Part shown: positions 1-64,000 of the stretch, one piece after another
Position numbering within the stretch: position 1 is the stretch's first letter
Layout of the letters: every line of letters begins with the position of its first letter
Assembly (NCBI GenBank): GCA_030593145.1
Contig: JAUVHU010000006.1
Coordinates: 1,121 to 65,120 of the forward strand
Length of the DNA stretch: 64,000 bases
Direction: 5' to 3'
DNA from: Desulfobacteraceae bacterium
GTDB lineage: Bacteria > Desulfobacterota > Desulfobacteria > Desulfobacterales > ETH-SRB1
The notes under the pieces: model-generated
The model's database searches: none
The model's input: the letters and a program-made list of their open reading frames with translations, nothing else
What the model was told of the DNA's origin: nothing
Translations under genes and position numbers: made by a program

Positions 1-2
1 CT

Positions 3-1031
3 GTCACATCACCGCCCTTGCTTGATAAGTTCAATGCTGAGCTTCCTGTTTACCTTTTGGAGGTAGCCCGGCCTGATAAGGAACGAACTTATCGCCTGGA
101 TGATTTCTACCCTTTGTTCAACGAACAAGGATTGGTTCACATTGATATTGTGGGAAGTGATGGAGAGAACAAACCCGGGCTTACCTACCATGGCTTGCAA
201 AAGGACACCAGGCCCTTTTTCCAAAAGGCACATTTTCACTTTAATGCTCCTGAGTTTGAGGCTTTCGGGCTTACCATACTTGAGGCATATCAAGGCGGGG
301 CCATTCCTGTTGCTCAGGCTACCGGAGGTTTAAGAGAACTGGTAACAAATAAAAAAACGGGCTACCTGTTCAAAGAGAGGACGAATTTCGATGATGTTAA
401 AGAAATGCTGCGTCAAATCGTCCTGGAGTATCTGAAAAACCCCGGAAAATTTGCAGGAATAGCGAGCGAAGGATACAATCAACTGAAGCAAAACTATTCC
501 ATCGAGACCTGCGTTCAATCTTATCGGGAATTATACAAAGTTCTTCAGCGTAAAAACAGACCCGTATGGGACAAAGGATGGTCACCGGAATTTGGAATGT
601 TCTACGATCTTTTCGGGCTTAAGAGACTTTCTCCGGAAATGGCGGTTTCGTTGTCGTCTCAGATGCGAGACCCACAGGAAAGGGCTATGGCTTTTTTGCG
701 TAGCGCTCAGTTATTTCTTCCTGCCTCTCCACAGAAGGCCAGCGAATGTTTGGAACAAATTACAGAAGAGCCGCTTGATATATACGACTTCTACTTTGCA
801 AAATATGAAACAAATTATTTGTTTGGCAACATAAACAGCGCAGAAGCGAATTTATGCCAATGCATGGAAATAGTACCTGAACGCATGGAGCCTTATCTAA
901 CATTTGCTGATCTTCTCCTGCGAAGAAGAGATATTAAAAGGGCACTTGACGTGCTGATTTCGTATCAAAAACAAAATGGCTCCTCACAGGTTGTTGATTC
1001 CTTTATACAAAAAATCAACGCACTAAAATAA
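3..1031 (+). CDS. glycosyltransferase (GT-B fold, GT1/GT4-type C-terminal domain) with helical-repeat tail; 5' end cut by window edge
   Basis: The frame is open from nt 3. EAFGLTILEAYQGGAIPVAQATGGLRELV..GYLF is the donor-binding region typical of GT1/GT4 enzymes. The C-terminal part is TPR-like. Confidence 0.7.
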   Translation, partial: VTSPPLLDKFNAELPVYLLEVARPDKERTYRLDDFYPLFNEQGLVHIDIVGSDGENKPGLTYHGLQKDTRPFFQKAHFHFNAPEFEAFGLTILEAYQGGAIPVAQATGGLRELVTNKKTGYLFKERTNFDDVKEMLRQIVLEYLKNPGKFAGIASEGYNQLKQNYSIETCVQSYRELYKVLQRKNRPVWDKGWSPEFGMFYDLFGLKRLSPEMAVSLSSQMRDPQERAMAFLRSAQLFLPASPQKASECLEQITEEPLDIYDFYFAKYETNYLFGNINSAEANLCQCMEIVPERMEPYLTFADLLLRRRDIKRALDVLISYQKQNGSSQVVDSFIQKINALK

Positions 1032-1055
1032 ATTCGTTTGACATTACCAATTAAA

Positions 1056-2036
1056 ATGAAATTACTTGTCTTTAACTGCCATGAAGCTTGGGTGTATCAG
1101 CTCGGTGCATTGAAATGTGACCTTGATATAATTGTAGGATTAAAGGGCCGTTATACCGATGGATGGGATGAACAGATGCGTCCTCTCCCTTCAAATGCGA
1201 GGACGATCAGTTTGTCAGAGGCATTGGAAGCTCAAATCCCTTATCACTGCATAATATGTCACAACATAACCGATTTGCTTGATGTCAAATCCCTGTCAGG
1301 ACCTCGCATAATTGTCCTTCACTCTACCCTTGATGGTCGATTGCAAGAGGAACGGTCCGATCTACCTCCGGAAAAATTGAAGAGTATGCTTTCACATTAT
1401 CTTAAACTTGTGGGAGGCCATGCTGTAAGCATCTCACCACTCAAAGGGGCTTCGTGGGGCTTATCAGAGGACATAGTCACTGCCGGGGTGGAAACCGATG
1501 ATTATCTACCCTACACAGGGGATGAAGCAAAAGGGCTTCGTATTTGCAATGAGATCTCAAAACGCAAAAAAATCCTTTACTGGGATCTCCATGAAGAAGC
1601 CTTCCATGATCTTCCCATACAGATCGTTGGACATAATCCAGACATGTCAAGAGTTGAACCTGCTCGCAATTGGAATCATCTCAAACAAATGCTGAGTTCT
1701 CATCGCTTCTATATTCACACTGCTGATTCAAGATTTGAAGACGGGTATAATATGGCCACCTTAGAGGCGATGGCCGCCGGTATGCCGATTTTAGGGAATC
1801 GCCATCCGACATCACCGGTAGAGCATGGTATAAGCGGGTTTCTTTCCGATAATCCTGATGAATTACGCTCTTATGCGAATAAGCTCATAGCGGATAGAAA
1901 CTTAGCGGTCAGGATGGGGGAGGCGGCACGTAAGATGGTTGCAGAAAGGTTCTCCCCGGCAAAGTTTAAGGAAGGTTTTACCCGTTCCATTCAAACCGCC
2001 TGCATCAAGCGGAAGGCCAATAGTAACAATTTATGA
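1056..2036 (+). CDS. glycosyltransferase family 1 (GT4-type)
   Basis: The ORF spans 1038-2036, with a likely ATG at 1056 (MKLLVFNCHEAW). EDGYNMATLEAMAAGMPILG..GISGFL is a GT1/GT4 C-domain motif. Confidence 0.7.
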   Translation: MKLLVFNCHEAWVYQLGALKCDLDIIVGLKGRYTDGWDEQMRPLPSNARTISLSEALEAQIPYHCIICHNITDLLDVKSLSGPRIIVLHSTLDGRLQEERSDLPPEKLKSMLSHYLKLVGGHAVSISPLKGASWGLSEDIVTAGVETDDYLPYTGDEAKGLRICNEISKRKKILYWDLHEEAFHDLPIQIVGHNPDMSRVEPARNWNHLKQMLSSHRFYIHTADSRFEDGYNMATLEAMAAGMPILGNRHPTSPVEHGISGFLSDNPDELRSYANKLIADRNLAVRMGEAARKMVAERFSPAKFKEGFTRSIQTACIKRKANSNNL

Positions 2037-4801
2037 GTCTTGATCAAACAACAAACAGCTATTCTTTACTCATCGTTCAGGTTGAACCACCGCAACGGGA
2101 AGATGGAGGTGATTATTATTACCGGACCTTCGCGCCCGGCCTTGCTATGGCACAACAACAAGGCGTCTATGTCATCAATTTGACCAACGTCCACAGTAAA
2201 AAAGAAGAGATTATGAGGCAGGCTGATGTTTTGGTCTTAAAGAACATCTGTGATCCAGACTTCTTTCCCCTCATTAAAGATAGGAAAGAGCAAGGAAAAC
2301 TTACTGTCTATGAATTAGCAGACGATCTTTGCGCTATACCTCCATGGAATCCGGTCCATTTTTTTTACAAGGACCAGGAAAATCTCCTTCTTTTTAAAAG
2401 ATCAGCCAACTATTGCGATGCCATTCAATTTAGTGTGCCTGAACTTCAAAGATTGTACAGTTATTTGAACCCTTGTTCGGCTGTCTTTCCAAACCAAATT
2501 ACGGACATACCTCCTGAGAGAAAATTTGAAAACTCTAAGAAGATTATCATCGGCTGGGGCGGTTCCCACGGACATCTGGAAGATATGGCTGAAGTAGCAG
2601 GAGTTCTCATGGACTGGATCATATCAAAAGATAATGTACACCTTTATCTAATGTGTTCAGATCCAATCTGGACACTCTTTGAACATTTGCCGGCAAAGCG
2701 AAAAAAGCGTTTTAAGCCCGGTTCTTTGGATGATTATTGCTCGTTTCTAAAAAAGATCGACATCGGCCTTGCTCCGCTAAAAGATACTGCATTCAACAGA
2801 TCCAGATCAGACGTAAAGTTTTTGGAATATGCTGTTCACGGAGTTGTGCCGGTTGTGCAGGCATCTGTTCCATATATATTCACCGTCAAGCACGGAGAGA
2901 CAGGCTTTTTGTTTGAAGATGCATCCGGGATGTTAGATGTCCTTGAGATGCTCACAGATGATGGTAATCTTATTTCCAAAGTGGCGCAAAACGCCAGGGA
3001 ATATGTCATAAAGGATCGTCTTCAGCATCGCCACGGAAAAGAAAGAATAGAGTTTTACAGAACAAGACTTGCTGAACTCAATTCAGGACAAAAAGTCAAT
3101 AGTGCCACTCATAAGATATTTGAAGGTTTCTGCAATATTGAGGGGGCCATTCAAAAAGGCCGGCATTTGAGATTAATGCCGACCAAATTTGAAAATTTAT
3201 TGCATGACGGGTTGGTATTTAGCCAGGTGGAAGGCAATGCCTCATCTGCGCAAGCACTTTTTTCAAAGGCCTCTCGATTGGAACCGAACAATTATTTGCC
3301 TTATTTATTTGGGGCTTCTTGTTCCGGTAATCCAGTTGATTCCCTGCGGCAGGCCATTAAAAAAAATCCACATTCTCTAAAATCGTGGATTTTGTTAGGC
3401 GAAGAATATGCGAAGAATGGAGATGTTGTAAGAGCCCTGAAGTGCTTTGAGTATGCTGCCGAAATTTTTCCTGAATATGAAATTCCTTATGTTAGAACTG
3501 CAAGAATCATGAGGGGATTGCAAAGAAAGACAGATTGGATATCTCTTCTTGATAAGGTACAACATTGTCTATCATACTCCGTTCCCCGATCCCGGGAGGA
3601 TAAGGCGATTTGCCCTTTACCTCAGACAAGTTTGAATCGAACAAAGCGTGTTCTACTACTGGCTTCCGAAAATGGAATGATTCATCATGATTGTCTGGAT
3701 GGCTTTAGGGCCTTGGGCTGGGAGACTTCATTCGAACCCTTTGGAACCGGGAAACATAACGAACCGGATGCCTATGAAAAATTGGTCTTTAAGATATACT
3801 CCTATCATCCTCATCTTGTCCTTTCAATCAATCAGGTAGGATGCGACCTGGATGGCTATATTCTCTCTGCCCTTTCAAAGGCAGGAATTCCTGCCGTCAT
3901 CTGGTATGTAGATAACCCCTTTGCTCTTCTATCTAATGATCCTGTCCAAATGGTTCAACATGCTTCCCTTCTGGCATGTTTTGACTCCTCGTATGTGGAG
4001 GAACTTACAAAGCAGACCGGGGTTACGTCCGTTCACTTGCCCCTTGGAACAAATCCAAAGAGGTTTAATTCTCCCGTCTCATGTGCTTTAGAGCCGGAAT
4101 GGAACATTTCTTTTGTCGGAAACCTTGGCCTTGATATGGTATCTCGCCAGCGGGTAGCACTGAACAACGACCATCCTCATCTTGTTAATCTGGTAGATGA
4201 AATTGTAAAGAAAATGACATCCGGTCTATCAAAATCCTCCCGCGATTTGATAGAAACCCATGCGTCATTACTTTCAATTGACTGGCATGCCCTTCCACAG
4301 GGTCTTCAAGAAAGAATTTGCATCGTGGCAGAAACGGATGCATCAGCACAAAGGCGTGTTCAGATTATTTCAACACTGAGCAATCAGGGAATTAAGGTAG
4401 TTGGCCATCCTGAATGGCGCCCCTATTTACAATTGGAGCAACTCATTCCCCCCGTTGATTATTTAAAAGGATTGTGTCCGGTATATCAGAAAAGTCGAAT
4501 CAACCTGAACATTTCAAGATTTCAGTTGCGAACAGGTGTCAACCAACGTGTATTTGATGTTCCGGCAGCAGGTGCTTTTTTGTTAACCGATAGGACACAT
4601 GAACTGGGACAATATTTTCAGATAAATGAAGAGATTGCCGTTTATGAAGATGCCGAGGATATTAAGCTAAAAGTAAAATATTATCTAACCCATGAACAAG
4701 AAAGGCTGGCAATGATTAATAAAGCCCGTAACAGAGTTCTGCATGAACATACATACGCCAATCGAATGAAATCATTAATCAAGATGATAGGATTGAAGTA
4801 A
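2033..4801 (+). CDS. multidomain glycosyltransferase-like protein (N-terminal GT-like region, TPR repeats, C-terminal CgeB/DUF3880-type domain)
   Basis: ATGA start/stop overlap with the upstream gene. TPR-like SWILLGEEYAKNGDVVRALKCFEYAAEIFPEY. The C-terminal RINLNISR..GVNQRVFDVPAAGAFLLTD..VYEDAEDIKLKVKYYL..ARNRVLHEHTYANR resembles CgeB-like GT domains. Confidence 0.6.
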   Translation: MSLDQTTNSYSLLIVQVEPPQREDGGDYYYRTFAPGLAMAQQQGVYVINLTNVHSKKEEIMRQADVLVLKNICDPDFFPLIKDRKEQGKLTVYELADDLCAIPPWNPVHFFYKDQENLLLFKRSANYCDAIQFSVPELQRLYSYLNPCSAVFPNQITDIPPERKFENSKKIIIGWGGSHGHLEDMAEVAGVLMDWIISKDNVHLYLMCSDPIWTLFEHLPAKRKKRFKPGSLDDYCSFLKKIDIGLAPLKDTAFNRSRSDVKFLEYAVHGVVPVVQASVPYIFTVKHGETGFLFEDASGMLDVLEMLTDDGNLISKVAQNAREYVIKDRLQHRHGKERIEFYRTRLAELNSGQKVNSATHKIFEGFCNIEGAIQKGRHLRLMPTKFENLLHDGLVFSQVEGNASSAQALFSKASRLEPNNYLPYLFGASCSGNPVDSLRQAIKKNPHSLKSWILLGEEYAKNGDVVRALKCFEYAAEIFPEYEIPYVRTARIMRGLQRKTDWISLLDKVQHCLSYSVPRSREDKAICPLPQTSLNRTKRVLLLASENGMIHHDCLDGFRALGWETSFEPFGTGKHNEPDAYEKLVFKIYSYHPHLVLSINQVGCDLDGYILSALSKAGIPAVIWYVDNPFALLSNDPVQMVQHASLLACFDSSYVEELTKQTGVTSVHLPLGTNPKRFNSPVSCALEPEWNISFVGNLGLDMVSRQRVALNNDHPHLVNLVDEIVKKMTSGLSKSSRDLIETHASLLSIDWHALPQGLQERICIVAETDASAQRRVQIISTLSNQGIKVVGHPEWRPYLQLEQLIPPVDYLKGLCPVYQKSRINLNISRFQLRTGVNQRVFDVPAAGAFLLTDRTHELGQYFQINEEIAVYEDAEDIKLKVKYYLTHEQERLAMINKARNRVLHEHTYANRMKSLIKMIGLK

Positions 4802-4864
4802 GTAATTAAAAGTAATCTCGAACATGAATCGTTCAAAAATTCACTGAATGAAAGGAAAATATAT

Positions 4865-6646
4865 TTGAAAGCAACCGAACCTCAATATCAGCAGGCGTTG
4901 CCTGAAGAATTTTCCGTCACCACACTTGAAAAAAATTTAGCTGCTTTGGCTACCATCAATGAGAATTTATTTCAGCGTATATGCCTGCCGGTTGATGGTA
5001 CCCATGTCCATTTTCTCAAAAACGGCGAAATTAGCTATCAAATAAACCAAACCCTTTTTCCATTTGTCTTGGACAAAGAAAAGCTGGAAGAGACATTGAA
5101 AGATGTAAATAGTTCGAAAGATATCCTGCTTTTCGGTATTGGACTGGGCGAGCAGCTTAATTATTTGCTCGAACGGTTCACGGAGGTCGGAATCACAGCC
5201 TGGGATCGGGACCCCTGGCTTATTCGCCTGGCGCTGATGCAGAGAGACTACAGTCACCATCTTCGTTCCGGCCGGCTGCAACTGCGTATGGGCGTTGATA
5301 TTTTGGATATCGTTGATATGGCTAAAAACACCCCTGTCGTGATTCATCCCTTGTTACGTTCGTTTTACAAAAATGAGTGGAAATTACTTAAAACCGGCGT
5401 TGGAGAAAAGCGAGCCATTATATGTTCGGGCGGGCTTTTTGTGGACGATGTAAGTAATGCTCTGGAAGGGTTTGGTTATACACTTTACACATTAGACGTA
5501 ACAAGGTTATCTGTTGAAGAAATATCGCTAAATATCAAACGATTCAATCCTCAGGTGGCTTTTGCCGTTAATTATACAAACGGTCTTGCAGAATTGTTCG
5601 AAAGTCACGGCGTAGATCTGATTTGCTGGGAGGTAGATCCTGCCACAGACCACCTTAAGCCGATCAGTACAAGCTCGGATCGTGCCTATGTCTTTACTTA
5701 CCGAGAAGCTAATGTTGAGGAATTTGTCAAGGCCGGGTTTAAGAATGTAGAACATCTTCCCCTTGCTTCTGATACTGAAAAAAGATTGCCGACACAACTT
5801 TCCCAAGAGGAACACGACATCTATGACGCCAAATTGTCTTTTGTTGGTTCGAGCATGACAGAAAATGCGATATCCCTCCGTAAAATCTTTCTTTCACAAT
5901 ACAAGGCTTGTCAGGATGGATCTGCTGATGCGGTGGAAGAGGGAAATCGTCTTTTAGAAGAGATTTTATCCGTGCAGCGGCAAAATTTCTCTGTTTATGT
6001 AATCCCTGATCTTTTAGATAAATATTTTTCCGGCTTCATCAGCTACCTTTTGAAGCTTCCCGGCGCCCATAATCCATTCATCCTGGTTGGTGAAATTGCG
6101 GCAGCGGAAAAGCGGGCTAACTACATTGCAAATCTGGGCAGCCTCGGTGTAAAGGTCTGGGGTGATGATGGGTGGCTGAGTACAGAGCAATTTGGAGTAA
6201 AGTATATGGGGAGCGCCGGACACACATTTGAGATCAACAAGATTTACAGTGCATCCAGCATCAACGTGGATATCAACAGGTTATATCAGATGGATATTAT
6301 ACCGATGCGGATTTTTGATATCATGGCCTGCGGCGGTTTTATTCTGGCCGAATACAGCAAAGAGTTAAGTAACATCTTTGAGATAGGCAAGGAGGTTGAA
6401 ACATACAGCACGTTAGACGAATTGGTCTCAAAAGCGACCTACTATCTTGATCATGAATCCGAAGCATTGGAAATCGCAAAGCGGGGCAGGGGAGCAGTAC
6501 TTAAAAAGCACACGATATCCGGTAGGGTGAAGCATATGCTAAAGGCCTGCGTTAAAGAATGTTCACCGTTTTCCGACGTGCAACCGACAACCGACAACGA
6601 ACAACGGTCAACGGATAACGGCCAACGGCTAACCGATAACGGATAA
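4865..6646 (+). CDS. Maf-N-terminal-like module fused to CgeB/DUF3880-type glycosyltransferase domain
   Basis: The N-terminus parallels the Maf protein at 23761 (LEKNLAAL..INENL vs LEQNLNVL..KDPDL; LLFGIGLGEQLNYLL vs IFMGLGLGYHLDLFF). The C-terminal INVDINR..MRIFDIMACGGFILAEYS..TLDELVSKATYYL is CgeB-like. The last ~20 codons (QPTTDNEQRSTDNGQRLTDNG) are read from a heptamer array. Confidence 0.55.
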   Translation: MKATEPQYQQALPEEFSVTTLEKNLAALATINENLFQRICLPVDGTHVHFLKNGEISYQINQTLFPFVLDKEKLEETLKDVNSSKDILLFGIGLGEQLNYLLERFTEVGITAWDRDPWLIRLALMQRDYSHHLRSGRLQLRMGVDILDIVDMAKNTPVVIHPLLRSFYKNEWKLLKTGVGEKRAIICSGGLFVDDVSNALEGFGYTLYTLDVTRLSVEEISLNIKRFNPQVAFAVNYTNGLAELFESHGVDLICWEVDPATDHLKPISTSSDRAYVFTYREANVEEFVKAGFKNVEHLPLASDTEKRLPTQLSQEEHDIYDAKLSFVGSSMTENAISLRKIFLSQYKACQDGSADAVEEGNRLLEEILSVQRQNFSVYVIPDLLDKYFSGFISYLLKLPGAHNPFILVGEIAAAEKRANYIANLGSLGVKVWGDDGWLSTEQFGVKYMGSAGHTFEINKIYSASSINVDINRLYQMDIIPMRIFDIMACGGFILAEYSKELSNIFEIGKEVETYSTLDELVSKATYYLDHESEALEIAKRGRGAVLKKHTISGRVKHMLKACVKECSPFSDVQPTTDNEQRSTDNGQRLTDNG

Positions 6647-6686
6647 CGGATAACGGACAACAATGATTAACGGACAACAGATAACA
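6580..6686. repeat. 7-nt-period degenerate array, unit CGGAYAA
   Basis: ccgacaa ccgacaa cgaacaa cggtcaa cggataa cggccaa cggctaa ccgataa cggataa cggataa cggacaa. It spans the stop codon at 6644-6646. Confidence 0.85.
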
Positions 6687-7760
6687 ATGCCCAATGACCC
6701 AAAAGTAAGCGTTATTGTTCCAACATATAATAGGGCAGATATGATAGGATTCTGTATTGAGGCAGTCCTGTCTCAAACTATGCAGGATTTTGAACTCATC
6801 ATTGTTAGCGATGGCTCTACTGATGAAACGGAAATAGTAGTCAAAAATTATCATGATCCCCGAATATTATTTTTTGAAAAAGAAAATGGAGGACAGGCTT
6901 CAGCGCGTAATTTGGGCATAATCAAATCAATAGGAGAATATATATCCCTGTGTGACGATGATGATATATTTTATCCGGATCACCTAAAAACATTATGCGA
7001 TTTATTGGATACTCATAGAGATGTAGGATTGGGATATTCAGACGCAATATGGATATACAAGGATGCTTCAATAAAGCCTGAGGTAAGATTTTCGGAAGAT
7101 TTTGACAAAAAAAATCTGGAGAACTTCAACTATATCACAACGCAAACCGTCCTGTTCAGGAGATCATGTCTGAAAAATACCGAGCTATTTAATGAAGACC
7201 CATGTCTTAGGAATGGCTTGGAAGATTGGGAATTCTTTTTACGGTTTTCCGACAATTATGCTTTTTCTCATATAAAGAAGGTTTCATCTGAATACAATAT
7301 ACATGAAGGGAACTCATTTCACTCCGATTCAGGTTATGATTACAACAAAGCCTTCTTTCATGTTAGGACACAGAGATTTCAATATCTCACGGCAAAATTT
7401 GGCCATTTTATTTTTGATCATGTTGATCACATGTATCCATATCATTTGGTTCAATGTTATCTGAATAATGGAAAAATCAATGAGGGCCTTGAAATAGCTC
7501 AAAAACTTCAGCAGATTTATATGACATATAGCAAGAATAACAACAAAGCGCCATTTGCGGAGTTAGTGATCCTTTTTTCTCTCGGTATAAGCAATTTTGC
7601 CGCAGGTTATGAAACAAAAGCCAATAACTTCTTCAGAATTATCATTGACCACCCCTCCTACACATTAATTAAAGACCAATTTGACGAGTTTGCCAACCAG
7701 TATGTAAACAGAATACCTAATGCGGGACTTAAAGCCCTATTGAGGAAATATTTCCTGTGA
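6687..7760 (+). CDS. glycosyltransferase family 2
   Basis: The longest ORF starts at 6663 inside a repeat array. ATG 6687 gives MPNDPKVSVIVPTYNRADMI..LIIVSDGSTDET, a canonical GT-A/GT2 N-terminus, followed by an acidic CDDDD motif. Confidence 0.75.
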   Translation: MPNDPKVSVIVPTYNRADMIGFCIEAVLSQTMQDFELIIVSDGSTDETEIVVKNYHDPRILFFEKENGGQASARNLGIIKSIGEYISLCDDDDIFYPDHLKTLCDLLDTHRDVGLGYSDAIWIYKDASIKPEVRFSEDFDKKNLENFNYITTQTVLFRRSCLKNTELFNEDPCLRNGLEDWEFFLRFSDNYAFSHIKKVSSEYNIHEGNSFHSDSGYDYNKAFFHVRTQRFQYLTAKFGHFIFDHVDHMYPYHLVQCYLNNGKINEGLEIAQKLQQIYMTYSKNNNKAPFAELVILFSLGISNFAAGYETKANNFFRIIIDHPSYTLIKDQFDEFANQYVNRIPNAGLKALLRKYFL

Positions 7761-7848
7761 ACCAGGCAAGATTTACCTATCATTTTTTATGGCACATATT
7801 GATTGCCATAACTTATTGATTTTAAAGCAAACCTCATATCAATAATCA

Positions 7849-7864
7849 TGGCACATCCTTTGCA
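7849..7864 (+). promoter_or_regulatory. sigma54 (RpoN) -24/-12 promoter candidate for the pse operon
   Basis: TGGCAC-atcct-TTGCA is an exact match to the TGGCAC-N5-TTGCA consensus. It lies ~165 nt upstream of ATG 8028. Confidence 0.6.
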
Positions 7865-7941
7865 TTCTTTTAAGTTCATCTGAAAGTTAAATTAAAGTTT
7901 CAGCTTTTTCAAACCGAAGACAGTAATACCAACTAAAGAAC

Positions 7942-8020
7942 GTTATCTGTTGACAGTTGACAGTTTTCCGTTCACCGACGGACCACGGAATACGGACAAC
8001 GGAGAACAATAAATAACGGA
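7942..8020. repeat. 7-nt-period array, two polarities in phase
   Basis: gttatct gttgaca gttgaca gttttcc gttcacc gacggac cacggaa tacggac aacggag. Confidence 0.75.
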
Positions 8021-8027
8021 GTATGGC

Positions 8028-9344
8028 ATGAAATACCGAATTCAAAAAGTAAGCGAAAAAATAGAAGTCCCCAGATCGACGATTCGGTTTTGGGAGACGG
8101 AGTTTCCTGAATTAGTCAAGCCCGAAAGAACCAATGGCGGGCAAAGAAGATATTCCGAACAGGATATCAGCAATTTGCAGAAAATCAAAAACCTGCTTCA
8201 TCGTAAAAACAGAACCATTGATCAAGCCAGGATTATTCTTAAACAGGGAAATGCTGACGCAGGCAAGATTGACTGGCAAAATCAATCGATTCTTTTGACC
8301 GGTGGAACAGGTTCTTTTGGAAAGCACTTCTGCAAGGTCATGCTCGAAAAATATCACCCTAAGGTTATAAGAATATACAGCCGCGATGAATTAAAGCAGC
8401 ATGAGATGCGTCAAACATTTGGCGAGGATGTTATAAGATACTTTATCGGGGATGTGAGAGATGGTGACCGTCTGAAGAGAGCTATGGAAGGAATAGATAT
8501 TGTCATTCATGCAGCGGCTCTCAAGCAGGTTCCTTCCTGCGAATATAATCCTTTTGAGGCTGTTAAGACCAATATTTACGGCGCACAAAACGTTATTGAT
8601 GCTGCCATTGATGTAGGTGTCAAAAAAGTAGTTGCTTTAAGCACCGACAAGGCTGTAAATCCGGTCAATCTCTATGGGGCAACTAAGCTCTGCTCGGATA
8701 AGATCTTTATCCAGGGGAATTCCTACTCCGGCTCACGAGGCACACATTTTAGTTGTGTTCGGTACGGAAATGTTATTGGAAGTCGTGGCAGTGTTATCCC
8801 CCTTTTCAGGGAACAGAAAAAAACCGGCAAGATAACCATAACCGATGAACGAATGACAAGGTTCTGGCTTACCCTTGATCAGGCGGTTGAGCTCGTGGTC
8901 AATGCACTTTGTTACATGCAGGGCGGAGAAATCTTCGTGCCCAAGATTCCGAGCATGAAGATAATGGATCTGGCTAAGGCAATAGCCCCGCAATGTGATA
9001 TAGAAGTTATCGGCATAAGGCCGGGAGAAAAGATACACGAGGCTTTAATAACGGAAGAAGATGGGAGAAACACGGTGGCGTATAATGGCATGTATGTCAT
9101 TATGCCCAACAGTTCATGGTGGGAAAGGCAAAATTATAAAACCGGCAAAAAGCTACCCGATGATTTCATCTATGCCAGCGATACCAATGATGAGTGGCTG
9201 AGTGTAGAGGATTTAAAGAAAATCATCTATGAATCTTCCTCGGTTGAAGAAGATCCAGCCTCCAGATTGCTATCGACCATTCATCAGTTAAATGAAAAAG
9301 TTATTTTGAACATGCTAAATTCTGAGGAACGGACAACGAGGTAA
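8028..9344 (+). CDS. pseB: UDP-N-acetylglucosamine 4,6-dehydratase (inverting), PseB/FlaA1/CapD-type, with N-terminal MerR-type HTH extension
   Basis: ILLTGGTGSFGKHF Rossmann motif and ..IYSRDELKQHEM..DVRD..HAAALKQVP..YGATKLCSDK (SDR YxxxK). Residues 1-75 (VPRSTIRFWETEFPELVKPERTNGGQRRYSEQDISNLQKIKNLL) look like a MerR-family HTH. Confidence 0.8.
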   Translation: MKYRIQKVSEKIEVPRSTIRFWETEFPELVKPERTNGGQRRYSEQDISNLQKIKNLLHRKNRTIDQARIILKQGNADAGKIDWQNQSILLTGGTGSFGKHFCKVMLEKYHPKVIRIYSRDELKQHEMRQTFGEDVIRYFIGDVRDGDRLKRAMEGIDIVIHAAALKQVPSCEYNPFEAVKTNIYGAQNVIDAAIDVGVKKVVALSTDKAVNPVNLYGATKLCSDKIFIQGNSYSGSRGTHFSCVRYGNVIGSRGSVIPLFREQKKTGKITITDERMTRFWLTLDQAVELVVNALCYMQGGEIFVPKIPSMKIMDLAKAIAPQCDIEVIGIRPGEKIHEALITEEDGRNTVAYNGMYVIMPNSSWWERQNYKTGKKLPDDFIYASDTNDEWLSVEDLKKIIYESSSVEEDPASRLLSTIHQLNEKVILNMLNSEERTTR

Positions 9345-9411
9345 AGTATGAACAACGGACAACGGTGAACAATGCATAACGGACAACAGACAACAGACAA
9401 CGGACAACGAC
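9326..9411. repeat. 7-nt-period array (ACGGACA family) covering the pseB stop and pseC start
   Basis: gaacgga caacgag .. aacaacggacaacggtgaacaatgcataacggacaacagacaacagacaacggacaacga. Confidence 0.8.
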
Positions 9412-10691
9412 CCTTTATTCCTTATGGTCGTCAACAGATCGACGAAGACGACATACAGGCTGTTGTAGATGTACTTCGCTCCGACTGGCTGACCACAGGC
9501 CCAAAAGTGGGCGAGTTCGAGCAGGCGGTTGCTGATTTTGTGGGAGCCAAAGAAGCCGTAGCAGTTAGTAGCGGAACGGCAGCACTGCATGCAGCCATGT
9601 ACGCCATTGGCATCGAGCCGGGTGACGAAGTGATTGTCCCTCCAACGACTTTTACTGCAACGGCCAATTGTGTTGTCTTCCAAGGGGGAACGCCTGTCTT
9701 TGCAGATGTTGATCCGTGTACATTGCTGATTGATCCTAACGAAGTGGAGGCAAAGATTACTCCGAAGACAAAGGCAATCATAGCAGTGGACTATGCAGGG
9801 CAACCTTGCGATTACGATGCCCTTCGAAGAATCGCCGAACGCCATGACCTGATTCTTGTTGCTGATGCCTGTCATTCCCTTGGTGCGGAATACAAAGGCC
9901 GCAAGGTTGGTTCTCTCGCCGACATGACCGTTTTCAGCTTTCATCCTGTTAAGCACATTACAACCGGCGAAGGAGGAATGATAACAACTGACAATTCGGA
10001 ATTTGCCGAACATATGAGAATGTTTAGAAGTCACGGCATCACTCGCGATCCGAAGCAATTCGCTCCTTCAGAGGAAGTCTCCGCACCCTCTGCCCCAAGC
10101 CCAATACTCCAAGCTCCATGCGCTCTGCCCTTTTACTACGAGATGCAAGATCTTGGTTACAACTACCGTATCACGGACATCCAGTGCGCACTTGGTCTTT
10201 CCCAATTAAAAAAGCTGCCGAAGTTTCTGGAGCGAAGGTGTGAGATAGCTGCTTTATATGACAAAGCCTTAGCGGACATCTCCGGTATAGAACCTCTCGG
10301 GCTTCGCGCCGACGTCTTACCGGCCACGCAAAGCGCTTTGCGCCCTGCGCCTTGCGCCCTGCGCCCTGCTCCAAGCTCCATGCTCTCTGCTCTCTGCTCT
10401 CTGCGTTCAAGTCACAGTTATCACCTCTATGTCGTCAAAGTGGATTGTAAAGCCTCTGGAACCAATCGAAACACCCTATTTCAGTCTTTGCGTGAGAAAG
10501 GTATCGGCGTAAATGTTCATTATATCCCAGTTCATCTTCACCCATATTATCAGAAGCGATTTGGTTATGAAAATGGCCTCTGTACTGTAGCAGAAGAAGC
10601 TTACGAACAGATGCTATCACTCCCCATGTTTCCAGGAATGAGTGATGAAGACATCAAAAATGTTGTTACTGCAGTGAGGGAGACAATATAA
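9372..10691 (+). CDS. pseC: DegT/DnrJ/EryC1-family aminotransferase, PseC-type (UDP-4-amino-4,6-dideoxy-N-acetyl-beta-L-altrosamine transaminase)
   Basis: IPYGRQQIDEDDIQAVVDVLRSDWLTTGPKV, SFHPVKHITTGEGG (PLP lysine) and GYNYRITDIQCALGLSQLKKL. The gene lies directly after pseB. It carries two repeat-derived in-frame insertions. Confidence 0.8.
   Translation: MHNGQQTTDNGQRPFIPYGRQQIDEDDIQAVVDVLRSDWLTTGPKVGEFEQAVADFVGAKEAVAVSSGTAALHAAMYAIGIEPGDEVIVPPTTFTATANCVVFQGGTPVFADVDPCTLLIDPNEVEAKITPKTKAIIAVDYAGQPCDYDALRRIAERHDLILVADACHSLGAEYKGRKVGSLADMTVFSFHPVKHITTGEGGMITTDNSEFAEHMRMFRSHGITRDPKQFAPSEEVSAPSAPSPILQAPCALPFYYEMQDLGYNYRITDIQCALGLSQLKKLPKFLERRCEIAALYDKALADISGIEPLGLRADVLPATQSALRPAPCALRPAPSSMLSALCSLRSSHSYHLYVVKVDCKASGTNRNTLFQSLREKGIGVNVHYIPVHLHPYYQKRFGYENGLCTVAEEAYEQMLSLPMFPGMSDEDIKNVVTAVRETI
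10056..10130. repeat. repeat-derived in-frame insertion 1 inside pseC
   Basis: ..ctccgcaccctctgccccaagcccaatactccaagctccatgcgctctgccc. It encodes FAPSEEVSAPSAPSPILQAPCALP. Confidence 0.6.
10305..10409. repeat. 7-nt-period array inside pseC (in-frame insertion 2)
   Basis: ctttgcg ccctgcg ccttgcg ccctgcg ccctgct ccaagct ccatgct ctctgct ctctgct ctctgcg. This is the reverse-complement flavour of the AGCATAG/AGCTTGG arrays. Confidence 0.8.
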
Positions 10692-10693
10692 AA

Positions 10694-11596
10694 ATGAGCA
10701 TAAGTGATTCATCACAACTTGTACTTGGCACAGCACAGTTAGGAACAAACTACGGGATAGCTAACCGGATGGGAAAGCCTCATTTCGACACAGCTGAAGC
10801 CATCATCAAAACAGCCTGGGATGCTGGCATTCGAGAGTTTGATACCGCACAGGGTTACGGAGATAGCGAGCAAGTATTAGGAGAAGTATTCCAATCATTG
10901 GGGATAAGAAATGAGGTTAAGGTTATCAGCAAATTGCATCCTGACCTTAATCATCTTAGTGGAAACGAATTAAGAGAATCACTGGATAAGACTCTTATAA
11001 ATCTTAAAGTACCCAGTTTATATGGAATTATGCTTCACAGAGAGGGGTTTTTGGAATTATGGAACAAAGGATTAGGTGAAAAACTTAATAAACTTGTAAA
11101 GTCCAGCCTGGTTGGTAAACTTGGTGTTTCAGTCTATACACCCAAAAAAGCTATCGAAGGTTTAAACACAGAAGGAATTTCCCTTGTTCAACTCCCATCC
11201 AATCTTCTGGACCGGAGATTCGAGAAAGCCGGTGTTTTTGAACTCGCCAAGAAAAAAGGAAAACAGGTATATGTACGTAGTATATTTTTGCAAGGCTTGT
11301 TGCTTTTGAACAGTAACAAAATGCCGATTAAAATAAAATTTGCCAGAACTGTGCTAAAAACATTGGAAAACTTAACACAAGAGTTAGGCTTATCCAAACA
11401 AGATATGGCTATAGGTTACGCCAAACATGCCTATCCTTACGCAAAAATCGTTTTTGGTGTGGATGATCCTAAGCAAATTAATGATAATTTAATAAGCTGG
11501 AAGATGTCATTGCCATCTGACTTTGTAGATCGGATACAGAACACGTTTCAATTTGTAGACGAAAAAATTCTTAATCCTGCCCTTTGGCCAAGTTAA
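10694..11596 (+). CDS. aldo/keto reductase family oxidoreductase
   Basis: LGTAQLGTNYG..AWDAGIREFDTAQGYGDSEQVLG is the AKR N-terminal signature. Confidence 0.75.
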   Translation: MSISDSSQLVLGTAQLGTNYGIANRMGKPHFDTAEAIIKTAWDAGIREFDTAQGYGDSEQVLGEVFQSLGIRNEVKVISKLHPDLNHLSGNELRESLDKTLINLKVPSLYGIMLHREGFLELWNKGLGEKLNKLVKSSLVGKLGVSVYTPKKAIEGLNTEGISLVQLPSNLLDRRFEKAGVFELAKKKGKQVYVRSIFLQGLLLLNSNKMPIKIKFARTVLKTLENLTQELGLSKQDMAIGYAKHAYPYAKIVFGVDDPKQINDNLISWKMSLPSDFVDRIQNTFQFVDEKILNPALWPS

Positions 11597-11617
11597 TAAG
11601 AATTCGGGACATCAACA

Positions 11618-12181
11618 ATGAAATCAAATAAAAAATTTTATCCTTTCCTAATTGGCGAACGAATTTATTTGCGTGAGGTTCGTTTGTCGGACGTAAATGA
11701 AAATTATTATCGCTGGATGAATGATAAAGAGATTACCCAATATCTTGAGAGCCGTTATTACCCTAATTCGATGGAGTTACTTCAAGAATATGTGAAAACC
11801 AGACTGGGAAACCCCAATGAAATATTTCTGGCTATTGTTACCAAAGATAATGATAAACATATTGGAAATATAAAACTCGGGCCAATAAATTGGATACATC
11901 GTATAGGAGATATCGGAATTATTATCGGAGAGAGAGATTTTTGGGATAAAGGTTATGCAACAGAAGCAATTAAGCTTATGGTCAAATATGCTTTTGGTAT
12001 GCTTAATTTGCATAAAATAACATCTGGATGTTATTTGCCTAATGAAGGTGCGATAAAGGCGTTTCAAAATGCAGGCTTTGATAAAGAAGGTGTTCGGAAA
12101 AAACATGGCTATTATAAGGGTAAATATATCGATAGCGTCCTATTTGGATTAATAAAAGAAGAAATGCAGGATAATGAATAA
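11618..12181 (+). CDS. GNAT family N-acetyltransferase (RimJ/RimL-like; candidate PseH-equivalent)
   Basis: LREVRLSDVNENYYRWMND..IGIIIGERDFWDKGYATEAIKLMVKYAF..NEGAIKAFQNAGF is a GNAT acetyl-CoA fold motif. The pse context supports the candidate role. Confidence 0.6.
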   Translation: MKSNKKFYPFLIGERIYLREVRLSDVNENYYRWMNDKEITQYLESRYYPNSMELLQEYVKTRLGNPNEIFLAIVTKDNDKHIGNIKLGPINWIHRIGDIGIIIGERDFWDKGYATEAIKLMVKYAFGMLNLHKITSGCYLPNEGAIKAFQNAGFDKEGVRKKHGYYKGKYIDSVLFGLIKEEMQDNE

Positions 12182-13496
12182 GTTAACAAAAAGCCTCGAG
12201 ATGCAAGAACGTGCTAAAAGGCGAATACCAGGGATGACACAGCTTTTATCTAAAAGACCGGATTTGTTTTCTCAAGGTGTGTGGCCGGGTTATTTCAGCA
12301 AAGCTAAGGGAGTGGAGGTCTGGGATCTCGATGGGAACAAATACATTGACATGAGTATTTCAGGCATCGGCGCGAACGTACTTGGGTACGCTGATCCGGA
12401 CGTGGATGCTGCGGTGAAAAATGCAATTGCCAATGGCACGAGTTGTTCCCTTAACTGTCCGGAAGAAGTCGAGTTGGCAGAACTGTTTTGCGAACTCCAC
12501 CCATGGGCAGAAATGGTCCGGTTTGCACGCACGGGCGGAGAAGCAATGACCATTGCTATACGCATTGCACGAGCTCACACGGGAAAAGATAAAGTTGCAT
12601 TTTGCGGCTATCATGGCTGGCATGACTGGTATCTTGCTGCCAATTTGGGCACTGAGAATGCCCTTGGAGAACATCTGCTTTCAGGTTTGAGCCCGTTAGG
12701 TGTCCCGAAAGGACTTGCCGGTACGGCATTACCGTTTCGTTACAATCATCTGGAAGAATTGGAAAATATAGTAGCTGAACACAAAGATGAAATCGGTGTT
12801 ATTGTGATGGAACCGATCCGTGATGCCGACCCTAAGTCGGGGTTTATTGAAGGAGTATGCTCCGTGGCAAATGAAATCGGTGCTGTCTTTATTGTTGACG
12901 AAATCTCAGCCGGATTCCGGTACAATACTGGCGGTGCTCACCTGAAGTTTTTTACGAAAGAACCAGATATGGCTGTTTTCTCAAAAGCTTTAGGAAACGG
13001 TTATCCAATAGCCGCTGTTATAGGCAGGGCCGATGTTATGCAGGCCGCTCAGAAAACATTTATCAGCAGCACAAACTGGACCGAGCGTATAGGACCGACC
13101 GCAGCAATCGCAATGATTAAAAAACACAAAAGCGTTGATGCAGGAAAACATCTGGTTTGGCTTGGCGAGCAGATTCAGCTCGGGTGGGGAGAAATGGCGA
13201 AGAAACATGGTTTGGCTATAGAAGTTGGCGGGATGAAGCCCTTGAGTCATTTTGCTTTTGACCATGATAAGGCGCAGTCGATGAAGGCATATTTCATACA
13301 ACTTATGCTGGAACAGAGCTTTTTATCATCTAATTTGTTTTATGCGATGTATGCTCATACCGAAGAAAATATAAGCGATTATCTAAAAGCGGTTGATAAA
13401 TCTTTTGAAGAAATAGCGCGTTCCATCAAGCAGGATGATATTGATAAAAAGCTAATTGGGAAACCCTCAAGTGTTGGTTTTAAGAGGCTTGCGTAG
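12174..13496 (+). CDS. class-III aminotransferase (glutamate-1-semialdehyde aminomutase-like)
   Basis: FARTGGEAMTIAIRIARAHTGKDKV..CGYHGWHDWY..IVDEISAGFR..FSKALGNGYPIAAV (PLP Lys region). Confidence 0.75.
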   Translation: MNKLTKSLEMQERAKRRIPGMTQLLSKRPDLFSQGVWPGYFSKAKGVEVWDLDGNKYIDMSISGIGANVLGYADPDVDAAVKNAIANGTSCSLNCPEEVELAELFCELHPWAEMVRFARTGGEAMTIAIRIARAHTGKDKVAFCGYHGWHDWYLAANLGTENALGEHLLSGLSPLGVPKGLAGTALPFRYNHLEELENIVAEHKDEIGVIVMEPIRDADPKSGFIEGVCSVANEIGAVFIVDEISAGFRYNTGGAHLKFFTKEPDMAVFSKALGNGYPIAAVIGRADVMQAAQKTFISSTNWTERIGPTAAIAMIKKHKSVDAGKHLVWLGEQIQLGWGEMAKKHGLAIEVGGMKPLSHFAFDHDKAQSMKAYFIQLMLEQSFLSSNLFYAMYAHTEENISDYLKAVDKSFEEIARSIKQDDIDKKLIGKPSSVGFKRLA

Positions 13497-13543
13497 AATT
13501 AATAACTCACCACGGATAACTGCAGAATAACACAGAGAAAATC

Positions 13544-14305
13544 ATGAAAGTAACCGCAATAATCCAGGCAAGAATGACCTCAACCCGCCTTCCGGGCAAA
13601 GTCCTCATGGAAGTTATGGGCAGGCCATTGTTGAGTTACCAGATTGAACGTCTTCGTTTCAGCAAAATGATTGACAAAATCATCATTGCCACGACGGTAA
13701 ATAAAGAAGACGATCCGATTGTTGAACTGGCTCAAAAGGAAGGCCTTGATTTTTATCGCGGATCAGAAGACGATGTCCTTGACAGATACTATCAAACCGC
13801 AAAAAAATACAATGCAGCGCATATTATGCGCCTCACAGCGGATTGCCCGCTGATTGATCCGGACATCTGTGACAGCATTGCCGATGTATATTTTGAAAGC
13901 GGCGTTAACTATATCCGAACAGGTAAAACCTTTGCCGAAGGTCTTGATTGCGAAGTTATCGGATTAAGAACGCTTACCAAGGCTTGGCTTGAAGCCAAAC
14001 TAAAGTTCGAGCGTGAGCATGTGACTCTGTATATCCGTAATCATCCTGAACTGTTCAAGACTATGGTCAAGGAAAACGATTTAGATGACAGCAGATATAG
14101 AATAACAGTGGATGAAGAAAAAGATTTTATAGTTGTGAAAACGATTTTAGAGAATCTATACAAAGATGAAAAAAATTATTTTTCAATTGGGGGAATTAAA
14201 AACTTTTTTGAAGAAAATTCTGACATTTATCAATTGAATACAGGAATAATACGCAATGAGGGATTGTTGAAATCCCTGCAGAACGATAAAGTCGTTACTT
14301 CATAA
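13544..14305 (+). CDS. nonulosonic-acid cytidylyltransferase-like protein (SpsF/PseF-type)
   Basis: MKVTAIIQARMTSTRLPGKVL..IIIATT..DDVLDRYY..MRLTADCPLIDP is typical of SpsF/CMP-sugar synthetase-like proteins. It sits adjacent to pseG. Confidence 0.65.
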   Translation: MKVTAIIQARMTSTRLPGKVLMEVMGRPLLSYQIERLRFSKMIDKIIIATTVNKEDDPIVELAQKEGLDFYRGSEDDVLDRYYQTAKKYNAAHIMRLTADCPLIDPDICDSIADVYFESGVNYIRTGKTFAEGLDCEVIGLRTLTKAWLEAKLKFEREHVTLYIRNHPELFKTMVKENDLDDSRYRITVDEEKDFIVVKTILENLYKDEKNYFSIGGIKNFFEENSDIYQLNTGIIRNEGLLKSLQNDKVVTS

Positions 14306-14508
14306 ATATCATTTTGTAATGAAATCGACAAAATGAATAACATACTGATAATTATACCTGATTCCACAATCCAAAAAGGTAAAGGCCATATAATGCAATG
14401 TATCGCGCCGACTCAAGTCTCCCAGGATTAGTTAACCTTGGGAGGTTCGGAAACAGGCAATGCGACATTGAAAATATAAGTACTTGATAAAGTTAAGATA
14501 TAATACAT

Positions 14509-15606
14509 ATGAATAATACTTGTAATAACTATCTTATAAGGGTGGATGCCTCTAAAAAAATAGGTGCAGGCCATTTGATAAGGTGCTTGGAAATTGCTGA
14601 TTTTTTTAAATCTAAAAATATTAATGCTATGTTTTTATCCAGGTCAGGGCAAATCGAACAACAAATAATTAATAGAGGGTTCGAGATAAAAATATTACCA
14701 GAGAATTCTACGATTGCGGATGAATTGAATTCTATAAAACTTCTGATGATTGAAAAGAAAATTAAGGTTATATTACTAGATATCAATAATTATAATACAT
14801 TTAAAGATTTCAATGCATACAATCTCTATTTGGAAAACCTGAGAAAATTATCACTATTTGTTGTATCTTTCGAAGATTTTCAAGATTACCCTTATACTTC
14901 TGACATAGTAATAATCCCATATTTCGGTACTAAAAATATTAAATTGCACAAAAAATCTGACTGTAAATACCTGCTTGGTCCAAAGTATTTTGTGTTGAGA
15001 GAAGAATTTTCGAAGGTTAAGCCAGTGCTTGTTAGAAAAAAAATTGAAAGTATATTAGTCACTATGGGTGGTAGTGACGCAGAAGGCATAACATTGAAAG
15101 TATTGAAAGCCATGGGTAGTACGGAATTAGGTATTAGTCTTAAAATAATAATTGGCGGTTTTGCCCAAATATCTGATGCTGTAATAAAGAATCTATTAAG
15201 TTTCTATAAAGGATCATATTCAATAATTAGAGAAGCTAACAACATGGCTGAACTTATGTCAGAGTCAGGCATTGCAGTTATTAACAGCGGTTTGACAAAA
15301 TATGAAACATCTGCCGTTGGACTTCCAAGCATTATTATTTCAAATAACGAATATCATTCGGAATTAATGAATGATTTCGCAAAATACGATACGGTTTGTC
15401 ATTTAGGACCAGTCAATAAGGTAAACAAACATCAAATTACTGAAGCAATAACCTGCCTTGCAAAGGACTATAAAAAGAGACTTCAAATGTCAGAAGCAGG
15501 TAAATTGTTAGTAGATGGTAATGGAATTGAAAGAATATTCAATGAAATACCGAAGGAAGTGATTTATGTCCAAAAGAACACGATGTCATACAAAATACAA
15601 CAGTGA
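14509..15606 (+). CDS. pseG: UDP-2,4-diacetamido-2,4,6-trideoxy-beta-L-altropyranose hydrolase-like (PseG/SpsG-type)
   Basis: IRVDASKKIGAGHLIRCLEIADFF matches the PseG N-terminal signature (R.D....G.GH..R). The C-terminal region is GT-B-like. The gene is AT-rich. Confidence 0.65.
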   Translation: MNNTCNNYLIRVDASKKIGAGHLIRCLEIADFFKSKNINAMFLSRSGQIEQQIINRGFEIKILPENSTIADELNSIKLLMIEKKIKVILLDINNYNTFKDFNAYNLYLENLRKLSLFVVSFEDFQDYPYTSDIVIIPYFGTKNIKLHKKSDCKYLLGPKYFVLREEFSKVKPVLVRKKIESILVTMGGSDAEGITLKVLKAMGSTELGISLKIIIGGFAQISDAVIKNLLSFYKGSYSIIREANNMAELMSESGIAVINSGLTKYETSAVGLPSIIISNNEYHSELMNDFAKYDTVCHLGPVNKVNKHQITEAITCLAKDYKKRLQMSEAGKLLVDGNGIERIFNEIPKEVIYVQKNTMSYKIQQ

Positions 15607-16813
15607 GAATGATCCATTCGTTATCGTTGTAGAAAAATGCCCGGTTTGTGGATCACGATGCACTGAAGATTATCTTGATATTAATCTTACATCTTTTTTC
15701 TTTCCAGTACCTGATGATGTTATTAAAAAAATCAAAAAGGAACCTTTCAGACTAAAAATTTGCAAAAACTGTTCGCATGTTTTTCAAGCAGAAATCAAAA
15801 AGGATCTTATCGATTTAATTTATAATGAATTTTATATGTATTATAATCTGGACACTTCTATTGAATTTCAGGATGTATATAGAGAAAGAACTATAGAATT
15901 TATGAAGGTAGTACTTACGCAGGAAAAGGAACAAAAAATTTTAGACATTGGATGTGGAGAAGGAACATATTTCCCTTTTTTTGAAACTATTGGTTATAAA
16001 TGTTTTGGAATAGAACCTTCTGGAAAAGCAAAAATTGCAAAGGAAAGAAATCCAAATGCCTGTATATCGGATGAATATTTTGAGACTTCTGAAGCCAATA
16101 TTTTCAGCACTAAATTTGATGTTATTCTTATGAATTGGGTTCTTGAGCATATAGTAGAACTTGACTCTTTTTTTGAAAAGTTAAAAAAATATACAAAGGC
16201 AAGTACAAAACTTATTATACAGGTTCCAGATATTCAGTATTATATTGATAATAATCTCGCACTTTTTTACGTACATGAGCACATTAATTATTTTACAATA
16301 GAAACTATTAGTTTGTTACTCGAAAGAAAAGGTTTCAAAATAGTTGGACAAAAAAATGAGGATTGCCCTTCAGTTCTGATCTGTGGAGAATATACCGGAA
16401 CAGGGAGCAAGAAAGAAATTAATTGTTCAGGATTATTAAGAATGAAGAAAAAATTTATCGAGGAAAATGATGAGTTAAAAAAGAAAATAAATGGAATTCT
16501 ATTAAAAAGTGAGAAAATTATCTTATATGGAATGGGATTATTAGCTTTCTGGATAGGTGATTTTTGTTTGGATAAGGTTGATTTGGGAAAAATAGAATTA
16601 ATAGATGATAATGAATATTATCACGGTAAATTAGTTCCGTTATTTAACAAAAAACTGAAAATATTTTCACAAGGATATAATTTGGATAAAACATTAATCT
16701 TCATTTGTGCTTCCCCTATTTATCATAGTAAAATAAGAAAGGTAATCAAGGATAAGTTCGTAGGTAGTTATAAAATTGCAACTATAAATAACGATGATAT
16801 AGTGATTGAATAA
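15566..16813 (+). CDS. class I SAM-dependent methyltransferase with N-terminal Zn-ribbon (sugar C/N-methyltransferase-like)
   Basis: CPVCGS..CKNCSH is a Cys4 ribbon. ILDIGCGEGTYF is SAM motif I, followed by ..DVILMNWVLEHI. There is a 41-nt overlap with pseG. Confidence 0.65.
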   Translation: MSKRTRCHTKYNSENDPFVIVVEKCPVCGSRCTEDYLDINLTSFFFPVPDDVIKKIKKEPFRLKICKNCSHVFQAEIKKDLIDLIYNEFYMYYNLDTSIEFQDVYRERTIEFMKVVLTQEKEQKILDIGCGEGTYFPFFETIGYKCFGIEPSGKAKIAKERNPNACISDEYFETSEANIFSTKFDVILMNWVLEHIVELDSFFEKLKKYTKASTKLIIQVPDIQYYIDNNLALFYVHEHINYFTIETISLLLERKGFKIVGQKNEDCPSVLICGEYTGTGSKKEINCSGLLRMKKKFIEENDELKKKINGILLKSEKIILYGMGLLAFWIGDFCLDKVDLGKIELIDDNEYYHGKLVPLFNKKLKIFSQGYNLDKTLIFICASPIYHSKIRKVIKDKFVGSYKIATINNDDIVIE

Positions 16814-16890
16814 TATGCAGAAATCAAAGATTTTTAGCAACATTGATCAAGAAAAACTTATAAAGTTGTATAGAATATTGGAGCCAATGG

Positions 16891-17574
16891 GTGAAAATTT
16901 GTGTTTTTTCTGACATTCATGGAAACGGGCCTGCTTTTCGTGTCGCTTATGATATGATTATTTCTGAAAAGGCCGATCTTAATATTTTTCTTGGAGATTT
17001 GTGCGGGTATTATTACGACCAGTTGGAAATATTTTCCATGCTTAGCAAAATGCCTAATTTGATTGCTATCATGGGAAATCATGACCGCATGTTTATAGAC
17101 ATATTAAAGGGTGAAGCTGATCTTTTGGATATGTACCGTCAAAAATATGGCCGTTCTATGGATAATTTGCTTGAACAGGAGCACGATAAGCTATCTGAGT
17201 GGCTTTTGTCTCTTCCTATCTCATATGTGTTCCCTGATAATGTTTTCAGATGTTTTCACGGAAGTCCGGAAAATCCTCTTGATGGATATGTTTATCCGGA
17301 TTCTCTATTGGATTCTTCGTGGAATGTGGGCCATGCCTTATTACTCGGGCACACACATTATAGAATGCACAGATCTGTAGCGAATACACTCGTAGTAAAT
17401 CCTGGTTCCTTGGGGCAGCCGAGAGACGGTCGTCTTCCGTGCTATGTTGTTATGGAGCCTTATTCGCGGAACGTAATCTTCAGGGAAGTTTCTTACGATA
17501 AAGGTCTTTTGAAAAAGAAAATAGATCAATTGGGCGATGAAAATGTTTATTTGAGGGAAATCCTCAAGAGATAA
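16891..17574 (+). CDS. metallophosphoesterase (YfcE-like)
   Basis: GTG start. MKICVFSDIHGN..FLGDLCGY..GNHD..GHTH are calcineurin-like phosphoesterase motifs. Confidence 0.7.
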   Translation: MKICVFSDIHGNGPAFRVAYDMIISEKADLNIFLGDLCGYYYDQLEIFSMLSKMPNLIAIMGNHDRMFIDILKGEADLLDMYRQKYGRSMDNLLEQEHDKLSEWLLSLPISYVFPDNVFRCFHGSPENPLDGYVYPDSLLDSSWNVGHALLLGHTHYRMHRSVANTLVVNPGSLGQPRDGRLPCYVVMEPYSRNVIFREVSYDKGLLKKKIDQLGDENVYLREILKR

Positions 17575-17585
17575 TTGGAGCATGT

Positions 17586-18626
17586 ATGTCGAATAGTTCA
17601 CTCACGATATTGGTTACGGGCGTAAGCGGAGATTTGGGGCAAGCGATAATCAAATGCTTGCGTTTGATGGATAGACCGGTTCAGGTGCTTGGCTGCGATA
17701 TGGTGTCCGAGAGCACCGGACGTGTGTTTGTGGACAAGCTTTTTGAAGTTCCGTCAGCCGAAAGCCGGGCGTATTTAAAACGTATCGAAGATATTTGCAA
17801 AAAAAATAACGTTCATGCTGTCATTCCTTCAAGTGAGCCCGAGATGATCATCCTGAGTAAGTTGGGGATTCCGCCAAGAGTTTCATGTGGGGCAGCGGTG
17901 ATCTGCCAATCCTATTCGTGCATTGAGCTTTATGGGGATAAGCTCAAATGCTTCCGTGCGCTACAAGATACTGTCAAACTTGCGCCGTATGCAGATGCAT
18001 CTTGCGTACAAGATGTTGAAGAGATATTAGCCTCTGATAGTTACCCCTACGTGGTGAAACCTCGTTTTTCCACTGGCGGCAAAGGCTTCAAGATCGCTTG
18101 GGACAAAAAGCAACTTTTGAAGTTCATAGACGATGCTCAAGGGCAAGTGATTCAGCAGTATTTTGACGATGCAGGTGGCGAATTTTCCGTGGGCGTTTTT
18201 TCTTCTGATGATTTTATGGCTATGATAGCTTTCAGAAGACAGCTTGGTCCTGGAGGGGCCTCATGGTTTGCGAATAATTTTGACCAAGACCACGAAGTTT
18301 TGGAATATGCTAAAAAAATTGCAGAATTCACAAGGCTGAGCGGTAGCTACAATATACAGGTCAGAAAAAGCTCCAATGGTGTGCGTCTTTTGGAAATAAA
18401 TTCCAGGTTTTCAAGTTTGGCAGCCGCCCGTGCAGCGTGCGGGTTCAAGGATGTGGAGTGGTCAATTCTAACTGCATTGAAACTTAAAGTGGAACCACCA
18501 TTAAATGGGTATAAAAGTATTCGGTTCCGACGGTATCTCCATGAAGTGATAGACTTTGGAACGGGGTATACCGGAATAAGGGAGTGGCTGCCACGTCATA
18601 TTGCGTTAAAGATGAATGAGGACTGA
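17586..18626 (+). CDS. ATP-grasp domain protein
   Basis: N-terminal Rossmann-like ILVTGVSGDLGQAI; PYVVKPRFSTGGKGF..QQYF..EFSVGVF..LLEINSRFS is an ATP-grasp pattern. Confidence 0.6.
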   Translation: MSNSSLTILVTGVSGDLGQAIIKCLRLMDRPVQVLGCDMVSESTGRVFVDKLFEVPSAESRAYLKRIEDICKKNNVHAVIPSSEPEMIILSKLGIPPRVSCGAAVICQSYSCIELYGDKLKCFRALQDTVKLAPYADASCVQDVEEILASDSYPYVVKPRFSTGGKGFKIAWDKKQLLKFIDDAQGQVIQQYFDDAGGEFSVGVFSSDDFMAMIAFRRQLGPGGASWFANNFDQDHEVLEYAKKIAEFTRLSGSYNIQVRKSSNGVRLLEINSRFSSLAAARAACGFKDVEWSILTALKLKVEPPLNGYKSIRFRRYLHEVIDFGTGYTGIREWLPRHIALKMNED

Positions 18627-18735
18627 GGATGATGGCAGGAGAGCCAAGCACGTTATCTAAAAGGACGGACCTTTTCTTGAGCAGACCCACTTTGGATAAT
18701 TTAGGGCAAAGCAATTGATTTCCTGAGGAGTTCGT

Positions 18736-19416
18736 ATGATTTATGTTATAGCAACCAGCCGGGATTGGAATGTCCCCATGAAAGATCGGCTTGAGAAACG
18801 CACAGGCATTTACTTTAAGCTCATCACGTCAAGAAAACATTTAACGTTTGAGAAGTTGAGCCAAATCAAACCACGCTATGTGTTTCTCCCTCATTGGTCA
18901 TACCTCGTACCGGAAAATGTGTACAAAAATTATGAGTGTATAATATTTCATATGACAGATGTCCCTTTTGGGCGAGGCGGCAGTCCATTACAGAATCTAA
19001 TTTCAAGAGGAATTTATGAGACGAAGATCTCCGCTTTGCGCTGTGTAAAGGAATTAGATGCGGGACCGGTTTATTTAAAGAGACCGTTAAGCCTTTATGG
19101 ATCGGCGGAAGAGATTTATTTGCGGGCATCTGAAATTATCGAAGAGATGATTTGTCAGATTATTAAGGAACAGCCTGTGCCTGTTGAGCAGAAAGGTGAA
19201 ATAACCTGTTTTTCAAGGCGAAAGCCTGAACAAAGCGATATTGCTGAGTTAACCAGCTTGAAGCAGGTTTTTGATTATATTAGAATGCTTGACGCAAATG
19301 GATATCCGCGCGCTTTTTTGGAAACGGAACATTTTCGTTTTGAGTTTGAACGCGCTTCTATTAAAAAAGATCAGGTAATTGCAAATGTCAAGATTGCTGA
19401 GAGGAAAAATGAATAA
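18736..19416 (+). CDS. formyltransferase-like protein (Fmt/PurN-related)
   Basis: FHMTDVPFGRGGSPLQNLI resembles the H.SLLP..RG..P.Q motif of formyltransferases. Confidence 0.5.
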   Translation: MIYVIATSRDWNVPMKDRLEKRTGIYFKLITSRKHLTFEKLSQIKPRYVFLPHWSYLVPENVYKNYECIIFHMTDVPFGRGGSPLQNLISRGIYETKISALRCVKELDAGPVYLKRPLSLYGSAEEIYLRASEIIEEMICQIIKEQPVPVEQKGEITCFSRRKPEQSDIAELTSLKQVFDYIRMLDANGYPRAFLETEHFRFEFERASIKKDQVIANVKIAERKNE

Positions 19417-20086
19417 ACAGATATTGATTATTGCCGCCCACCCAGACGACGAAGTCTTAGGTTGCGGCGGAACCATTGCCCGTCACGTAAAAGAGGGGGC
19501 TTCTGCTCATGTCCTTTTTCTTGGCGATGGTGTTAGTTCTCGCGGGAATTCTGATTCCAAATTGGTAAATGCGCGAAAAAAAAGCGCGGTTAAAGCATGT
19601 GAAATATTAGGGGCTGCCGTTGTGGGTTTTGAGAAATTCCCTGATAACATGTTTGACACCGTTTCGCTGTTAGATATTGTCAGGGTTGTTGAATCAGCAA
19701 AAAAAGAGATTAATCCTCAAATTATCTATACCCATCACGGCGGTGATCTGAATATTGATCATAGAATAACCTGTCAGGCGGTTCTAACTGCATTTCGACC
19801 TCAACCTGATGAGGAATTTTCTGAAATCAGGGCATTTGAGACAAACAGCTCAACAGAATGGTCTACATTCGCCATTATGCCGCCATTTATTCCTGATACT
19901 TTTGTGGATATTTCCCAATATCTTGACAAGCTATTAAATGCTTACGCCTGCTATGCAGATGAAATTCGAGAAGAACCACATGCAAGGTCTCTTGAGGCGT
20001 TAAAAATCGCGGCGCTTCGCAGAGGAAGGGAAGCTGGTTTCCAGGCCGCTGAGGCATTTATGACTCTAAGACGCATATTCAGATAA
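19409..20086 (+). CDS. PIG-L/LmbE family deacetylase
   Basis: ILIIAAHPDDEVLGCGGTIARH and ..HHGGDLNIDH. ATG 19409 overlaps the upstream stop by 8 nt. The longest ORF starts at 19379. Confidence 0.75.
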   Translation: MNKQILIIAAHPDDEVLGCGGTIARHVKEGASAHVLFLGDGVSSRGNSDSKLVNARKKSAVKACEILGAAVVGFEKFPDNMFDTVSLLDIVRVVESAKKEINPQIIYTHHGGDLNIDHRITCQAVLTAFRPQPDEEFSEIRAFETNSSTEWSTFAIMPPFIPDTFVDISQYLDKLLNAYACYADEIREEPHARSLEALKIAALRRGREAGFQAAEAFMTLRRIFR

Positions 20087-20113
20087 AGAAAAAAGGAGCA
20101 TGAGCAATCTCAA

Positions 20114-21175
20114 ATGAGTGGAAAAGACATTAACATTGTCAATCGCAAAATCGGCCCCGGTCATCCGCCCTTCATCATAGCCGAGATGTCCGGCAATCAT
20201 AACCAGTCGCTTGACCGGGCTCTGGCGATTGTTGAGGCCGCTGCCAAAGCAGGGGCGCATGCGTTAAAGCTCCAGACTTATACAGCCGACACCATGACCC
20301 TTGATATTGCTAAAAGAGAATTCTTTATCAATGATCCGGACAGTCTGTGGAAGGGCAAATCTCTTTACGATCTTTACAAAGAGGCCTACACTCCATGGGA
20401 ATGGCATAAGCCGGTTTTTGACAGGTGTAAAAAACTGGGCATAATTGGTTTTAGTACACCTTTTGACGACACAGCGGTTGATTTTCTTGAAGAACTGAAC
20501 GTGCCATGCTACAAGATCGCCTCATTTGAAAACACGGATATTCCGCTGATACGTAAAGTTGCGGCTACGAAAAAACCGATGATAATTTCAACTGGTATGG
20601 CAACAATCGCCGAATTGGATGAAACCGTGCGTACAGCCCGAGAGGCAGGGTGCAAGGATCTGATCCTGCTCAAATGTGCCAGCGCCTATCCGGCCACGCC
20701 GGATAATACAAACATCCTCACCATTCCCCATATGGCAAGACTGTTTGACTGCCAGGTCGGCCTTTCTGACCATACCATGGGCTTGGGCGCTGCTGTTGCG
20801 AGTGTGGCCTTGGGGGCTACCGTGATAGAAAAACACTTCACTCTTTCCCGTGCCGATGGAGGAGTCGATTCTGCATTTTCTATGGAGCCGGAGGAAATGC
20901 GTGCCATGGTTATAGAGTGCGAGCGAGCATGGCAGGCACTGGGTAAAATTAGTTACGGCCCAACAAAAAAAGAGAAGGCTTCACTCCAATTCCGTCGTTC
21001 TCTTTACGTTGCTAAAGACATGAAGGCAGGAGACACCTTTACAAAAGAGAACCTGAGATCGCTTAGACCCGGTTTTGGCTTACCGCCTAAATATTATGAT
21101 GTCCTGCTCGGCAAATGCGTGAGCCGCGATACAAAAAAGGGGACACCTCTCGGTTGGGGAATGATTTGTGGCTAA
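20114..21175 (+). CDS. pseI: pseudaminic acid synthase (NeuB family)
   Basis: PFIIAEMSGNHNQSLDRAL..AGAHALKLQTY..KIASFE..GLSDHT and a C-terminal SAF domain (FRRSLYVAKDMKAGDTFTKENLRSLRPG). Confidence 0.85.
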   Translation: MSGKDINIVNRKIGPGHPPFIIAEMSGNHNQSLDRALAIVEAAAKAGAHALKLQTYTADTMTLDIAKREFFINDPDSLWKGKSLYDLYKEAYTPWEWHKPVFDRCKKLGIIGFSTPFDDTAVDFLEELNVPCYKIASFENTDIPLIRKVAATKKPMIISTGMATIAELDETVRTAREAGCKDLILLKCASAYPATPDNTNILTIPHMARLFDCQVGLSDHTMGLGAAVASVALGATVIEKHFTLSRADGGVDSAFSMEPEEMRAMVIECERAWQALGKISYGPTKKEKASLQFRRSLYVAKDMKAGDTFTKENLRSLRPGFGLPPKYYDVLLGKCVSRDTKKGTPLGWGMICG

Positions 21176-21240
21176 TAATCAAATAAGTAACGGTTCAATT
21201 AAGCGAAGAAATAAATACGCATGTACTTGGGAGTATCATT

Positions 21241-23670
21241 ATGAGTAACCAATTAAACAAAATGCTGTCGATCTGTATTTTTGGAGAAAATTGCCTATCT
21301 TCGTTAGAGCAGTGTGTTAGGCATGCAAAAAAATTGACTAACAGAATCTTTCTCATTGATATGAAATCAGATGATCAAATCAAGTTGGAAACTGAAGACC
21401 TTGGCATCCAGGTTATCGATGCTAGTTCCTTGCTATCAGCCTTGCAGTCTGAATGGGTTCTTTTCGTCAAGCCAGAGGAAAGGCCGGTTCTTTCTTCTAA
21501 CGAGAATCTGTGTAGTAGTCTGGGAAATCGACTCATAGATGGATATGCTGTCTCTGTTAAAAGTATCATTGAGCCTTCTTTGCTTGAGCCATATCAATGG
21601 GTAAAGAATCTCGGGCAATTAAAAAATGTTTCAGGGGCCACGTATATATCAAGGCTTGAGCTCCGCTTACTTCGACGCATACATGCTGTTAAGGGATTAA
21701 ACATAATCTTGGATGGACCTTCAAGAGAGTGGCCGGGTCTTGAAGGTAATATAGGTAGAATAGACAATATCAAAGTAGAATCATATGGGGAAGAGGAAGG
21801 GGAAGTTCAGGATAAGGGAAAAGAGCACGACATTCGTTGTCTTAAAGGTGAGTTAAAGTTTGGGCCTTCCGAAGAAGATAATATGGTAGAATTGACTGAA
21901 GGTATTATAGGTTTTAGCGTCTTGCACATGGGATATCTAAAAAGTTTTATGGAGTCGGCCCGGCTAGGATTAGGGAATGATAAGATATATCTAACAATGC
22001 TGCATTATTTGGGTAGAGAGGGAAAGTTTAGGGAAGCAAAGGACTTATTTGAAGCGTGGATCATTAAGAGGCATGATGTAGAAAAATGGGATATATATAT
22101 GAGGGCTGGATTCATATATGCAAATTTGCTTGATGTGGACAATGCTATCAATTGCTACGGAAAAGTGGCCGATCTGAATAAGACTTATGGGGCATTATCG
22201 AACTTGGGGAAGCTATATTTGGTCAAAGGAAAAAAGGAAAGGGCTCTTTCATATCTGGAGATGGCTACTGAACTTGAACCGGACCCTTTTGACAGGCAGA
22301 TTGTTTCGATTATAAGCAAAGAAGGCTGGAAGATGAGGAGGCTGAGCGTTTGCATGATCGCCAGAGACGAGGAAAAAGCAATTCAACAATCACTCGAATC
22401 GATAGTTGGTATTGCGGATGAGGTGATAGTTGTGGACACCGGCTCCTCTGACAAAACCAAAGAGATTGTCAGGGAATTTGGGGGGAAGGTCATTGAGGCT
22501 GAATGGCAGGACGATTTCTCTGCCGCAAGGAACGTTGGCTTGCAGGAGGCGACCGGTGACTATATATTGTGCATGGACGCGGATGAATTCGTTGATTCCA
22601 GACAACGATTCGGATTACTCTTGGCAAAGTGCCTTTTGCCACCTGCTCGGGAAGCGAGGGCTTACATGGTCAAGGTGGAGCCTGAAAAAGAGGCCGCGGA
22701 GTTGTCAGTGTCAATACTTTCCAAGTTCACTGGGCATGAACAAGAGGAATATCAGATCAGGCTTTTTCCAGGAGGGATGGGGATTCAGTTTCATGGCGCT
22801 GCATTTGAGACTATTGATGAATCATTGCACCATTTAGGAATTGAGGTGGCCGGAAATGACATATTCAAGATTACGCATTCGAAGCCGGACGGAAAAGCCA
22901 GGGATCAAAGAAAGGTTCCGGCTGTTATGAAATATTTCGAAATAATTCGTGATCCGGCAAAGGCGCTGGAAGGGGGTCTGTTTTTCCTGAGGCTCGGTGA
23001 TCTTGACCGGGCATATCCCTGGTTGGAAAAGACAGAGAAAATGGAGCCCGCGCTTTCAGCAAAAATAGCGAGACTCTATTCAATGAAAAATCAACATGAC
23101 CGGGCTAAGAAGATAATCAAGAAAGGGCTTGAATACTCTCCCGAATCATCCGACCTGATTCTTGCCTTGGCCGAAGTGCATCATAAACAGGGACAATACA
23201 ATAAAGTCCGAAACCTTCTGGCCGATCGAATTGATGTTATTAAGAAAGATCTTGACCCAGAAGCTGCTGCGGAGGCCTCCTACTACTATGGGATTGCCTT
23301 ATTAGAAGCGGATCTCCTTGCTGAAGGGGTAGAGCATATCGCATACAGTTCAGAAAACAATCCTCTCGACACCAGATACAAGATCGGATCTCTTTATGCC
23401 TTTTCAAAAGCAGATCAGTGGGAGCAGGTACTCGAAGTTGCGGGGCAGGTTGTGAATGAAGAAAAGATAAACATAGACCACGAAATCAAAGACTTTAGTG
23501 ACGTTGGGCTGGTTTTTATCGAACTTGTACGGCATTTTGCAGGTTCGAACAATTCTGAGGAAGCAAATATCTGTCATAAAATTTTGGAACATATTATTCG
23601 TACAAGGATATCGAACAAAGAAGAAGTAGAAAAGATGACGCAGATGCTTGGTGGCCTCTCTGTTAGTTAA
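21241..23670 (+). CDS. TPR-repeat protein with central GT2 glycosyltransferase domain
   Basis: LSVCMIARDEEKAIQQSLESIVGIADEVIVVDTGSSDKTKEIV..DFSAARNVGL..CMDADE is a GT2 core. It is flanked by TPR-like repeats. Confidence 0.65.
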   Translation: MSNQLNKMLSICIFGENCLSSLEQCVRHAKKLTNRIFLIDMKSDDQIKLETEDLGIQVIDASSLLSALQSEWVLFVKPEERPVLSSNENLCSSLGNRLIDGYAVSVKSIIEPSLLEPYQWVKNLGQLKNVSGATYISRLELRLLRRIHAVKGLNIILDGPSREWPGLEGNIGRIDNIKVESYGEEEGEVQDKGKEHDIRCLKGELKFGPSEEDNMVELTEGIIGFSVLHMGYLKSFMESARLGLGNDKIYLTMLHYLGREGKFREAKDLFEAWIIKRHDVEKWDIYMRAGFIYANLLDVDNAINCYGKVADLNKTYGALSNLGKLYLVKGKKERALSYLEMATELEPDPFDRQIVSIISKEGWKMRRLSVCMIARDEEKAIQQSLESIVGIADEVIVVDTGSSDKTKEIVREFGGKVIEAEWQDDFSAARNVGLQEATGDYILCMDADEFVDSRQRFGLLLAKCLLPPAREARAYMVKVEPEKEAAELSVSILSKFTGHEQEEYQIRLFPGGMGIQFHGAAFETIDESLHHLGIEVAGNDIFKITHSKPDGKARDQRKVPAVMKYFEIIRDPAKALEGGLFFLRLGDLDRAYPWLEKTEKMEPALSAKIARLYSMKNQHDRAKKIIKKGLEYSPESSDLILALAEVHHKQGQYNKVRNLLADRIDVIKKDLDPEAAAEASYYYGIALLEADLLAEGVEHIAYSSENNPLDTRYKIGSLYAFSKADQWEQVLEVAGQVVNEEKINIDHEIKDFSDVGLVFIELVRHFAGSNNSEEANICHKILEHIIRTRISNKEEVEKMTQMLGGLSVS

Positions 23671-23745
23671 ACGACAATGCAATAAGCAGTGAACAGACAA
23701 CATACAGCGGAAAACGGACAGCAGTGAACGGTGAACGATTCGCCA
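23671..23745. repeat. 7-nt-period array between the TPR-GT2 gene and maf
   Basis: cagtgaa cagacaa catacag cggaaaa cggacag cagtgaa cggtgaa. Confidence 0.75.
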
Positions 23746-23760
23746 CAGGGGGAAGAGTCA

Positions 23761-25719
23761 ATGAAGAAAAATGCTATTCTTGAACAAAATTTAAATGTAT
23801 TGTCCCAGAAAGATCCTGATCTCGCGCGAAGGGTTAGAGAAAGCACAGGAAATGGTAATTATAAAATAATTCGATCAAAAACAGGCTATCCAAACGTGAT
23901 AATTGAGAAAGGATTTGATGCAGAGGCGCTTTATGACAATAGTGACCCCATAGGATATTGTCGTCAATATCTGGAATCACTCAACATTAAATACGCCCCT
24001 ATTGTGATCTTTATGGGTCTGGGGCTTGGGTATCATCTCGATCTATTTTTCAAAGAGTACAGCAAACGGCTCAAAACAGAAGAGATCGTTATCTTCGAAG
24101 AGAATATTGGCCTATTTCGGCTGGCGCTGGAGTTGGGTGATTTCCGTAAAATTATCTCCCATCCCAATATTCACTTTTTTATTGGTGAAGACCCTGAAGC
24201 TGCTTTCCCAAAATTGAGGACTAAAATTCTTATAACTGGAAAAAATTGGATTGTTCTAAGATCTGTTAAAATCATTCCTATTCCTGGGAGTGTTTTTCAG
24301 GCTAATGAATACTACCTAAGAGCACTCAAAACGGCTAAGGATGCCGCTAGGCAAGTAATGATCACGGCTGGGAATGATCCTTTTGATTGCCTGGTTGGCC
24401 TCGAGCACATTTTTGAAAACCTGAGGGATATATTTTCCAACCCAGGTATAAACCTTCTTTCTGGAAGGTTTAAGGGACGGCCAGGAATCTTGGTAGCATC
24501 AGGACCGTCATTGAATAAGAATATGCATCTTCTCGGAGACCTTAGGGCTCGTGCCCTCATTATAAGTTGTGACGCAAGCCTTACTCCTCTCATTAAAAAT
24601 AGAATCCGCCCACATTTGGTAACCTCCCAAGAAAGAACTCCTGGGGTTGAACTCCATTATTCCTGCCTTAATGATTTTGATGGTATCTGTTTTGTTGGAT
24701 GCCCTATCCTAATGCCTGAGGTTTTTGCTGCATTCAAAGGGAAGAAGATCATTGTTTACAGGGCATATTCCCAGTTTGACTGGCTAGAGTGTGAAAAGGG
24801 TTCCCTGATTACAGGTATATCTGTGGCCAATATGGCATTTAAGATTCTTGAGTCATTAGGATGCGACCCTATCATCCTTGTTGGCCAGGACCTTGCCTTT
24901 TCCGAGAATGGGGATACCCACGTTGAGGGCAATGTATATGGAGAGATAAGCAAGGAAGCATTATTGAAAAATCCCACTATTATGCTCGAAGGTAATGACG
25001 GAAGGCACGTTAGGTCTGAGAGGTCGTGGGAGATTATGAAAAATACATACGAGGAGGACGTTGAGGCTTATCAGGGTAAATGTATCAACGCAACAGAGGG
25101 AGGGGTCAGGATTCGAGGTACCGAGGTAATGTCTTTTAATGAGGCAATACAAAAGTATTGCACAGAAGAGTTTTGGCCGGAGTTAATAATAAACGAAATC
25201 TTTTCTGATTTTGAGAAAAAAAATATTGATGTTGAAGCGGAGCTGAAAAGGATCCACACAAAGGCTATAGAAACCCGGAGAACAGTACAGAATACAATCG
25301 ACCAGTTCCTGGAGGCCCTTGAGGAGGCCCGCCTTGCGGAAAAGGAGATTATCCAACCCTTCATTGACAACGGTTCGGCTGTTGAGACTGAAAGACTTGT
25401 GAATATCGAAAAGAAATTCCTTGATCTGAGTAGAACGCTTAACGACCCAGGAGACAGAAAATTGTATGATATTACCGCCCATACCTTACAGCCCTATGAT
25501 ATATGGTTTACCCATGAGCTGAGCTTCCTTAAAGACATTTACACGGATAAGGAGTGCTTGTCAGCGGCAACGGTGCTCAAGATGAAAGAATGGTTCGCTG
25601 TAGTAGGACATCTTCTTGTCTGTACGAGGGATGTTCTGGAGAAGACTGAAAAAAGGCTGGATGAGGAGGTTGGGGGGGTTAGAGGGTTAGAAGGGGAAAG
25701 CATAGAGCATAGAGCTTAG
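23761..25719 (+). CDS. maf: motility accessory factor (Maf; DUF115/MptE-like flagellin nonulosonic-acid transferase)
   Basis: GRPGILVASGPSLNKNM..ALIISCDASLTPLIKNRIRPHLVTSQER is the DUF115 core. It lies next to flagellin and pse genes. The longest ORF starts at 23731 in a repeat array, and the C-terminal GGVRGLEGESIEHRA is read from an array. Confidence 0.75.
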   Translation: MKKNAILEQNLNVLSQKDPDLARRVRESTGNGNYKIIRSKTGYPNVIIEKGFDAEALYDNSDPIGYCRQYLESLNIKYAPIVIFMGLGLGYHLDLFFKEYSKRLKTEEIVIFEENIGLFRLALELGDFRKIISHPNIHFFIGEDPEAAFPKLRTKILITGKNWIVLRSVKIIPIPGSVFQANEYYLRALKTAKDAARQVMITAGNDPFDCLVGLEHIFENLRDIFSNPGINLLSGRFKGRPGILVASGPSLNKNMHLLGDLRARALIISCDASLTPLIKNRIRPHLVTSQERTPGVELHYSCLNDFDGICFVGCPILMPEVFAAFKGKKIIVYRAYSQFDWLECEKGSLITGISVANMAFKILESLGCDPIILVGQDLAFSENGDTHVEGNVYGEISKEALLKNPTIMLEGNDGRHVRSERSWEIMKNTYEEDVEAYQGKCINATEGGVRIRGTEVMSFNEAIQKYCTEEFWPELIINEIFSDFEKKNIDVEAELKRIHTKAIETRRTVQNTIDQFLEALEEARLAEKEIIQPFIDNGSAVETERLVNIEKKFLDLSRTLNDPGDRKLYDITAHTLQPYDIWFTHELSFLKDIYTDKECLSAATVLKMKEWFAVVGHLLVCTRDVLEKTEKRLDEEVGGVRGLEGESIEHRA

Positions 25720-25760
25720 AGGAGCTTAAAACTGAAAGCTCAAAGCAGGTAATAAACCCC
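25668..25760. repeat. 7-nt-period array over the maf stop codon
   Basis: ggttaga gggttag aagggga aagcata gagcata gagctta gaggagc ttaaaac tgaaagc tcaaagc. Confidence 0.75.
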
Positions 25761-25811
25761 ATTAGAGGCCTGATAGTCAGCGCCTCTAACTGGGGTAAAC
25801 CTTAAACCAAA

Positions 25812-25846
25812 ACCCCGCTTCTGGAAGATGGAGGCGGGTTTTTTAT
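25812..25846. terminator. rho-independent terminator (bidirectional position between maf and the convergent XRE gene)
   Basis: accccgcttc-tggaagatg-gaggcgggt stem-loop followed by tttttt. It overlaps the XRE stop codon. Confidence 0.65.
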
Positions 25847-26031
25847 GCTAGAAATTCTGCTATAGTTGTGTCAAGCGCTATTGCGATTTTGGAAAGAGTT
25901 TCAATATTGGGATTTGTTTTTCCATTCTCCAATCTGGAGAGATTCGGCCTTTGAATTCCTGTCATTTCTGAAAGTTGAGCCTGCGTTAGCCTTTTTGTTA
26001 TACGCATTGCTTTAACCTTTTTACCAGCCAT
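25843..26031 (-). CDS. XRE-family HTH transcriptional regulator (62 aa)
   Basis: ITKRLTQAQLSEMTGIQRPNLSRLENGKTNPNIETLSKIAIAL is a Cro/C1-type HTH. Confidence 0.8.
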   Translation of the reverse strand: MAGKKVKAMRITKRLTQAQLSEMTGIQRPNLSRLENGKTNPNIETLSKIAIALDTTIAEFLA

Positions 26032-26127
26032 CTTTCCTTTTTGCCGTGACTTTTGTTCTACCTCTTTGGTGTGTCTCGTTTAATTTTTGGAATGTTGGTG
26101 TAATAGGGGATACTTTGTCCGAGTCAA

Positions 26128-26292
26128 TCATGAACTAAACAGCGGAATATTCCTAATTCTAATTCCTGATCCAGTTACGGTTACCATCGCACCCTTCTTG
26201 ACTTGGGATTCAATCTCGGGCCAAATCTTTTTTATGAGCTGTGCCAAAGCTGCTGAACGAGGAAGCCCTTGATCCAGAAGAATACTAATCAA
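26128..26292 (-). pseudogene. internally deleted DUF5615 (PIN-like partner of DUF433) remnant, 54 codons
   Basis: My own translation is LISILLDQGLPRSAALAQLIKKIWPEIESQVKKGAMVTVTGSGIRIRNIPLFSS. It keeps the N-terminal (LLDQGLPRS) and C-terminal (..V.V....IRIR..P) signatures of DUF5615 but lacks the ~60-aa core. The TTG start overlaps the DUF433 stop (TTGA). Confidence 0.4.
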
Positions 26293-26522
26293 GCCGCCTC
26301 CAAAGCAATGTTTTGGTTATCCAAATTCCCGGCGGCGAATTGCAATGCCTGGCGAATGTCTTCTTTTCCCAACTCGGGATACTCAGACCGAAGTTTCTCC
26401 CAATCTGGATAAAGCGCAACGGTTTCTACCACCCTACGTACTGTTAAACGCATATTCCTTACACAAGGCTGACCATTCATGATTTCCGGATTAACGGTGA
26501 TTCTGTCAAATATTGTCCACAT
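26289..26522 (-). CDS. DUF433 domain protein (antitoxin-like)
   Basis: ITVNPEIMNGQPCVRNMRLTVRRVVETV is the DUF433 signature. Confidence 0.7.
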   Translation of the reverse strand: MWTIFDRITVNPEIMNGQPCVRNMRLTVRRVVETVALYPDWEKLRSEYPELGKEDIRQALQFAAGNLDNQNIALEAA

Positions 26523-26716
26523 TATGGCCTCCTTTGGTAATAAGAAATGTTGGGAACTGCCAGCGGACGATGGTTGCTTGTTAATTTATTTTAGACAAAT
26601 CCCATAAACTTTGATTTTTGTCAATCGGCTTTTCAAAACAACTCCGTATAGCATAAATGCAACCTGTTAACGTTTACAAAATAACTTAGCGCCCCCGCCA
26701 CAATACCACACCAAAG

Positions 26717-26859
26717 GAGACCTTTGAAAAAGGCTCAATTTTGTTCAAGTTCAAGGAAGGCGAAAATTTTAACCGGAGGAATATATTGAATATCTTGAGG
26801 ATTAAAATTTGAGCCGGACACAGCAATTGGGCAAAAGGGGGCGTTTTACAAAGATCTTC
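26717..26859. repeat. 31-nt repeat family: forward partial copy (26717-26733) and inverted full copy (26828-26859) just upstream of the flagellin sigma28 promoter
   Basis: gagacctttgaaaaagg, then tgggcaaaagggggcgttttacaaagatcttc. The latter is the reverse complement of the consensus GAGACCTTTGCAAAACGYCCYCTTTTGCCCA. Confidence 0.6.
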
Positions 26860-26870
26860 CAAGAAAATCC

Positions 26871-26898
26871 TAAAGAAATTTCTTCCTCTTTCCGATAA
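26871..26898 (+). promoter_or_regulatory. sigma28 (FliA) promoter candidate for flagellin
   Basis: TAAAGAAA-N12-TCCGATAA compared with the consensus TAAAGTTT-N11-GCCGATAA. The architecture matches the fliD promoter candidate at 30317. It would give a ~215-nt leader. Confidence 0.55.
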
Positions 26899-27033
26899 AT
26901 ATATCAAATAGACAAAAAATTAGTCTATTAAATATAACGGAAGGAGGTGGATGAAGAGTAAGCCCCGGTTAAATAGCTTACAGATTTAACGGGGTAAACA
27001 GTAAGGAGTATTCTTTTGGCAAGGATGCCGGGA

Positions 27034-27092
27034 GAACAGAGGTCAGAGGTCAGATATCAGTAACAAATGACCGTTGACAAATGACAACAATT
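27034..27092. repeat. 7-nt-period array in the flagellin leader
   Basis: aacagag gtcagag gtcagat atcagta acaaatg accgttg acaaatg acaacaa. Confidence 0.7.
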
Positions 27093-27119
27093 TAACCAAA
27101 TATCAAGGAGGATAAAACC

Positions 27120-28514
27120 ATGGCATTAAGAATTGTAAATAACCTTGCGGCGTTGAACACCCAGCGTTGGTTGGGTATCGCAGATACCGGGATGAAACAA
27201 TCTCTTGAAAGATTATCATCCGGTTATCGGATCAATAAGGCAGCGGATGATGCTGCTGGTCTGGCTATTTCTCAAGCTTTTAGGGCGAATATAGCCAGCT
27301 TTAAAGTGGCTTCGAGAAATACCTCAGAGGCCGCAGCGCTCTTGCAGGTGGCTGAAGGTGGTATGGACCAGATCGGAAACATGCTTACCCGACTGAAAGA
27401 GCTGGCCACCCAATCTGCTTCGGCAAACGTTGGTTCTTCTGAGCGTGCAAAGATCGACTCCGAAGGTACCGCGTTGCTGAATGAAATTGACCGAATCGCC
27501 AACTCCTCAAAATACGGGAGTACGGCTTTGCTGGACGGAACATTCGGGGCAACCAAAAGCGGTGTATTTGCAGCAGGTGCTAAAGGTGACGGCGTCGTTA
27601 ATACAAACATTGTATACAACTTTACGGCAGCTACAACAATGACCGGCACACTTTCTGATGCTGTTGATGGGACATGGGCATTCAGTTCAGGAGGGGCAAC
27701 GACTAGCCTGACAATTGTGAATAGTTCAGGAACGTTGAAGGAAACGGTTTCTGTAGCTGCTGGTACCATAGTGAGTGGCACCGCTACATTTGAAAACCTG
27801 GGAATGACAATAGCATTCACTGCAGCGATTACTGCTGCTGCTGCTCTAGGTGACGACACACTCAATGTCTACCGTACAGGACTCACCAACATTACGGCAG
27901 AGGGTGCAACTACCGGAACATACACCATAACCGATGCCAATGGTACCGATATTACGTTGGCAAATTCTGCCGGAACTTGGAGCCAGACAGTGTCTCTTTC
28001 ACCAGGTGCTGGTACGGCAAGTTTTAGTGAATTAAGTATCGCATTTGATGTGACTTCAGCTTACGCGGATGAGGAGTTAAGCGGTACAACGATAACAATC
28101 TCATCCACTGGAAGCGCTGGCAATACCTTCCAGATCGGCGCGGAAAATAACACTGACAACCAGATTTCTATTACAGTATCAGGTACAAGAGGTTCCGATC
28201 TTGGCATAAGCAGTCTTTCACTTGACACCGCAGCCAATGCCCAGGCAGCTCTTGATCTGGTCGATACTGCCATCGGTAGTCTTGCAGGGTCAAGAGGTGA
28301 AATCGGCGCTTCCATGAACAGGTTGAGTTATGCTTCTGCGAATCTGGCAACGACCATTGAGAACCAGCAGGCGGCGGAATCTGTTATTCGCGATGTGGAT
28401 ATGGCGGCTGAGATGACGGACTTTACCAAGAACCAGATCCTGCTCCAGGCTGGTACTGCCATGCTTGCACAAGCAAATATGGCGCCGCAGCAGGTGCTGG
28501 CTCTCTTTGGGTAA
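27120..28514 (+). CDS. fliC: flagellin
   Basis: N-terminal MALRIVNNLAALNTQR..LERLSSGYRINKAADDAAGLAISQ and C-terminal ..MTDFTKNQILLQAGTAMLAQANMAPQQVLALFG. The central domain is T/S/G-rich. The RBS is aaggagg. Confidence 0.9.
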   Translation: MALRIVNNLAALNTQRWLGIADTGMKQSLERLSSGYRINKAADDAAGLAISQAFRANIASFKVASRNTSEAAALLQVAEGGMDQIGNMLTRLKELATQSASANVGSSERAKIDSEGTALLNEIDRIANSSKYGSTALLDGTFGATKSGVFAAGAKGDGVVNTNIVYNFTAATTMTGTLSDAVDGTWAFSSGGATTSLTIVNSSGTLKETVSVAAGTIVSGTATFENLGMTIAFTAAITAAAALGDDTLNVYRTGLTNITAEGATTGTYTITDANGTDITLANSAGTWSQTVSLSPGAGTASFSELSIAFDVTSAYADEELSGTTITISSTGSAGNTFQIGAENNTDNQISITVSGTRGSDLGISSLSLDTAANAQAALDLVDTAIGSLAGSRGEIGASMNRLSYASANLATTIENQQAAESVIRDVDMAAEMTDFTKNQILLQAGTAMLAQANMAPQQVLALFG

Positions 28515-28575
28515 GAGCATAGAGCTTAGAGCATAGAGCTTGGGGCTTAGAGAGTAAGGCTCAAAGCTGAAAATA
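28512..28575. repeat. 7-nt-period array starting on the flagellin stop codon
   Basis: taAGAGCATAG AGCTTAG AGCATAG AGCTTGG GGCTTAG AGAGTAA GGCTCAA AGCTGAA. Confidence 0.8.
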
Positions 28576-28589
28576 AACCTTTAAACCAA

Positions 28590-28630
28590 AACCCCGCTTC
28601 TTTACAGGAGCGGGGTTTTTTATTTTTTTT
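28590..28630 (+). terminator. rho-independent terminator after flagellin
   Basis: aaccccgct-tctttacagg-agcggggtt stem followed by a long T-run. Confidence 0.75.
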
Positions 28631-28686
28631 AGAGGGGCTTTTCCCTAAAAGCCTTCAGCCTATTCACCTGGGTTACTATTATTGTC

Positions 28687-29868
28687 TCATATAAGCATGG
28701 AAAGAAATTTTTCTATGTTGATAATACGAATATTAGTACCTGGAACCACCCTGTCTACATTCTTGGTGGTGAGCTGAAACGCTGTGGCAGAAGGAAATTT
28801 AGCGGTAAACTTTTTCAGCGCTTTGGAAAGCGTTGTGCTTTGGGATTTGCACTCGACTAACATCCATGGCTTCCCATTACGTACGACACAAAAATCCACC
28901 TCTTCTTTTTCTTTTGTTCGAATATAGCAAAGATTAAAAATCCCATAGGCAAGATCTGTCCAGAAATGGCAGCTCTTTTGAAGATGGACGGCAACGATAT
29001 TTTCAAGCAATGGCCCCTGTTCAGAAATCGGCAGCCAGTCAAAGAGATAATACTTGGCCTCTTTGGTCAAGGCTCTGGCAATGTTTCGGGAATATGGCGG
29101 AACCTTAAAGCAGATATAGAGGTTTTGCAGTACAGCGACCCACTCCTGTAAAGTGGCGTAAGCCACATGTAAATCCTCACGCAGGCTGTTAAGTGATAAT
29201 GGGCTTCCCACCCGTGCCGGCAGCAGTTCAATAAGAAGTTTTATTAATTCTATATTCCGTATATTTTTAAAATCCCTGATATCTTCCCGAACAAGCTGTT
29301 CCAACCGCAGGCGGGACCAGCGGCGGGCCTTTCTTTCCGAGCTGAGAAGTAATGGCTCAGGGAATCCTGAACAGGCAATGAGATCCTTAAGCGGGTAATG
29401 GATTTTTCCTGGTTCCAGTTGGTCGGGATTACCGGCAAAATCAGGTCGCTCCGCAACAGTAAATGGATGCAGCCGGTAGGGAATATATCTGCCAAGTAAG
29501 CTGTCGCCGCCCTTTTTATAAAGGTCAAGTCTGGCGCTGCCGGTGACAATTATCTGGATCTGTTCCCCGACTTGATCATAAAGACCCTTCAGGCTATTTT
29601 TCCAGTGGGGGTATTTATGAAGTTCATCAAACACCACCGGCCCCTCACCGATCTCCTCTATAGCTTTTAAGGGCGAGCGTATCCAGTGATGCTTGAATTC
29701 CGTGACGTCCCAGTTGAAATAATTGGTGGAAGATTTAAGGCACTGTTTAGCGAGATGGGTTTTTCCGACTTGCCGTGGTCCGGAGATAAAGGCCATTTTT
29801 CCGTCTGCAAGGGCATCTTTCCAAATGCTGTTTTTAAGATATCGTTGGATGTGCATGGTTTCGACCAA
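28687..29868 (-). CDS. AAA-family ATPase with DUF4143-type C-terminal domain
   Basis: Walker A in FISGPRQVGKTHLAK, Walker B in VVFDELHKY, and a C-terminal restriction-endonuclease-like region (EVDFCVV..MLVECK). Confidence 0.75.
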   Translation of the reverse strand: MVETMHIQRYLKNSIWKDALADGKMAFISGPRQVGKTHLAKQCLKSSTNYFNWDVTEFKHHWIRSPLKAIEEIGEGPVVFDELHKYPHWKNSLKGLYDQVGEQIQIIVTGSARLDLYKKGGDSLLGRYIPYRLHPFTVAERPDFAGNPDQLEPGKIHYPLKDLIACSGFPEPLLLSSERKARRWSRLRLEQLVREDIRDFKNIRNIELIKLLIELLPARVGSPLSLNSLREDLHVAYATLQEWVAVLQNLYICFKVPPYSRNIARALTKEAKYYLFDWLPISEQGPLLENIVAVHLQKSCHFWTDLAYGIFNLCYIRTKEKEEVDFCVVRNGKPWMLVECKSQSTTLSKALKKFTAKFPSATAFQLTTKNVDRVVPGTNIRIINIEKFLSMLI

Positions 29869-29880
29869 TTAACGTGAAAA

Positions 29881-29926
29881 TGATAAAAAGTCAAGACTAA
29901 TTATCGGTAATGTGATAAAAAGTCAA
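29881..29926. promoter_or_regulatory. direct repeat tgataaaaagtcaa x2 upstream of the AAA ATPase gene (candidate -35/operator duplication)
   Basis: Copies lie at 29881-29894 and 29913-29926, spaced 32 nt apart. On the minus strand each reads TTGACTTTTTATCA, which contains TTGACT. Confidence 0.3.
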
Positions 29927-29930
29927 AGTG

Positions 29931-29998
29931 TGAGACTTTGAGCGAAGAGCAAAGAGCATGGAGCTCAGAGCGAAAAGCTAAGAGCATTTTTAGCGAAA
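29931..29998. repeat. 7-nt-period array upstream of the AAA ATPase gene
   Basis: gagcgaa gagcaaa gagcatg gagctca gagcgaa aagctaa gagcatt. Confidence 0.75.
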
Positions 29999-30122
29999 CG
30001 CTATAATAGTTCATTGAAAAAACTGTGAACCGACAACCACGTCAGGGCGTGGTTACAATAATTTTATGGCAGAGTTCTTGCTTTTACTAATTATGATGGA
30101 TTTGTAAAAAGTATGAATCCAT

Positions 30123-30200
30123 CAGGTGTTAAGTGTTAGGCGTTAGGTGTTAAGAGCTTGATAAAACAGATAATTACTTTAACCTGACACCTGATCCCTT
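30123..30200. repeat. 7-nt-period array with downstream inverted arm
   Basis: aggtgtt aagtgtt aggcgtt aggtgtt aagagct, then the complementary ttaacctgacacctga ~20 nt downstream. Confidence 0.7.
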
Positions 30201-30316
30201 ATCACGGCTCGGGTCGAGGACAAGCTTCGCAGGAATGACATACGGGGCGGGAACGAATTATATTATAATTTTTGGTGTCTTTGTGTCTTAGTGGCTGAAC
30301 TATTACCAAATAACCT

Positions 30317-30344
30317 TAAAGTTTTGGGAAAATTTTTCCGATTA
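30317..30344 (+). promoter_or_regulatory. sigma28 (FliA) promoter candidate for fliD
   Basis: TAAAGTTT-N12-TCCGATTA lies ~50 nt upstream of ATG 30392. Confidence 0.55.
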
Positions 30345-30391
30345 AACTTATAACTGGATACGAATTGCCTACCTGAACAAAGGAGAAAAAA

Positions 30392-33300
30392 ATGTCCATC
30401 AGCACAAACCTGATATCCGGCCTTTCAAGTGGTTTTGACTGGCGGAGCATGATCGACCAGTTGATTGCAATAGACCGCGGCAGGGTCGATCTGATCGAGG
30501 GCAGGAAATCTGAATACGAGTCACAGCTTGCTGAATGGCAAAATGTCAACACCATGCTGCTTTCGCTTAAAACAGCTTCAGGAGCTTTGAGCACGGAGAG
30601 CGCCTTTAATGTTTTTAGTTCCAGCACTACATCCAACACAACTACGGCGGTCTCTAGCCTGCTTACCATTTCAACCAGCTCCACGGCCTCTCCTGCACTG
30701 TATAACATCAAGGTAAACAATCTTGCGCAATCTGAAAAGATATCTTCCACGAACTATGCGGCTACAGACACAGCGCTTGGTTTGATCGGCGATATCCTTG
30801 TGTCGGGGAAAGTGGTAAACATCGTATCGACCGACACACTCGCAGATATCAAGGACAAAATTAACGCAGTGAATACGGGTTCGGACCCTTCCAATGTGAC
30901 AGCAAGTATTGTTTCACACTCTTCCACCAATTATCATCTGATCTTAACAAGCGACGAGACAGGCGAAGACGGACTCAATATCTTTGAGGGGGCCTATGAT
31001 AGTGGCGACAACATTCTTGAGGAGATGGGCTTTATCAGCGGTTCCACCACCATCAAGAATACGACCAGCGACGGCGCCAAGAGTGATCTTTTTGACAGTT
31101 CCAGCGGGGCAATCAAGACACTATTAGGATTGACCAGTGCGCCTGGGGCCACGATAGTCAAGATAGGTGGATTAGATGTCAGTATAGACCTTTCGAGCGC
31201 CGCCGAATCGCTCACCACGATCGCACAAAAGATAGATGTCCTTGCGGGCATATCGGCCGAAGTTGTATCTGAAACCGTAAGCGGGGAGACAAAATATCGG
31301 ATAGACATCAGCGGAACCACCTCCTTTGCGGAGAGTGTCGGCGGCAACGGCAACGTCCTCCAGACACTGGGTATTCTTGAGGGGACATACGGGACAGTCG
31401 CGGAGGTACATTCAGGAAGCGTGAATTATGCTTCGGGTGGAGCAGCTGTCGTTGCCGGAACCACTTTTGCAAATGTCTTTACCGGTATACTCCGCGGAGA
31501 TATAGAAAATACGGAGGACATCTCCTCAGACCCTATATCATCTTCAACAACATGGGATGATATTGCTGGTTTCACTTGGGATGTTACTGATGAAATTACG
31601 ATCACAGGGACAGACCACGACGGTGCTCCCGTCAGCGAGACGTATGACCTGGCAGCGAGGGAGACTGAGGCACTTAGCGTTTTCTTAGGCCAATTGGAAA
31701 CATGGTTTGGCGGTTCGGATAAAGTTGATGCATATTTTGACTCTGATGGAAGGCTTATTGTTGAAGATTTACAGTCCGGAAGCAGCCAGATGTCGATTGA
31801 AGTAGATCCGAACGATGTCGGTCTGGACTTCAATACGCCTGATGTCGCCTTCGGCAACAATATTACAGAAGACACCGACACCATCAGCATTACGGGAACA
31901 AGAGGAGACGGAACAAGGATTGGCGACGAGGGAAATAACTATACCCTCACATATACGATTGCTGCCGGTGATGACCTTGCAGACCTTCTGACTAAGATCA
32001 ATAACGCTAGTGATGGCTTTGGCACTGGGCAGACCGCAACGGCCAGCATTTCCGGTGGAAAAATTATAATCACCGACGGCACCGCCGGAAACAGCCAGCT
32101 TTCACTTACTCTTGTTGCTAACAATGAGGGTGGAGGCTCTCTTAATTTCGGCGAGATCTCCATGCTCACCGAGGGTCGCAGCATGCAGGTTGCTGCTGGT
32201 GAGGACGCGGAGATTGTGGTGGACAACGTGACCATAACGAATTCTTCCAACACTATCGAAGACGTTATCGCGGGCGCGACCCTGAATCTTGTGGGAGAAG
32301 ACTCGGACACTACCGTTACTCTCAAGGTAGAGCGGGACCTTGCCTCCATAAAGTCAAAGATCGAGGACATGGTCAGCGCCTATAACTCCATAATGGATTA
32401 TATCAATATCCAGTTTACCTACGACGAGGACACGGAACAGGTAGGCGGTATCCTCTTCGGGGACGGCACACTTTCGACCATCAAGTCAGAACTTATCAAT
32501 ACGGTTACGAGAACAATTACCGGGGCATCCAGCGACTATAACAAGCTGGCCCTTATCGGGATTGCCTTAGACGTGGTGGACACCGACGAAGGAGAATATA
32601 ACAAGCTCAACCTGGTTATCGATGATGATGGCGCTGATGATAATGATCTCATGGATTATCTGAAAACGAATTTCGATGATGTTAAAAAGCTCTTTATTGC
32701 TTCCGGATCTTCTCCTTACTCAAATCTAACATATATAGGACATACGGATGATACCGAGGGAGGAGCATATAATGTCACAATTTCGCAGGCAGCCACGCGG
32801 GGTACAACAACAGGGAGTAATGCCCTTGTTGGGACAATTGCAGTTGCCGAAAAGGTGACCCTCACAGACTTTGACACGGGCAGGGTTGCAATCGTGGATC
32901 TCACAATTGGTATGGACATCAACGATGTGGTCAACGCCATCAATTCGGAGTTTGCCCAGGAATACACGGAGCAACTCACGGGGGCTACTGAAAACGCCGG
33001 TGTCACCTCCTCGACTTTGCTTAACGATGCATTAGTGGGCGGTGAAGATAACGATGTCATCACGTTTTCAGGGATAAAACGAAATGGCATCAGCGTCTCC
33101 GGGAGTTACACAATCAGTGATGCAACCACGGAAACCGTAGGAGACCTCCTGGAGGCCATCGAGGATATGTACGAAGACGGGGTCACGGTTGCCCTGGATG
33201 GTGACGGTAAGATCGTGATTACAAACACGCAGGTAGGGGACAGCAGTCTTTCCTTCAATATAGACACTTCGGCCCTTACCAACCTGGATTTTGGAACGGT

Positions 33301-33895
33301 CAGCACCACGACCGAAGGCCGTTACGCCATGGCCATTACGGCGTCCGAAGGGACGGGTGGTGACGATAATAAGCTTGTCCTGACCCACAACACTTATGGA
33401 ACCGGGCAGCAGGTTGCTACGAAGTCCGAGGATGGGAATGACGACCTGGGATTAAACACTGCCACAAAGGTCTGGGGCGAAAATGTTGCCGGAACTATAA
33501 ACAGCTTGACGGCTACCGGCAGTGGTCAAAACCTGTCGCTGGACAGTGACGGAAACAACGCAGACGGATTGTCTATAAGTTATACCGGCACAAGCACCAT
33601 AGCCGAAACAACCTTTACGCTTACCCTTGGGATGGGGGAGTTGCTGGATCGCAGGCTTGGCTTTATTACCAATACCTCTGACGGATATGTTACATACAAG
33701 AAAACGTCCCTTGGAAACAGCATTGACAGCTTTGAGGATCAGATTGAAAGCATGGAGGCAAGCCTGAACCGCAAAATGGAGACAATGATCAATAAGTTTG
33801 TGGCCATGGAAATGGCTTTGGCCGATATTCAGAACGAGAGTCAATGGCTTATGGCGCAGATCAGCGGTTCATTTTCCGGCTGGGGAAGCTTGTAA
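30392..33895 (+). CDS. fliD: flagellar filament capping protein FliD (hook-associated protein 2), unusually long (1167 aa)
   Basis: N-terminal ISGLSSGFDWRSMIDQLIAIDRGRVDLIEGRKSEYESQLAEWQ and C-terminal SIDSFEDQIESMEASLNRKMETMINKFVAMEMALADIQNESQWL are FliD N/C coiled-coil domains. Confidence 0.85.
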   Translation: MSISTNLISGLSSGFDWRSMIDQLIAIDRGRVDLIEGRKSEYESQLAEWQNVNTMLLSLKTASGALSTESAFNVFSSSTTSNTTTAVSSLLTISTSSTASPALYNIKVNNLAQSEKISSTNYAATDTALGLIGDILVSGKVVNIVSTDTLADIKDKINAVNTGSDPSNVTASIVSHSSTNYHLILTSDETGEDGLNIFEGAYDSGDNILEEMGFISGSTTIKNTTSDGAKSDLFDSSSGAIKTLLGLTSAPGATIVKIGGLDVSIDLSSAAESLTTIAQKIDVLAGISAEVVSETVSGETKYRIDISGTTSFAESVGGNGNVLQTLGILEGTYGTVAEVHSGSVNYASGGAAVVAGTTFANVFTGILRGDIENTEDISSDPISSSTTWDDIAGFTWDVTDEITITGTDHDGAPVSETYDLAARETEALSVFLGQLETWFGGSDKVDAYFDSDGRLIVEDLQSGSSQMSIEVDPNDVGLDFNTPDVAFGNNITEDTDTISITGTRGDGTRIGDEGNNYTLTYTIAAGDDLADLLTKINNASDGFGTGQTATASISGGKIIITDGTAGNSQLSLTLVANNEGGGSLNFGEISMLTEGRSMQVAAGEDAEIVVDNVTITNSSNTIEDVIAGATLNLVGEDSDTTVTLKVERDLASIKSKIEDMVSAYNSIMDYINIQFTYDEDTEQVGGILFGDGTLSTIKSELINTVTRTITGASSDYNKLALIGIALDVVDTDEGEYNKLNLVIDDDGADDNDLMDYLKTNFDDVKKLFIASGSSPYSNLTYIGHTDDTEGGAYNVTISQAATRGTTTGSNALVGTIAVAEKVTLTDFDTGRVAIVDLTIGMDINDVVNAINSEFAQEYTEQLTGATENAGVTSSTLLNDALVGGEDNDVITFSGIKRNGISVSGSYTISDATTETVGDLLEAIEDMYEDGVTVALDGDGKIVITNTQVGDSSLSFNIDTSALTNLDFGTVSTTTEGRYAMAITASEGTGGDDNKLVLTHNTYGTGQQVATKSEDGNDDLGLNTATKVWGENVAGTINSLTATGSGQNLSLDSDGNNADGLSISYTGTSTIAETTFTLTLGMGELLDRRLGFITNTSDGYVTYKKTSLGNSIDSFEDQIESMEASLNRKMETMINKFVAMEMALADIQNESQWLMAQISGSFSGWGSL

Positions 33896-33995
33896 GTAGA
33901 GCATAGAGCAGAAGGGCAGAAGATTAGAGGGTCAGAAGGTGAGAAGGTGAGAAGGTGAGAGGGTGAGAGAGGTTAGAAGGTGAGAGAAGGAGAAT
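33893..33995. repeat. 7-nt-period array starting on the fliD stop codon (left arm of the four-helix-bundle cassette)
   Basis: taagtagagcatagagcagaagggcagaagattagagg gtcagaa ggtgaga aggtgag aaggtga gagggtg agagagg ttagaag gtgagag. Confidence 0.8.
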
Positions 33996-33997
33996 GT

Positions 33998-34381
33998 TTG
34001 GAGAGAAAAAAGAGCATACGTCATTTTCGGGATCTTGAAGTTTACAGGCGGGCTTTTGATGCGGCAATGCAGATATTTGAAGTTACGAAAAAGTTTCCTC
34101 CGGAAGAAAGGTTCTCCATGGTAGATCAAATTCGAAGGTCGTCGCGTTCTGTATGTGCCAACTTGTCGGAAGGATGGCGGAAAAGGCGTTATTTGGCTGT
34201 CTTCAAAAATAAAATTACAGATTCAATGCAGGAAGCGTCCGAGACACAGTGCTGGTTGGAATTCTGTCTTGCCTGTCGCTACATCAAGCAAGATGTTTTC
34301 GATAAACTTGATAATGAATATGAGCAATTGATTGCAATGTTAAATTCCATGGAAATGAACGCTGCAAAATTCTGTTACTAA
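33998..34381 (+). CDS. four-helix-bundle protein (23S rRNA intervening-sequence protein family)
   Basis: IRHFRDLEVYRRAFDAAMQIFEVTKKFPPEERFSMVDQIRRSSRSVCANLSEGW is the family signature. The likely start is TTG 33998 after the gaaggag RBS. The longest ORF starts at 33980. Confidence 0.8.
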   Translation: MERKKSIRHFRDLEVYRRAFDAAMQIFEVTKKFPPEERFSMVDQIRRSSRSVCANLSEGWRKRRYLAVFKNKITDSMQEASETQCWLEFCLACRYIKQDVFDKLDNEYEQLIAMLNSMEMNAAKFCY

Positions 34382-34473
34382 CCTTCTAACCTTCTGATTT
34401 TCTAACTTTCTGCTTTTGAGCCATGCTTAATTCCATGAAGGTCGGAGGATTAGAAGATTAGAGGATTAAAGGA
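34379..34473. repeat. 7-nt-period arrays after the four-helix-bundle gene (right arm, inverted, plus a GGATTAG array)
   Basis: taaccttctaaccttctgattttctaactttctgcttttgagc is the reverse complement of the GGTTAGAAGG flavour. It is followed by ggtcgga ggattag aagatta gaggatt aaaggaa. Confidence 0.8.
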
Positions 34474-34535
34474 ATATTTACGACTCGATTAGTTGTGAGC
34501 GAAGTGAACTAAATTAACAAGGAGGATATGCTCTT

Positions 34536-34964
34536 ATGTATGGAAATGGAATTGATGCCTACAAACAGACAAACGTGATAACGGCAGACCCTAAAAGACT
34601 AATATTGATGTGTTATGAGGGAGCGATAAGCAGCCTGAAGACGGTAAGAGAAAAGTATATTTCCAAAGAATATGAAGCAAAAGCGGGGGCTCTTCAAAAG
34701 GCGCAGAGCATTATAGGCGAATTAGCGCAGGCGCTTGATTTCGAAAAGGGTGGAGAAATAGCCGGGAATCTGAATTCCCTGTATAATTATATGCTGCGTC
34801 GCATAACTGAGGGAGATGTAAAAGGGGACGTGAAAGCCTTTGATGAGGTAATTCTGATGCTCGAAGAACTTGAATCAGCATGGAAGGAAATCGGCGCAAA
34901 ACCCTGCGTTGCAAAAAGTGTTGATGTAGAAGGCGCTGTTATGCAGAGTGCCGTAACCATTTAA
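34536..34964 (+). CDS. fliS: flagellar export chaperone FliS
   Basis: AYKQTNVITADPKRLILMCYEGAISSLK and ..IIGELAQALDFEKGGEIAGNLNSLYNYMLRRI. Confidence 0.85.
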   Translation: MYGNGIDAYKQTNVITADPKRLILMCYEGAISSLKTVREKYISKEYEAKAGALQKAQSIIGELAQALDFEKGGEIAGNLNSLYNYMLRRITEGDVKGDVKAFDEVILMLEELESAWKEIGAKPCVAKSVDVEGAVMQSAVTI

Positions 34965-34999
34965 AAATTTACAGTATCCGGCAGACGGAGCAAAGCAAT

Positions 35000-35446
35000 A
35001 TGGAAAAAGAGAATTCATCGGATCTCCGCGGCCTCCTGGAACAGAAGTTAAATACCTTCAAAGACTTTCTTTCTACAACCGTGTTGTTAAAGGAAGCTGC
35101 TGTTTCTGAGGATGTGGAGGATATCAAGTCGCTTATAGAAAAGCGCCGGAGTTATATAAAGGCAATAGACCGGATTGACCGCGGAATAAAGAAGATAAGT
35201 GAGGCCCGCATAACATCACCGTCGGCAGAGACAAGAAAAGGGATCGAAGTACTCTCAATGGCCATCAGAAATACCGCGGAAAATGCGGCGCGCCTGAACA
35301 AAGAATTTGAAACCATACTGGAATCCAGGCATGGAGACCTGAGAAAGCGTATATCGGAGATGAGCCGCAACCAAGCTGGCATTAAAGGATATGCGGGTGG
35401 AAGACAAAGAAAGGAGCAGCCCAGGTTCCTGGATATTAGATTATAA
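35000..35446 (+). CDS. hypothetical helical protein of the filament operon (FlgN/FliT-like role possible)
   Basis: The call rests on position after fliS and on charged, helix-rich composition. No diagnostic motif was recognised. Confidence 0.4.
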   Translation: MEKENSSDLRGLLEQKLNTFKDFLSTTVLLKEAAVSEDVEDIKSLIEKRRSYIKAIDRIDRGIKKISEARITSPSAETRKGIEVLSMAIRNTAENAARLNKEFETILESRHGDLRKRISEMSRNQAGIKGYAGGRQRKEQPRFLDIRL

Positions 35447-35566
35447 CCTAAATTGAGCGATTTTTTACTCGATCTGCGCCGATCTCTTGCGCATAAAGGC
35501 TTCGCAAAAATCCTTATGCATCAAGATCTCAGCACATATCTTCGCAAAAAACTGCTCAACTTAGGT
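35446..35566. repeat. ~120-nt imperfect palindrome (long hairpin element); its 5' arm recurs at 63966
   Basis: acctaaattgagcgatttttta.. pairs with ..aaaaaactgctcaacttaggt. The inner arms gatctcttgcgcataaagg and ccttatgcatcaagatc also pair. It starts at the stop codon of the upstream ORF. Confidence 0.7.
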
Positions 35567-35594
35567 ATAAGCGAAAAATAATGACAGCGACTAT

Positions 35595-35635
35595 GCCCCC
35601 CGATTCCCTGACCCCTGATTTCCGACACCCTTCCC
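35595..35635. repeat. short 7-nt-period array upstream of tolQ
   Basis: ccccgat tccctga cccctga tttccga caccctt. Confidence 0.6.
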
Positions 35636-35668
35636 ATAGATAGTGAAATTACAGAATAAGCAAATTCC

Positions 35669-35697
35669 TTGACAGAACAGGCAAGTTTATATATTTT
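35669..35697 (+). promoter_or_regulatory. sigma70-type promoter candidate for the tol-pal operon
   Basis: TTGACA (35669-35674) followed 15-17 nt later by tatatttt. Confidence 0.35.
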
Positions 35698-35778
35698 TAT
35701 TACTTGTAACTAATCAGGTTATTAGTCTGTAGGCTGAAGGATACTGTATCCCTCCAACATCAAAAACCGGAGTTGTTT

Positions 35779-36513
35779 ATGATTCAAACCAATATAATAA
35801 ATATGATAATTAATGCCGGACTAATGGTGCAGTTTGTGCTGCTTCTCCTGCTCTTTTTTTCCATCACATCATGGGCAATCATGATAATGAAATATCGATA
35901 TCTTAGAAGGGCATATAAAGAATCGATCCTTTTCACAGATTTTTTTTGGAAAAGCAGGGATCTTTCCGATGCTTTCGCTAAAGCAAAGCATCTTCACGGC
36001 AGTCCTATTGCCAAGGTTTTCAGGGTTGGATATCTTGAGCTGAAAAAATTGAGCCGATCCGGTGTTTCGGTTTCATCGCAATCATCACAAGTCCATAAGT
36101 CAGAAACTTATTCTCTGGGCGCTAACTTTGCCGTTGTTGACAATGTTAAAAGAGCTTTGCGCAGGGCTATAAATACAGAAACGACGAGAATGACTCAAAT
36201 GGTTCCTTTCCTCGCTACAACAGGGAACACAACGCCTTTTATCGGTTTGTTCGGAACTGTATGGGGTATTATGAATTCATTTCATGGAATCGGTTTAACA
36301 GGTTCGGCCAGTCTTGCTGTTGTAGCCCCGGGGATTTCTGAGGCGCTTATAGCGACCGCGGCAGGTTTGGCTGTCGCAATACCCGCGGTTATCGCTTTTA
36401 ATTATTTTATGCAGAAAATAAGGATCATTGAGACTGAATTGCAGGGATTTGCCGCGGATTTACTGAATATTATTGAACGGGATATCCTTAGGGAAAAGGA
36501 GAACAATCGATGA
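35779..36513 (+). CDS. tolQ: Tol-Pal system protein TolQ (MotA/TolQ/ExbB channel family)
   Basis: Three TM segments; TTGNTTPFIGLFGTVWGIMNSF..ALIATAAGLAVAIPAV; followed by tolR-tolA-tolB-pal-cpoB. Confidence 0.85.
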   Translation: MIQTNIINMIINAGLMVQFVLLLLLFFSITSWAIMIMKYRYLRRAYKESILFTDFFWKSRDLSDAFAKAKHLHGSPIAKVFRVGYLELKKLSRSGVSVSSQSSQVHKSETYSLGANFAVVDNVKRALRRAINTETTRMTQMVPFLATTGNTTPFIGLFGTVWGIMNSFHGIGLTGSASLAVVAPGISEALIATAAGLAVAIPAVIAFNYFMQKIRIIETELQGFAADLLNIIERDILREKENNR

Positions 36514-36944
36514 ATTATGGAGGCAAAAATAACCACCTGATGTCCGACATAAACGTGACGCCATTTGTTGATGTTATGCTCGTTCTTTTAATTATTTTTA
36601 TGGTAACAACGCCTATGATGGTACAGGGTGTAAATGTTTCTTTGCCGGAAACGACTTCTGAACCGCTGTCTTCAACAAAAGAGCTTCTTGTAATTACCAT
36701 CGACAGCAATAATAAAGTTTATATTAATGATTATCAGGTTACAATCGATTTTCTGCAAGAGAAACTGATTAAAATTTTTAAGGGCCGTAGCGACCGTGAG
36801 GTTTATCTCCGGGCTGACAAAGAGATACCGTATGGAATGGTAGTACGTGTCATGTCGGAGATAAAGGGGGCAGGGGTCGAGAGATTAGGCATGGTGACAG
36901 AGCCTGTTATTTATAAAAACAAAAGAAAAGAACTGAAAAGCTAA
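36510..36944 (+). CDS. tolR: Tol-Pal system protein TolR (ExbD/TolR family)
   Basis: SDINVTPFVDVMLVLLIIFMV..YLRADKEIPYGMVVRVMSEIKGAGV. There is a 4-nt overlap with tolQ. Confidence 0.85.
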   Translation: MNYGGKNNHLMSDINVTPFVDVMLVLLIIFMVTTPMMVQGVNVSLPETTSEPLSSTKELLVITIDSNNKVYINDYQVTIDFLQEKLIKIFKGRSDREVYLRADKEIPYGMVVRVMSEIKGAGVERLGMVTEPVIYKNKRKELKS

Positions 36945-36950
36945 TAGCAG

Positions 36951-37784
36951 ATGAAAGATGTTTACGGACTTGAAGAAAAGCCTCGCGCATTATTTTTAAC
37001 TTTTACTTTTTCAATTATATGCCATCTGATTTTTTTTGCTGTTTTAATATTAGTACCGGAATATAAGCCGCATAGCAAATATTTCCCTTCTGTGATAAAT
37101 GTTAGAATGGTGACTTTACCGGCTTATGATGCAGCGCTTGGGTTGAGTGGGGAGACAGCAATTAAACCTCAAGTGCAGGTCGCAAGGCAAAAAAAAGCTC
37201 AGGTTTCCGTAAAAGCTGTTTCAATTGCGCCAAAAAGTAAGAAGATAAAAAAGCCGCTAAAAAAGAAAACCTTTAAATCATCAAAGGTGGTTAAAAGCGC
37301 TATAGCAGCCATCGAAAAAAAGGTTGAAGAGTCAAGATCGAATGCGGTTGCCGAGGCGATTGACAGATTAAAGAGCAAGCTGAAAAAAAGTGAGGGAATT
37401 CACCAGCCAGGGCATAAAACCGGAAAAGGTTCAGTTCGATCCGGAGCGGGAATAACGGATGGAGTCGGGGCAGGAGGTAAACACGCCCTGAAATTAATAG
37501 ATATTTACAGGGTCGAAATTGCTTATCAAATTCAAAAAAACTGGGCATTTTCCGAGTCATTGGCAGGTGGACGCACAAATCTTGTGGTTGAACTGGCATT
37601 TACCGTCATGCCGGGCGGTGAGATAAAAGATATATGGTTTGATACAAGATCCGGGAATCAATATTTAGACGAATCTGCCTATAAGGCTGTTATGAAATCA
37701 AATCCTGTAAACCCGCATCCGCCCGGACTTTCAGAAAAGGTTGTTTATGTTGGTTTGAGATTCGGTCCTAAAGGCTTAGATTAG
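36951..37784 (+). CDS. tolA: TolA/TonB-family energy-transducer (N-terminal anchor, K-rich linker, TonB_C-like domain)
   Basis: TM helix, lysine-rich linker, and C-terminal YRVEIAYQIQKNWAF..VVELAFTVMPGGEIKDIWF..SGNQYLDESAYKAV. Confidence 0.7.
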   Translation: MKDVYGLEEKPRALFLTFTFSIICHLIFFAVLILVPEYKPHSKYFPSVINVRMVTLPAYDAALGLSGETAIKPQVQVARQKKAQVSVKAVSIAPKSKKIKKPLKKKTFKSSKVVKSAIAAIEKKVEESRSNAVAEAIDRLKSKLKKSEGIHQPGHKTGKGSVRSGAGITDGVGAGGKHALKLIDIYRVEIAYQIQKNWAFSESLAGGRTNLVVELAFTVMPGGEIKDIWFDTRSGNQYLDESAYKAVMKSNPVNPHPPGLSEKVVYVGLRFGPKGLD

Positions 37785-37880
37785 AAAAGACAGATATCAG
37801 AGGTCAGAAGTTGTAGGTCAGAAGCCGGAAATCGGAGAACCAACAACCGTGAACCGTTGAACCGTGAACCGTTGAACCTA
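37785..37880. repeat. 7-nt-period arrays between tolA and tolB
   Basis: cagatat cagaggt cagaagt tgtaggt cagaagc cggaaat cggagaa ccaacaa ccgtgaa ccgttga accgtga accgttg aacc. Confidence 0.8.
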
Positions 37881-37893
37881 ATAACTATTATTT

Positions 37894-39237
37894 ATGTCGA
37901 TTCACAACAGACAACACAATTTGAATTTTAATATAATCGGCTTAATAGCTGTAATACACCTTTTTTTTATTGGTACTGCTTTGTGTTATGCAGGATACGA
38001 TTATATTGATATAAATAATCCTTTTTTACGAAAGATACCGATTGCGATTCCTCTATTTAAAACAGTATCTGAAAATCCTGCTGAGAAACGGATGTCGAAC
38101 AAGTCGTCTGATTTGCTTTCCGAGACTTTGAAATTTACAGGTTATTTTAAAATTCTTGATCAAGATGCTTTCCTTGTGGACCCGGGAAAATCCGGTATAA
38201 TTGCTTCAAATATAAATTTTCAAAACTGGACAGGCATCGGAGCTGAGCTTTTGATAACCGGCGGGTTTCAGCTTAGCGACAATATTATTGAGATGGAGCT
38301 CAGGCTGTATGATCCATTTAAAGGGCGCTTACTTGTCGGCAAAAGATACAAGGGGTGGATAAGCGATCAACGTAAAATGATCCGGCGTTTTTGCAGTGAA
38401 GTGATATATGTAATGACCGGCAAAAGAGGTATTTTTGATAGCAAAATAGCTTTTATATCAACTGGTTCTGGGAACAAGGAAATATATATATGTGAATTTG
38501 ACGGAAACAATCCCGTACAGAAAACCCGAACAAAAAATATTACTCTTTCGCCGGCCTGGTCATCGGACGGGAAATGGATTGCTTATACTGCCTACAAAAA
38601 GGGTAAACCCGATCTTTACATAGAGCACTTAAAAGAGAAACGTAGCGTAGTGGTCGCAAAAAAAGGTATTAATATAACACCGGCATGGGTTCCAGGCAAA
38701 TTTGAGTTGGCAGCAACCCTTTCTTATTCAGGAGACCCGGAAATTTATATGTTGACCGGAACCGGTAAAATTATTAAGAGATTAACATACAATATGGGAA
38801 TTGATGTATCGCCTGCTTGGTCTCCAAATGGTGGTAAAATGGCCTTTGTCTCGAACAGGTCAGGAACCCCCCAGATTTTTATACTTGATATTAAATCAAG
38901 AAAGGTTAAAAGATTAACTTTTCATGGCCGTTACAATACTTCGCCGAGTTGGTCGCCGGATGGAGACAGAATAACATATACTGCCATGGAAAATGGGCAG
39001 TTCAATATATATGTAATCAGCGCTGATGGTGGTGATCCTGTAAAATTAACATATAATGAAGGTGATAATGAAGCTCCTTCATGGTCTCCTGATGGAAGTC
39101 TTATTGTATTTTCTTCGACACGGGAGGGCGGTCCCAGCAGACTTTATGTAATGACTTCTTATGGAACCGATCAAAGGCGTTTGCTTGCTTTGCCCGGCGA
39201 GCAGACAAACCCGAAATGGTCACCAAACATTAATTGA
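37894..39237 (+). CDS. tolB: Tol-Pal system beta-propeller protein TolB
   Basis: Repeated blades: SPAWSSDGKWIAY, TPAWVPGK, SPAWSPNGGKMAF, SPSWSPDGDRITY, APSWSPDGSLIVF, NPKWSP. Confidence 0.85.
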   Translation: MSIHNRQHNLNFNIIGLIAVIHLFFIGTALCYAGYDYIDINNPFLRKIPIAIPLFKTVSENPAEKRMSNKSSDLLSETLKFTGYFKILDQDAFLVDPGKSGIIASNINFQNWTGIGAELLITGGFQLSDNIIEMELRLYDPFKGRLLVGKRYKGWISDQRKMIRRFCSEVIYVMTGKRGIFDSKIAFISTGSGNKEIYICEFDGNNPVQKTRTKNITLSPAWSSDGKWIAYTAYKKGKPDLYIEHLKEKRSVVVAKKGINITPAWVPGKFELAATLSYSGDPEIYMLTGTGKIIKRLTYNMGIDVSPAWSPNGGKMAFVSNRSGTPQIFILDIKSRKVKRLTFHGRYNTSPSWSPDGDRITYTAMENGQFNIYVISADGGDPVKLTYNEGDNEAPSWSPDGSLIVFSSTREGGPSRLYVMTSYGTDQRRLLALPGEQTNPKWSPNIN

Positions 39238-39310
39238 TGGTAACTCAGTCTAAACAGTTTCAGCCTGACTACCTGAGTAGTTACTACTGATTTTATTTAA
39301 AGGAGGGAAA

Positions 39311-39817
39311 ATGCGAAAAAAATTATGGATAATTTTGGCTCTGTTACTTGTAATCCCTGGTTTATTATTTACCGCTTCATGTGCAAAGAAGACGGTTAAA
39401 TCTGAGCTTGCTGTAACGGCGGCTGCTGAAAAAACAAGCCAGCAGGCATCAGAAATAATGCGCGAAAAGATGGCTGCCAAGAATATGTTCATTAATGAAG
39501 ATATTTACTTTGACTTTGACAAATCTAATCTTCTTTTGTTGGCGCAGGATGTTTTAAGAAGAAAAGCTGAATGGTTGTGGAGTAACTCTGAGGTCTCCGT
39601 AATTATTGAAGGGCACTGTGATGAACGCGGTACAAACGAGTATAATATTGCCCTGGGAGACAGACGCGCTGAAAGCGCACGAAACTTCCTTGTCGATCTT
39701 GGTATTACAGGCTCGCGATTAACGACTATAAGCTATGGCGAGGAACGTCCTGTTGATTCAGGCCGTAATGAAGAAGCCTGGGCAAAGAACAGGCGAGCGC
39801 ATTTTACTATAGAATAG
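39311..39817 (+). CDS. pal: peptidoglycan-associated lipoprotein Pal (OmpA family)
   Basis: Lipobox LLFTASC; [39 protein letters not shown]. Confidence 0.85.
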
Positions 39818-39838
39818 ATTGCTCAAAACAGGGTATTG

Positions 39839-40038
39839 GTCGAGTAGTCTATGAGCCTGTCCGAGAATTTTGATTCTACTGCAAAAGCGTGAGAAGCGGC
39901 CCAAATTTCCGCAAATTTTCGTCAAATAGGCTTGCTATTCTCCTCAAATTTCCAAAAATTTGGTCTCGCTTTCACACTTTTTCGTTACGGACATAATTCT
40001 CGGACAGGCTCCAAGTGGAAGTTGCTCGACTACTCGAC
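39839..40038. repeat. ~200-nt imperfect palindrome between pal and cpoB
   Basis: The outer arms gtcgagtagtc and gactactcgac pair. The inner arms gagcctgtccgagaatt and aattctcggacaggctc pair, as do gcaaaagcgtgagaagcggcccaaattt and aaatttggtctcgctttcacactttttc. Confidence 0.7.
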
Positions 40039-40080
40039 TAAAACAATGGGTGTGGAACCAGAGAGTTTTATTGGTCTGCT

Positions 40081-40875
40081 ATGAAATTCATCGTTGTATT
40101 TCTTATAATGTTGTGCGGGTGCGCATCGCAGCAGGATGTTATTTCACTCTATGATCGTGTGGGTGTACTCGAACAGCGTGGAGAAAAAGAAGAGTATTAT
40201 AAAACCCAGGAAAAAGAGGAGCGTCGTCTCAGAAATCAATATGCTCGGTTGCATGTTATGCTCAATAAACTTAGTGATGATATTCGCATTTTAAAAGGGA
40301 AACTGGAAGAAACCGACTATCTGTTAAAACGGGAAGTGGAGAATATTGAAGCTTCGGATAAAGAAAGAAAGAATAAATTAGATAGAATAGAGAATACCGC
40401 AAGTTTAAATAAGGATCGTATTATATATTTAGAAAAGTACTTAAACCTTGAGCCTTCTGAAATTGGTCAGGCAATCGAGAGTAAGGGCGGGGATGAAAAG
40501 GATCTTTCAGAAAATGAAATTTACATATCAGCTAAAAAGGCATTTAATCAAGGCGACCTTGAAGCTGCGCGTGAAGGTTTTAAAAAACTGATAAAAAAAT
40601 ATCCAAAGTCAAAGAATGCCGATAATGCGCAATTCTGGATCGGTGAGATATATTATCGGGGGAAACGGTATGAAAACGCAATATTAGAATACCAGAAGGT
40701 AATAGAAGGATATCCCAAAGGCAATAAGGTGCCGGCTTCTCTTTTAAAACAGGGATTTGCCTTTCTGCAGCTTGGGGACAAGGGGAATGCCCGTCTTGTT
40801 TTAAAAGAATTAACAGCAAAACATCCAAAATCCACTGAAGCGAGGGTCGCAAAACAGAAATTAAAAGGTTTTTGA
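40081..40875 (+). CDS. cpoB: Tol-Pal system protein CpoB/YbgF (coiled coil + TPR lipoprotein)
   Basis: Lipobox LCGC, an N-terminal coiled coil, and C-terminal TPRs (AQFWIGEIYYRGKRYENAILEYQKVIEGYPKGNKVPASLLKQGFAFLQLGD). Confidence 0.75.
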   Translation: MKFIVVFLIMLCGCASQQDVISLYDRVGVLEQRGEKEEYYKTQEKEERRLRNQYARLHVMLNKLSDDIRILKGKLEETDYLLKREVENIEASDKERKNKLDRIENTASLNKDRIIYLEKYLNLEPSEIGQAIESKGGDEKDLSENEIYISAKKAFNQGDLEAAREGFKKLIKKYPKSKNADNAQFWIGEIYYRGKRYENAILEYQKVIEGYPKGNKVPASLLKQGFAFLQLGDKGNARLVLKELTAKHPKSTEARVAKQKLKGF

Positions 40876-40904
40876 GACCTTTGCAAAACACCACCTTTTG
40901 CCCA
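40874..40904 (+). repeat. 31-nt repeat family copy upstream of ruvC
   Basis: gagacctttgcaaaacaccaccttttgccca. Confidence 0.7.
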
Positions 40905-40975
40905 ATTTCTGTCTTTTATCAAACTTGAATCCCGTTTCTATCGGGAAGCATTTTTCAAAGGTCTTTCATGAGCAT

Positions 40976-41473
40976 ATGATTATCAAGACCATAGGTATAG
41001 ATCCAGGTCTATCTGCAACAGGTATTGGTATTGTCAGGGGAAGAGGATTAAAGATAGATGGCTGTTCCTATGGCAGCATTAATACCTCAAAAAATATTTC
41101 ATTGCCGGCCCGCCTTAATCAAATCTTTTCCAAGCTTCTTAAAATTTTAGAGGATGAAAAACCGGACCTTATGATTGTAGAGGATATATTTTCTCTGACT
41201 AAGTATCCAAAAGCCGGTATAACATTAGGGAAAGTTACAGGTGTAATTCTCCTTGCCGGATGCCATGTTAATGTGCCTGTTACAGAAGTCCCTGTTCGTG
41301 AAGCCAAACAGGTTTTGACAGGAAACGGTAACGCAAGTAAGATGCAGCTTGAAAAGGCGGTCAGGCATTTATTAAACTTGTCAGATCCCATTAGCCCTGA
41401 CCATGCTTCAGATGCATTAGGCCTTGCTCTTATTGGCCTTTATCGATATGAAGGGATTGAGTTAAGGAATTAA
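40976..41473 (+). CDS. ruvC: crossover junction endodeoxyribonuclease RuvC
   Basis: MIIKTIGIDPGLSATGIGIV..DLMIVEDIF..ASDALGLAL. The longest ORF (40898) runs through an upstream repeat. Confidence 0.85.
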   Translation: MIIKTIGIDPGLSATGIGIVRGRGLKIDGCSYGSINTSKNISLPARLNQIFSKLLKILEDEKPDLMIVEDIFSLTKYPKAGITLGKVTGVILLAGCHVNVPVTEVPVREAKQVLTGNGNASKMQLEKAVRHLLNLSDPISPDHASDALGLALIGLYRYEGIELRN

Positions 41474-41500
41474 AGGATTGAGGGATTGGGGAATTAAAAT
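41466..41500. repeat. short 7-nt-period array over the ruvC stop codon
   Basis: aaggatt gagggat tggggaa ttaaaat. Confidence 0.55.
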
Positions 41501-41546
41501 CAATATAATACCTTCAATTCCTAAATTCTTTATATTAAGAACTATT

Positions 41547-42164
41547 ATGATAGGATATATTGAAGGCAAACTTTTACAGAAAGAAGATGACCGGATACTT
41601 CTTCTCGCCAATCAGCTTGGGTATGAAATTCTGCTTCCCGCGTTTGTGATGGAAACCTTGCGGTCAAAGGAGATTGGTGAAGAACTTTCTTTCTATATTT
41701 ATTATCAACAGACGGAAAGACAACCAAAACCTGTGTTGATCGGTTTTAATCTTGAGGTGGAAAGAGAATTTTTTAAATATTTTATTTCGGTTGAAGGTGT
41801 CGGGCCGTTGAAAGCGGTTCAAGCGTTGACTATTCCTGTTCGTGAAATAGCAAGAGCCATTGAATCAAAAGATGTTGCTACGCTAAAGCGATTAAAGGGT
41901 ATTGGTAACAGAACAGCTCAAAAAATCATTGCCACTCTTGAAGGCAAGATGGATAAATTCGCGTTAATCCGCAAATCAGAGAGAAAAGAGGCGGTTGCCA
42001 AGTATGACTTATCAGGGCAGGTATTAGATGTTCTTATTTCTCAGCTTGGGTATAAAGCTGCTGAAGCAAAGCAGATGATTTCGGAAGCCATGAAACGCAA
42101 TGCTTCTATTTCAACACCGGAAGAACTTTTTGAAGAAGTATATCGCGCTGAAGAGAACTTATAA
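41547..42164 (+). CDS. ruvA: Holliday junction DNA helicase subunit RuvA
   Basis: MIGYIEGKL..; HhH region FISVEGVGPLKAVQAL..LKRLKGIGNRTAQKI. Confidence 0.85.
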   Translation: MIGYIEGKLLQKEDDRILLLANQLGYEILLPAFVMETLRSKEIGEELSFYIYYQQTERQPKPVLIGFNLEVEREFFKYFISVEGVGPLKAVQALTIPVREIARAIESKDVATLKRLKGIGNRTAQKIIATLEGKMDKFALIRKSERKEAVAKYDLSGQVLDVLISQLGYKAAEAKQMISEAMKRNASISTPEELFEEVYRAEENL

Positions 42165-42184
42165 ACAGTAAACCCGCATAAATT

Positions 42185-43225
42185 ATGACGGACGACATAC
42201 TGACATATTCTTCTGACAAACAGGGCATACTTGCCGGATCATGTATGCCTGTTGACAGAGAACCGGAAATAATTTCTTTGCGTCCGGAACAGCTATCCGA
42301 TTATGTTGGTCAGACAGAGGTCGTTGAAACACTTAAAATTGCAATTGAAGCTGCTTTGCAGCGTGAAGAGCCCATTGATCATATCCTTTTCCACGGACCT
42401 CCCGGGCTTGGAAAAACTACCCTGGCCCATATTATTGCAAATGAAATGGGGAGTAATCTTACTGTTACTTCAGGGCCTGCTCTCGAAAAAGGGGGAGATC
42501 TTATCGGCATACTTACCCATCTTGAAGAGGGCGACATCCTGTTTATTGATGAGATACATCGTACGCCAAAGACAGTGGAAGAGTTTTTATATCCTGCCAT
42601 GGAGGATTTTGCCGTTGATTTTGTGTTTGACAAGGGGGTGCATGCGCGGAGTCATAGATACCGCCTGAAGCGCTTTACTCTTATTGGAGCAACCACACGT
42701 GTTGGCTTGTTATCTGCGCCTTTGCGGGACAGGTTCGGCATTTTAAGGAGTCTTGATTTTTATAAAGAGAAGGATTTGATACGAATTTCCAGGCGTTCAG
42801 CTACTTTGCTAAAGGTTGATATCGACGACAAAGGAGCGGATGAGCTTTCGAAAAGATCCAGAGGAACTCCAAGAATTGTTAACAGATTGTTGAAACGTGT
42901 CAGGGACTATGTGCAGGTTCGAGCTGATGGCAGGATCACCAGGAAAACGGTAGAAGATGCCTTGACTCTGGAGGGGGTTGATGAAAGAGGGTTAACGGAT
43001 CTGGATCGTCGTTATCTAAAAACAATAATTGAGTTTTATCATGGAGGCCCGGTTGGTATTGAAGCTATTTCCGCCACACTTCAGGAAGAAACCGATACAC
43101 TTGTGGATGTTGTTGAACCTTATATGCTAAAAATCGGCTTTATTATTAGAACTTCTTCAGGCAGAAAGGCTTCGGAAGCAGCATACAAACATCTTGGGTT
43201 TAGCGTTCAAGAGAAGATGTTTTAG
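42185..43225 (+). CDS. ruvB: Holliday junction DNA helicase RuvB
   Basis: [55 protein letters not shown]. Confidence 0.9.
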
Positions 43226-43352
43226 TAGCTATGAAAGCATAAATTCACAAAGTTCTCTTGCTATTATTGGCGACAGAGGATATTTTAAAAATTGCTGCAA
43301 ATCGACTTTTTATGAATTTATCATTATTCTTTAGGGTAATTTGATTGCTTAT

Positions 43353-44714
43353 ATGAAATCACGAATATTTTTTATATGGCTCGGACTATTTGTCTTGCTT
43401 GTAATAAATCTGGCAGCTATTGCATCTCAGAATAAAAATGCCGGGTCTAAGTATTTGCCGGTCCTTGCTAAAATTCAGACAAGTCAGGCGCGTATACCAG
43501 AGGTCTTTCTTTCATTTGACGCTGAATATGGGATTGTTGTCGAAAAAAATACTCAGCAACTATTTCTATATGCTTATGATGGCACATTTAACGAAAGATT
43601 ACGCTTTAATTGTTCAACCGGCGAGGTTGCCGGAAATAAGTCCTGTTCCGGAGACAAGAAGACACCTGAAGGCACATATTTTTTTACAGGAAATTTTAAA
43701 AAAAAGGATCTTTCACCTATATATGGAACAAGGGCCTTTCCTATAGATTATCCTAATCTTTTTGATCGTATTGAAGGCCGCAAGGGGTATTCGATTTGGC
43801 TTCATGGAACCGATAAACCTATAAAACCGATGGATTCCAATGGCTGTATTGTTCTTGCAAACAACGATATTGACAGTTTGGCAAAATATATAGATTTAAA
43901 TAAAACCCCGATTATTATTGTGGACAGGCTTTCCTTTGTACCTGTAGATCACAATAAAAAAAATAAAGATTCCATATTTAAGTTAATTTCACAATGGGAA
44001 GATGCGCTTGAAAATGGTACTTATCATGAATATTTGAATTCTTACAGCGATGAATATGTTCCTGATATTTCGTGGTGGTCTGACTGGATCGGAATTAAAA
44101 AGAGTTTTCAGACCTCTAATCTGAAGTTGTCTGTTGAGTTGAAAAGGAATTCAGTTTTCAGGCACAACGGAATTTATATGGTTTTGTTTGACCGGTTTGT
44201 CAGTTGTTCAGGCATTAATTTATTGGTTGGACGCAAAAAGCTTTATGTCTCAGATAAGGAAGGCCAATTCAAAATAGTTGGCGAGGAGTATCAGTCTGTT
44301 TCGAAAAGTTATAGTAGTTTAAAACAAAAACATCCACTTGTTGTTGCAAGCTGCGACCTGAAAAAAAGGTTTGAAGATAAAGATAAAATCGAAAACCTGA
44401 TTGATGGATGGCTGAAAGCCTGGTCTGATAGAGATATTACGCGTTATGGTAAATTTTATGCGAATAATTTCCGATCTCAGAACATGAATCTGAGGTCCTG
44501 GCTTAAATATAAAGAACAATTAAATCGGAAATACAATTTTATTAATGTTTCAAAAGATAAACTAACTATTAAAAAAAGCAAAAAGAGGGTTGAAGTTTCT
44601 TTTCTGCAAACTTATAAATCTAACACTTTTAAGGCAGTAGGCATAAAACGGCTGATCTTGATACGTGAAAAGGGATTATGGAAAATCTATCGGGAAACCT
44701 GGAAAAAGTTGTAA
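43353..44714 (+). CDS. YkuD-fold L,D-transpeptidase/carboxypeptidase with two NTF2-like C-terminal domains (Csd6/Pgp2-like architecture)
   Basis: Signal anchor; catalytic GYSIWLHGTDKP..DSNGCIVLANNDI (His/Cys of the YkuD fold). Two NTF2-like modules follow (ISQWEDALENGTYHEYLNSYS.. and IDGWLKAWSDRDITRYGKFYA..). Confidence 0.65.
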   Translation: MKSRIFFIWLGLFVLLVINLAAIASQNKNAGSKYLPVLAKIQTSQARIPEVFLSFDAEYGIVVEKNTQQLFLYAYDGTFNERLRFNCSTGEVAGNKSCSGDKKTPEGTYFFTGNFKKKDLSPIYGTRAFPIDYPNLFDRIEGRKGYSIWLHGTDKPIKPMDSNGCIVLANNDIDSLAKYIDLNKTPIIIVDRLSFVPVDHNKKNKDSIFKLISQWEDALENGTYHEYLNSYSDEYVPDISWWSDWIGIKKSFQTSNLKLSVELKRNSVFRHNGIYMVLFDRFVSCSGINLLVGRKKLYVSDKEGQFKIVGEEYQSVSKSYSSLKQKHPLVVASCDLKKRFEDKDKIENLIDGWLKAWSDRDITRYGKFYANNFRSQNMNLRSWLKYKEQLNRKYNFINVSKDKLTIKKSKKRVEVSFLQTYKSNTFKAVGIKRLILIREKGLWKIYRETWKKL

Positions 44715-45577
44715 AATCGCTGTCTTTGCCAAAACAATTAAAAAGGTCTGACTCATGGATTCTTTTGGCAATAGGAGATCATGGGAAGACGATATCGTTT
44801 GGAAAGCTTAAGGGACTGGTGCTTGCATTGGCACTGGCAGTGGTTATTGTTGTTGTTTTAGTTTCATACTCATTAATTGTTTCAAAAAGCTTAAGTAAAG
44901 AAAATGATGGATTGCGGAATGCTCTGGATGCATCAAAAAAGCAGATTGCGGCTTTGCGTGATGAGAGGGACATTTTCATGGTTCGTTCTGTTCTGGATAA
45001 AACCGGAGTCAAAGATAGCCTTGTTAGTATTGAGGAAAAGCAAACAGGTGAGACTCCCGTCGGTTTGCCCGACAAGAAAGCATCTGTTGAAACCAGTCCC
45101 GAACAGGCAGGTGTTGATAAAACAGTTTTATTAGCCAGCGAGAAGCAGCCGGAAGAAAAAACAGCTTCAGCGAGACAGGCAACCCTGCCAGTGGCTTCAG
45201 TTGAAGATTTCGTGATTTTATTTGAACCTGCCGGCAATATATTGAAGGTGCAGTTTAAAATAATAAACACATCTTCCGATTCTCAGCCTGTTTCAGGACA
45301 CGCTTTTGTTATATTAAAGGATGATGATAATGATGATAGTAAATGGTTGATATTTCCCCGTGTTACTCTGGCTTCAGGAAAACCCTCGCCTTATAAAAGG
45401 GGACAGTATTTTTCTATTTATCGTTTTAAAATGGTAAAGTTCACGGCACAGACTGAAACAAACCCGAAACGGTTTAGTAACGCTTCTGTATTAGTATATA
45501 ATACAACAGGTGATTTGCTGCTGGAAAAAAGTTGTCCGGTAAAAATTACAGAGGTTGTTGAGGATACATTAGGGTAA
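44678..45577 (+). CDS. hypothetical membrane-anchored protein (TM helix, coiled coil, acidic linker, beta-rich C-domain)
   Basis: TM helix LVLALALAVVIVVVLVSYSLIV. It has operon context, but no family was recognised. Confidence 0.45.
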   Translation: MENLSGNLEKVVKSLSLPKQLKRSDSWILLAIGDHGKTISFGKLKGLVLALALAVVIVVVLVSYSLIVSKSLSKENDGLRNALDASKKQIAALRDERDIFMVRSVLDKTGVKDSLVSIEEKQTGETPVGLPDKKASVETSPEQAGVDKTVLLASEKQPEEKTASARQATLPVASVEDFVILFEPAGNILKVQFKIINTSSDSQPVSGHAFVILKDDDNDDSKWLIFPRVTLASGKPSPYKRGQYFSIYRFKMVKFTAQTETNPKRFSNASVLVYNTTGDLLLEKSCPVKITEVVEDTLG

Positions 45578-45592
45578 GAAAAGGATTTAATT

Positions 45593-47134
45593 TTGTTTTA
45601 TAGAAACAGGCAATCCATAATTTGTTTGGTGTGTAAAACCATAATTGTTGTTTTCTCGATTATGCTTGTTTTTCTCCTATCGGATGTTGTTTGGTCGGAT
45701 GTTGTTTGGGCGCAAAAAAAAGTACACACTGTTTTTTTTGAAGGCACCGACCATGAGCTTGATATATACAAAATATATGGCAAGATGCCTGGGAAAACAC
45801 TTCTTTTGATAGGCGGAATTCAGGGAGATGAGCCGGGAGGCTTTCTTTCAGCAGATCATTATGCAGATATCAGTTTGGCTAAAGGAAATCTTATTGTAGT
45901 CCCAAGAGCCAATTTTAAGTCTATTGTTTTGCGTCGGCGCAAGGTAAATGATGATATGAATCGAAAGTTTGGGTACGATCGCAAAAATAACTATGAAACC
46001 AAAATCGTTGAAATCTTAAAAGAATTGATTAATGAAAGTGATTGCCTGCTAAATCTGCACGATGGCTCAGGTTTTTATTCAGACAAATGGGAAGGGCGTG
46101 ATAGAAACCCGAACAGATACGGCCAGTCGATTATCTCAGATTGTGAAGTTTATATTGATCCTGAAACAGAAGATGTTGTCGAGCTTGGCGTTATGGCGAG
46201 ATGGGTAGCCGATGAAATCAATAAGAATATAAAAAATCCTCTTAACTATTTTCATTTTAACGATCACAAAACTACTGAAAAAAATTCCCTGCATAAGGAG
46301 CAGCGCAAATCGGCCACATATTATGCTTTATATACATGCGGCATACCGGCATTTGGTATTGAAACAAGCAAATCACTTTCCCTTGAGTTGAAAGTACGTC
46401 ATCATAACCTCGCAATAAATGCCTTTATGGAAAAATTTGATATTATTCCCGAGACACCCGGTCTTAACCTTGATAAACCTATGCTGGATTATCTCGTTAT
46501 ATCTATAAACAACTCTTTGCCGATTGTTGTTAAAAATCAGGAGACACTTCATATTAACTCCGGCGATAATATTATGATATCTCATGTTGAGGCAAACTAC
46601 AAACGAGGGCTTTCCGCTGATGTTATTGATTACGGAAGCATAAGGGATATGCGAAAGGAAATCAGGATAACGGGGCCGACAAGAATTGTTGCGCGGAAGG
46701 ATTTTTTTCCATGCGGAAGTGTTTATATAGTGCCTGGTAAAAGACGTCGAATAATGGCTAAAGGTATATCAGTTTCAAAGAAACCAACCTTAACGCCTTA
46801 TATACATTCTTTCAAAGCCAAAATTAACGGTAAAAAAATAATTTATAAGAACAATGATTGTGCCAAACTAATAAAGGGCGACACTTTTGAGCTTGTGGAT
46901 GTAATCGGCGGTCCTGGAGATCCTTCGGATATGATTGTAAACTTTAAAGGCTTTGTGGGTGATACGGGCAACAATACGGGGGAAGACAGGGGATATGCAA
47001 TTAATACTGCCAAAGATCTCTGGAAGAATTATTCGCTGGATAAAAAAGGATTAAAATATAAGGTAATAGTTACATATAATAACCAAAATGCAGGAGAATT
47101 GTTCATAGATCTTGAAGAACCTGTTTTGAAATAA
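45593..47134 (+). CDS. M14-like peptidoglycan carboxypeptidase, Csd4/Pgp1-like (M99-type)
   Basis: GGIQGDEPGG has a Q-x-x-E metal motif in place of H-x-x-E, as described for Csd4. There is a downstream LLNLHDGSG histidine, an N-terminal signal anchor and a large beta-rich C-terminal region. Confidence 0.55.
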   Translation: MFYRNRQSIICLVCKTIIVVFSIMLVFLLSDVVWSDVVWAQKKVHTVFFEGTDHELDIYKIYGKMPGKTLLLIGGIQGDEPGGFLSADHYADISLAKGNLIVVPRANFKSIVLRRRKVNDDMNRKFGYDRKNNYETKIVEILKELINESDCLLNLHDGSGFYSDKWEGRDRNPNRYGQSIISDCEVYIDPETEDVVELGVMARWVADEINKNIKNPLNYFHFNDHKTTEKNSLHKEQRKSATYYALYTCGIPAFGIETSKSLSLELKVRHHNLAINAFMEKFDIIPETPGLNLDKPMLDYLVISINNSLPIVVKNQETLHINSGDNIMISHVEANYKRGLSADVIDYGSIRDMRKEIRITGPTRIVARKDFFPCGSVYIVPGKRRRIMAKGISVSKKPTLTPYIHSFKAKINGKKIIYKNNDCAKLIKGDTFELVDVIGGPGDPSDMIVNFKGFVGDTGNNTGEDRGYAINTAKDLWKNYSLDKKGLKYKVIVTYNNQNAGELFIDLEEPVLK

Positions 47135-47135
47135 A

Positions 47136-47519
47136 TTGCTGAATTTTTACAGGAGATGTATTGTGTGGAATAAAACTGAAAATATTTCTATCATTGATAA
47201 AGGGTTGATTGTAGATGGCACGGTTTCCGCCAAAGGGAAATTAGTAATAAAAGGGACAGTGAAGGGAACGCTTGTCGGAGAAACGGTGATTGTTGCTAAA
47301 GAAGGGGTTATTTCCGCGGATACAAAGGTAACGAGTATTACCGTAGGAGGAACCTTTGACGGAGAATTAGAGGCTTCAAATGAGCTGATAATACTTTCCA
47401 CCGGAACTTGTACAGGTAAAATGATCTGTAAGAATCTTATTGTTGAATCCGGAGGGAAATTAAATGCCGGTGTGGCATGTACTAAGGTGCAAAACACAAA
47501 CCAAGATATAAAGAAGTAG
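47136..47519 (+). CDS. bactofilin (polymer-forming cytoskeletal protein, CcmA-like)
   Basis: Beta-helix repeats GTVSAKGKLVIKGTVKGTLVGETVIVAKEGVISADTKVTSITVGGTFDGELEASNELIILSTGTCTGKMICKNLIVESGGKLNAG. A more likely start is GTG 47163, after the aggaga RBS. Confidence 0.75.
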   Translation: MLNFYRRCIVWNKTENISIIDKGLIVDGTVSAKGKLVIKGTVKGTLVGETVIVAKEGVISADTKVTSITVGGTFDGELEASNELIILSTGTCTGKMICKNLIVESGGKLNAGVACTKVQNTNQDIKK

Positions 47520-47548
47520 TGTCTCAATTGATAGTTGTCGGGGGCTTA

Positions 47549-48328
47549 CTATTCTTCCCATTTGAATTTTGCATATAGCGGAAAATGATCTGATAGATAT
47601 ATACCATAAATTTTATCATGAACTACCTTGCAATTCACTGAAATAATACTGCCGCGATATAGAATCCAGTCAATATGATCTCCATTTCTATTTCCTGAAA
47701 ATCCATGATGTGTTCCGGGGAAAGGCTCACTAAAGGTGTTTTTAAAATAAAGCTTATTTGTTGAATTTGATTTTTTGTTCTGCCCTGTTAGCATCTTATA
47801 ACATGGACAAGAAGTGGTCGCATTAAAGTCTCCCGTAAGAATTACAGGCAGTTCAGATGGAAGACGTGACAGCCGCTTCATAATCAGCTCCGCGCTTTTA
47901 ACTTGGATAGTAGGGTCGAAATCAAAGTGGGTATTAATATATATAAGCGAATGATCATTGCTTTCAAATATACCAATTGTGCATTGTCTTGGCCAGAGAC
48001 TTTTCCTGGAACGGCTGGGTATCATTGGAGTTGGGCTCAAGAAAAAGTGCTCACTATGGATGCATTTCCAGGTTTTTTTATAGAAAATAATATTGTTTTG
48101 CCAAAATAAAGGGGCGGGGTTTCTTTTCCCAATAAAGCTGTACCCGGTCAGGATGTTTTTTAGAAAATCTGTTTGAAAATCGTTTGCTTCCTGTAAGCCA
48201 ATGAAATCAGCAGGATATTTATCGAAAAGGTAGGGAAAGCATTTCTTTCGGTGATCCCAGTTATTGGAACCGTCGTCTGCCAGGCCAAAGCGAAGATTGA
48301 GTGTTATAACTGAAAGCATGTTATTCAT
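47549..48328 (-). CDS. endonuclease/exonuclease/phosphatase (EEP) family protein
   Basis: VITLNLRFG..IGLQEA..TGDFN..SDHFPL are EEP catalytic motifs. Confidence 0.75.
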   Translation of the reverse strand: MNNMLSVITLNLRFGLADDGSNNWDHRKKCFPYLFDKYPADFIGLQEANDFQTDFLKNILTGYSFIGKRNPAPLFWQNNIIFYKKTWKCIHSEHFFLSPTPMIPSRSRKSLWPRQCTIGIFESNDHSLIYINTHFDFDPTIQVKSAELIMKRLSRLPSELPVILTGDFNATTSCPCYKMLTGQNKKSNSTNKLYFKNTFSEPFPGTHHGFSGNRNGDHIDWILYRGSIISVNCKVVHDKIYGIYLSDHFPLYAKFKWEE

Positions 48329-48365
48329 TTTAACCTGCTTTGAGAAGATAAAGATATTTATTAGT

Positions 48366-48392
48366 AGCTGTTCACGGTTGTTGGTTCACAGT
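48366..48392. repeat. short 7-nt-period array (inverse GAACCGT flavour)
   Basis: gctgttc acggttg ttggttc acagtat. Confidence 0.5.
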
Positions 48393-48526
48393 ATTTATTA
48401 ATAAACTGCTACAATTTTACAATAATTGCAAGATTTATTCGTCAATCGCTAACGCGGTTACATTTCCTGCAGCGTTCCATTACAATGCAGTCATAAAATA
48501 ATAGACAAAAAAGAGTGTTTTTTCTA

Positions 48527-48556
48527 CTTGACATATAACTATTATATGTTTTATAA
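48527..48556 (+). promoter_or_regulatory. sigma70-type promoter candidate for rplM-rpsI
   Basis: TTGACA-N18-TATAAA lies ~40 nt upstream of the rplM GTG. Confidence 0.45.
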
Positions 48557-48592
48557 AACCAATTTCTTAATACGGTTTAGGAGTGAAATGTC

Positions 48593-49030
48593 GTGAAAAA
48601 ATATACATACAGTGCAAAGCGGTCTGATAATCAGGAAAAATGGTGTGTTGTTGATGCAGACGGGGTTGTCCTCGGAAGGCTCGCAACTTTGATAGCTTCG
48701 CGTCTAAGAGGTAAACATAACGTTTTGTTTACACCTCATGCTGATACCGGTGACATGGTAATAGTAATAAATGCCGAAAAAATTACTCTGACAGGCAGGA
48801 AGTGGGAGAAGAAATGCTATTACAGGCACAGCGGCTACATAGGCGGACTCAAAACAATTACCGCAAAGGATCTTCTCGATAAAAAGCCTGAAGATCTTAT
48901 ACGTTTTGCTGTAAAAGGAATGCTGCCTAAAAACAGGCTTGGATCAAAGCTTTATAAAAAGCTAAAAGTCTATACAGGGGATAAACATCCTCATAAGTCT
49001 CAACATCCGGAAGTTGTCGTACTTCAATAA
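48593..49030 (+). CDS. rplM: 50S ribosomal protein L13
   Basis: EKWCVVDADGVVLGRLATLIASRLRGKH..FTPHADTGDMVIVINAEK. Confidence 0.9.
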   Translation: MKKYTYSAKRSDNQEKWCVVDADGVVLGRLATLIASRLRGKHNVLFTPHADTGDMVIVINAEKITLTGRKWEKKCYYRHSGYIGGLKTITAKDLLDKKPEDLIRFAVKGMLPKNRLGSKLYKKLKVYTGDKHPHKSQHPEVVVLQ

Positions 49031-49097
49031 GCTTTCAATGACAATGCTGGGATTATGCAAAGGTTTTTCAACGAGGTCTGAATTATAAAGGAATAAA

Positions 49098-49493
49098 ATG
49101 AACAAAGAAAATCTTTTTTATGCTACAGGAAAACGGAAAAACGCTATTGCCAGAACATGGTTAATACCCGGAAAAGGCGAAATTATTATTAATAATCGTC
49201 CTGTGGACGATTATTTCAAGATTCAAACTGTAAAGACAATCATGATGCAGCCACTTGTTCTAACAAATAACACTGGATTGTTTGATGTGAAAGTCACGGT
49301 TAAAGGGGGGGGGATTGCGGGACAGGCCGGCGCAATAAGGCATGGTATTACTAAAGCTCTTATTTTATCAAACCCTGAATTAAGGCAGGTTCTGAAAAAG
49401 GCTGGTTTTGTTAAACGTGATCCCAGGGTCAAAGAAAGAAAAAAATATGGCCAGAAGGGTGCGAGAGCCCGTTTTCAGTTCTCAAAACGTTAG
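49098..49493 (+). CDS. rpsI: 30S ribosomal protein S9
   Basis: [57 protein letters not shown]. Confidence 0.9.
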
Positions 49494-49518
49494 AATTCAT
49501 ATATATATATATATTTAA

Positions 49519-49551
49519 AGGGAACAGGTTTTAACCTGTTCCCTTTTTTTT
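49519..49551 (+). terminator. rho-independent terminator after rpsI
   Basis: agggaacagg-tttta-acctgttccct stem followed by tttttttt. Confidence 0.8.
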
Positions 49552-49583
49552 ATGAAAAATAGTTGTTTCCATATCGACCCATT

Positions 49584-49640
49584 GAGACCTTTACAAAACG
49601 TCCCCTTTTACCTCACCTATGGCGGTTTTGCAAAGTTCTC
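49584..49640. repeat. 31-nt repeat family: forward copy plus inverted half-copy (57-nt hairpin)
   Basis: gagacctttacaaaacgtccccttttacctca, then cggttttgcaaagttctc. Confidence 0.7.
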
Positions 49641-49641
49641 A

Positions 49642-50085
49642 TTATGGATTTAGCAGCTTAAATCCTGTTTGGGATTCAAATGTTCTGATACTGGTTGTTT
49701 CCGTTAATTCAAAAAGGATTACCTCCATTATGTGCCACACCTTAACGCCATTGCGGATGCATCCGGTTGTTGTGGATGTTTTCCTGCCACAGGCCATGTG
49801 CATATGAAGCGTGGGATTACCCTCATCGTCCGGGAAAATGGTTCCCGTACCTGCTACCTCATGAACATCGTCAAGGATATGTTCCATTGGCTCTATGGTT
49901 TTCATACGTCCATGCTTCGGCCCTACCACCAGTTTACTTCCTTTGTCAGCTCCTCCGATAATGATTAGTGCTGCAGCCTTAATGGACTGCTTGCGCGCAA
50001 ACCTTTCAAGTTCTTCATGAACAATATCTCCGTCTTCAAGACGTATAACAAAAATCCGCCCCTGTTTTGCCTGTGAATATTTCAT
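49642..50085 (-). CDS. PPC/DUF296 domain protein
   Basis: GRIFVIRLEDGDIVHEELERFARKQSIKAAALIIIGG..HMHMACG is PPC (DUF296)-like. It has a strong aaggag RBS. Confidence 0.6.
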   Translation of the reverse strand: MKYSQAKQGRIFVIRLEDGDIVHEELERFARKQSIKAAALIIIGGADKGSKLVVGPKHGRMKTIEPMEHILDDVHEVAGTGTIFPDDEGNPTLHMHMACGRKTSTTTGCIRNGVKVWHIMEVILFELTETTSIRTFESQTGFKLLNP

Positions 50086-50175
50086 ATTGAATCTCCTTGA
50101 TAAGGCATACGTTTTTTGATATGATAAATTGATTATTAAATTAATATGTTATGAGAGACGTTCTTTTCTAAAAAT

Positions 50176-50193
50176 ACGTTTTGCAAAGGTCTC
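50176..50193 (-). repeat. 31-nt repeat family, inverted half-copy immediately upstream of the HTH-Zn-ribbon gene
   Basis: acgttttgcaaaggtctc. Confidence 0.65.
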
Positions 50194-50200
50194 ATTTTAT

Positions 50201-50482
50201 ATGAAAACAATTCGCCAGCAGATTATATCGCTTCTTAAAAACCGTGAAATGAATGCCAGAGAAATCTCGAAGGCATTAGGAATTCAAGAAAAAACGGTTT
50301 ATGATCATCTTGAGCATATTCGTCATTCAATAAAACCCCAAAAAAAGCAACTCATGATCCATCCGTTTCACTGTTTAGTCTGTGATTATATATTTAAAGA
50401 CCGGAAACGTTTATCGCGTCCCGGTCGTTGCCCACAATGTAAACAAGGACATATTGAGGCTGCAACCTTTAAAATCATATAA
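50201..50482 (+). CDS. small HTH + Zn-ribbon transcriptional regulator-like protein
   Basis: MKTIRQQIISLLKNREMNAREISKALGIQEKTVYDHLEHI is a winged-helix-like HTH. CLVCDY..CPQCK is a Cys4 ribbon. The longest ORF starts at 50129. Confidence 0.6.
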   Translation: MKTIRQQIISLLKNREMNAREISKALGIQEKTVYDHLEHIRHSIKPQKKQLMIHPFHCLVCDYIFKDRKRLSRPGRCPQCKQGHIEAATFKII

Positions 50483-50495
50483 ACTCATCTTTCAC

Positions 50496-50526
50496 AACAC
50501 AATGCGAGACCTTTGCAAAACGTCCT
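50496..50526 (+). repeat. 31-nt repeat family copy immediately downstream of the HTH-Zn-ribbon gene
   Basis: gagacctttgcaaaacgtcctcttttgccca. Confidence 0.75.
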
Positions 50527-50591
50527 CTTTTGCCCATCTCCTATTATGCCGAATTCATTAGGTAAACAATGAAAATTCCTATATTGTCAGG

Positions 50592-51905
50592 CTATACAGT
50601 TATTCTGCCGGTTTTCAACAGAGCAACCGAACTGTAAGTTCTTGCCCAGAAATTTGCTTTTTCTTCTGCTGGATACTTAAAAAAATCCTGGGTCCAGTTG
50701 AAAGAAGGGTTTTGATACATATCCCGGAGTATGTTTGCGATCTGTTTTGGTTTCCAATTAGCATGGATAAGAAAATCGTAAACAAAACCCGTTATTTTTT
50801 TCGGTTGAAGAGCCGAAGGATTCGGAAAGTAAAGAATGTCTCTTGTACGATCGGGAATGTTTTCCTCTTTTTTTGCATATTCCAGAGCAAATCCCCTTGG
50901 AATATCTTTCTGGCTTTCAAAATCCCTGTGAAAACGATAAAGGTCGGATGACTTGTATTTATGAATAAAATCGATCAATCTTTCATTGGAGCATGGTATG
51001 AAACCGGAAAAGCTTTGTGCTCGATCAGCTGCTTTTTCCAGGTCCCACATGCAATCCAGAATAAAATCTATATCGGTTTCTTCACTTGCATCCTTTCCAT
51101 CAAAATAGGTGCCGACTACATCTACAAGAGGAGGTTGATGATGTTTTCCATATTTTTCCTGATTTTTCTTATGCAGGCTGAAAGGACTGCGAATGGAACG
51201 CATAAAAGGTGAACCTTCGCTCCAGGAATTGTCAAAATTGATGCAGCAGTCACAACTGTCGGAAATAGTAACCGGAAGGAGCCCGCTGGATTCATTATCC
51301 TTAAAAGCCGTTATGGTAAGAAGAGAGATATACTCCGCAATTTTACCGAGTCCGCTAAAAACATGCGCTGCATCGAGCGAAATCCCATACCAGCGTCTAA
51401 TGTCATCAGGATCGATAAAATTGCATGCTTTAATAAGATCCTTTTCCAGAAATCCGATTTTCTTTAACTCTTCTGTAGCTCGATATCCCAAAAGATTTTG
51501 AAAGAGAATATGTCCGCCCGAAGGCGTGTAATCCAGAAGATAAGGAATGCCCATTGATTGGAATAGGTTTTCAAGAAAACGGATAACAGGAATTATCTGA
51601 TCGAACAATTCTCTCTGGGTTTTCTTGTCTTCATACAATTTATGGTTTTCGTCTGCAAGAAAGATCTCAAAATCAAGCGGCATAAGCACTGACTGAGATT
51701 TTTCTCCGATAACAGGAAGATGAACCTGCAGGCCTCTTTGAAGTGTAAGTTCTTCAAGTTGATTGACCGGTTCTGCTATTGCCGGAAAGACAGGATCACG
51801 CGTTTCTGCGGAAAGCTCATTTCCGGCCGCAATGACATAATGGCTGAATTGATAACAGTTTTTTAAACGATCAATCACACAATGGTAATATTCTTGAGCA
51901 TTCAT
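50592..51905 (-). CDS. uncharacterised protein with archaeo-eukaryotic-primase (AEP/PrimPol)-like motif triad (hypothesis)
   Basis: Ordered motifs: LMPLDFEIF (D-x-E), DYTPSGGHILF (SG.H) and MRSIRSPFSLHKK (R.P.SLH.K). The likely start is ATG 51905 after the gagg RBS. The longest ORF extends to 51959. Confidence 0.3.
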   Translation of the reverse strand: MNAQEYYHCVIDRLKNCYQFSHYVIAAGNELSAETRDPVFPAIAEPVNQLEELTLQRGLQVHLPVIGEKSQSVLMPLDFEIFLADENHKLYEDKKTQRELFDQIIPVIRFLENLFQSMGIPYLLDYTPSGGHILFQNLLGYRATEELKKIGFLEKDLIKACNFIDPDDIRRWYGISLDAAHVFSGLGKIAEYISLLTITAFKDNESSGLLPVTISDSCDCCINFDNSWSEGSPFMRSIRSPFSLHKKNQEKYGKHHQPPLVDVVGTYFDGKDASEETDIDFILDCMWDLEKAADRAQSFSGFIPCSNERLIDFIHKYKSSDLYRFHRDFESQKDIPRGFALEYAKKEENIPDRTRDILYFPNPSALQPKKITGFVYDFLIHANWKPKQIANILRDMYQNPSFNWTQDFFKYPAEEKANFWARTYSSVALLKTGRITV

Positions 51906-52136
51906 AAATACCTCATTCCAAGGGGTTTGCGCAAGCTCTAGGCCCTTACCATCCGGCAATTATCTTTGATTTGCTTAATCGTTCCTTGAAGTTATGATAT
52001 TTTTATTGTTACAATAAACAGCTCAATTTAAATTATAATAACTTATTGATCAAAAAACAAATGGTAAGTTCGAAAGTTTAGTGACTAAAGTTAAGGAATA
52101 AAGCTGACGATCTGATAAAGAGCTGATGGTAGAAGA

Positions 52137-53186
52137 ATGAGGAGCAAAAAAAGAGCCCTGGTATTGATTGACGGAGCCATGGGCGAGGGAGGGGGGCAAA
52201 TACTGCGGACATCTCTGGCTCTCTCGTTATGTTTAGGCAAACCTTTCCGTATGGTAAACCTGCGCGCACGCCGAAAGAAACCGGGTTTCAGACATCAGCA
52301 TCTGGTCTGTGTCAATGCCGCAACAAACATCGGTGGCGCCAAGATCAAAGGTGCAAGGCTTGGTTCTCAGGAATTGATGTTCGCTCCAACGACCATTAAG
52401 CCTGGTCATTACCATTTTGACATAGGTACTGCCGGCAGCACCACTCTCGTGTTGCAGTCAGTACTTCCTGCCTTGCTGATTGCAAACGGGCCGTCAACAC
52501 TGATACTCGAGGGCGGCACGCATAATCCTTTTGCACCTCCGTTTGACTTTCTGCAACAGGTCTTCCTGCCTATCATCAACCGTATGGGACCAAAGGTCGA
52601 AGTACGCCTTGAACGTCCTGGTTACTATCCCAAAGGGGGAGGCAGGTTGAGCGTAACAATCCAGCCTGCTAAAAAACTGCGGGCATTCTGTCTCCACGAG
52701 AGAGGAAAAATTCGGGAGCGGCGCGCCACGGCCACCGTGGCCGGTCTGCCCAGTCATATTGCGAAGCGAGAGATTGGTGTGATCGGGCAAAAGCTTGGAT
52801 GGGGTAAAGAATGTCTGTATATCAAGGAAGAACCGGCTGACATGGGTCCAGGCAATATTGTTACCATTGAGATTAAAAGCGAATACATTTCAGAGGTATT
52901 TACCGGTTTTGGTGAGAGGGGGGTCAGAGCGGAAACGGTGGCAGACAAGGCTGCTAAAGCAGCTCTCCGCTATTTGGATGCCGGTGTACCTGTCTGCGAT
53001 CATCTTGCTGATCAGCTACTTCTTCCCTTTGCCCTGGCAGGCGGCGGATCCTATAACTCCCTTAAACCGACTCCACACACCAGAACAAATTCCGAAGTAT
53101 TGAAGCTTTTCATGGACATTGAAATCAGCATGGACAGGATCAGCAAGGATATCTGGCAAATTACTCTTTCGCGAGCTTATCAGTAA
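52137..53186 (+). CDS. rtcA: RNA 3'-terminal phosphate cyclase
   Basis: IDGAMGEGGGQILRTSLALSLCLGKPFRMVNLRARRKKPGFRHQHL..TAGSTTLVLQSVLPAL..DHLADQLLLP. Confidence 0.85.
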   Translation: MRSKKRALVLIDGAMGEGGGQILRTSLALSLCLGKPFRMVNLRARRKKPGFRHQHLVCVNAATNIGGAKIKGARLGSQELMFAPTTIKPGHYHFDIGTAGSTTLVLQSVLPALLIANGPSTLILEGGTHNPFAPPFDFLQQVFLPIINRMGPKVEVRLERPGYYPKGGGRLSVTIQPAKKLRAFCLHERGKIRERRATATVAGLPSHIAKREIGVIGQKLGWGKECLYIKEEPADMGPGNIVTIEIKSEYISEVFTGFGERGVRAETVADKAAKAALRYLDAGVPVCDHLADQLLLPFALAGGGSYNSLKPTPHTRTNSEVLKLFMDIEISMDRISKDIWQITLSRAYQ

Positions 53187-53234
53187 TCGGATGTTCATGA
53201 GTATCCCGCAGGAAAGCTTGCGGAGCTTTACTTG

Positions 53235-53801
53235 TTAAAAGATCTCTTTAATGTAAAAGAAAAGTATGGTTCCGGAAAAGGCAAGTTTTAGTCCGGTGCT
53301 TACCATGATTCCGACAAAGACACCTAATCCGGCTCGCAGAGCCTTTCTTCCTTCTTTCCTCGCTAATAGTTCTCCGGCAAATGCCCCCATGAATGCGCCC
53401 ATAATCATTCCCCAAGGCGGGAACATGAAAACACCTGCTAACATTCCGGTCATGGCACCTGTCACACCCCATTTTGATGCCCCGTATTTTTTTGCCCCGC
53501 CTACAGGAATTACATAGTCAAGAATGGTCACAAATATCGTCAGCCCTGCCATAACAATCAAAAATGTCGAACTAAACGGTTCCCAGTTTTTGGCGCAGGA
53601 AAGAATGATTAAGGATAAAAAACTGATAAAAGGGCCGGGGATGACAGGTAAGATACAACCGATAAGGCCGCACAATGCGAAAAGTAATCCTGAGATTATT
53701 AATATGATCGTCAAGGTTGTAAGCCCTAAGGTTTGAATGTTTTCATTTTTAACACTTTTTACGAGTTCAGCCGGGGAGCAGAAAACATATAGTTCCAACA
53801 C
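53235..53801 (-). CDS. DUF456 family membrane protein
   Basis: Four to five TM helices; GLIGCILPVIPGPFISFLSLII is DUF456-like. Confidence 0.6.
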   Translation of the reverse strand: MLELYVFCSPAELVKSVKNENIQTLGLTTLTIILIISGLLFALCGLIGCILPVIPGPFISFLSLIILSCAKNWEPFSSTFLIVMAGLTIFVTILDYVIPVGGAKKYGASKWGVTGAMTGMLAGVFMFPPWGMIMGAFMGAFAGELLARKEGRKALRAGLGVFVGIMVSTGLKLAFSGTILFFYIKEIF

Positions 53802-53891
53802 CTTGAAAAGAAACCGATTATGATGTATGGAATATCAGCATGATACGCAAAAATAATATTATCATAGTTAGTCGATAAAGGATATTAGATT

Positions 53892-54935
53892 ATGGAACGG
53901 ATGGACTATTTTATAAGGCGATTTTTACTTGTGATTCCAACATTTATTGGGATTACGATTTTATGCTTTGGCCTTATCCAGTTCGTGCCGGGCGGGCCTG
54001 TAGAACAGGTTATAATGCAAATGAAAGGTATAGGCGAAGGAGAAGCGGGCAGGGGAGTCGAGGCCGGCGCATCCATTTCCGAGCAGCAGAGAAAAGCCAT
54101 AGAAGCACATTTCGGCTTTGATAAACCATTTTACAAGCGATACTGGAAATGGCTCGTAACCGACAGGCTCGGCATGAAAATGGAATCATACAAATTCCCC
54201 AACAAAACCGCCTGGCAGCTCATCAGCCAGCGATTTAAGGTTTCACTTGTGTTTGGAGTAACCGGTTTTGTTTTATCCTATCTTGTATGCATTCCGCTTG
54301 GTATAATAAAGGCTCTCAAACACAACACGATGTTTGATCTTGGATCGAGTATCATTGTCTTTGCAGGGTATGCTATTCCGGCCTTTGCGTTTGGAATGGT
54401 GCTGAAAATGATGTTTTGCGGAACTGTGGAAGGCTTATGGGACTTATTTCCTGTATCAGGATTTTATTCAGACAATTTCGCCGGCATGACATTCCTGGAA
54501 CAATCAAAGGATATCTTCAAGCATATGTTTCTTCCGGTTTTGTGCTACGTTATAGGAAACTTTGCGATTTTAACCCTTTTGATGAAGAATTCTCTTCTTG
54601 AGCAGATAAGTAAAGACTATATCAGGACAGTCCTTGCCAAGGGAGGAAGCTTTAACCGGGCAATATGGGGACATGCTTTGCGCAATTCTTTGATCCCTAT
54701 TGCAACAGGACTTGGTTCAATCCTGACCGTCATGTTTGCCGGTTCTGTGATTATTGAGCAGGTCTTTGAAATCCCGGGGATGGGGAGGTTGAGTCTTGAA
54801 GCAATAGTAGGGCGGGATTATCCCGTTTTTATGGGCATCCTATCTCTTACTTCTGTTTTGGGGCTTGTCGGAAATATTCTTTCTGATTTTCTATATGTTC
54901 TCATAGATCCCCGCATTAACTTTCAGGAGAATTAG
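53892..54935 (+). CDS. ABC transporter permease, peptide/opine type (YejB/OppB-like)
   Basis: YFIRRFLLVIPTFIGITILCFGLIQFVPGGPVEQ; EAA-loop region DYIRTVLAKGGSFNRAIWGHALRNSLIPI. Confidence 0.8.
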   Translation: MERMDYFIRRFLLVIPTFIGITILCFGLIQFVPGGPVEQVIMQMKGIGEGEAGRGVEAGASISEQQRKAIEAHFGFDKPFYKRYWKWLVTDRLGMKMESYKFPNKTAWQLISQRFKVSLVFGVTGFVLSYLVCIPLGIIKALKHNTMFDLGSSIIVFAGYAIPAFAFGMVLKMMFCGTVEGLWDLFPVSGFYSDNFAGMTFLEQSKDIFKHMFLPVLCYVIGNFAILTLLMKNSLLEQISKDYIRTVLAKGGSFNRAIWGHALRNSLIPIATGLGSILTVMFAGSVIIEQVFEIPGMGRLSLEAIVGRDYPVFMGILSLTSVLGLVGNILSDFLYVLIDPRINFQEN

Positions 54936-54945
54936 GCAATCAACA

Positions 54946-56559
54946 ATGATTCATAAAATATTTAAAAACCCGATAACCAGAAAAAGGTATTTTCGTTTCA
55001 AGGAGGTTAAACGGGCTTATATTTCATTATGGATACTTGTTATTCTTTATCTTGTAAGTCTTTGTTCTGAACTTATATGCAATGACGCTCCTTTGTATGT
55101 CAGGTTTAACAGTGAATCATATTATCCAATATTAAAATTTTATCCTGCGGATCTGTTTGCCGGAAACGGTGAAAAAACAAGGCCGGATTACAAAAAAATA
55201 AATAGTAGTGACTTCTTTAAAAAAAATCCTGATAATTTTATGATTTTTCCGCCGGTTCCTTACAGTCCTTATGAGAGCATTAATCCGGAGTTGATTCCGG
55301 TTTCAGACAATATAACACTTACATTTATTCCCATGCCGAGAATCGGCACAGTCAATATAGAAAAGTATTTTTCAATTGCCAGGTCTGCTTCATTCGGTTT
55401 TTTTATCGGCATGGGAGATGAAGAAGTAGAAAACCTTGTGCTGACCGAATATATTAACATTCCAGAAAAAGTCAGGCATGCTGTTTCAAAGCGGTTTGCG
55501 AATGAGAACGCGCCGCGTTTAACCGTTTCAGGAATAAAAGGTTATGATGGAGTAGAAACCGTTATCTCACTTTCTGCTTTTCGCCGGAGAAGTAAACCTC
55601 CGGAAACCGTCAGGATGACGTTCAGAGAGGCTGGAACTATTGATCAAAAACCTGAAAAATATGTTTTAAACAAGGAACTCAAATTTATTGAAAACAGCAC
55701 AGGGCATGATAACAGGGGGATATGGAATTATCTTTCCGATCGTAGCAGGGAAACAATTTTAAATCTTGCGGAAAGACGCTTTCTGGGTCCTGTCGATACT
55801 GTTGTATTGCGGAGCAAGAATCGGTTTTACAAACTTGGCTTTGAAAAACAGGATGTTCGTTTTCCTTTTCCTCCCGCAAAAGGGCATCTGATGGGAATTG
55901 ATTCAGCAGGCAGAGATGTTTTAAGCAGAATCCTTTATGGATTAAGGACTTCACTTACGTTTGGTTTACTGCTTGTAGCATGTTCAATGACCATGGGTAT
56001 TATTGCGGGATCTCTCCAGGGATATTATGGCGGTGCCATTGATATTACCGGCCAGCGATTTATTGAAATATGGAGCGCGCTGCCGTTTCTTTATATTATG
56101 ATTCTTATGGGATCGATCTATGGGCGAAGTTTTTCTTTACTCCTTTTTTGTTACGGGCTTTTTAACTGGATAGGGATTTCTTATTATGTTCGGGCGGAAT
56201 TTCTTCGTTTGCGTAAAAAAGCCTTTGTTGAGGCTGCAAAATGTATGGGGATATCATCATTCAGGATAATATTTAAACATATTCTTCCAAACGCTATGGT
56301 GCCTGTAATAACATTTGTTCCTTTTTCTCTCGTTGGAGCTATCGGAGCGCTTGCAGCTCTCGATTATCTTGGATTCGGGCTTCCGCCCCCAACTCCAAGC
56401 TGGGGAGAACTTCTTTTCCAGGCCCAGCAGTACAGATGGGCCTGGTGGCTTATTCTATATCCATCTTTGTCACTGTTTTTTGTAATGATTCTTGGAGTAT
56501 TTGTTGGTGAAGGAATAAGAAATGCGTATGATCCTAAGAGATACACAAGGCTTGAATAG
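54946..56559 (+). CDS. ABC transporter permease with long periplasmic insert (YejE/OppC-like)
   Basis: HLMGIDSAGRDVLSRILYGLRTSL..; EAA loop FVEAAKCMGISSFRIIFKHILPNAMVPVI. Confidence 0.8.
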   Translation: MIHKIFKNPITRKRYFRFKEVKRAYISLWILVILYLVSLCSELICNDAPLYVRFNSESYYPILKFYPADLFAGNGEKTRPDYKKINSSDFFKKNPDNFMIFPPVPYSPYESINPELIPVSDNITLTFIPMPRIGTVNIEKYFSIARSASFGFFIGMGDEEVENLVLTEYINIPEKVRHAVSKRFANENAPRLTVSGIKGYDGVETVISLSAFRRRSKPPETVRMTFREAGTIDQKPEKYVLNKELKFIENSTGHDNRGIWNYLSDRSRETILNLAERRFLGPVDTVVLRSKNRFYKLGFEKQDVRFPFPPAKGHLMGIDSAGRDVLSRILYGLRTSLTFGLLLVACSMTMGIIAGSLQGYYGGAIDITGQRFIEIWSALPFLYIMILMGSIYGRSFSLLLFCYGLFNWIGISYYVRAEFLRLRKKAFVEAAKCMGISSFRIIFKHILPNAMVPVITFVPFSLVGAIGALAALDYLGFGLPPPTPSWGELLFQAQQYRWAWWLILYPSLSLFFVMILGVFVGEGIRNAYDPKRYTRLE

Positions 56560-56630
56560 GGATTAGAGATCGGAGGTCAGGGGTCGGAGGTCAGAAGGTG
56601 AGAGAAGGTGAGAAGGGGAGAAAAAAGAGA
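56557..56630. repeat. 7-nt-period array starting on the permease stop codon
   Basis: tagggattagagat cggaggt caggggt cggaggt cagaagg tgagaga aggtgag aagggga. Confidence 0.8.
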
Positions 56631-56788
56631 ACATCGAACACCCGCCGTGCTCGCGCACTGTCGCGGCAGGTCGAATGATGAATGTTGATGTCGCTTCGCT
56701 TTTTAATTTAGAAAATAAATAGAGCGGAGCGACTCCATAACTTTAGGTACTTTAGCGCATTTTAGGCATTTTGCTCTTTGCAAGGAAT

Positions 56789-57757
56789 ATGAAATTGCTG
56801 GAAGTAAAAAATATTACTGTTAAATTTGAAACCGATGAAGGTGTTTTCAAAGCTGTTGACGATGTTTCGTTTAATGTAAACAAAAATGAGATAGTCGGAC
56901 TGGTTGGTGAATCAGGATGCGGCAAATCTGTTACAGCATTGAGCATACTGCGCCTTATCCCTTTGCCGTCCGGCAGGATTGAAAAGGGTGAAATCTTATT
57001 CAATGGCAAAGATTTGCTGAAGTTCGATGCTGAAAAAATGAGGAAAATACGCGGCAAAAAAATCAGCATGATCTTTCAGGAGCCTGCGTCTGCGCTGTCT
57101 CCATTGCACAGGATCGGTCAACAGATGGTGGAAACCATTTTGCTCCATAAGAGTAAAACAAACAAAGAGGCCTGGAATATTGCCGAGAACTGGCTGAAAC
57201 GTGTAGGGATACCCGATGCAGGAGAAAGGATGTTTGCTTATCCTTATCAACTTTCAGGCGGTATGCAGCAAAGGGTTATGATTGCAATGGCATTGATGCT
57301 TGAGCCTGATTTCGTCATAGCTGATGAACCGACAACTGCGCTTGATGTAACTATTCAGGCCCAGGTTTTTGAACTTATCCGGGAAATGAGGAAATCACAT
57401 ACTGCTATACTTCTTATTACGCATGATATGGGAGTTATCTGGGAAATGTGTGACAGGGTGATTGTTATGTATGCTTCAAGGATAGTCGAAGAAGGAAGCA
57501 AAAGCGATATTTTCTCAAAACCGGTCCACCCATATACCATTGGACTTCTCAAATCAATTCCTAAACTTTCCGGTAATGCGGGCAGGCTTAAAGCAATACC
57601 TGGATATGTTCCATCACCATATAATTATCCATCAGGATGTTATTTTCGTGACAGGTGTCCGGATGCATTTGATAAATGCAAAAATGAAAAACCTGAATTT
57701 GTTGATCTTGGGCAGGGACACAGAGCCGCGTGTTTTCGTGTGAGAAAAAATGAGTAA
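56789..57757 (+). CDS. ABC transporter ATP-binding protein (OppD/YejF N-half-like)
   Basis: Walker A GESGCGKS, signature LSGGMQQRV, Walker B IADEPTTALD, and a C-terminal oligopeptide-ABC extension (HPYTIGLL..CYFRDRCP). Confidence 0.85.
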   Translation: MKLLEVKNITVKFETDEGVFKAVDDVSFNVNKNEIVGLVGESGCGKSVTALSILRLIPLPSGRIEKGEILFNGKDLLKFDAEKMRKIRGKKISMIFQEPASALSPLHRIGQQMVETILLHKSKTNKEAWNIAENWLKRVGIPDAGERMFAYPYQLSGGMQQRVMIAMALMLEPDFVIADEPTTALDVTIQAQVFELIREMRKSHTAILLITHDMGVIWEMCDRVIVMYASRIVEEGSKSDIFSKPVHPYTIGLLKSIPKLSGNAGRLKAIPGYVPSPYNYPSGCYFRDRCPDAFDKCKNEKPEFVDLGQGHRAACFRVRKNE

Positions 57758-58721
57758 TCAAATTAAAAAATATCCGATAATTGAAGTAAATAACCTTAAA
57801 ACCTGGTTTCCAATAAAACGGGGTGTTCTATCCAGAACAGTTGGATATATCAGGGCGGTTGATATAGCCGGTTTATATATTAACAGGGGAGAAACCCTTG
57901 GCCTGGTCGGAGAGTCCGGATGCGGGAAGACAACATTTGGCAGAACATTGTCAGGTCTGGAAAAACCCAGAACCGGCGAGATGTTTTTTTACGGAAAAAA
58001 TATTCTTGACTTAAGCCGTCGGGAATTAAGGGAATTAAGAAAGAAAATGCAGATAATCTTTCAAGATCCTTTGTCTTCCCTTAATCCAAGAATGAATGTT
58101 CTTGATATAGTTACAGAGGGCCTGGCTGAATTTGGAAAGATAGAAGGAACCAGGGAAGATCATGCAAAAAGGCTTATGAATGAAGTCGGGCTCGATAATG
58201 ACGCTATATATCGTTATCCTCATGAATTTTCCGGAGGACAGAGACAGCGCATTAATATTGCAAGGGCAATAGCTTTAAGACCTGATTTCATTATATGTGA
58301 CGAACCTGTAAGCGCGCTTGATGTATCGGTGCAGGCACAGGTAATAAATCTTCTGATGGATCTTCGGGACACTTACAATCTTTCCTATCTTTTTATTTCA
58401 CACGACTTAAGTGTTGTGAGCGCTATTTCAAACCGTGTTGCAGTCATGTATCTTGGCAGGATAGTGGAAAGCGGGTTAACCGGCGATGTAATCAACAATT
58501 CGAAGCATCCTTACACAAAGGCTCTTATTAATGCTGTTCCGGAACCTGGACATTATCAAAAGGAAAGAATTGTTCTAAAAGGGGAAATGCCTTCTCCTTC
58601 CGCGCCGCCTTCCGGATGCATGTTTCATACACGTTGTCCTGAGGTTATGGAAATTTGCAGGAAACAGGAGCCGAAGGAGACCATGTCTGGTATTCATCAG
58701 GTGTGGTGCCATCTATATTAG
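57750..58721 (+). CDS. ABC transporter ATP-binding protein (OppF/YejF C-half-like)
   Basis: Walker A GESGCGKTT, signature FSGGQRQRI, Walker B ICDEPVSALD, and HPYTKALI..CMFHTRCP. Confidence 0.85.
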   Translation: MSNQIKKYPIIEVNNLKTWFPIKRGVLSRTVGYIRAVDIAGLYINRGETLGLVGESGCGKTTFGRTLSGLEKPRTGEMFFYGKNILDLSRRELRELRKKMQIIFQDPLSSLNPRMNVLDIVTEGLAEFGKIEGTREDHAKRLMNEVGLDNDAIYRYPHEFSGGQRQRINIARAIALRPDFIICDEPVSALDVSVQAQVINLLMDLRDTYNLSYLFISHDLSVVSAISNRVAVMYLGRIVESGLTGDVINNSKHPYTKALINAVPEPGHYQKERIVLKGEMPSPSAPPSGCMFHTRCPEVMEICRKQEPKETMSGIHQVWCHLY

Positions 58722-58830
58722 GTCAGAGGTCGGAACGGGGGGCAGAACTCAGAAGCCAGAGGTCGGAAGTCAGAGGTCGGAGGTCAGAAGTCAGAGATCA
58801 GAAGTCAGAGGTCGGAGATTGGGAAGGAAA
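58719..58830. repeat. longest 7-nt-period array (unit CRGARNT, ~15 units) starting on the ABC ATPase stop codon
   Basis: gtcagag gtcggaa cgggggg cagaact cagaagc cagaggt cggaagt cagaggt cggaggt cagaagt cagagat cagaagt cagaggt cggagat tgggaag. Confidence 0.9.
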
Positions 58831-58871
58831 GTGTAAACTGCAAAATGAAGGATGGCTATAATTCATTTGAA

Positions 58872-58898
58872 AAACTGTGAATCGTGAACCGTAAACTG
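58872..58898. repeat. short 7-nt-period array (GTGAAYC flavour)
   Basis: aaactgt gaatcgt gaaccgt aaactgg. Confidence 0.5.
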
Positions 58899-58907
58899 GT
58901 TATTGTA

Positions 58908-59522
58908 TTAGTTGTTTTCTAATAAGGCTTTGGGTTGTTCGGTTTCAGATTGTTTGATCTCGGACCCGATTATCAAAATCCTGACAGATTCTATTTTTTG
59001 CTTTATTAATTCAACCTGATTGTCATTAAGTTCAAGCAAGGCAGCCTTGTTAAGATGCCCTAATGCTGCTTCAAAGCCGTAAATGGTTCCTTTGCTTGCG
59101 GCTACATCCGCCTTGTACATGAGTATTATCATGTCAATGCTGTTTAAGCGGCTATAAGCGGCTTTAGTGAGATCAGGTGTAGTCCCAAACGACAGAGCTT
59201 TGTTCAGATATAACTTGATACCTTCGAAATCAGGCATGTCAGGCGTATCAAGCAAAGCGTCAGCTCTGTCAATATAATAATTAAAAGCAAACGGAAAGAC
59301 TTCTTCTTTGGAATAAACCGCTTGAATTGATTCAGGTGATTGAGCTCCGGGCAGCATTATAAGTAGATCGGTACCCATGGGAGCAAATTTGCCCTGCCGG
59401 ATTTCAACCGCGCCGTCTGTGATTTTAATATAATACTTGTTTTTATTTGAAAAGCTGGAGCCGATAGTAACAGCAACCAAAAGAATAATGCAGGCCACAA
59501 TATATTTTGTTATTTTTTCCAT
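58908..59522 (-). CDS. hypothetical membrane-anchored protein
   Basis: The likely start is ATG 59522 (MEKITKYIVACIILLVAVTIGSS, a signal anchor). No family was recognised. Confidence 0.4.
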   Translation of the reverse strand: MEKITKYIVACIILLVAVTIGSSFSNKNKYYIKITDGAVEIRQGKFAPMGTDLLIMLPGAQSPESIQAVYSKEEVFPFAFNYYIDRADALLDTPDMPDFEGIKLYLNKALSFGTTPDLTKAAYSRLNSIDMIILMYKADVAASKGTIYGFEAALGHLNKAALLELNDNQVELIKQKIESVRILIIGSEIKQSETEQPKALLENN

Positions 59523-59679
59523 GGTATAGAAACCTTTTTCTTTTTTTACTTCAAAGGCTGTGTGAATGTTGATGAATCCATAAAAAACTATACTTTTTAT
59601 TATATAAAAGATTTGTTTATTATTGTAAACATTTTTTTGCCTGAATATTGCGTGAAAAACAGACATATATCAATGAGTA

Positions 59680-60498
59680 ATGCGTACTATGAACCGGTTG
59701 AAATTAAACAATAAAAAGAATAGACTGGAATTAACGCTGAAGAATTTTGATTCTTTAATGGTTGCGTTTTCAGGTGGTGTTGACAGCGCTTTTCTTCTTG
59801 CAATGGCACATGAAGTGCTGGGCAGAAAAGTAGCGGCAATAACAGCGACATCAGATATACGTCCGGCTAAAGAAAGAGAGGCAGCGATCGATTTCGCAAA
59901 AAAACTGGGTGTAAAACATATCTTGTTGGAATCAAAAGAGATGAGCTATCCCGATTTTGTGGCAAACAATAAAGACAGATGCTATATATGCAAAAAAACC
60001 CTTTTTAAGGATATATTTGCAATTGCTTCAGAAATGGGGATTAAAAACATAGTCCATGGAGCCAACACAGATGATCTAAAAGATTTTCGTCCGGGGCTGA
60101 AGGCGGCACATGAACTCGGAGTTATCGCTCCTCTAATTGACGCAAAGCTTACAAAGGATGATATACGACTGCTGTCAAAAGAAATGCATCTTACTGAATG
60201 GAACAAGCCGGCCATGTCTTGTCTTGCCACAAGGATTCCTTATGGAACACCGATAACCAGACAAGCCCTTGAAATGGTAGAACAGGCTGAAGATGTTCTC
60301 TTTGGCCTCGGTTTTATTGCCTGTCGTGTCAGGATGCATGGTAATATTGCCAGGATAGAGGTGACTCAGAAAGATTTCGCAAAAATATTGGATAACAGAA
60401 TCAGGAAGATTGTTATCAGCAAATTCAGAACAATTGGATTTTCCCATATTGCCGTGGATCTGGAAGGTTATATTCAAGGAAGCATGAACAGACCTTGA
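59680..60498 (+). CDS. PP-loop ATP pyrophosphatase, LarE-like (TIGR00268-type)
   Basis: MVAFSGGVDSAFLL PP-loop; CYICK; CLATRIPYG. Confidence 0.7.
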   Translation: MRTMNRLKLNNKKNRLELTLKNFDSLMVAFSGGVDSAFLLAMAHEVLGRKVAAITATSDIRPAKEREAAIDFAKKLGVKHILLESKEMSYPDFVANNKDRCYICKKTLFKDIFAIASEMGIKNIVHGANTDDLKDFRPGLKAAHELGVIAPLIDAKLTKDDIRLLSKEMHLTEWNKPAMSCLATRIPYGTPITRQALEMVEQAEDVLFGLGFIACRVRMHGNIARIEVTQKDFAKILDNRIRKIVISKFRTIGFSHIAVDLEGYIQGSMNRP

Positions 60499-60583
60499 AA
60501 TTTGCGCCAACAAAGTTTATCATTTCTTCTATAGTTAAATTAGTAACTTTTTTCGAATTCATCATAATTATTGGAAAAATATT

Positions 60584-61714
60584 ATGGAAAAACTGAAACA
60601 ATTCTATTTTTTGGTACAAGATGTATGGAAAAATGGTCTGCTCGGAATAGATATCGGTCACTTTATTGTTGCCGTATTAATCTTTTTTGCTTTTATTCTC
60701 CTGCGCCGGTTATTTGCAAGATTTATTATCAGCAGGATTAAAGCCGTTACAAAAAGAACAAAAACTGTAATTGACGATGATATGTTGGAGGCTCTTGAGA
60801 AACCGGTCCAGTTTATACCGGTTGTTCTCGGTGTTTTTTTTGCCTCCGAATACCTTCCCATATATGGTGAGTTTGAGATTATAGCCAATAAATCTGTCCG
60901 CTCTCTTATTGTATTTGTGATATTCTGGGGCCTTGTGAATCTCATAAAACCCATGTCCTTTTTATTAAGACGGTTTGAAAAGATTTTCACCTCTTCGATG
61001 GTTGACTGGCTGCTTAAGGCGATCAGAGTTACTTTTATTTTCATTGGTGCAGCAACGATTCTTGAAATATGGGGTATTAAAATTGGCCCGATTCTTGCCG
61101 GATTGGGACTGTTTGGGATCGCTGTTGCCCTTGGAGCGCAGGACCTTTTTAAAAATCTTATTTCCGGCGTTTTAGTGATTGCCGAAAAGAGGTTCAATAT
61201 TGGGGACTGGATTCGCGTTGATGGCGTTGTTGAAGGCACAGTCGAGTCCATAGGATTCCGGTCCACGCTTGTTCGTCGATTTGATAAAGCTCCGGTTTTT
61301 GTGCCGAACTCAAAATTATCTGATCATGCAGTTATCAATTTCAGTTCCATGACCCACAGGAGGATTTATTGGAAGATCGGAGTGGAGTACCGTACCACAG
61401 TCAAGCAGCTCCGACAGATTCGCGACTCTATCGAACAATACATTTTAGAGAGTGAATATTTTGCAAAGCCGCCCAAAGTTCCTATGTTTGTGCGTATTGA
61501 CAGATTCAGCGATTCTTCCATCGACATCATGGTATATTGTTTTACAAAAACTACAGAATGGGGTAAATGGCTTGAGATAAAGGAAAAACTTGCTTACCGG
61601 ATCAAGGAAATTGTTGAAGAGGCAGGCAGCGCTTTTGCTTTTCCCAGCCAGTCCCTTTATGTTGAAACACTGCCGACAGAAGTAGCAGAAGTGTTTGTTC
61701 CGCCTGTCACCTAA
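60584..61714 (+). CDS. mechanosensitive ion channel, MscS family
   Basis: N-terminal TM helices; GAQDLFKNLISGVLVIAEKRFNIGDWIRVDGVVEGTVESIGFRSTLVR is the MscS pore/beta-domain signature. Confidence 0.8.
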   Translation: MEKLKQFYFLVQDVWKNGLLGIDIGHFIVAVLIFFAFILLRRLFARFIISRIKAVTKRTKTVIDDDMLEALEKPVQFIPVVLGVFFASEYLPIYGEFEIIANKSVRSLIVFVIFWGLVNLIKPMSFLLRRFEKIFTSSMVDWLLKAIRVTFIFIGAATILEIWGIKIGPILAGLGLFGIAVALGAQDLFKNLISGVLVIAEKRFNIGDWIRVDGVVEGTVESIGFRSTLVRRFDKAPVFVPNSKLSDHAVINFSSMTHRRIYWKIGVEYRTTVKQLRQIRDSIEQYILESEYFAKPPKVPMFVRIDRFSDSSIDIMVYCFTKTTEWGKWLEIKEKLAYRIKEIVEEAGSAFAFPSQSLYVETLPTEVAEVFVPPVT

Positions 61715-61775
61715 ACTAATGTACTTTTTTCATAATACTTTAGTTATTTAAAAAACATTTTCTAAGGGTTCTCAA

Positions 61776-61973
61776 GCATCAGCGGTTTAAGGCTTTTTCA
61801 GGAAGGAGATATCTTTATCATTTTGCACAGAGTTGCGTAGTGATCTAATATTTATGATTTATATCACAAAAAGTTTATAATTTTCCTCGAAAGCAGCCAA
61901 ATCATAAATATTGGATTACATTCCCGGGTATTATTGATATCGACTGGATGAAAAAGTCTTAAACCGTTGATGC
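61776..61973. repeat. ~200-nt imperfect palindrome upstream of the radical-SAM gene
   Basis: The outer arms gcatcagcggtttaaggctttttc and gaaaaagtcttaaaccgttgatgc pair. The inner arms gtgatctaatatttatgattt and aaatcataaatattggattac also pair. Confidence 0.7.
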
Positions 61974-62025
61974 GGCAAAGCCATAACAAATTTTAAAATA
62001 GCTAAAGTGTGTCACTATTTTTCTT

Positions 62026-63885
62026 ATGCATTCATCTCAAGCAGACAACTTTAAAACAATCCTTTTAGTTTCAACACCATGGCCCTTTTACAGCCGTCCG
62101 TCTATTCAGCTTGGCGCTTTAAAGGCCTATTTGAAATCCGAGTTTCCGGAATTGGGAATTAAGGCCTTTCATCTTTACCTGAAGGTAGCTGAAAGTATCG
62201 GATACAAAAAATATCATGAAATTTCGGAAAGAACATGGCTGGCAGAATCAATATATGCGGCTCTGTTATTTCCGGAAAGAATCAATGAGATCAAGAAGGT
62301 TTTTTACCGTGAGGCCAGGGGTAAAACCTCGCTTAGAAATGTGGATTTTAGCGCTCTCACAAGCCGTGTAAAAGAAGTATCAGAAGAAATTGTCAGTATA
62401 GTGGACTGGGGAAAATGCGGTCTTGTCGGTTTTTCTATCTGTCTTTGTCAGCTCACTTCTTCTCTTTATTTTATCAGAAAGATAAAAGAAATTGTTCCGG
62501 ATCTTCTTATAGTGGTGGGCGGTTCTGTGTTTGCTGGAGAAAATACCCATGATTTGCTGAAAACATTCAGTGAAATAGATTTTGTGGTCAATGGGGAAGG
62601 GGAGCTTCCTCTCAGCAAACTGGTTCGTCACATCAAAAATTCCGGCAGTATTGCCGACTTGCCTTCTATACCAGGAGTTGTCGCAAGAAATGGTTCTAAC
62701 GCCGATTGCGCTGTTTCCTTTCATCAGATGTCGGATCTGACTAAACTTCCACCACCCGACTATGATGATTATTTTCATTTAATGAAAACCTTTCCCAAAG
62801 AAAAAACTTTTTTCCCAACCCTTTCCACAGAGTCTTCCAGGGGGTGCTGGTGGAAAGGGTCGAAAAAATCAGGCTGCGCTTTCTGCAATCTTAATCTTCA
62901 GTGGGACGGTTACAGAACCAAGACTGCAAGCCAGGTGGTTTCGGAAATAGATTTTCTGACAAGCAAATACAAAACACTTTCTGTTGTTTTTACTGACAAT
63001 CTGCTTCCGGTTCGGGAGAGCGCCGAGATTTTCCCCATGCTTGATAAACTTGGTAAAGATCTACGTCTTTTCGCGGAGATTCGGGCTAATACGCCTAAAA
63101 GAATTTTAAAAGCCATGCGTCTCGGCGGAGTATGTGAAGTGCAGATAGGGATTGAGGCGTTAAGTTCGAGGTTGCTTAAAAAGTTAAACAAGGGAACAAC
63201 CGCTATTTGCAACCTGGAGATCATGAAAAATTGTGAAGAGCTCGGTATTTCAAATGTTTCAAATCTTATTTTCTGCTTTCCGGGAAGTGATACGGCAGAT
63301 GTGGAGGAAACATTGCATACACTGGAATTTGCGACCTCCTTTCGTCCATTGCGGGCTGTATATTTCTGGCTTGGACTTGGAAGTCCGGTCTGGCAGAATC
63401 GTAAATCATTCGGCCTGACAGCGGTTTTTAACCACCCAAACTATGCGGCGCTGTTTCCTCCTGATATTTTCCGGTCAATCCGTTTTATGATACAGTCTTA
63501 CAGGGGGGACAGGGAATATCAAAATAAGCTGTGGCAGCCTGTAAAGAAAAAGGTAAAAGCATGGAACAGATTATATAATGAACTCCAGGGCGGATTTTCA
63601 TCTTCCCCAATTCTTAGTTTTAGAGATGGGCGTGATTTTTTGATTGTCCGCCAGAAACGGATTGGAGGAGATCCCCTGACACACCGTATTGTAGGCATCT
63701 ACAGAGACATATATCTTTTTTGTTCTAAACAGCGTTCGTTAAAACGTATTGTCGCTACTTTCCCACAGTTAAAGGAAGATAAGATTGTAAAATTTTTGAA
63801 GATGATGGTAGATAAAAGATTAACCTTTGAAGAAAATGGCAGATATCTCAGCCTGGCAATCAGGTTAAACCTGATGCCTTCGTAA
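62026..63885 (+). CDS. B12-binding-domain radical SAM protein, RiPP-maturation (C-methyltransferase-like) type
   Basis: N-terminal ILLVSTPWPFYSRPSIQLGALKAYL, a B12-like LLIVVGGSVFAG..VVNGEGE, and a cluster motif SSRGCWWKGSKKSGCAFCNL (extended C..C-x2-C with CWW, as in RiPP maturation rSAM proteins). Confidence 0.6.
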   Translation: MHSSQADNFKTILLVSTPWPFYSRPSIQLGALKAYLKSEFPELGIKAFHLYLKVAESIGYKKYHEISERTWLAESIYAALLFPERINEIKKVFYREARGKTSLRNVDFSALTSRVKEVSEEIVSIVDWGKCGLVGFSICLCQLTSSLYFIRKIKEIVPDLLIVVGGSVFAGENTHDLLKTFSEIDFVVNGEGELPLSKLVRHIKNSGSIADLPSIPGVVARNGSNADCAVSFHQMSDLTKLPPPDYDDYFHLMKTFPKEKTFFPTLSTESSRGCWWKGSKKSGCAFCNLNLQWDGYRTKTASQVVSEIDFLTSKYKTLSVVFTDNLLPVRESAEIFPMLDKLGKDLRLFAEIRANTPKRILKAMRLGGVCEVQIGIEALSSRLLKKLNKGTTAICNLEIMKNCEELGISNVSNLIFCFPGSDTADVEETLHTLEFATSFRPLRAVYFWLGLGSPVWQNRKSFGLTAVFNHPNYAALFPPDIFRSIRFMIQSYRGDREYQNKLWQPVKKKVKAWNRLYNELQGGFSSSPILSFRDGRDFLIVRQKRIGGDPLTHRIVGIYRDIYLFCSKQRSLKRIVATFPQLKEDKIVKFLKMMVDKRLTFEENGRYLSLAIRLNLMPS

Positions 63886-63965
63886 AAAGTCTTTTGTGAA
63901 CGTCTCAATTGCGCCCAAAATGGTCACGAAGTGAACAAAATGGACTTTTTACGAGTTCATCAAAC

Positions 63966-64000
63966 CTAAATTGAGTGATTTTTTTATAAGAGCTAATCGC
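63966..64000. repeat. partial second copy of the 35446 palindrome arm (cut by window end)
   Basis: aacctaaattgagtgattttttta at this site compared with aacctaaattgagcgatttttta at 35445. Confidence 0.55.

Follow-up and report, generated by a model that had tools for sequence, protein, structure and literature searches.

Heptamer- and octamer-repeat arrays lie at stop codons and encode protein termini at gene junctions of an uncultured Desulfobacterales bacterium

Arrays of short tandem repeats occupy gene junctions in a 64,000-nt stretch of DNA from a Desulfobacteraceae bacterium (contig JAUVHU010000006.1; hereafter the window), and their proximity to stop codons raises the question of whether they are aimed at the ends of translation or come to lie there for another reason. 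The original prediction placed heptamer arrays within 0–3 nt of seven stop codons, put three further stops inside arrays and assigned to pseC a start codon within an array. The stop and start coordinates of all eleven junctions proved exact, and each junction was periodic at a lag of 7 or 8 (z 2.8–10.1 versus shuffles). The heptamer label held at most of them; the fliD and ruvC arrays are built of octamers and the yejE array is mixed. The seven positions likewise stood, except that the ruvC stop is within its array, the left arm of a hairpin at 41453-41546, and therefore belongs with the stops inside arrays. The units in the window are degenerate (72–82% matches according to TRF) rather than near-perfect. 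All features described below are on the plus strand.

The first of these junctions follows a glycosyltransferase-like ORF (4865..6646; Glyco_trans_1_2, DUF3880) in which the Pfam domain extends to residue 559 out of 593. The array between this ORF and the GT2 gene (6566..6690; lag-7 identity 0.72, z 10.1; TRF 6581-6661, period 7) consists of a short C-rich arm (TTCACCG TTTTCCG) followed by ~15 ACGG-type heptamers, has a weak RNA fold (z −1.5) and includes the TAA stop at 6644-6646. The C-terminus is ...QPTTDNEQRSTDNGQRLTDNG, of which approximately the last 27 residues, beginning after ...KEC, are element-coded; an array-encoded tail had been foreseen, at 21 residues. The orthologue in the relative G006 has a different tail, LPFTVHRFPTATGQRTTVNG, that differs in length and frame, and the two arrays differ by unit indels. 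The array in the window also holds two candidate starts for the GT2 glycosyltransferase gene (6663..7760; in the long form, Pfam GT2 begins at residue 16). One is ATG 6663, within the motif AACAATGATTAACGG, and the other is ATG 6687 (MPNDPKVSVIVPTYN). Both are kept in G006. Within arrays, the motif AACAATGNNTAAC with GG after it is found at the GT2 start and at pseC and nowhere else; the genome has one other match, outside arrays.

A second copy of the ACGG-family element is located upstream of pseB (7949..8020; lag-7 z 7.0, fold z −1.96), and its final unit, TAACGGAG, provides the likely SD for ATG 8028. Within the genome, the ACGG family is restricted to this island of glycosylation genes. 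pseB (8028..9344; Pfam Polysacc_synt_2, with an N-terminal MerR HTH) ends in ...SEERTTR, a tail that, with the TAA stop, is coded by the array or cassette as predicted; this ...EERTTR end compares with ...EEHIPETLAVDRSPTDNGIRTTMNNE, 20 residues longer, in G006. The junction between pseB and pseC is filled by an unstructured array (9327..9410; lag-7 z 6.7, fold z +1.0) that contains both the pseB stop (9342-9344) and the pseC ATG (9372). Orthologous junctions were found in G006, L132 and L133. In L133, a cassette with a 23S rRNA intervening-sequence protein (IVP) gene occupies this junction, directly upstream of pseC. The pseB stop in the window is within ACGAGGTAAAGTATGAA, which matches the SD–ATG region of the L133 cassette; the string is kept (a 17-nt match) and the gene is absent. 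From this match, the junction appears to be a gene-less relic of an IVP cassette.

The pseC gene (9372..10691), which encodes a DegT/DnrJ/EryC1 aminotransferase, begins inside this array. As proposed, ATG 9372 is the sole in-frame canonical start before the conserved PFIPYGRQ. The N-terminus from this codon is MHNGQQTTDNGQR: residues 1-13 are array-coded, and homology to solved structures starts at residue 14. The extension is 13 residues here versus 29 in G006. Heptad-type N-terminal extensions of the same kind were present in 26 of 120 PseC homologues, with lengths of 6–7, 13–14 or 28 residues in 16 of the 26, which correspond to steps of three heptamers. In L132, a perfect (ACAACGG)x4 run comes after the pseC ATG. 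PIN/PemK–PseC fusion ORFs were predicted in 37 of the 120 homologues.

Similar arrangements recur across the window. Just past the TAA stop of the TPR-GT2 gene (23668-23670) is a degenerate heptamer array (23671..23745; lag-7 identity 0.57, z 5.6; no TRF row), and the likely maf start, ATG 23761, is outside it. At the other end of maf, an array of GGGTTAGA followed by AGCATAG words (25676..25745; TRF rows, lag-7 z 4.8) codes for approximately the last 14 residues, ...GVRGLEGESIEHRA, and for the TAG stop (25717-25719), in agreement with the prediction; the search for maf orthologue tails gave only one distant match (34% identity, ending at residue 514) and no tail comparison. The TAA stop of flagellin is itself the first unit of an NTAGAGC heptamer array (28512..28560; TRF 28514-28552, lag-7 z 5.8). 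The cassette that follows fliD (TAA 33893) spans 33896..34417 (lag-8 z 6.1) and comprises an octamer arm of AGAAGGTG (33910-33993), a 23S_rRNA_IVP gene (33980-34381) that matches PF05635 at 2e-31, and a complementary arm of CTAACCTT (34378-34417). The complementary segments, 33916-33951 and 34378-34413, form inverted repeat I3 (81% complementary), and it was only in this cassette that a PF05635 gene was found between complementary word arms.

At the end of a tolA/TonB-like gene, arrays of GATTAGA, NNTCAGA and AACCGTG words (37776..37890; lag-7 z 7.3) replace the last codons and give the TAG stop (37782-37784); the protein ends in PKGLD here versus PKGAKLE, with a TAA stop and a 13-nt spacer, in the congener G001. 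A word-armed hairpin of the famB family extends from the end of ruvC to the ruvA ATG (41453..41546; fold z −3.2) and is made of GGGATTNA octamers, the loop AAAATCAATATAATACC and a complementary arm. It covers the last six codons and the TAA stop (41471) of ruvC, the likely ruvA start (ATG ~41547) being outside. RuvC ends in YRYEGIELRN here versus YRYKGI in G001, and the number of words differs as well. In other Desulfobacterales MAGs, the ruvC stop is abutted or overlapped by independent arrays. Mixed 7/8-mer arrays begin with the TAG stop of the yejE-like permease gene (56557..56625; TRF rows), and beyond them pieces of other elements reach as far as 56770; the stop is identical in G001 and the unit content different. 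Finally, a GGTCAGA-type heptamer array that starts inside the TAG stop of the second ABC ATPase gene (ABC2; 58719..58820; TRF 58749-58817, lag-7 z 8.5) is unstructured (fold z +1.0) and measures ~100 nt here versus ~35 nt in G001. As had been anticipated, changes in the arrays alter protein termini, those of PseC, PseB, ORF4865, RuvC and the tolA-like protein differing among relatives, and the yejE, ABC2, ruvC, ORF4865 and pseB/pseC junctions vary with respect to G001 or G006.

According to TRF, 7 and 8 are the dominant repeat periods of the genome, with 496 and 263 rows, respectively, as compared to 54 for period 6 and 163 for period 10. Array bases are 67.5% intergenic versus 13% of the genome, and 22–27% of co-oriented spacers contain an array. 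There is no single dominant motif: arrays with a score of at least 40 use at least 54 distinct heptamer and at least 31 distinct octamer units. Placement was evaluated using the 96 arrays that scored 50 or more and lay in co-oriented spacers where 40 nt or more of room was free. In this set, 11 arrays started 0–3 nt past a stop versus 3.2 ± 1.7 under a null of uniform placement (P < 0.0005), and 19 started 0–10 nt past it versus 8.8 ± 2.8 (P = 0.002); the same test found 12 further arrays overlapping a gene end. The proposal that the coupling to stops exceeds random placement thus holds genome-wide. On the start-codon side of the spacers, the counts (2 and 8) equalled the null, with no excess and only an SD-sized gap.

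An earlier null, in which all arrays in a spacer were treated as one span, yielded no enrichment (38 versus 43) because arrays as long as the spacer are forced to distance 0, and it was replaced by the per-array tests in spacers with free room. A replicate in 535 kb of the congener (G001:C29) gave 3 versus 1.2 expected and was underpowered and not significant. The gene calls were a crude longest-ORF set made for this analysis, and the genome is a MAG, array lengths being taken from the assembly alone. In free-room spacers, the stop excess over uniform placement is still ~3-fold, and some of that room belongs to the remainder of the element itself.

We compared 107 orthologous co-oriented junctions between G000 and G001, which belong to the same genus and share ~90% nucleotide identity in genes. 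Junction length differed by at least 20 nt in 73 of the 107, and the stop had moved in 30 of 105. Arrays were found at the stop in 15 of the 30 stop-shifted junctions versus 16 of the 75 stop-conserved ones (OR 3.7, P = 0.008). Stop-associated arrays numbered 16 in G000 and 22 in G001, only seven being common to both. In 23 junctions, the difference was a clean single gap, one genome being filled and the other empty; these cases are presence/absence polymorphisms and are biased toward short, simple junctions. The empty spacers had a median of 10 nt and were at most 28 nt long in 18 of the 23. In 12 of the 23, the breakpoint coincided with the end of the stop or preceded it, versus an expectation of 0.69 under uniform insertion across the last seven codons and the spacer.

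Individual junctions illustrate these exchanges. At C63:54426, the G001 protein ends in LLKGA with the junction TGAATG, whereas that of G000 ends in LLKPEMSD and is followed by a hairpin of GATTAGC words; in G000, the old tail persists as spacer and TTAAA is duplicated. At C44:4666, one genome has an ATGA overlap and the other has the end GKGAV, a hairpin and a new ...GAGGAATA-ATG. Duplications at filled junctions were otherwise inconsistent: exact TTAAA was seen once and GGGATT once, the remainder being 0–3 nt or mismatched. A single target sequence, either TTAAA or a stop triplet, was accordingly not supported. The idea that the chance of insertion is proportional to spacer length was not supported either: the empty spacers had a median of 10 nt versus 13 nt for stable ones (P = 0.38), a comparison biased by the clean-case filter. 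The direction of change was probably insertion rather than deletion; some of the unpolarised insertions could be precise deletions.

By their content, the arrays did not evolve to close all three reading frames. In arrays starting 0–10 nt past a stop, stop density was 0.075 in the sense strand, 0.071 in the antisense strand and 0.070 in shuffles, and all three frames were closed in 34% of sense and 41% of antisense sequences. In arrays that overlap gene ends, the sense density was higher (0.094 versus 0.051), a value inflated because such a gene ends, by definition, at whichever in-frame stop of the array comes first. Neither are the stop-flush arrays of the window uniformly hairpins of the RTS or REP type. 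Of ten window junctions, seven had fold z of −0.4 to +1.1 and two were marginal (−1.5, −2.0), only ruvC/ruvA (−3.2) being significant, and there is one inverted pair, at fliD. These results count against a coupling that is aimed at translation stops: the arrays are not stop-rich, empty spacers are short and most window arrays are unfolded. Elsewhere in the genome, hairpin families were judged structured by sequence inspection. By seed pattern, there are 21–22 copies of famA, 8 of famB and 29 of famC; in most of the copies listed, a shared loop is flanked by word arms that complement each other. Conserved-core families are repeated at many junctions and there fill the whole interval between the stop and the following SD. 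Elements were strongly oriented, with sense:antisense ratios of 15:2 for famA, 8:1 for famB, 16:5 for famC and 15:0 for GGTCAGA arrays, and the sense strand of near-stop arrays is 11% C and 31% G. The orientation indicates some selection at the level of RNA or transcription, and a purely neutral account leaves it unexplained.

The likeliest cause of the coupling, and in our judgement a probable one, is that fast-turnover word-repeat elements land in very tight junctions. The arrays would be the arms, or leftover single arms, of diverse non-coding elements made of tandem 7–8-nt words, present singly or as inverted pairs that form hairpins; some would be part of cassettes with a gene of the 23S-rRNA-IVP type. 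Such elements would insert in operon junctions and later expand or contract there. To our knowledge, no transposase is associated with word-repeat elements, and we are not aware that PF05635 is a transposase. Unoccupied junctions would be only ~0–25 nt and often overlapping (ATGA, TAAATG), and because they are so short, a tolerated insertion would land either beside the stop, a few bases away at most, or among the last few codons. The interrupted ORF would then read into the element as far as the first in-frame stop; as stops occur at ~7% of triplets, the chance density, tails of 1–27 residues would result. The downstream gene would retain its own SD and ATG or, if these were displaced, use an SD or ATG at the 3′ edge of the element, as pseC does, and subsequent unit indels would rewrite the termini. 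Selection probably does no more than filter these outcomes, and the orientation bias may reflect avoidance of harmful RNA, such as C-rich Rho-loading sites, rather than a positive function.

It is unlikely, by comparison, that the arrays are functional post-stop RNA modules whose position is selected rather than incidental. Such modules might insulate genes or control re-initiation, as ribosome termination structures, protect against 3′ exonucleases, as REP hairpins, or bind an RNA-binding protein. Structure right after stops is known to control re-initiation (PMC7518266), and TAACTGA repeats have been proposed as regulator binding sites (PMC4679880). The sense-strand orientation, the excess at stops with none at starts, the precise reach of hairpin families from stop to next SD, and the stop-flush position of the yejE and ABC2 arrays, kept between congeners while the content changed, are all consistent with this explanation. 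However, of the stop-flush arrays in the window, most have a single arm and, ruvC apart, no significant fold, and no Rfam family matched within the window. The variety of heptamer and octamer units argues against one sequence-specific binder, and the small number of stop-flush arrays shared by G000 and G001 indicates that most are dispensable. An artefact, whether of low-complexity DNA near stops, of ORF definition or of repeat misassembly in a MAG, is the least probable explanation and has been largely refuted by cross-genome comparisons. The definition of the stop in overlapping arrays and the non-significant G001 replicate speak in its favour; against it, arrays that start past the stop are free of such ascertainment and are 3.4-fold enriched at 0–3 nt, the periodicity is highly significant, and the same junction architecture is present in the independently assembled G001, G006, L132, L133, L007 and L040.

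In Campylobacter and Neisseria, simple repeats switch or vary the enzymes of glycosylation. The arrays at the flagellar glycosylation genes might similarly be contingency loci in which slippage by one or two heptamers, either between the ATG in the array and the body of pseC or in the tails of pseB, maf and ORF4865, switches or varies these enzymes, an explanation we consider very doubtful. Because seven is not divisible by three, gain or loss of a single unit alters the reading frame. In keeping with such loci, the pseC ATG is upstream of ~5 units, L132 carries its perfect run after the ATG, the PseC extension lengths most often seen (16 of 26) are three units, or a multiple of three, apart, and the ACGG family is found in this island only. 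By contrast, the units in the window have at most two identical neighbours and should slip poorly, similar arrays occur genome-wide at housekeeping junctions (ruvC, tolA, ABC transporters), and out-of-frame alleles were not seen. It is also quite improbable that the ATG-bearing ACAACGG array is a heritable pseC switch and the junction arrays a lineage-wide device for varying and fusing termini. If this were so, a change of one or two units would put pseC out of frame and a change of three would do no more than extend a harmless (TTDNGQR)n leader; the organism would be an environmental sulfate reducer with phase-variable flagellin glycosylation, and the PIN/PemK–PseC fusion ORFs would be one example of an array-made terminus fusion.

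The arrays have close counterparts. Heptamer repeats near stops or overlapping ORFs are already described in Xanthomonas and Nostoc (PMC4692102) and in Beggiatoaceae (PMC4679880), as is the donation of C-termini by MITEs in Coxiella (PMC5896051), and this case is a further instance of the published pattern of heptamer repeats and MITE end donation. Dispersed G-rich heptamer repeats were reported in Xanthomonas (GGGAATC) and Nostoc (GGGGAYT) by Rehm et al. 2015 (PMC4692102). As here, these are over-represented tandem 7-nt units, mostly between co-oriented ORFs and often in convergent inverted pairs, whose length varies strongly among close relatives; they are also transcribed (PMC4692102). Each has one dominant motif, whereas here there are dozens of unrelated 7- and 8-nt words, many unable to form G-quadruplexes, and several families with conserved loop cores that behave as multi-copy elements. 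Protein-terminus donation is analysed here and not in that paper (PMC4692102). TAACTGA direct repeats of marine Beggiatoaceae, cyanobacteria and Bacteroidetes (MacGregor 2015, PMC4679880) are likewise heptamer arrays that lie between genes, at their boundaries, in a specific orientation; in 13 sets there is overlap with the stop of the upstream gene, and strains differ by indels in 7-nt steps. Those repeats are anchored to the downstream start, the largest class ending 1 nt upstream of it, and contain stops in all three frames (PMC4679880). By contrast, it is the upstream stop to which our arrays are anchored; they stay an SD-sized gap away from the start and are not enriched in stops. Features common to our arrays and to repeats of the Xanthomonas, Nostoc and Beggiatoaceae type are the period-7 excess, the intergenic co-oriented position, the G-rich sense strand near the stop and the length variation.

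The families famA, famB and famC have dispersed copies with a conserved core and inverted arms, as do MITE- and REP-like elements. REP/BIME, Correia and RPE elements are comparable to the QMITEs of Coxiella. QMITE1 and QMITE2 are bacterial MITEs that overlap gene 3′ ends (PMC5896051). Like the elements here, they are small, non-coding, palindromic, multi-copy and intergenic, with presence/absence polymorphism, and they overlap functional gene ends by 1–50 bp, giving stops or C-terminal residues; examples are ruvB and a strain-specific 33-residue extension of EnhC (PMC5896051). Their unique terminal inverted repeats differ from our arms of tandem 7–8-nt words, many copies here are single-armed, and target-site duplication is inconsistent. 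In Geobacter metallireducens, a related anaerobe of the former delta-proteobacteria with several families per genome, paired tandem octa- and heptanucleotides were described as global regulator binding sites of classes 1–3 (PMC2700814). Like ours, these are pairs of 4–5 tandem 7–8-nt units on opposite strands within operons, such as proBA; they are described only as putative IHF/HU sites, and that paper holds no analysis of stop position, turnover or protein termini (PMC2700814). Cassettes for 23S rRNA intervening-sequence proteins (PF05635) resemble the element at 33896-34417, in which an IVP gene accompanies complementary word arrays, but the IVP cassettes here are not within rRNA genes, and most window arrays are without a gene or second arm.

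These data measure the remodelling of genes by junction repeats in one uncultured Desulfobacterales lineage, a sulfate-reducing bacterium. Between two congeners, approximately two-thirds of the operon junctions that they share show a difference of 20 nt or more, and the C-terminus falls at another residue in approximately three in ten of the upstream proteins, the changes in termini being concentrated where arrays touch the stop. For the annotation of MAGs, starts, stops and C-terminal tails called within arrays are unreliable and vary between genomes, and array-borne calls sometimes fuse adjacent ORFs. The set of clean filled and empty junctions provides material for working out how heptamer-word elements move, and their sense-strand orientation is the most promising handle on a possible function.

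The window, C64:1121-65120, belongs to a 2.48-Mb genome of 111 contigs (41% G+C). The RuvB encoded there shares 75-85% identity with homologues from uncultured Desulfobacterales MAGs. The window carries a flagellin-glycosylation island (glycosyltransferases, pseB, pseC and maf), flagellar genes (flagellin, fliD and fliS), tolA/tolB-like genes, ruvCAB and an oligopeptide-type ABC transporter. FliD (30392-33895) is unusually long at 1167 aa, with FliD_N at residues 13-114 and two FliD_C stretches, the best at 603-773. On the opposite strand, an AAA_14/DUF4143 ATPase gene (28687-29868, minus) breaks into the flagellar cluster.

Every stop and start named in the original prediction was found at its coordinates. 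All 11 junction regions were periodic, with lag-7 identities of 0.50-0.72 (z 2.8-10.1); the fliD and ruvC junctions had period 8 (identity 0.60-0.64). The focal array (6581-6690), at the end of the glycosyltransferase-like ORF 4865-6646, comprised ∼15 ACGG-type heptamers (z 10.1). As expected of an array read in frame, it encodes 7-aa repeats, QPTTDNE QRSTDNG QRLTDNG, followed by TAA. A search of the whole window against Rfam yielded zero family matches. Overall, these data confirmed the initial observation with small corrections only.

To compare array starts with a null model genome-wide, we used TRF, which returned 496 period-7 and 263 period-8 rows, far above neighbouring periods. Genes were called crudely by taking the longest ORFs greedily, which gave 2253 genes and 87% coding sequence; on this set, intergenic DNA held 67.5% of array bases versus 13% of the genome. 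A null pooling all arrays per spacer gave no excess at stops because arrays as long as their own spacer were forced to distance zero. In the replacement test, arrays were taken singly, and the spacers used were co-oriented ones with 40 nt or more of free room. Among strong arrays (score of at least 50, n = 96), 11 started 0-3 nt past a stop versus 3.2 ± 1.7 expected (P < 0.0005), and 19 started within 0-10 nt versus 8.8 ± 2.8; 12 more arrays overlapped a gene end. The start-side counts, 2 and 8, were at the null; arrays instead piled up at 11-25 nt, the room needed by a Shine-Dalgarno-type site (SD). The predicted enrichment at stop codons is therefore real and ∼3-fold. Applied to 535 kb from a congener, the identical test gave 3 versus 1.2 expected, counts too small for a replicate.

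We then compared the genome with this congener, G001 (RuvB, 95% protein identity; genes, ∼90% nucleotide identity), at 107 orthologous co-oriented junctions anchored in both flanking genes on its 535-kb contig C29. Junction length differed by at least 20 nt in 73 cases and was equal in only 22. Among differing junctions, 44 were longer in the congener and 29 in the window genome; element insertions are commoner in the former. The upstream stop had moved in 30 of 105 junctions, and an array lay at the stop in 15 of these 30 versus 16 of the other 75 (odds ratio 3.7, P 0.008). The window genome had 16 arrays at stops and the congener 22, only 7 being common to both. In the 23 junctions fitting a single-gap alignment, the empty-allele spacer had a median of 10 nt, and in 12 the breakpoint lay no further downstream than the last base of the stop codon.

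In G001, the tolA-like gene closes with PKGAKLE-TAA and a 13-nt spacer comes next; in the window, its end is PKGLD-TAG and arrays occupy the following 109 nt. RuvC ends YRYKGI* and YRYEGIELRN*, respectively, both inside the same hairpin arm; in other Desulfobacterales MAGs, the ruvC stop is abutted or overlapped by independent arrays (e.g. loci L007, L040, L010, L012 and L029). At C63:54426, a hairpin flanked by duplicated TTAAA lies 13 nt ahead of the old stop, creating the tail PEMSD* and leaving the old tail as spacer. At C44:4666, a hairpin splits an ATGA overlap and supplies a GAGGA SD as well as a stop. At the junctions of the yejE-like permease and the second ABC ATPase, a TAG with a flush array is common to both genomes; units and length differ.

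That array indels alter protein termini was borne out by the TolA-like and RuvC ends in G001 and by the PseC leader and the PseB and ORF 4865-6646 tails in G006, a relative whose contig C172 shows synteny to window 1-10554 (80-94% identity). The ORF 4865-6646 product ends ...KECLPFTVHRFPTATGQRTTVNG in G006 versus ...KECSPFSDVQPTTDNEQRSTDNGQRLTDNG in the window; the arrays therefore differ by unit indels, and another frame is read. PseB ends ...EEHIPETLAVDRSPTDNGIRTTMNNE in G006, its stop overlapping the pseC ATG, versus ...EERTTR in the window. The G006 PseC leader is 29 aa (MNNEQRTTDNDERTNNGQRITKNNGERS-). Alignment of the window PseC with solved aminotransferases begins only at residue 14 (PFIPYGRQ), and no other canonical in-frame start precedes this motif, in agreement with the claim that the pseC ATG is the sole available start.

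Among 120 PseC homologues, 33 begin MIPYGRQ with no leader and 26 have (NGQRTTD)-type leaders, most commonly of 6-7, 13-14 or 28 aa, that is, in three-heptamer steps. In locus L132, a perfect (ACAACGG)x4 run directly follows the ATG. A further feature of the 120 closest homologues is that 37 are predicted 540-620-aa proteins in which a toxin-like domain, PIN (PF01850) or PemK (PF02452), lies upstream and leads into PseC through low-complexity, array-like linkers such as SAMPSAPCASR and TNQTNTTN (homologues P0014-P0119). Given these varied fusions, array-armed cassettes with different small genes seem to have a hotspot at the pseB/pseC junction. In locus L133, pseC is directly preceded by a 23S_rRNA_IVP (IVP; PF05635) gene cassette. 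Since the SD-ATG string of this cassette, AACGAGGTAAAATATGAA, is found again in the window as ACGAGGTAAAGTATGAA, exactly at the present pseB stop, the window junction looks like a gene-less relic of an L133-type cassette. A gene type homologous to the AAA_14/DUF4143 ATPase adjoins the L133 cassette (L133 1-865).

Window pseB (8028-9344) encodes an N-terminal MerR-type HTH (residues 3-73) fused to a Polysacc_synt_2 dehydratase. The fusion is kept in G006 and L132; the L132 pseB is cut off by the start of the locus, and its Pfam matches were taken from the gene table. Within pseC, C-rich heptamer arrays of GCGCCCT, then GCTCTCT (10333-10404), lie in frame and are insertions relative to ArnB in the PDB alignment. 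The TolB N-terminus also starts with ACAACGG-like words, reading MSIHNRQHN in the window (37894-37925) and MLSYNGQRN (TACAACGGACAACGGAAT) in the congener (G001:C29 ∼60750-60800); this may be a further leader of array origin, lying beyond the glycosylation island.

Near-stop arrays were strongly oriented: on the sense strand, G made up 31% and C 11%, with 73% of arrays purine-rich versus 11% pyrimidine-rich. Many form the 5' arm of hairpin elements that occur in multiple copies and have tandem-word arms and conserved loops, namely famA (GGATTGNT words ... GATTGAAAAGA ... CAATCC), famB (GGGATTNA words ... AAAATC) and famC (GAACATC words ... CATCGAATTTTGA). Among the listed copies, those of famA and famB typically begin at the stop or within the final codons (aaGGATTGAtgattg) and extend to the SD of the next gene. 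Sense:antisense orientation was 15:2 for famA, 8:1 for famB, 16:5 for famC and 15:0 for single-armed GGTCAGA arrays. The window arrays are mostly single-armed and mostly folded no better than shuffles, the ruvC/ruvA element being the only significant hairpin among those tested (z -3.2). An IVP gene 3' of fliD is bracketed by octamer arms.

Other inverted repeats occur in the window. The interval from ORF 39311-39817 to the gene at 40081 contains a 159-nt near-palindrome (39853-40011; 77-nt arms, 70% complementary, 5-nt spacer; flanks TCGAGTAGTC / CTCGACTACTCGACT). Three copies of the 18-19-nt sequence ACGTTTTGCAAAGGTCTC, alternating in orientation (49583-49601, 50176-50194 and 50506-50523), lie around small ORFs 49642-50085 and 50129-50482, and two of these copies are perfectly complementary. 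The 311-nt spacer ahead of the gene at 62026 is filled by nested inverted repeats (61759-61990), with outer arms of 55 nt (73% complementary) and inner arms of 21 nt (90% complementary).

The original interpretation was supported in part: the stop coupling and the array-coded, variable termini stood, and a device aimed at stop codons did not. Such a device is opposed by three results. Arrays beginning after a stop had a stop content at chance level; breakpoints at or before the stop showed no excess (0.52 observed versus 0.69 expected from uniform insertion over the last seven codons plus a tiny spacer); and target duplications at the junctions were not consistent, with exact TTAAA in one case, GGGATT in another and 0-3 nt or mismatched bases in the rest. 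In the simplest account, the meeting of array and stop is a geometric consequence of tight junctions. Operon junctions would offer few positions where insertion is tolerated, an ORF cut near its end would run on to whichever in-frame stop the incoming DNA offers first, and all sequence as far as the next SD would be free to become element. This geometry does not cover the orientation bias or the 7-8-nt word length. The bias may reflect purging of C-rich untranslated inserts, for example as putative Rho-loading sites.

Stop-adjacent heptamer arrays are already known in kind from other bacteria. In Xanthomonas and Nostoc, G-rich heptamers are found on the sense strand at most 50 bp from stop codons or overlap the ORF end (Rehm et al., PMC4692102); they form inverted pairs, vary among relatives and are transcribed (PMC4692102). 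TAACTGA arrays occur at gene boundaries, 13 sets overlapping upstream stops and most being start-anchored (MacGregor, PMC4679880). Coxiella MITEs overlapping gene 3' ends confer stops or C-terminal residues (Wachter et al., PMC5896051), and Geobacter metallireducens has paired tandem octa- and heptanucleotide sites (Aklujkar et al., PMC2700814). Re-initiation can be controlled by structures directly after stops (PMC7518266). Most window arrays lack such structure. The main added value of the present data is the measured scale of terminus remodelling.

Follow-up and report, generated by a model that had tools for sequence, protein, structure and literature searches.

Heptamer repeat DNA read in frame within two loops of an intact pseC gene in a Desulfobacterales bacterium

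Arrays of tandem heptamers have been known from cyanobacteria since 1990 and from giant sulfur bacteria since 2015, and have been described as essentially intergenic. The STRR heptamers of Calothrix and Nostoc were reportedly described by Mazel and colleagues in 1990, and Elhai and colleagues are said to have found in 2008 that small dispersed repeats (SDR) sit within heptamer arrays of Nostoc punctiforme. Two other settings bear comparison, namely the phase-variable simple-sequence contingency loci of Haemophilus, Neisseria and the flagellin-glycosylation genes of Campylobacter, and the 23S rRNA intervening sequences (IVS) of Leptospira and others, which contain an ORF of the PF05635 family. 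Marine Beggiatoaceae carry direct repeats of the heptamer TAACTGA, which also occur in cyanobacteria and some Bacteroidetes (MacGregor 2015, PMC4679880), and G-rich heptamers of the type GGGGAYT/GGGAATC have been reported from Nostoc and Xanthomonas (PMC4692102). In Borgs, nucleotide tandem repeats create amino-acid tandem repeats in the encoded proteins (Schoelmerich et al. 2023, PMC9879509).

The DNA analysed here, referred to as the window, is a stretch of 64,000 nucleotides in which heptamer repeats occur both between genes and inside the coding sequence of pseC (Table 1). The gene is part of a flagellin-glycosylation island that includes pseB, GNAT, CTP-transferase, NeuB, Maf, flagellin and FliD genes, and its neighbours are intact; the pseB product shows MerR/HspR-like matches over amino acids 3-71, and its last codons extend into an array of CAACGGA units. 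The pseC ORF reaches 484.3 bits against the NCBIfam PseC equivalog model TIGR03588 (cutoff 423.5), with an alignment that is split in two at the second insertion site, and matches Pfam PF01041 (DegT_DnrJ_EryC1) at 5e-133. Its catalytic Lys194 (FSFHPVKHIT) aligns with K188 of ArnB; K194, D165, H168, N264 and R266 are invariant across 70 homologues, and all family-invariant residues are kept. The AlphaFold model is a fold-type I aminotransferase close to ArnB (4oca, TMt 0.88) and to H. pylori PseC (2fn6, TMt 0.84). The ORF is a bona fide PseC, otherwise intact, and judging from its sequence the enzyme would be active, with UDP-2-acetamido-2,6-dideoxy-beta-L-arabino-hexos-4-ulose as the expected substrate of the transaminase. 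Its relatives come from metagenome-assembled genomes (MAGs) of Desulfobacterales. A cyanobacterial origin, which the STRR-like arrays had first suggested, was rejected on this ground and because TolB is 91% identical to that of Desulfobacteraceae Eth-SRB1.

Table 1. Positions of the genes, repeat arrays and junctions discussed in the text (window coordinates unless a relative's locus is named)
Feature	Position	Strand	Basis or remark
pseB, upstream pathway partner, with N-terminal MerR HTH	8028-9344	+	TIGR03589, 523 bits
CAACGGA-family heptamer array bridging pseB stop and pseC start	9350-9410	+	TRF 9352-9409, period 7; lag-7 scan 9350-9426
pseC (UDP-4-amino-4,6-dideoxy-N-acetyl-beta-L-altrosamine transaminase)	9372-10691	+	439 aa, intact; ORF, family models, fold
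Site-1 block (QFAPSEEVSAPSAPSPILQAPCALP), degenerate AGAGCNN-family heptamers on complementary strand	10056-10130	+	lag-7, alignment, clade lengths
20-mer CCAAGCTCCATGCGCTCTGC, common to site 2 (10371-10390) and the opposite strand of three intergenic arrays	10109-10128	+	6 matches vs 0.01 expected
Site-2 insertion (PATQSALRPAPCALRPAPSSMLSALCSLRSS), 93 nt, 31 codons, ~13 heptamer units	10320-10412	+	delimited against insertion-free L026 and other relatives
Perfect 16-nt palindrome CGCAAAGC|GCTTTGCG, junction of unit-orientation flip	10327-10342	.	sequence
31-nt segment, reverse complement of the 'forward arm' in closest relatives L024 and L025	10334-10364	+	alignment
Longest perfect run, TGCTCTC x 3.4	10381-10404	+	TRF, 100% matches
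Recombination breakpoint just 3' of site-2 array, YHLYVV codons	10419-10440	+	identity shift from L025 to L026
AGCATAG/AGCTTAG array over maf stop codon; family of the pseC blocks, opposite strand	25699-25721	+	stops in all 3 frames
AGAGCAT/AGAGCTT array from flagellin stop codon; same AGAGCNN family	28507-28559	+	stops in all 3 frames
GAGCNAA array, intergenic, upstream of fliD; named in the preliminary description	29939-29990	+	TRF, alignment to site 2
IVP gene, window	33980-34381		inverted arms 36 nt, 81% complementary
IVP gene, L024	2600-2956		inverted arms 24 nt, 92%
IVP gene, L032	3526-3882		inverted arms 51 nt, 73%
IVP gene fragment, L033			inverted arms 22 nt, 95%

A preliminary description of this DNA had noted that the predicted protein is some 40-50 amino acids too long and had located the excess in two in-frame blocks of repeat DNA. 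This holds for both sites, which gain about 18 (site 1) and 31 amino acids (site 2) over the shortest clade members, the minimal site-1 loop being 18 amino acids long, while a third repeat-derived part, codons 1-13, had been missed. The coordinates given for the site-1 block were right and comprise 25 codons (QFAPSEEV...CALP) rather than 24; the second block is indeed a repeat insertion (PATQSA...SLRSS), placed in a turn that normally measures 9 amino acids, but its bounds move from 10305-10409 to those of Table 1, 10305-10319 (RADVL) being conserved family sequence. The wider family was sampled by 105 full-length representatives with pairwise identities of at most 50%; in 92 of these, site 2 measures exactly 9 amino acids, and site 1 has its mode at 18-20. 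In H. pylori PseC (2fn6, 375 aa) sites 1 and 2 comprise about 11 and 9 amino acids. Because of these lengths the two segments are not conserved family sequence, and the earlier reading of them as lineage-specific insertions stands.

Heptamer periodicity is a property of the window at large, with eight strongly periodic arrays at lag 7 as compared with 0-1 at lags 5, 6 and 9 and none in shuffled sequence. The units fall into the families CAACGGA, AGAGCNN and TCAGAGG and an octamer, AGAAGGTG, while dimers of the previously described units TAACTGA, CCCCAGT, TTGGTCA and CAACAGT do not occur within the window. Arrays abut or overlap gene starts or stops at 6646/6663, 9344/9372, 25719, 28514, 33895, 56559 and 58721, and of the twelve strongly periodic window arrays only one is found deep within a gene, a location that accounts for 76% of the window (P about 1e-6). 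That all arrays might be two-armed palindromes was rejected, since inverted-repeat scans of eight intergenic window arrays found none; a two-arm layout is seen at the flanks of 23S_rRNA_IVP (IVP) genes, at sites 1 and 2 of the relatives and in some pseC leaders.

Both pseC blocks are made of the same DNA as these intergenic arrays, as had been proposed, since each matches the AGAGCNN arrays at 25699, 28507 and 29939 in reverse complement (z > 10). The alignment scores are 39-41 for the site-2 block (shuffles 12 +/- 2) and 24-38 for the site-1 block against the arrays at 28507-28559 and 29939-29990 (shuffles 12 +/- 2), the former array giving the 38 (shuffles 12.5 +/- 2.4). The suggestion that the core of the second block is nearly the reverse complement of the array near 29941-29990 is borne out by 27 of 32 identical positions between 10367-10398 and the reverse complement of 29939-29990. 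The blocks share 21 of 22 nucleotides with each other (CTCCAAGCTCCATGC[G/T]CTCTGC), and the 20-mer CCAAGCTCCATGCKCTCTGC, allowing at most 3 mismatches, occurs six times where 0.01 would be expected, on the plus strand at 10109, 10371 and 10378 and on the minus strand at 25700, 28524 and 29949. They differ in how much of the array structure is left: lag-7 self-identity is 0.66 over 10305-10409 (about 0.25 at other lags), and TRF reports there, besides the perfect run of Table 1, a period-7 array at 10339-10369 (4.4 copies, 91%), whereas the site-1 block is weakly periodic (0.40) and is without a TRF report. The reading frame is kept throughout, as had been stated, and both blocks are free of stops in all three frames of the coding strand. 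Intergenic arrays of the same family, in contrast, have stops in two or three frames; the pseC blocks take the orientation complementary to the stop-closed arrays at 25699 and 28507, which have stops in all three plus-strand frames, and coding forward arms read GCGCATGG/GCGCAAAG where intergenic arrays have GCGCATAG.

The third repeat-derived part of the protein stems from the CAACGGA array between pseB and pseC, which holds the sole usable pseC start codon (9372) and supplies the codons for residues 1-13 (MHNGQQTTDNGQR); relatives begin with MNNGQRTTDNGQRPF or simply with M-IPYG, and the RNA of 9350-9410 forms less structure than any of 200 shuffles (z = +2.1). At site 1, the DNA of the window and L024 is 95.8% identical (third positions 91.7%) as compared with 88.6% (74.3%) in the flanking coding DNA, and the peptide PSEEVSAPSAPSP.LQAPCAL is conserved in the window, L024 and L025. 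This high conservation could reflect a nucleotide-level constraint or recent gene conversion.

The site-2 array of the window has been rearranged internally. Its segment at 10334-10364 is identical to the reverse complement of L024 at 27 of 31 positions (score 42, shuffles 12.7 +/- 2.4) and scores 17 on the same strand, so that, going by the alignment, it is an in-frame inversion or strand switch in the window allele, through which most of the forward arm was lost. A hairpin or attenuator role of this allele was considered and dropped, since the mRNA of site 1, site 2 and the L024 site 2 has no greater folding stability than shuffled sequence (z about -0.1 to -0.2); an Rfam scan of the window gave no match, and tRNA, promoter and terminator scans of it gave nothing relevant. 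An intein, intron or otherwise excised sequence was likewise rejected, as all 86 alleles with an insertion strictly preserve the frame and contain no stop, and 31 amino acids are far too few for an intein.

Comparison across 119 close homologues (61-82% identity), which carried out the orthologue survey proposed at the outset, reveals both sites to be hypervariable, with 18-72 amino acids at site 1 and 9-75 at site 2. An in-frame site-2 insertion is present in 86 of the 119 and absent from 33, and occupancy of the two sites recurs in dozens of independently sampled and assembled data sets (JGI, ENA, NCBI, Logan). The repeat peptides found there are unrelated to one another, for example SAPSAPS/LHAPCS, LTSDLRPLTSD (from the reverse complement of TCAGAGG) and NGQRTTDNGQR (from CAACGGA); the underlying DNA was checked in L002, L024, L025, L027-L029 and L034. 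In L028 and L029 the site-2 arrays contain small hairpin elements (CCCCGTGGAAT...ATTCCACTGGGG), and in L027 a GC-rich palindrome, neither of which is seen in the window allele. The inserted site-2 lengths change in steps of 7 amino acids (3 x 7 nt), with a chi-square of 59.7 modulo 7 as compared with 10.9-26.2 for moduli 5, 6, 8 and 9, although repeat copy number can be wrong in short-read metagenome assemblies. Such steps of 21 nt, three units or 7 amino acids, would follow from a need to keep the overall length divisible by 3. As read from these alleles, repeat invasion and remodelling are recurrent at the same two PseC loops. In-frame arrays beyond pseC occur in NeuB and in a PseF-GT fusion of the relative L028, and a concatenated repeat-peptide query against a set of 5.8 billion proteins returned 64 candidates, none of them significant.

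The structure prediction called for by the preliminary description gives pLDDT below 50 at residues 222-263 and 315-346, covering both insertions, around a core that matches ArnB and PseC (TM 0.84-0.88). In an insertion-free homologue, P0109, site 2 is a confident short turn while the site-1 loop is already poorly defined. Both insertions are predicted to be disordered excursions from a core fold that is kept.

Taken together, these observations are probably best explained by AGAGCNN repeat DNA that is translated and tolerated in two permissive loops of an intact enzyme and is selected only for translatability. Dispersed AGAGCNN heptamers, normally found at gene ends, would have entered the pseC frame at the two loops and would be translated into disordered excursions, rich in Ser, Ala, Pro, Leu and Cys, of an active PseC, to whose catalysis they would contribute nothing. 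Turnover at both sites would be fast and would comprise gain and loss of units, exchange for other repeat families, inversion of sub-arrays and small palindromic insertions, with slippage and strand-switching as the presumed generators. Selection would act on compatibility with translation alone, leaving stop-free strands and unit variants to survive. Tolerance alone leaves unexplained why two sites were targeted repeatedly while other surface loops were spared; site 2 is normally a tight, confidently modelled 9-aa turn.

One alternative starts from the recombination junction at the edge of the site-2 array. From 8300 to 10400 the window shares 90-97% identity with L025 and 60-70% with L026, whereas from 10407 to 11700 the values are 80-94% with L026 and 55-65% with L025, the informative sites changing from L025 to L026 type within about 20 nt after 10419; since this breakpoint abuts site 2, the array may be more than a passenger. 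A maximum-chi-square scan of 7140 protein pairs gave six pairs at or above 18, five of which, from four independent pairs, break at site 2, a clustering that is no more than suggestive, and N/C-discordant cases with a break at site 2 are P0028/P0060, P0041/P0053, P0080/P0104 and L004. Furthermore, inverted arrays bracket all four IVP genes examined, with repeat families that differ by locus; an IVP gene was predicted upstream for homologues with the N-terminal peptide MQKDNQFSKVLKIDAER..., which held in both of two new loci; and the forward and reverse arms of the relatives' site 2 show matches of like polarity to the upstream and downstream IVP flanks (scores 31-44 and 21-31, shuffles 13 +/- 2). 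The arrays might accordingly be read as the inverted ends of an IVS-like cassette carrying a 23S_rRNA_IVP gene (four-helix-bundle, Avd-like), of which a site 2 of the L024/L025 type, its forward arm followed by its reverse arm, would be a cargo-less in-frame copy, and as portable homology or fragile sites for swapping the 3' part of pseC and the downstream glycan-tailoring genes between lineages. This explanation, partly complementary to the one preferred here, is a serious but doubtful possibility. It is weakened by the small number of repeat families overall, owing to which similarity between arms is expected anyway, and by the P0080/P0104 pair and L026, which break at, or lack, the site-2 array, so that recombination there has no need of it. 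Moreover, most intergenic window arrays are one-armed; neither a transposase or integrase nor a target-site duplication was observed; in metagenome contigs, a breakpoint at a repeat can result from chimeric assembly; and the IVP sample consists of four genes, all near pseC or fliD. The full proposal, in which small mobile cassettes with IVP cargo left cargo-less copies in frame at both sites 1 and 2, serving as portable junctions for exchange of the 3' part of pseC together with downstream sugar-tailoring genes and thereby diversifying the flagellin or surface glycan, appears unlikely. If it were general, it would provide a starting point for explaining the heptamer arrays found in cyanobacteria, Beggiatoaceae and Bacteroidetes, lineages in which many PF05635 paralogues are also found.

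The remaining alternatives fare worse. Slippage by 7-nt units in pseC could toggle pseudaminic-acid synthesis and hence flagellin glycosylation, and flagellin-glycosylation islands of Campylobacter and Helicobacter are a classic home of phase-variable genes. The setting among maf, neuB, flagellin and fliD, a unit length that is not a multiple of 3, the perfect run of TGCTCTC and the change of unit number over evolutionary time would all suit such a contingency locus. However, the arrays are degenerate (74-91% matching) with a longest perfect run far below known phase-variable tracts, block 1 is almost without periodicity, and the 7-aa quantisation argues that out-of-frame states are removed by selection. 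All 12 clade loci read as DNA and all 119 homologues are in frame, the latter having been gathered as intact ORFs, a set that frameshifted alleles would escape, and a frame-blind scan of metagenome DNA (flank-gap-flank), underpowered in yielding only 2 loci, found both of these in frame; phase variation at this gene is very unlikely. That the repeat-encoded loops are maintained for a gained function, for instance as sites of modification or as disordered segments for interaction or tethering, would agree with the persistence of insertions at both sites in most of the clade, with the site-1 peptide shared by the window, L024 and L025, whose DNA is more conserved than its flanks, and with the proposal that Borg tandem repeats create functional disordered regions (PMC9879509). 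The site peptides are nevertheless not conserved across the clade, repeat families of very different composition interchange, about a quarter of the close homologues (33 of 119) do without the site-2 insertion, and inversion turns AQSTRRMAQSEDR into SALRPAPCALRPAP at the same place, which argues that the sequence itself is unimportant; such an exaptation is accordingly judged improbable. Finally, repeats are hard to assemble and the source is a metagenome-assembled genome, so that the blocks might represent misassembled repeat reads or, as the preliminary description had offered as its own alternative, a repeat invasion that is destroying pseC. In view of an open ORF above the curated PseC cutoff, Lys194 and the other invariant residues in place, intact neighbours and in-frame insertions in most of the homologues, inactivation of the gene is not supported, and the Logan assembly of SRR18936876 yields identical DNA, so that two assemblers concur; with the same two sites occupied in so many independent samples, pseudogene and artefact alike are scarcely credible.

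The pseC hot spots supply some 90 naturally occurring alleles that can be aligned and used to read off the mutational rules of such arrays directly, and the association with IVP genes points, in a testable way, towards a trans-acting partner. Annotation is affected in practice: pipelines and HMM cutoffs break up or lengthen array-bearing genes, and repeat-derived linkers that fuse neighbouring ORFs (PIN-PseC and PemK-PseC calls) can mislead surveys of domain architecture.

How the locus relates to the systems outlined above differs from case to case. It shares with contingency loci a non-triplet repeat unit in a surface-glycan gene and a copy number that varies between lineages, but differs in having no long perfect tracts, no out-of-frame alleles seen and length steps that preserve the frame. 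The PF05635 gene bracketed by inverted sequences able to pair recalls the 23S rRNA IVS; here, however, the putative cassettes lie between protein-coding genes and their arms are heptamer or octamer arrays. The small hairpins nested in the relatives' site-2 arrays resemble the Nostoc SDR, as compared by description rather than sequence, but unlike these they are read through in frame as protein. As in the window, the cyanobacterial STRR and G-rich heptamers are over-represented between genes and occasionally show inverted arrangements (PMC4692102), whereas the window lacks STRR1-3 dimers and its units are not G4-forming, and in-frame hot spots in conserved enzymes are not described for the G-rich heptamers (PMC4692102), nor are they known to have been described for STRR. 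Borg repeats likewise evolve fast in ORFs, never break the frame, give rise to new disordered regions (here predicted) and occupy similar places in homologues (PMC9879509). Their in-ORF units are always divisible by three, perfect and unique to a locus, and avoid Cys (PMC9879509), while the pseC arrays are degenerate and code for Cys, and the genome-wide families to which they belong also occur in intergenic DNA; their unit is 7 nt long, and the frame is therefore kept only in triplets of units.

The closest likeness is to TAACTGA of the Beggiatoaceae, which also forms dispersed 7-nt arrays mostly within a few nucleotides of gene starts or stops (PMC4679880). In its 'forward' orientation TAACTGA has stops in all three frames and often supplies the stop of the upstream gene, and solely the 'reverse' orientation is found in ORFs (PMC4679880), much as seen here. 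The present system differs in its several coexisting unit families, in lacking a TAACTGA dimer in the window and in its host, a sulfate reducer of the Desulfobacterales. It extends repeat systems of the STRR/TAACTGA type to a seep sulfate reducer related to Eth-SRB1/Seep-SRB1a. Eth-SRB1/Seep-SRB1a are partners of alkane-oxidising archaea. The locus adds, furthermore, that arrays are found where a surface-glycan island has a recombination junction and where 23S_rRNA_IVP genes have their flanks. Whereas nearly all in-ORF repeats of Beggiatoa are confined to hypothetical proteins or to the ends of proteins (PMC4679880), those described here sit inside a conserved enzyme, at two internal and recurrent hot spots where they are remodelled under a visible filter to stay translatable.

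The window PseC scores 484 bits against the curated NCBIfam PseC model (equivalog cutoff 423.5), its gene is directly preceded by pseB, and the surrounding island also holds genes for GNAT, class-III aminotransferase, cytidylyltransferase, NeuB/PseI, Maf, flagellin and FliD. GIEPL and YHLY bound a segment, here called site 2, that is exactly 9 aa long in 92 of 105 full-length sequences chosen to represent the broader family (clustered at 50% identity) and 40 aa long in the window, which makes the excess lineage-specific, as had been proposed. At site 1, between HGITR and GYNYR, the family mode is 18-20 aa (range 6-47 aa) and the window has 36 aa. H. pylori PseC (2fn6) has 9 aa at site 2 and about 11 aa at site 1, and ArnB alignments are interrupted at the very same two places. 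The second block, originally described as 10305-10409, contains a true insertion when delimited against insertion-free relatives, while its first part, 10305-10319 (RADVL), belongs to the family sequence.

Both blocks align to the reverse complement of two intergenic arrays (28507-28559 and 29939-29990) with local scores of 24-41 against 12 ± 2 for shuffles, they have 21 of 22 nt in common, and a 20-mer of the shared core occurs six times in the window with at most three mismatches (0.01 expected), three times on the + strand in pseC and three times on the - strand in intergenic arrays. The pseC blocks are therefore real and well beyond chance, and the preliminary description was right that they are built from intergenic-type heptamer DNA. 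Lag-7 self-identity is 0.66 in the second block as first delimited and 0.40 in the first. At site 1, the 72 nt of insertion DNA (a small sample) are 95.8% identical to those of L024 and L025, the nearest relatives, compared with 88.6% in flanking coding DNA (third positions 91.7% versus 74.3%), and gene conversion or nucleotide-level constraint could be behind this conservation. A third repeat-derived part had gone unnoticed, a CAACGGA array within which the only plausible start codon of pseC lies. The CA-rich leader around it (9340-9425) folds worse than all 200 shuffles (z = +2.1), no obvious Shine-Dalgarno sequence was seen upstream of 9372, and judging from the folding the leader may be an unstructured translation-initiation region. 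An RNA-structure role of the pseC arrays was not supported by RNA folding.

Coordinates of pseC, its repeat-derived parts and related features in the window (L numbers denote loci of pseC relatives)
Feature	Position	Strand	Details
PseB	8028-9344		N-terminal MerR-type HTH (aa 3-71) fused to dehydratase; fusion kept in L024, L025, L027, L032, absent from L026
CAACGGA array	9350-9410		encodes PseC residues 1-13
pseC ORF	9372-10691	+	439-aa DegT-family aminotransferase, Pfam PF01041 at 5e-133
Site-1 insertion	10056-10130		
Site-2 insertion	10320-10412		93 nt, 31 codons
Predicted peptide (example)	over 10056-10130 or 10320-10412		SALRPAPCALRPAPSSMLSALCSLR
Palindrome	10327-10342		CGCAAAGC followed by GCTTTGCG
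Period-7 arrays (TRF)	10339-10369; 10381-10404		
Small genes between maf and flagellin	25843-26522	-	XRE-type HTH (61 aa), DUF433 protein (76 aa) and 53-aa partner
Arrays flanking these genes	25699-25721; 27037-27078		
Terminator-like hairpin	28588-28619		AAAACCCCGCTTCT / AGGAGCGGGGTTTT, then T's; ~30 nt past flagellin array
FliD	30392-33895		unusually long (1167 aa); FliD_N and FliD_C domains widely separated
23S_rRNA_IVP	33980-34381		between fliD and fliS; PF05635, 2e-31
Inverted octamer arrays around IVP gene	33903-33993; 34369-34422		AGAAGGTG; CTAACCTT; 36-nt arms, 81% complementary
Period-8 arrays	33903-33993; 34369-34479; 41452-41495; 56588-56622		AGAAGGTG, GAGGATTA and similar; 41452-41495 overlaps the junction between two ORFs
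TCAGAGG-family array	58741-58826		

Orientation distinguishes the pseC blocks from their intergenic counterparts. The intergenic AGAGCNN arrays next to maf and flagellin start at the stop codon of the gene (25719 and 28514, respectively) or overlap it, and they have stops in all three + frames, whereas the pseC blocks lie in the complementary orientation and are free of stops in all three frames of the coding strand. The hairpin downstream of the flagellin array places that array within the flagellin 3' UTR. Positions more than 60 nt inside an ORF make up 76% of the window, yet they harbour just 1 of the 12 strongly periodic arrays (P about 1e-6), and arrays are otherwise excluded from gene interiors. 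Period-8 arrays occur alongside those of period 7.

In the 119 closest homologues (61-82% identity, 382-622 aa; from JGI, ENA, NCBI and Logan assemblies), internal differences in length are almost entirely confined to the two insertion sites, with 18-72 aa at site 1 and 9-75 aa at site 2, so both sites vary in length among orthologues. The inserted peptides are translations of differing repeat families (DNA checked for L002, L024, L025, L027, L028, L029 and L034): SAPSAPS/LHAPCSM derives from the reverse complement of AGAGCNN, LTSDLRPLTSD from that of TCAGAGG, and NGQRTTDNGQR and FTVHRSPFT from CAACGGA and its complement. Inserted lengths at site 2 fall into the classes 26, 33, 40, 47, 54, 61, 75 and 36, 43, 50, 57, 64 (chi-square 59.7 for modulo 7, 10.9-26.2 for moduli 5, 6, 8 and 9); the 7-aa step corresponds to three units (21 nt), and no smaller change to a 7-nt array would keep the frame. 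Some site-2 arrays carry nested palindromic elements translated in frame, in L028 and L029 with ends CCCCGTGGAAT...ATTCCACTGGGG around a variable interior (peptides PVEFTEGDSAAYSTGA and VESLPNGIRSPFHRGEGHSTGA) and in L027 as a GC-rich hairpin (SPPAWPERAGSRWRAGA), and the same peptides recur in many homologues. Site 2 of L024 and L025 has two arms, first a forward one (GCGCAAA GCACAAG GCGCATG...) and then a reverse one (...TCCAAGC TCTCTGC). In the window, 10334-10364 reads as the reverse complement of this forward arm (27/31; score 42, shuffles 12.7 ± 2.4), a reversal that left the palindrome, and lineages hence differ in what this place encodes, one having AQSTRRMAQSEDR and another SALRPAPCALRPAP. 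L028 also has in-frame heptamer arrays in NeuB/PseI (+7 aa, LCAKRYA) and in a PseF-glycosyltransferase fusion (SIVNRQSSI), at positions 1830-1875 and 3486-3545, so that in-frame invasion extends beyond pseC. Period-7 arrays are present in every locus of the clade (window, L002, L004, L024, L025, L027-L031) and in just 1 of 19 pseC loci of other taxa. The window TolB shares 91% identity with its counterpart in Desulfobacteraceae bacterium Eth-SRB1, whose genus forms one family with Seep-SRB1a within the Desulfobacterales (PMC10553843).

An AlphaFold model of the window PseC (70-sequence alignment, mean pLDDT 74.5) matches ArnB/PseC crystal structures with TM 0.84-0.88 and drops below pLDDT 50 at residues 222-263 and 315-346, the two insertions; the earlier idea that these form loops holds to the extent that they are modelled as low-confidence excursions on a preserved fold. 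In a control model of P0109, a homologue free of the insertion, site 2 is a confident short turn (pLDDT 70-88) and the site-1 loop is poorly defined even so, which marks site 1 as a naturally variable loop. Site 2 is predicted to be a normally tight turn that carries a disordered excursion in the window.

Site 2 also coincides with a mosaic joint. Over 8300-10400 the window shares 90-97% identity with L025 and 60-70% with L026. These relations are reversed between 10407 and about 11700, a stretch that covers the 3' end of pseC, the aldo-keto reductase gene and the beginning of the GNAT gene, where L026 reaches 80-94% and L025 55-65%. L024 matches the window exactly over the final 36 nt of the site-2 array and over CACAGT, and informative sites turn L026-type within about 20 nt past 10419. 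L004 is an additional N/C chimera. Across 6670 protein pairs, 5 of the 6 strongest rate-normalised breakpoints lie at site 2, from four independent pairs; one breakpoint pair has no array there, and recombination at site 2 thus does not strictly need one.

All four 23S_rRNA_IVP genes examined (window, L024, L032 and an L033 fragment) are bracketed by inverted arrays, of octamers in the window and of heptamers in a like layout in the other three; the window intergenic arrays are otherwise mostly one-armed. An upstream IVP gene, predicted for homologues starting MQKDNQFSKVLKIDAER..., was found in 2 of 2 new loci. In relatives, the pseB-pseC junction is a spot where small genes have settled (23S_rRNA_IVP, PIN and PemK), and these are often called as a single ORF with pseC via a repeat-derived linker. 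Many homologues (P0014, P0020, P0032, P0039, P0042-P0046 and others) are called at 540-622 aa with an N-terminal PIN (PF01850) or PemK (PF02452) domain; these calls are probably upstream toxin genes read through an open array and not true fusions. The XRE and DUF433 genes between maf and flagellin resemble cassettes of the toxin-antitoxin type, sitting at a junction bounded by arrays.

We consider it likely that heptamer DNA found genome-wide made its way into two permissive loops of pseC, where it is translated as disordered filler. The arrays would be reshaped by slippage, by nested insertion and by strand switching or inversion, and selection would filter solely for a length of 3n and the absence of stops. 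Partly complementary to this is a cassette or recombination-junction role of the pseC arrays, on which the site-2 breakpoints, with and without an array, have a bearing; we regard it as possible but rather unlikely. That the repeat-encoded loops have been exapted seems very doubtful, given that their sequence varies among alleles and is not conserved. A slipped-strand phase switch, to which 7-nt units might lend themselves, is likewise improbable, since the arrays are degenerate and no out-of-frame allele was seen in a homologue set of intact ORFs.

The window joint may reflect a chimeric assembly, and the preliminary description had raised the alternative that pseC is being inactivated. Against decay, the reading frame is open, Lys194 and other invariant residues are kept, the flanks of the insertions are strongly conserved and neighbouring genes are intact, and the Logan assembly of SRR18936876 is identical to the window across all three arrays. 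From its sequence pseC appears to be a functional gene, and a pseudogene or artefact is extremely unlikely.

Neither heptamer arrays in Desulfobacterales nor a link between IVP genes and arrays came up in full-text literature searches, which is absence of evidence only. The window arrays share the structural features of the STRR and TAACTGA arrays of cyanobacteria and Beggiatoaceae, although the unit sequences differ and the host belongs to a different phylum, and by analogy the pseC arrays would work like these heptamer systems. The TAACTGA repeats described by MacGregor in Beggiatoaceae show the same orientation and stop asymmetry as the AGAGCNN arrays (PMC4679880). Their in-ORF copies were described as peripheral (PMC4679880), whereas those in pseC are internal, recurrent and alignable over about 90 alleles. 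Borg tandem repeats likewise create disordered regions, but their unit is 3n and not 7 (PMC9879509), and the pseC arrays, in contrast, are degenerate and shared with intergenic DNA.

Follow-up and report, generated by a model that had tools for sequence, protein, structure and literature searches.

For 30 years, the PF05635 family has remained an orphan whose members are known from rRNA intervening sequences (IVSs), from stray copies in cas and other operons, and as Avd partners. The 23S rRNA IVSs of Leptospira, of Coxiella burnetii (S23p) and of the Xanthomonas type carry PF05635/S23p genes (Ralph and McClelland, 1993; Warrier et al., 2016, PMC4990558). In the Coxiella IVS, the gene lies within a 28-bp stem that is cut by RNase III, and tandem GACAGAT heptamers precede its start codon (PMC4990558). 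Genes of the same family, termed 23S_rRNA_IVP, occur inside cas operons, e.g., between cmr3 and cmr2 (Zhang and Ye, 2013, PMC3936711), and the family has been listed as CRISPR-linked (PMC10910872). The family also takes in the Avd proteins of diversity-generating retroelements (PMC10053308). Among repeat elements, paired tandem octa-, nona-, and heptanucleotide sites in Geobacter metallireducens were read as "global regulator binding sites" of classes 1-3 (Aklujkar et al., 2009, PMC2700814), and Correia elements located in mRNAs of Neisseria are bound and cut by RNase III (PMC2649163).

The window analysed here (the whole 64,000-nt stretch of DNA) contains a PF05635 gene between the flagellar genes fliD and fliS (Table 1). 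The first-pass annotation had placed a four-helix-bundle gene of 127-133 amino acids at this position, and gene order and profile match confirm it. Judged by sequence comparison, gene and flanks together form an IVS-like cassette outside rRNA, and the IVS-like geometry inside an mRNA operon that had been suggested agrees with the shared cargo family, the predicted enclosing stem and the fliD-fliS location. The element has in common with 23S rRNA IVSs its PF05635/S23p cargo, complementary termini that loop out the ORF (here in a predicted fold), a sense position in the host transcript, a long-suspected mobility, and reductive decay of the ORF. As in the Coxiella IVS, an AG-rich Shine-Dalgarno region and tandem repeats (heptamers in Coxiella) lie directly 5' of the start codon. 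Unlike the 23S rRNA IVSs, the element does not occupy the helix 25 or helix 45 site of an rRNA and instead lies between protein-coding flagellar genes; its arms are long, variable period-8 arrays in place of a fixed 28-bp stem, and its excision is proposed here by analogy. A further difference is that the loop contains its ribosome-binding site, which cleavage would therefore leave in place. We found no description of this cassette type in the literature searched.

Table 1. Features of the fliD-fliS region (positions in the window).
Feature	Position	Strand	Remarks
fliD	30392-33895	+	flagellar cap protein, 1167 aa; PF07195 E 5.5e-32, PF02465 E 6.7e-19
fliD stop codon TAA	33893-33895	+	
Left portion of host period-8 array	33896-33933	+	tagagcat agagcaga agggcaga agattaga gggtc
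Cassette's own left arm, G/A-rich (AGAAGGTG)n	33934-33985	+	Tandem Repeats Finder; homologous to left array of G023 copy
Ribosome-binding site GAAGGAG	33986-33992	+	read from sequence
Probable TTG start codon	33998-34000	+	127 aa product
PF05635 ORF	33998-34381 (33980 if GTG start)	+	between fliD and fliS
Right arm, C/T-rich (CTAACCTT)n	34378-34417	+	overlaps ORF stop codon 34379-34381
Cassette tail	34418-34443	+	homology to G023 ends sharply at 34443/34446
Right portion of host array (GGATTAGA)n	34444-34473	+	same direction as left array; not a stem partner
fliS leader including fliS ribosome-binding site	34474-34535	+	conserved; unaffected by insertion
fliS, downstream host gene	34536-34964	+	PF02561 E 1.6e-37

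The product matches the PF05635 profile over positions 1-106 of 106 (108.8 bits against a cut-off of 33.8; E = 2e-31) and the TIGR02436 profile with 97.7 bits (cut-off 24), and the ORF contains the signature FRDLEVYRRAF..DQIRRSSRSVCANLSEGW. By these matches, the cargo is an intact four-helix-bundle gene of the PF05635/TIGR02436 family ("23S rRNA intervening sequence protein," S23p, Avd-like). The family motif GxxRxxxSxxxNxxE (Lin et al., 2006; Zhang and Ye, 2013, PMC3936711) is represented by R47, S51, N55, and E58 in DQIRRSSRSVCANLSEG; its first position is Q44 instead of G, and Q44 is invariant within the subfamily of the cargo. The family is characterised by a homopentamer of four-helix bundles; at the level of sequence similarity, the protein resembles PDB entries 2rld (E = 2.7e-10) and 2gsc (E = 1.9e-7), and five chains make up each of these depositions. 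Its start codon is likely the TTG at 33998, five bases after the GAAGGAG site; the alternative GTG at 33980 would yield 133 amino acids. A search of 33700-34700 gave neither a sigma-70 promoter nor an intrinsic terminator, and an Rfam scan gave no match at the cassette and no rRNA at the fliD-fliS locus. The leader atttacgactcgat..gttgtgagcgaagtgaactaaattaacaaggaggat is also present 5' of fliS in two relatives (G019 and G023), and RNase III is encoded elsewhere in the genome (rnc, C77:5126).

Tandem Repeats Finder assigned period 8 to the flanking repeats, which had been described as heptamers. The left array, (AGAAGGTG)n at 33910-33985, is G/A-rich with 9.4 copies, and the C/T-rich right array, (CTAACCTT)n, is its reverse complement, as had been noted; a purine-rich third array, (GAGGATTA)n at 34445-34473, had not been set apart. 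In the fold of 33880-34480, positions 33899-33952 pair with 34379-34428 in both the minimum-free-energy and the centroid structures, forming the predicted ORF-enclosing stem of ≈50 bp with a mean pair probability of 0.87, in agreement with the transcript stem that had been envisaged. Left-arm bases pair with the right arm with a probability of 0.78, and right-arm bases pair with the third array with a probability of 0.045. It had been stated beforehand that the idea would fail if the arms paired no better than shuffled controls; the arm duplex has a z of -4.6 against dinucleotide shuffles, and the whole 601-nt fold has no significant extra stability over shuffles (z = -1.48). The stem alone is predicted at -58 kcal/mol in the sense orientation, with 12 G-U pairs, compared to -48 kcal/mol in the antisense orientation. 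The host array at 33896-33933 forms the outer half of the left strand in the minimum-free-energy fold. Since that part of the left strand belongs to the host and not to the cassette, the pairing register is not fixed.

From comparison with relatives and from the repeat register, about 510 bp were inserted as a discrete segment at 33917/33934-34443. Its left boundary is ambiguous (33917 or 33934). When 33934-34443 is removed and 33896-33933 is joined to 34444-34480, an in-register period-8 array results, in which lag-8 identity is 0.58 compared to 0.22-0.37 at other lags. The relative G020 has a (GGATTAGA)n array immediately 3' of its fliD stop codon, and the cassette thus appears, from the sequence register, to have entered an already existing period-8 host array just 3' of the fliD stop. 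A cassette copy in G025 begins at "gggcagaagg," and the ribosome-binding-site region aaggagaa(c/t)gtTTGgagagaaaaaag is common to the G023 and G025 copies. The copy number of the left array differs between the window cassette and the G023 copy, and the right arm is 95% identical in the latter. Part of the tail, gccatgcttaattccatgaag (34420-34440), is left over from the 3' end of a four-helix-bundle gene, as it reads AMLNSMK where the ORF has AMLNSME. The last four bases of the element (34440-34443) are GGTC, as are those at 33930-33933, and in both insertions analysed the GGTC or GGTT that precedes the element resembles the element's own 3' end. Because the G023 copy also ends in GGTC, this tetranucleotide may reflect a target preference and not a target-site duplication; a clean target-site duplication was not established from the two insertions compared, and no recombinase or transposase was identified.

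Absence of the gene from the same junction in relatives and its presence elsewhere support movement of the cassette. None of the 8 relatives that keep fliD and fliS adjacent has a PF05635 gene at this junction, so that the occupied-versus-empty comparison proposed earlier came out with a position that is not conserved; the spacer is plain in G019 and G025 and contains arrays without a gene in the others. Based on this distribution, the insertion at fliD-fliS is recent and took place after this species split from its relatives. G023, which is another species, carries a 96.6% nucleotide-identical copy at a different locus, compared to 83% identity for fliS and 80-83% for the flanks, and the G023 insertion site is empty in this genome (AGCAGAGGTT^GGATGTC). 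The near-identical copy elsewhere and the matching empty site here are direct evidence of cassette mobility, and they bear out the earlier proposal that gene and arms form a mobile unit. Between the cargo gene and its G023 copy there are 10 synonymous and 3 non-synonymous codon changes; by this count, the gene is under purifying selection. The nearest homologues lie between sugar-biosynthesis genes and in other unrelated contexts, and homologues with 73-87% amino-acid identity in other genera, even in Planctomycetota, retain AGAAGG-type arms. As judged from these alignments, the arms travel and diverge with the gene, i.e., they belong to the element.

Relatives also contain a graded series of incomplete copies. 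In G025 and G001, there are cassettes with internal deletions. G022 and G025 have ORF-less mini copies, which lie at two distinct flagellar junctions and share exactly one deletion junction; no such mini form of the fliD-fliS cassette was found elsewhere in this genome. ORF-less hairpins and solo arms derived from cassettes are present at orthologous sites in relatives, and on this comparative evidence cassettes decay into such hairpins and solo arms. The lepA-leuC junction is, by the same kind of comparison, a hot spot of cassette exchange: depending on the species, it is vacant or occupied by one of two PF05635 cassette types, by a cassette with a GxxExxY gene, or by their relics.

A census of the genome that carries the window gave the association that had been anticipated, in that all five intact PF05635 genes have inverted array arms, each with its own repeat unit. 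Upstream of these five genes, and of fragments at C80 and at C99, lies a G-rich array that is complemented by the array downstream; a fragment at C55, which is cut by the contig end, has the upstream array only. The locus-specific units are GAGGTCA, AGAAGGTG, AAGGTTC, GGGATTA, GATTGTT, and CACAAAGG. Two GxxExxY genes likewise bear inverted arms, and GxxExxY is a second small gene family with such arms in this genome and in its family. Inverted array pairs spaced by 384-491 nt number just seven genome-wide; there are PF05635 genes within five of them and a GxxExxY gene within a sixth. A few ordinary genes (e.g., hslV and a nitroreductase gene) also lie between inverted arrays. As a separate observation, truncated PF05635 fragments on C67, C99, and C81 share a conserved upstream leader; a guess that it is a group II intron end was dropped, as Rfam gave no match to this leader.

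The association extends well beyond this genome. With RNAduplex on flanks of 130-200 nt, energies were inflated and cognate pairs stood out poorly from cross-locus ones, since every left arm is purine-rich; local alignment scoring was used instead. By this measure, complementarity of cognate flanks was above cross-locus controls in 16 of 31 loci of an order-level sample and exceeded the 95th percentile of such controls in 47 of 75 loci from more than 15 phyla in a wide sample; about a third of the sampled relatives lack significant arms. The cyanobacterial PF05635 genes in the sample have inverted GGGGAGA-type arms. Both neighbours are co-directional with the gene in 78 of 106 cassettes and opposite in 6, although co-orientation is also common among ordinary operon genes. 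Taken at the sequence level, these data point to a widespread type of movable cassette, usually in sense orientation inside operons, in more than 15 phyla. A general gene cassette of this kind, movable and resident in ordinary operons of many phyla, probably includes the rRNA IVS as a special case.

We propose that the fliD-fliS element is a promoter-less, hairpin-armed cassette of 23S rRNA IVS design lodged in a flagellar mRNA operon, and we give this reading a probability of about 0.6. The cassette would consist of a G/A array, its own ribosome-binding site and TTG start, the PF05635/TIGR02436 gene, a complementary C/T array, and a short tail. It would have neither promoter nor terminator of its own and be transcribed in sense together with fliD, and the arms in the transcript would form a double-stranded stem of ≈50 bp with the ORF looped out. 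RNase III probably cuts this stem, by analogy to the 23S rRNA IVS, and we infer such processing for the fliD-fliS cassette. The cut would free the cassette RNA with little damage to the fliD and fliS messages, so that the element could ride in host operons; if the stem is indeed an RNase III site, this would be a natural route for gene insertion into operons with little polar damage. Movement would rely on a trans-acting factor, since ORF-less derivatives have also spread. The four-helix-bundle protein may bind nucleic acid, perhaps the arm repeats, but this is a guess made because the protein is akin to Avd.

The arms could instead act mainly as DNA, i.e., as terminal inverted repeats, hairpins, or cruciforms for a transposase or recombinase supplied in trans (MITE-, REPIN-, or attC-like), with the RNA stem a by-product that has no role in processing. 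The cassette does resemble Correia elements, MITEs, and REPINs in being small, bounded by inverted repeats, intergenic, and probably mobilised in trans, and ORF-less minis with the same deletion at two loci in two species imply mobilisation in trans. The sharp stop of homology at the right end, the GGTY that precedes the element in both insertions, and cassette replacement at one fixed lepA-leuC site, which resembles site-specific exchange, fit DNA-level action as well. Correia elements, with which the cassette would also have in common co-transcription with neighbours and an RNA stem cut by RNase III, are non-coding, with terminal repeats that are fixed and a target duplication of TA, whereas the cassette has a conserved ORF, tandem-array arms, and no defined target duplication. 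Integron cassettes carry a single 3' attC and are linked to an IntI integrase and attI, compared to a promoter-less sense ORF with arms on both sides here. Variable tandem arrays with shifting copy number are unlike the fixed termini that a transposase usually needs, and no candidate enzyme was found. Polarity relative to transcription also argues against arms that act mainly as DNA. The orientation bias with respect to the host transcript is strong, the purine arm is 5' on the sense strand in 45 of 64 ORF-less hairpins in the genome (p = 0.0016), the sense fold of these hairpins is the more stable in 39 compared to 25 (p = 0.03), and the sense stem at the locus, with its G-U pairs, exceeds the antisense stem in stability by 10 kcal/mol. 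The G-U mismatches themselves show opposite tendencies in the two samples, with a sense excess at order level (77 sense compared to antisense 44; p = 0.003) and no overall sense excess in the wide sample (77 compared to 101). We consider a mainly DNA-level role of the arms possible but unlikely. The two accounts are not mutually exclusive, as DNA-level arms could explain mobility while the RNA model explains tolerance by the host.

Two further explanations fare much worse against the same data. One is that the arrays are generic, slippage-prone intergenic repeats similar to cyanobacterial STRRs, and that a gene happens to lie between two of them without any cassette. The abundance of arrays in this genome, the gene-less arrays in the fliD-fliS spacers of relatives, and the array-flanked hslV and nitroreductase genes are as such a view expects, but six of the seven inverted pairs at the stated spacing enclose a PF05635 or GxxExxY gene, the arms accompany the gene to other loci and other phyla, and flank complementarity is above cross-locus controls in both samples; we regard chance flanking as effectively refuted. 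The other is that the gene encodes a host flagellar component or regulator, or the Avd protein of a diversity-generating retroelement. A sense position inside a flagellar operon, the fact that FliS and FliT are also small helical-bundle chaperones, and the inclusion of Avd proteins in PF05635 (PMC10053308) give these ideas some appeal, yet the gene is missing from the junction in all 8 relatives and its closest homologues lie in unrelated contexts. Such retroelements have a reverse transcriptase next to Avd, with template and variable repeats. No reverse transcriptase (PF00078) was matched anywhere in the 94%-complete genome, and an Avd function, as well as retro-mobility by way of a host reverse transcriptase, was therefore rejected for this genome. 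PADLOC gave no match for the cassette, so that a role as a defence system is unsupported. We attach very little weight to either a flagellar or an Avd assignment.

The hairpin-armed cassette also bears on the many arrays that have no gene. Tandem arrays in the genome comprise 479 of period 7 and 248 of period 8 (about 730), compared to ≈11 family genes. Empty sites or solo arms had been proposed as an origin of the orphan arrays; cassette relics at orthologous sites support this for some, but the numbers, together with the apparent insertion into an existing array, imply that most arrays are not simply cassette footprints. The inverted pair at 30123-30200, which had been offered as an example, is just a weak hairpin (-21.9 kcal/mol; z = -2.2) in which no inverted repeat of at least 14 nt was found. 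The Geobacter sites, from a related deltaproteobacterial lineage, are likewise opposite-strand pairs of arrays at variable distance between operon genes (e.g., proBA in Geobacter); the Geobacter study names no enclosed gene family and favours protein binding (PMC2700814), whereas here the arrays are arms of a movable cassette or its relics. The STRR heptamers of cyanobacteria and the TAACTGA repeats of Beggiatoaceae (PMC4679880) are likewise abundant intergenic 7-nt arrays with a preferred orientation to the downstream gene, as seen here; accounts of them speak of direct repeats that may have regulatory roles and do not connect them to a gene cassette. The abundant intergenic heptamer and octamer arrays in cyanobacteria, Geobacter, and sulfur bacteria, a puzzle of long standing, can be tied to a concrete element.

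A more speculative extension, which we think rather improbable, is that cassettes and the hundreds of orphan 7-8-nt arrays make up one system, in which trans-mobilised PF05635 or GxxExxY cassettes home in register into arrays by unit-length homology or a short core (GGTY), and arrays arise and lengthen through repeated rounds of insertion, exchange, and decay. In that case, cyanobacterial STRRs, the Geobacter "global regulator sites," Beggiatoa heptamers, and the 23S rRNA IVS would be faces of one element type in many phyla, and a four-helix-bundle pentamer would be the repeat-recognising factor. For study of the cassette itself, material is at hand in a recently moved copy, filled and empty sites defined to the base, a second cargo family, an exchange hot spot, and a graded decay series.

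The cas-operon 23S_rRNA_IVP genes resemble the fliD-fliS gene in that members of the same family are wedged into unrelated operons and share the RxxxSxxxNxxE motif. The papers that report them consider a possible cas-associated function and leave flanking inverted arrays and mobility undescribed (PMC3936711, PMC10910872). Our results suggest that some "CRISPR-associated" calls for the PF05635 family stem from the CRISPR-like look of the flanking arrays.

Profile searches identified the small ORF between fliD and fliS of the source genome G000 (metagenome-assembled, 2.48 Mb, 41% GC, 94% complete) as a full-length member of PF05635 (108.8 bits versus a cut-off of 33.8) and as a member of TIGR02436 ('four helix bundle protein'). 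The closest solved structures to its product are 2rld and 2gsc, with five chains deposited for each. TTG at 33998, which follows GAAGGAG by five bases, is the likely start codon and gives a protein of 127 aa. The first-pass annotation had taken the arrays at this locus for heptamers; Tandem Repeats Finder instead assigned a period of 8 to all three.

Positions of the fliD-fliS locus and of related elements in G000 and G025 (positions in the window, C64:1121-65120, unless a contig, C, is named; L, locus)
Feature	Position	Strand	Detail
fliD	30392-33895	+	1167 aa
Small four-helix-bundle ORF	ends 34381	+	between fliD and fliS
fliS	34536-34964	+	
flgN-like gene	35000-35446		3' of fliS
First array, (AGAAGGTG)n	33910-33985		period 8, Tandem Repeats Finder
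Second array, (CTAACCTT)n	34378-34417		period 8, Tandem Repeats Finder
Third array, (GAGGATTA)n	34445-34473		period 8, Tandem Repeats Finder
Conserved 5' element (L005)	C67:38560-38664		
Conserved 5' element (L009)	C99:7640-7745		
Conserved 5' element (L011)	C81:8140-8243		
GxxExxY gene	G000:C6:3448-3798		
GxxExxY gene	G000:C5:1991-2341		
GxxExxY gene	G000:C32:23059-23397	-	
lepA-leuC junction	G000:C19:16500-17070		
Decayed copy (L165)	G025:C1:780908-781180		

The proposal that the arms pair better than shuffled sequence was borne out (arm duplex z = -4.6 versus dinucleotide shuffles). The minimum-free-energy and centroid structures predicted for 33880-34480 agree in pairing 33899-33952 with 34379-34428; the mean probability of the long-range pairs is 0.87, and that of pairing between the right arm and the third array is only 0.045. 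For the isolated stem, the folding energy was -58 kcal/mol on the sense strand, which forms 12 G-U pairs, compared with -48 kcal/mol for the antisense strand. The whole 601-nt fold was not significantly more stable than shuffles (z = -1.48).

G000 contains 11 PF05635 matches, 5 of them intact. As had been predicted, a G-rich tandem array precedes every intact gene (5/5) and the reverse complement of that array follows it, with a repeat unit specific to each locus (GAGGTCA, AGAAGGTG, AAGGTTC, GGGATTA and GATTGTT). Fragments at C80 and C99 retain CACAAAGG-type arms on both sides, and a fragment at C55 that is cut by the contig end has the upstream arm only. Arrays are abundant in this genome (479 of period 7 and 248 of period 8, far above every other period), and the architecture might be a chance product of that abundance. 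An inverted partner lay within 1.5 kb downstream of 120 of the 619 arrays tested; approximately 93 of these pairs are ORF-less hairpins with a gap of less than 150 nt. A separate gap class of 384-491 nt comprises seven pairs, which enclose the five PF05635 genes, one gene of a second small family, GxxExxY (TIGR04256, 143.6 bits), and one segment without a clear ORF. Because this class consists almost entirely of PF05635 and GxxExxY genes, we reject the chance explanation and conclude that the cassette architecture is specific to these two families.

The three GxxExxY genes match TIGR04256 and PF13366 (PD-(D/E)XK fold), with weak Cas4-like PADLOC hits. Two intact copies lie inside inverted octamer arrays, CACGAAGA/CTTCGTG (C6:3448) and CGCAAAGG/CCTTAGCG, and the third contains a stop codon. 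A conserved element of ~70-100 nt (attgagcaggtgtgatcccagagggtacacctgcc.cgacgggcgcgagcacggcgggaggggtcaagg...) lies directly 5' of three truncated PF05635 fragments of another subfamily (C67, C99 and C81), with no match in Rfam.

The same architecture recurs outside G000. In G002 and G008, homologues with 74-87% amino acid identity are flanked by an aminotransferase gene and an acetyltransferase gene and keep AGAAGG/CTTCT-type arms, as do homologues with 73-74% identity in Sedimentisphaerales and Phycisphaerae. More distant relatives have different units, namely GACGAAGG (Omnitrophota), GACACGGG (Acidobacteriota and Pirellulales), GGGGAGAT (cyanobacteria) and GAGTATGGG (Chloroflexota and Armatimonadota), in each case with the complement on the downstream flank. 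Complementarity of cognate flanks exceeded the 95th percentile of cross-locus pairings at 16/31 loci within the order and at 47/75 loci from >15 phyla, where the wide sample represents the best 80 matches to one subfamily rather than an unbiased sample of PF05635. Judged from these flanks, the arms belong to the element.

FliS homologues are present in 9 family genomes besides G000, and fliD-fliS adjacency is kept in 8/9. Comparison of occupied and empty spacers agreed with the suggested mobility, in that 0/8 relatives carry a four-helix-bundle gene at this junction. The spacers of G019 (112 nt; FliS 76% identical) and G025 (47 nt) are plain, and those of G020, G018, G006, G012, G007 and G004 contain arrays of various units without the gene. 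The G020 spacer opens with (GGATTAGA)n, the unit of the window's third array, right after the fliD stop codon. It also has an ORF-less hairpin containing the loop motif (ggagcgaagcgac.tcatta) of a lepA-leuC cassette in G022, which implies that the junction hosted cassettes before.

Movement itself is supported by a copy at another locus. An order-wide search found homologues of the small ORF in 174/401 genomes, and G023 has the top match, with identities of 97% (protein) and 96.6% (DNA), compared with 83% DNA identity between the fliS genes of the two genomes. The codon changes are 10 synonymous and 3 non-synonymous, and the ORF is under purifying selection. In G023, the copy and fliS are on separate contigs, and the copy sits between unrelated genes; its right arm and tail are the same as in the window copy, and its left array, built from the same unit family, is much longer. 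Its flanks map with 80-83% identity to G000:C94, where the site is empty (AGCAGAGGTT^GGATGTC, compared with AGCAGAGGTT[agagggtgag...catgaaggtc]GGATGTC in G023). Homology between the window and G023 stops at 34443/34446, and when 33934-34443 is removed in silico the flanks form a single continuous period-8 array in register (tagagcat agagcaga agggcaga agattaga gggtcgga ggattaga agattaga ggattaaa), with a lag-8 identity of 0.58 versus 0.22-0.37 at other lags. Thus, as sequence comparison demonstrates, a discrete element of ~510 bp was recently inserted into a pre-existing host array. The left boundary can be placed only to within two units (33917-33934), since host and element arrays are homologous; a G025 copy starts 'gggcagaagg'. 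The host bases just before the element, GGTC in the window and GGTT at the G023 insertion, resemble its last bases, GGTC, and could reflect a short duplication or a core/target preference (n = 2 insertions).

Decayed copies were sought by a DNA search of the family with the window element as query. In a G025 copy, 150 nt of the ORF are deleted exactly between two CAATGCAG direct repeats, which implies that ORF-less hairpins can arise by slippage, and G001 contains another deleted copy. These derivatives demonstrate, at the sequence level, decay of cassettes into hairpins. Moreover, ORF-less mini copies that share an identical deletion junction (tttgtttttgagttctttac) occur at two different flagellar junctions, upstream of flgB in G022 and in the flgH-flgI interval of G025; hence such derivatives have spread, and mobility would be supplied in trans. 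The window tail at 34420-34440 reads AMLNSMK, compared with AMLNSME in the ORF, and is a relic of the 3' end of another four-helix-bundle gene.

Another PF05635 cassette of G000 occupies the lepA-leuC junction. Among relatives (L135-L155), G014 and G015 have an empty junction (spacers of 13 and 22 nt, respectively), G016 and G018 share the G000 cassette, and G022 has a second type of PF05635 cassette, with GAACATC arms, of which G023 retains an ORF-less relic and G020 a solo arm. G025 has a GxxExxY cassette there, with relics in G024 and G019. This pattern marks lepA-leuC as a cassette-exchange hot spot within one family. Array units contain both the stop codon of lepA and the ATG of the cassette in G000, G016 and G018 (GGGATTAG ... 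GGGATTATG).

Among 106 cassettes, the upstream neighbor was co-oriented in 92 and the downstream neighbor in 86; both were sense in 78 and both antisense in only 6. Equal numbers would be expected from insertion in random orientation, but most ordinary operon genes are co-oriented too. In 45 of 64 ORF-less array hairpins between co-directional genes of G000, the purine-rich arm was the 5' arm of the sense strand (p = 0.0016); folding was more stable for the sense strand in 39 versus 25 (p = 0.03). At order level, the balance of G-U and A-C mismatches favored sense RNA (77 to 44; p = 0.003), a trend that the wide sample did not show (77 to 101). Beyond the architecture, its specificity and its recurrence, which these data establish, the cassette would be co-transcribed with fliD, the predicted stem would form in RNA, and RNase III, whose gene (rnc) is present in G000, may cut it. 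No sigma-70 promoter or intrinsic terminator was predicted in 33700-34700. The proposed cleavage is an analogy to the Coxiella IVS, where tandem GACAGAT heptamers and an AG-rich Shine-Dalgarno region precede the start codon of a gene of the same family, which lies within a 28-bp stem that is cut by RNase III (PMC4990558). Neisseria Correia elements provide a second analogy for such cutting (PMC2649163).

A role for the protein as Avd partner of a diversity-generating retroelement is rejected for G000, since this 94%-complete genome contains no reverse transcriptase, and a flagellar role is disfavored by absence of the gene from the fliD-fliS junction of relatives. The protein had no match in PADLOC, and Rfam returned nothing at the cassette locus. 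PF05635 has been listed as CRISPR-linked (PMC10910872), and 23S_rRNA_IVP genes occur within cas operons (PMC3936711); this association may be an artefact, because the arrays resemble CRISPR repeats and could be mistaken for them, and cassettes enter operons of any kind. Our literature search returned separate pieces, including these cas-operon genes, paired tandem octa-/heptanucleotide sites interpreted as regulator sites in Geobacter (PMC2700814), and heptamer repeats of Beggiatoaceae and cyanobacteria reported without mention of the gene family (PMC4679880), and no synthesis of them.

Several further features of the window were observed. The fliS leader (34474-34535) is kept in G019 and in G023, whose fliS has no fliD before it, which points to a dedicated fliS promoter or RNA element, so that insertion upstream would be harmless. 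The window FliD exceeds the complete frame of G007 (~479 aa) by a large central region rich in Ser/Thr/Gly/Asp; FliD stretches in G006, G012 and G004 are 450-471 aa, cut by the locus edge. Just 5' of fliD, 'ggtgtctttgtgtcttagtggctgaactatta' at 30266-30300 matches the right arm plus tail that follows the C99 fragment and is probably a solo right-arm relic. Finally, a (CAACGGA)n heptamer array at 6581-6689 encodes the C-terminal tail of ORF 4865-6646 (...PTTDNEQRSTDNGQRLTDNG), so that repeat DNA is read as protein there, and extends into the 5' end of the following gene, which encodes a glycosyltransferase and starts at 6663.
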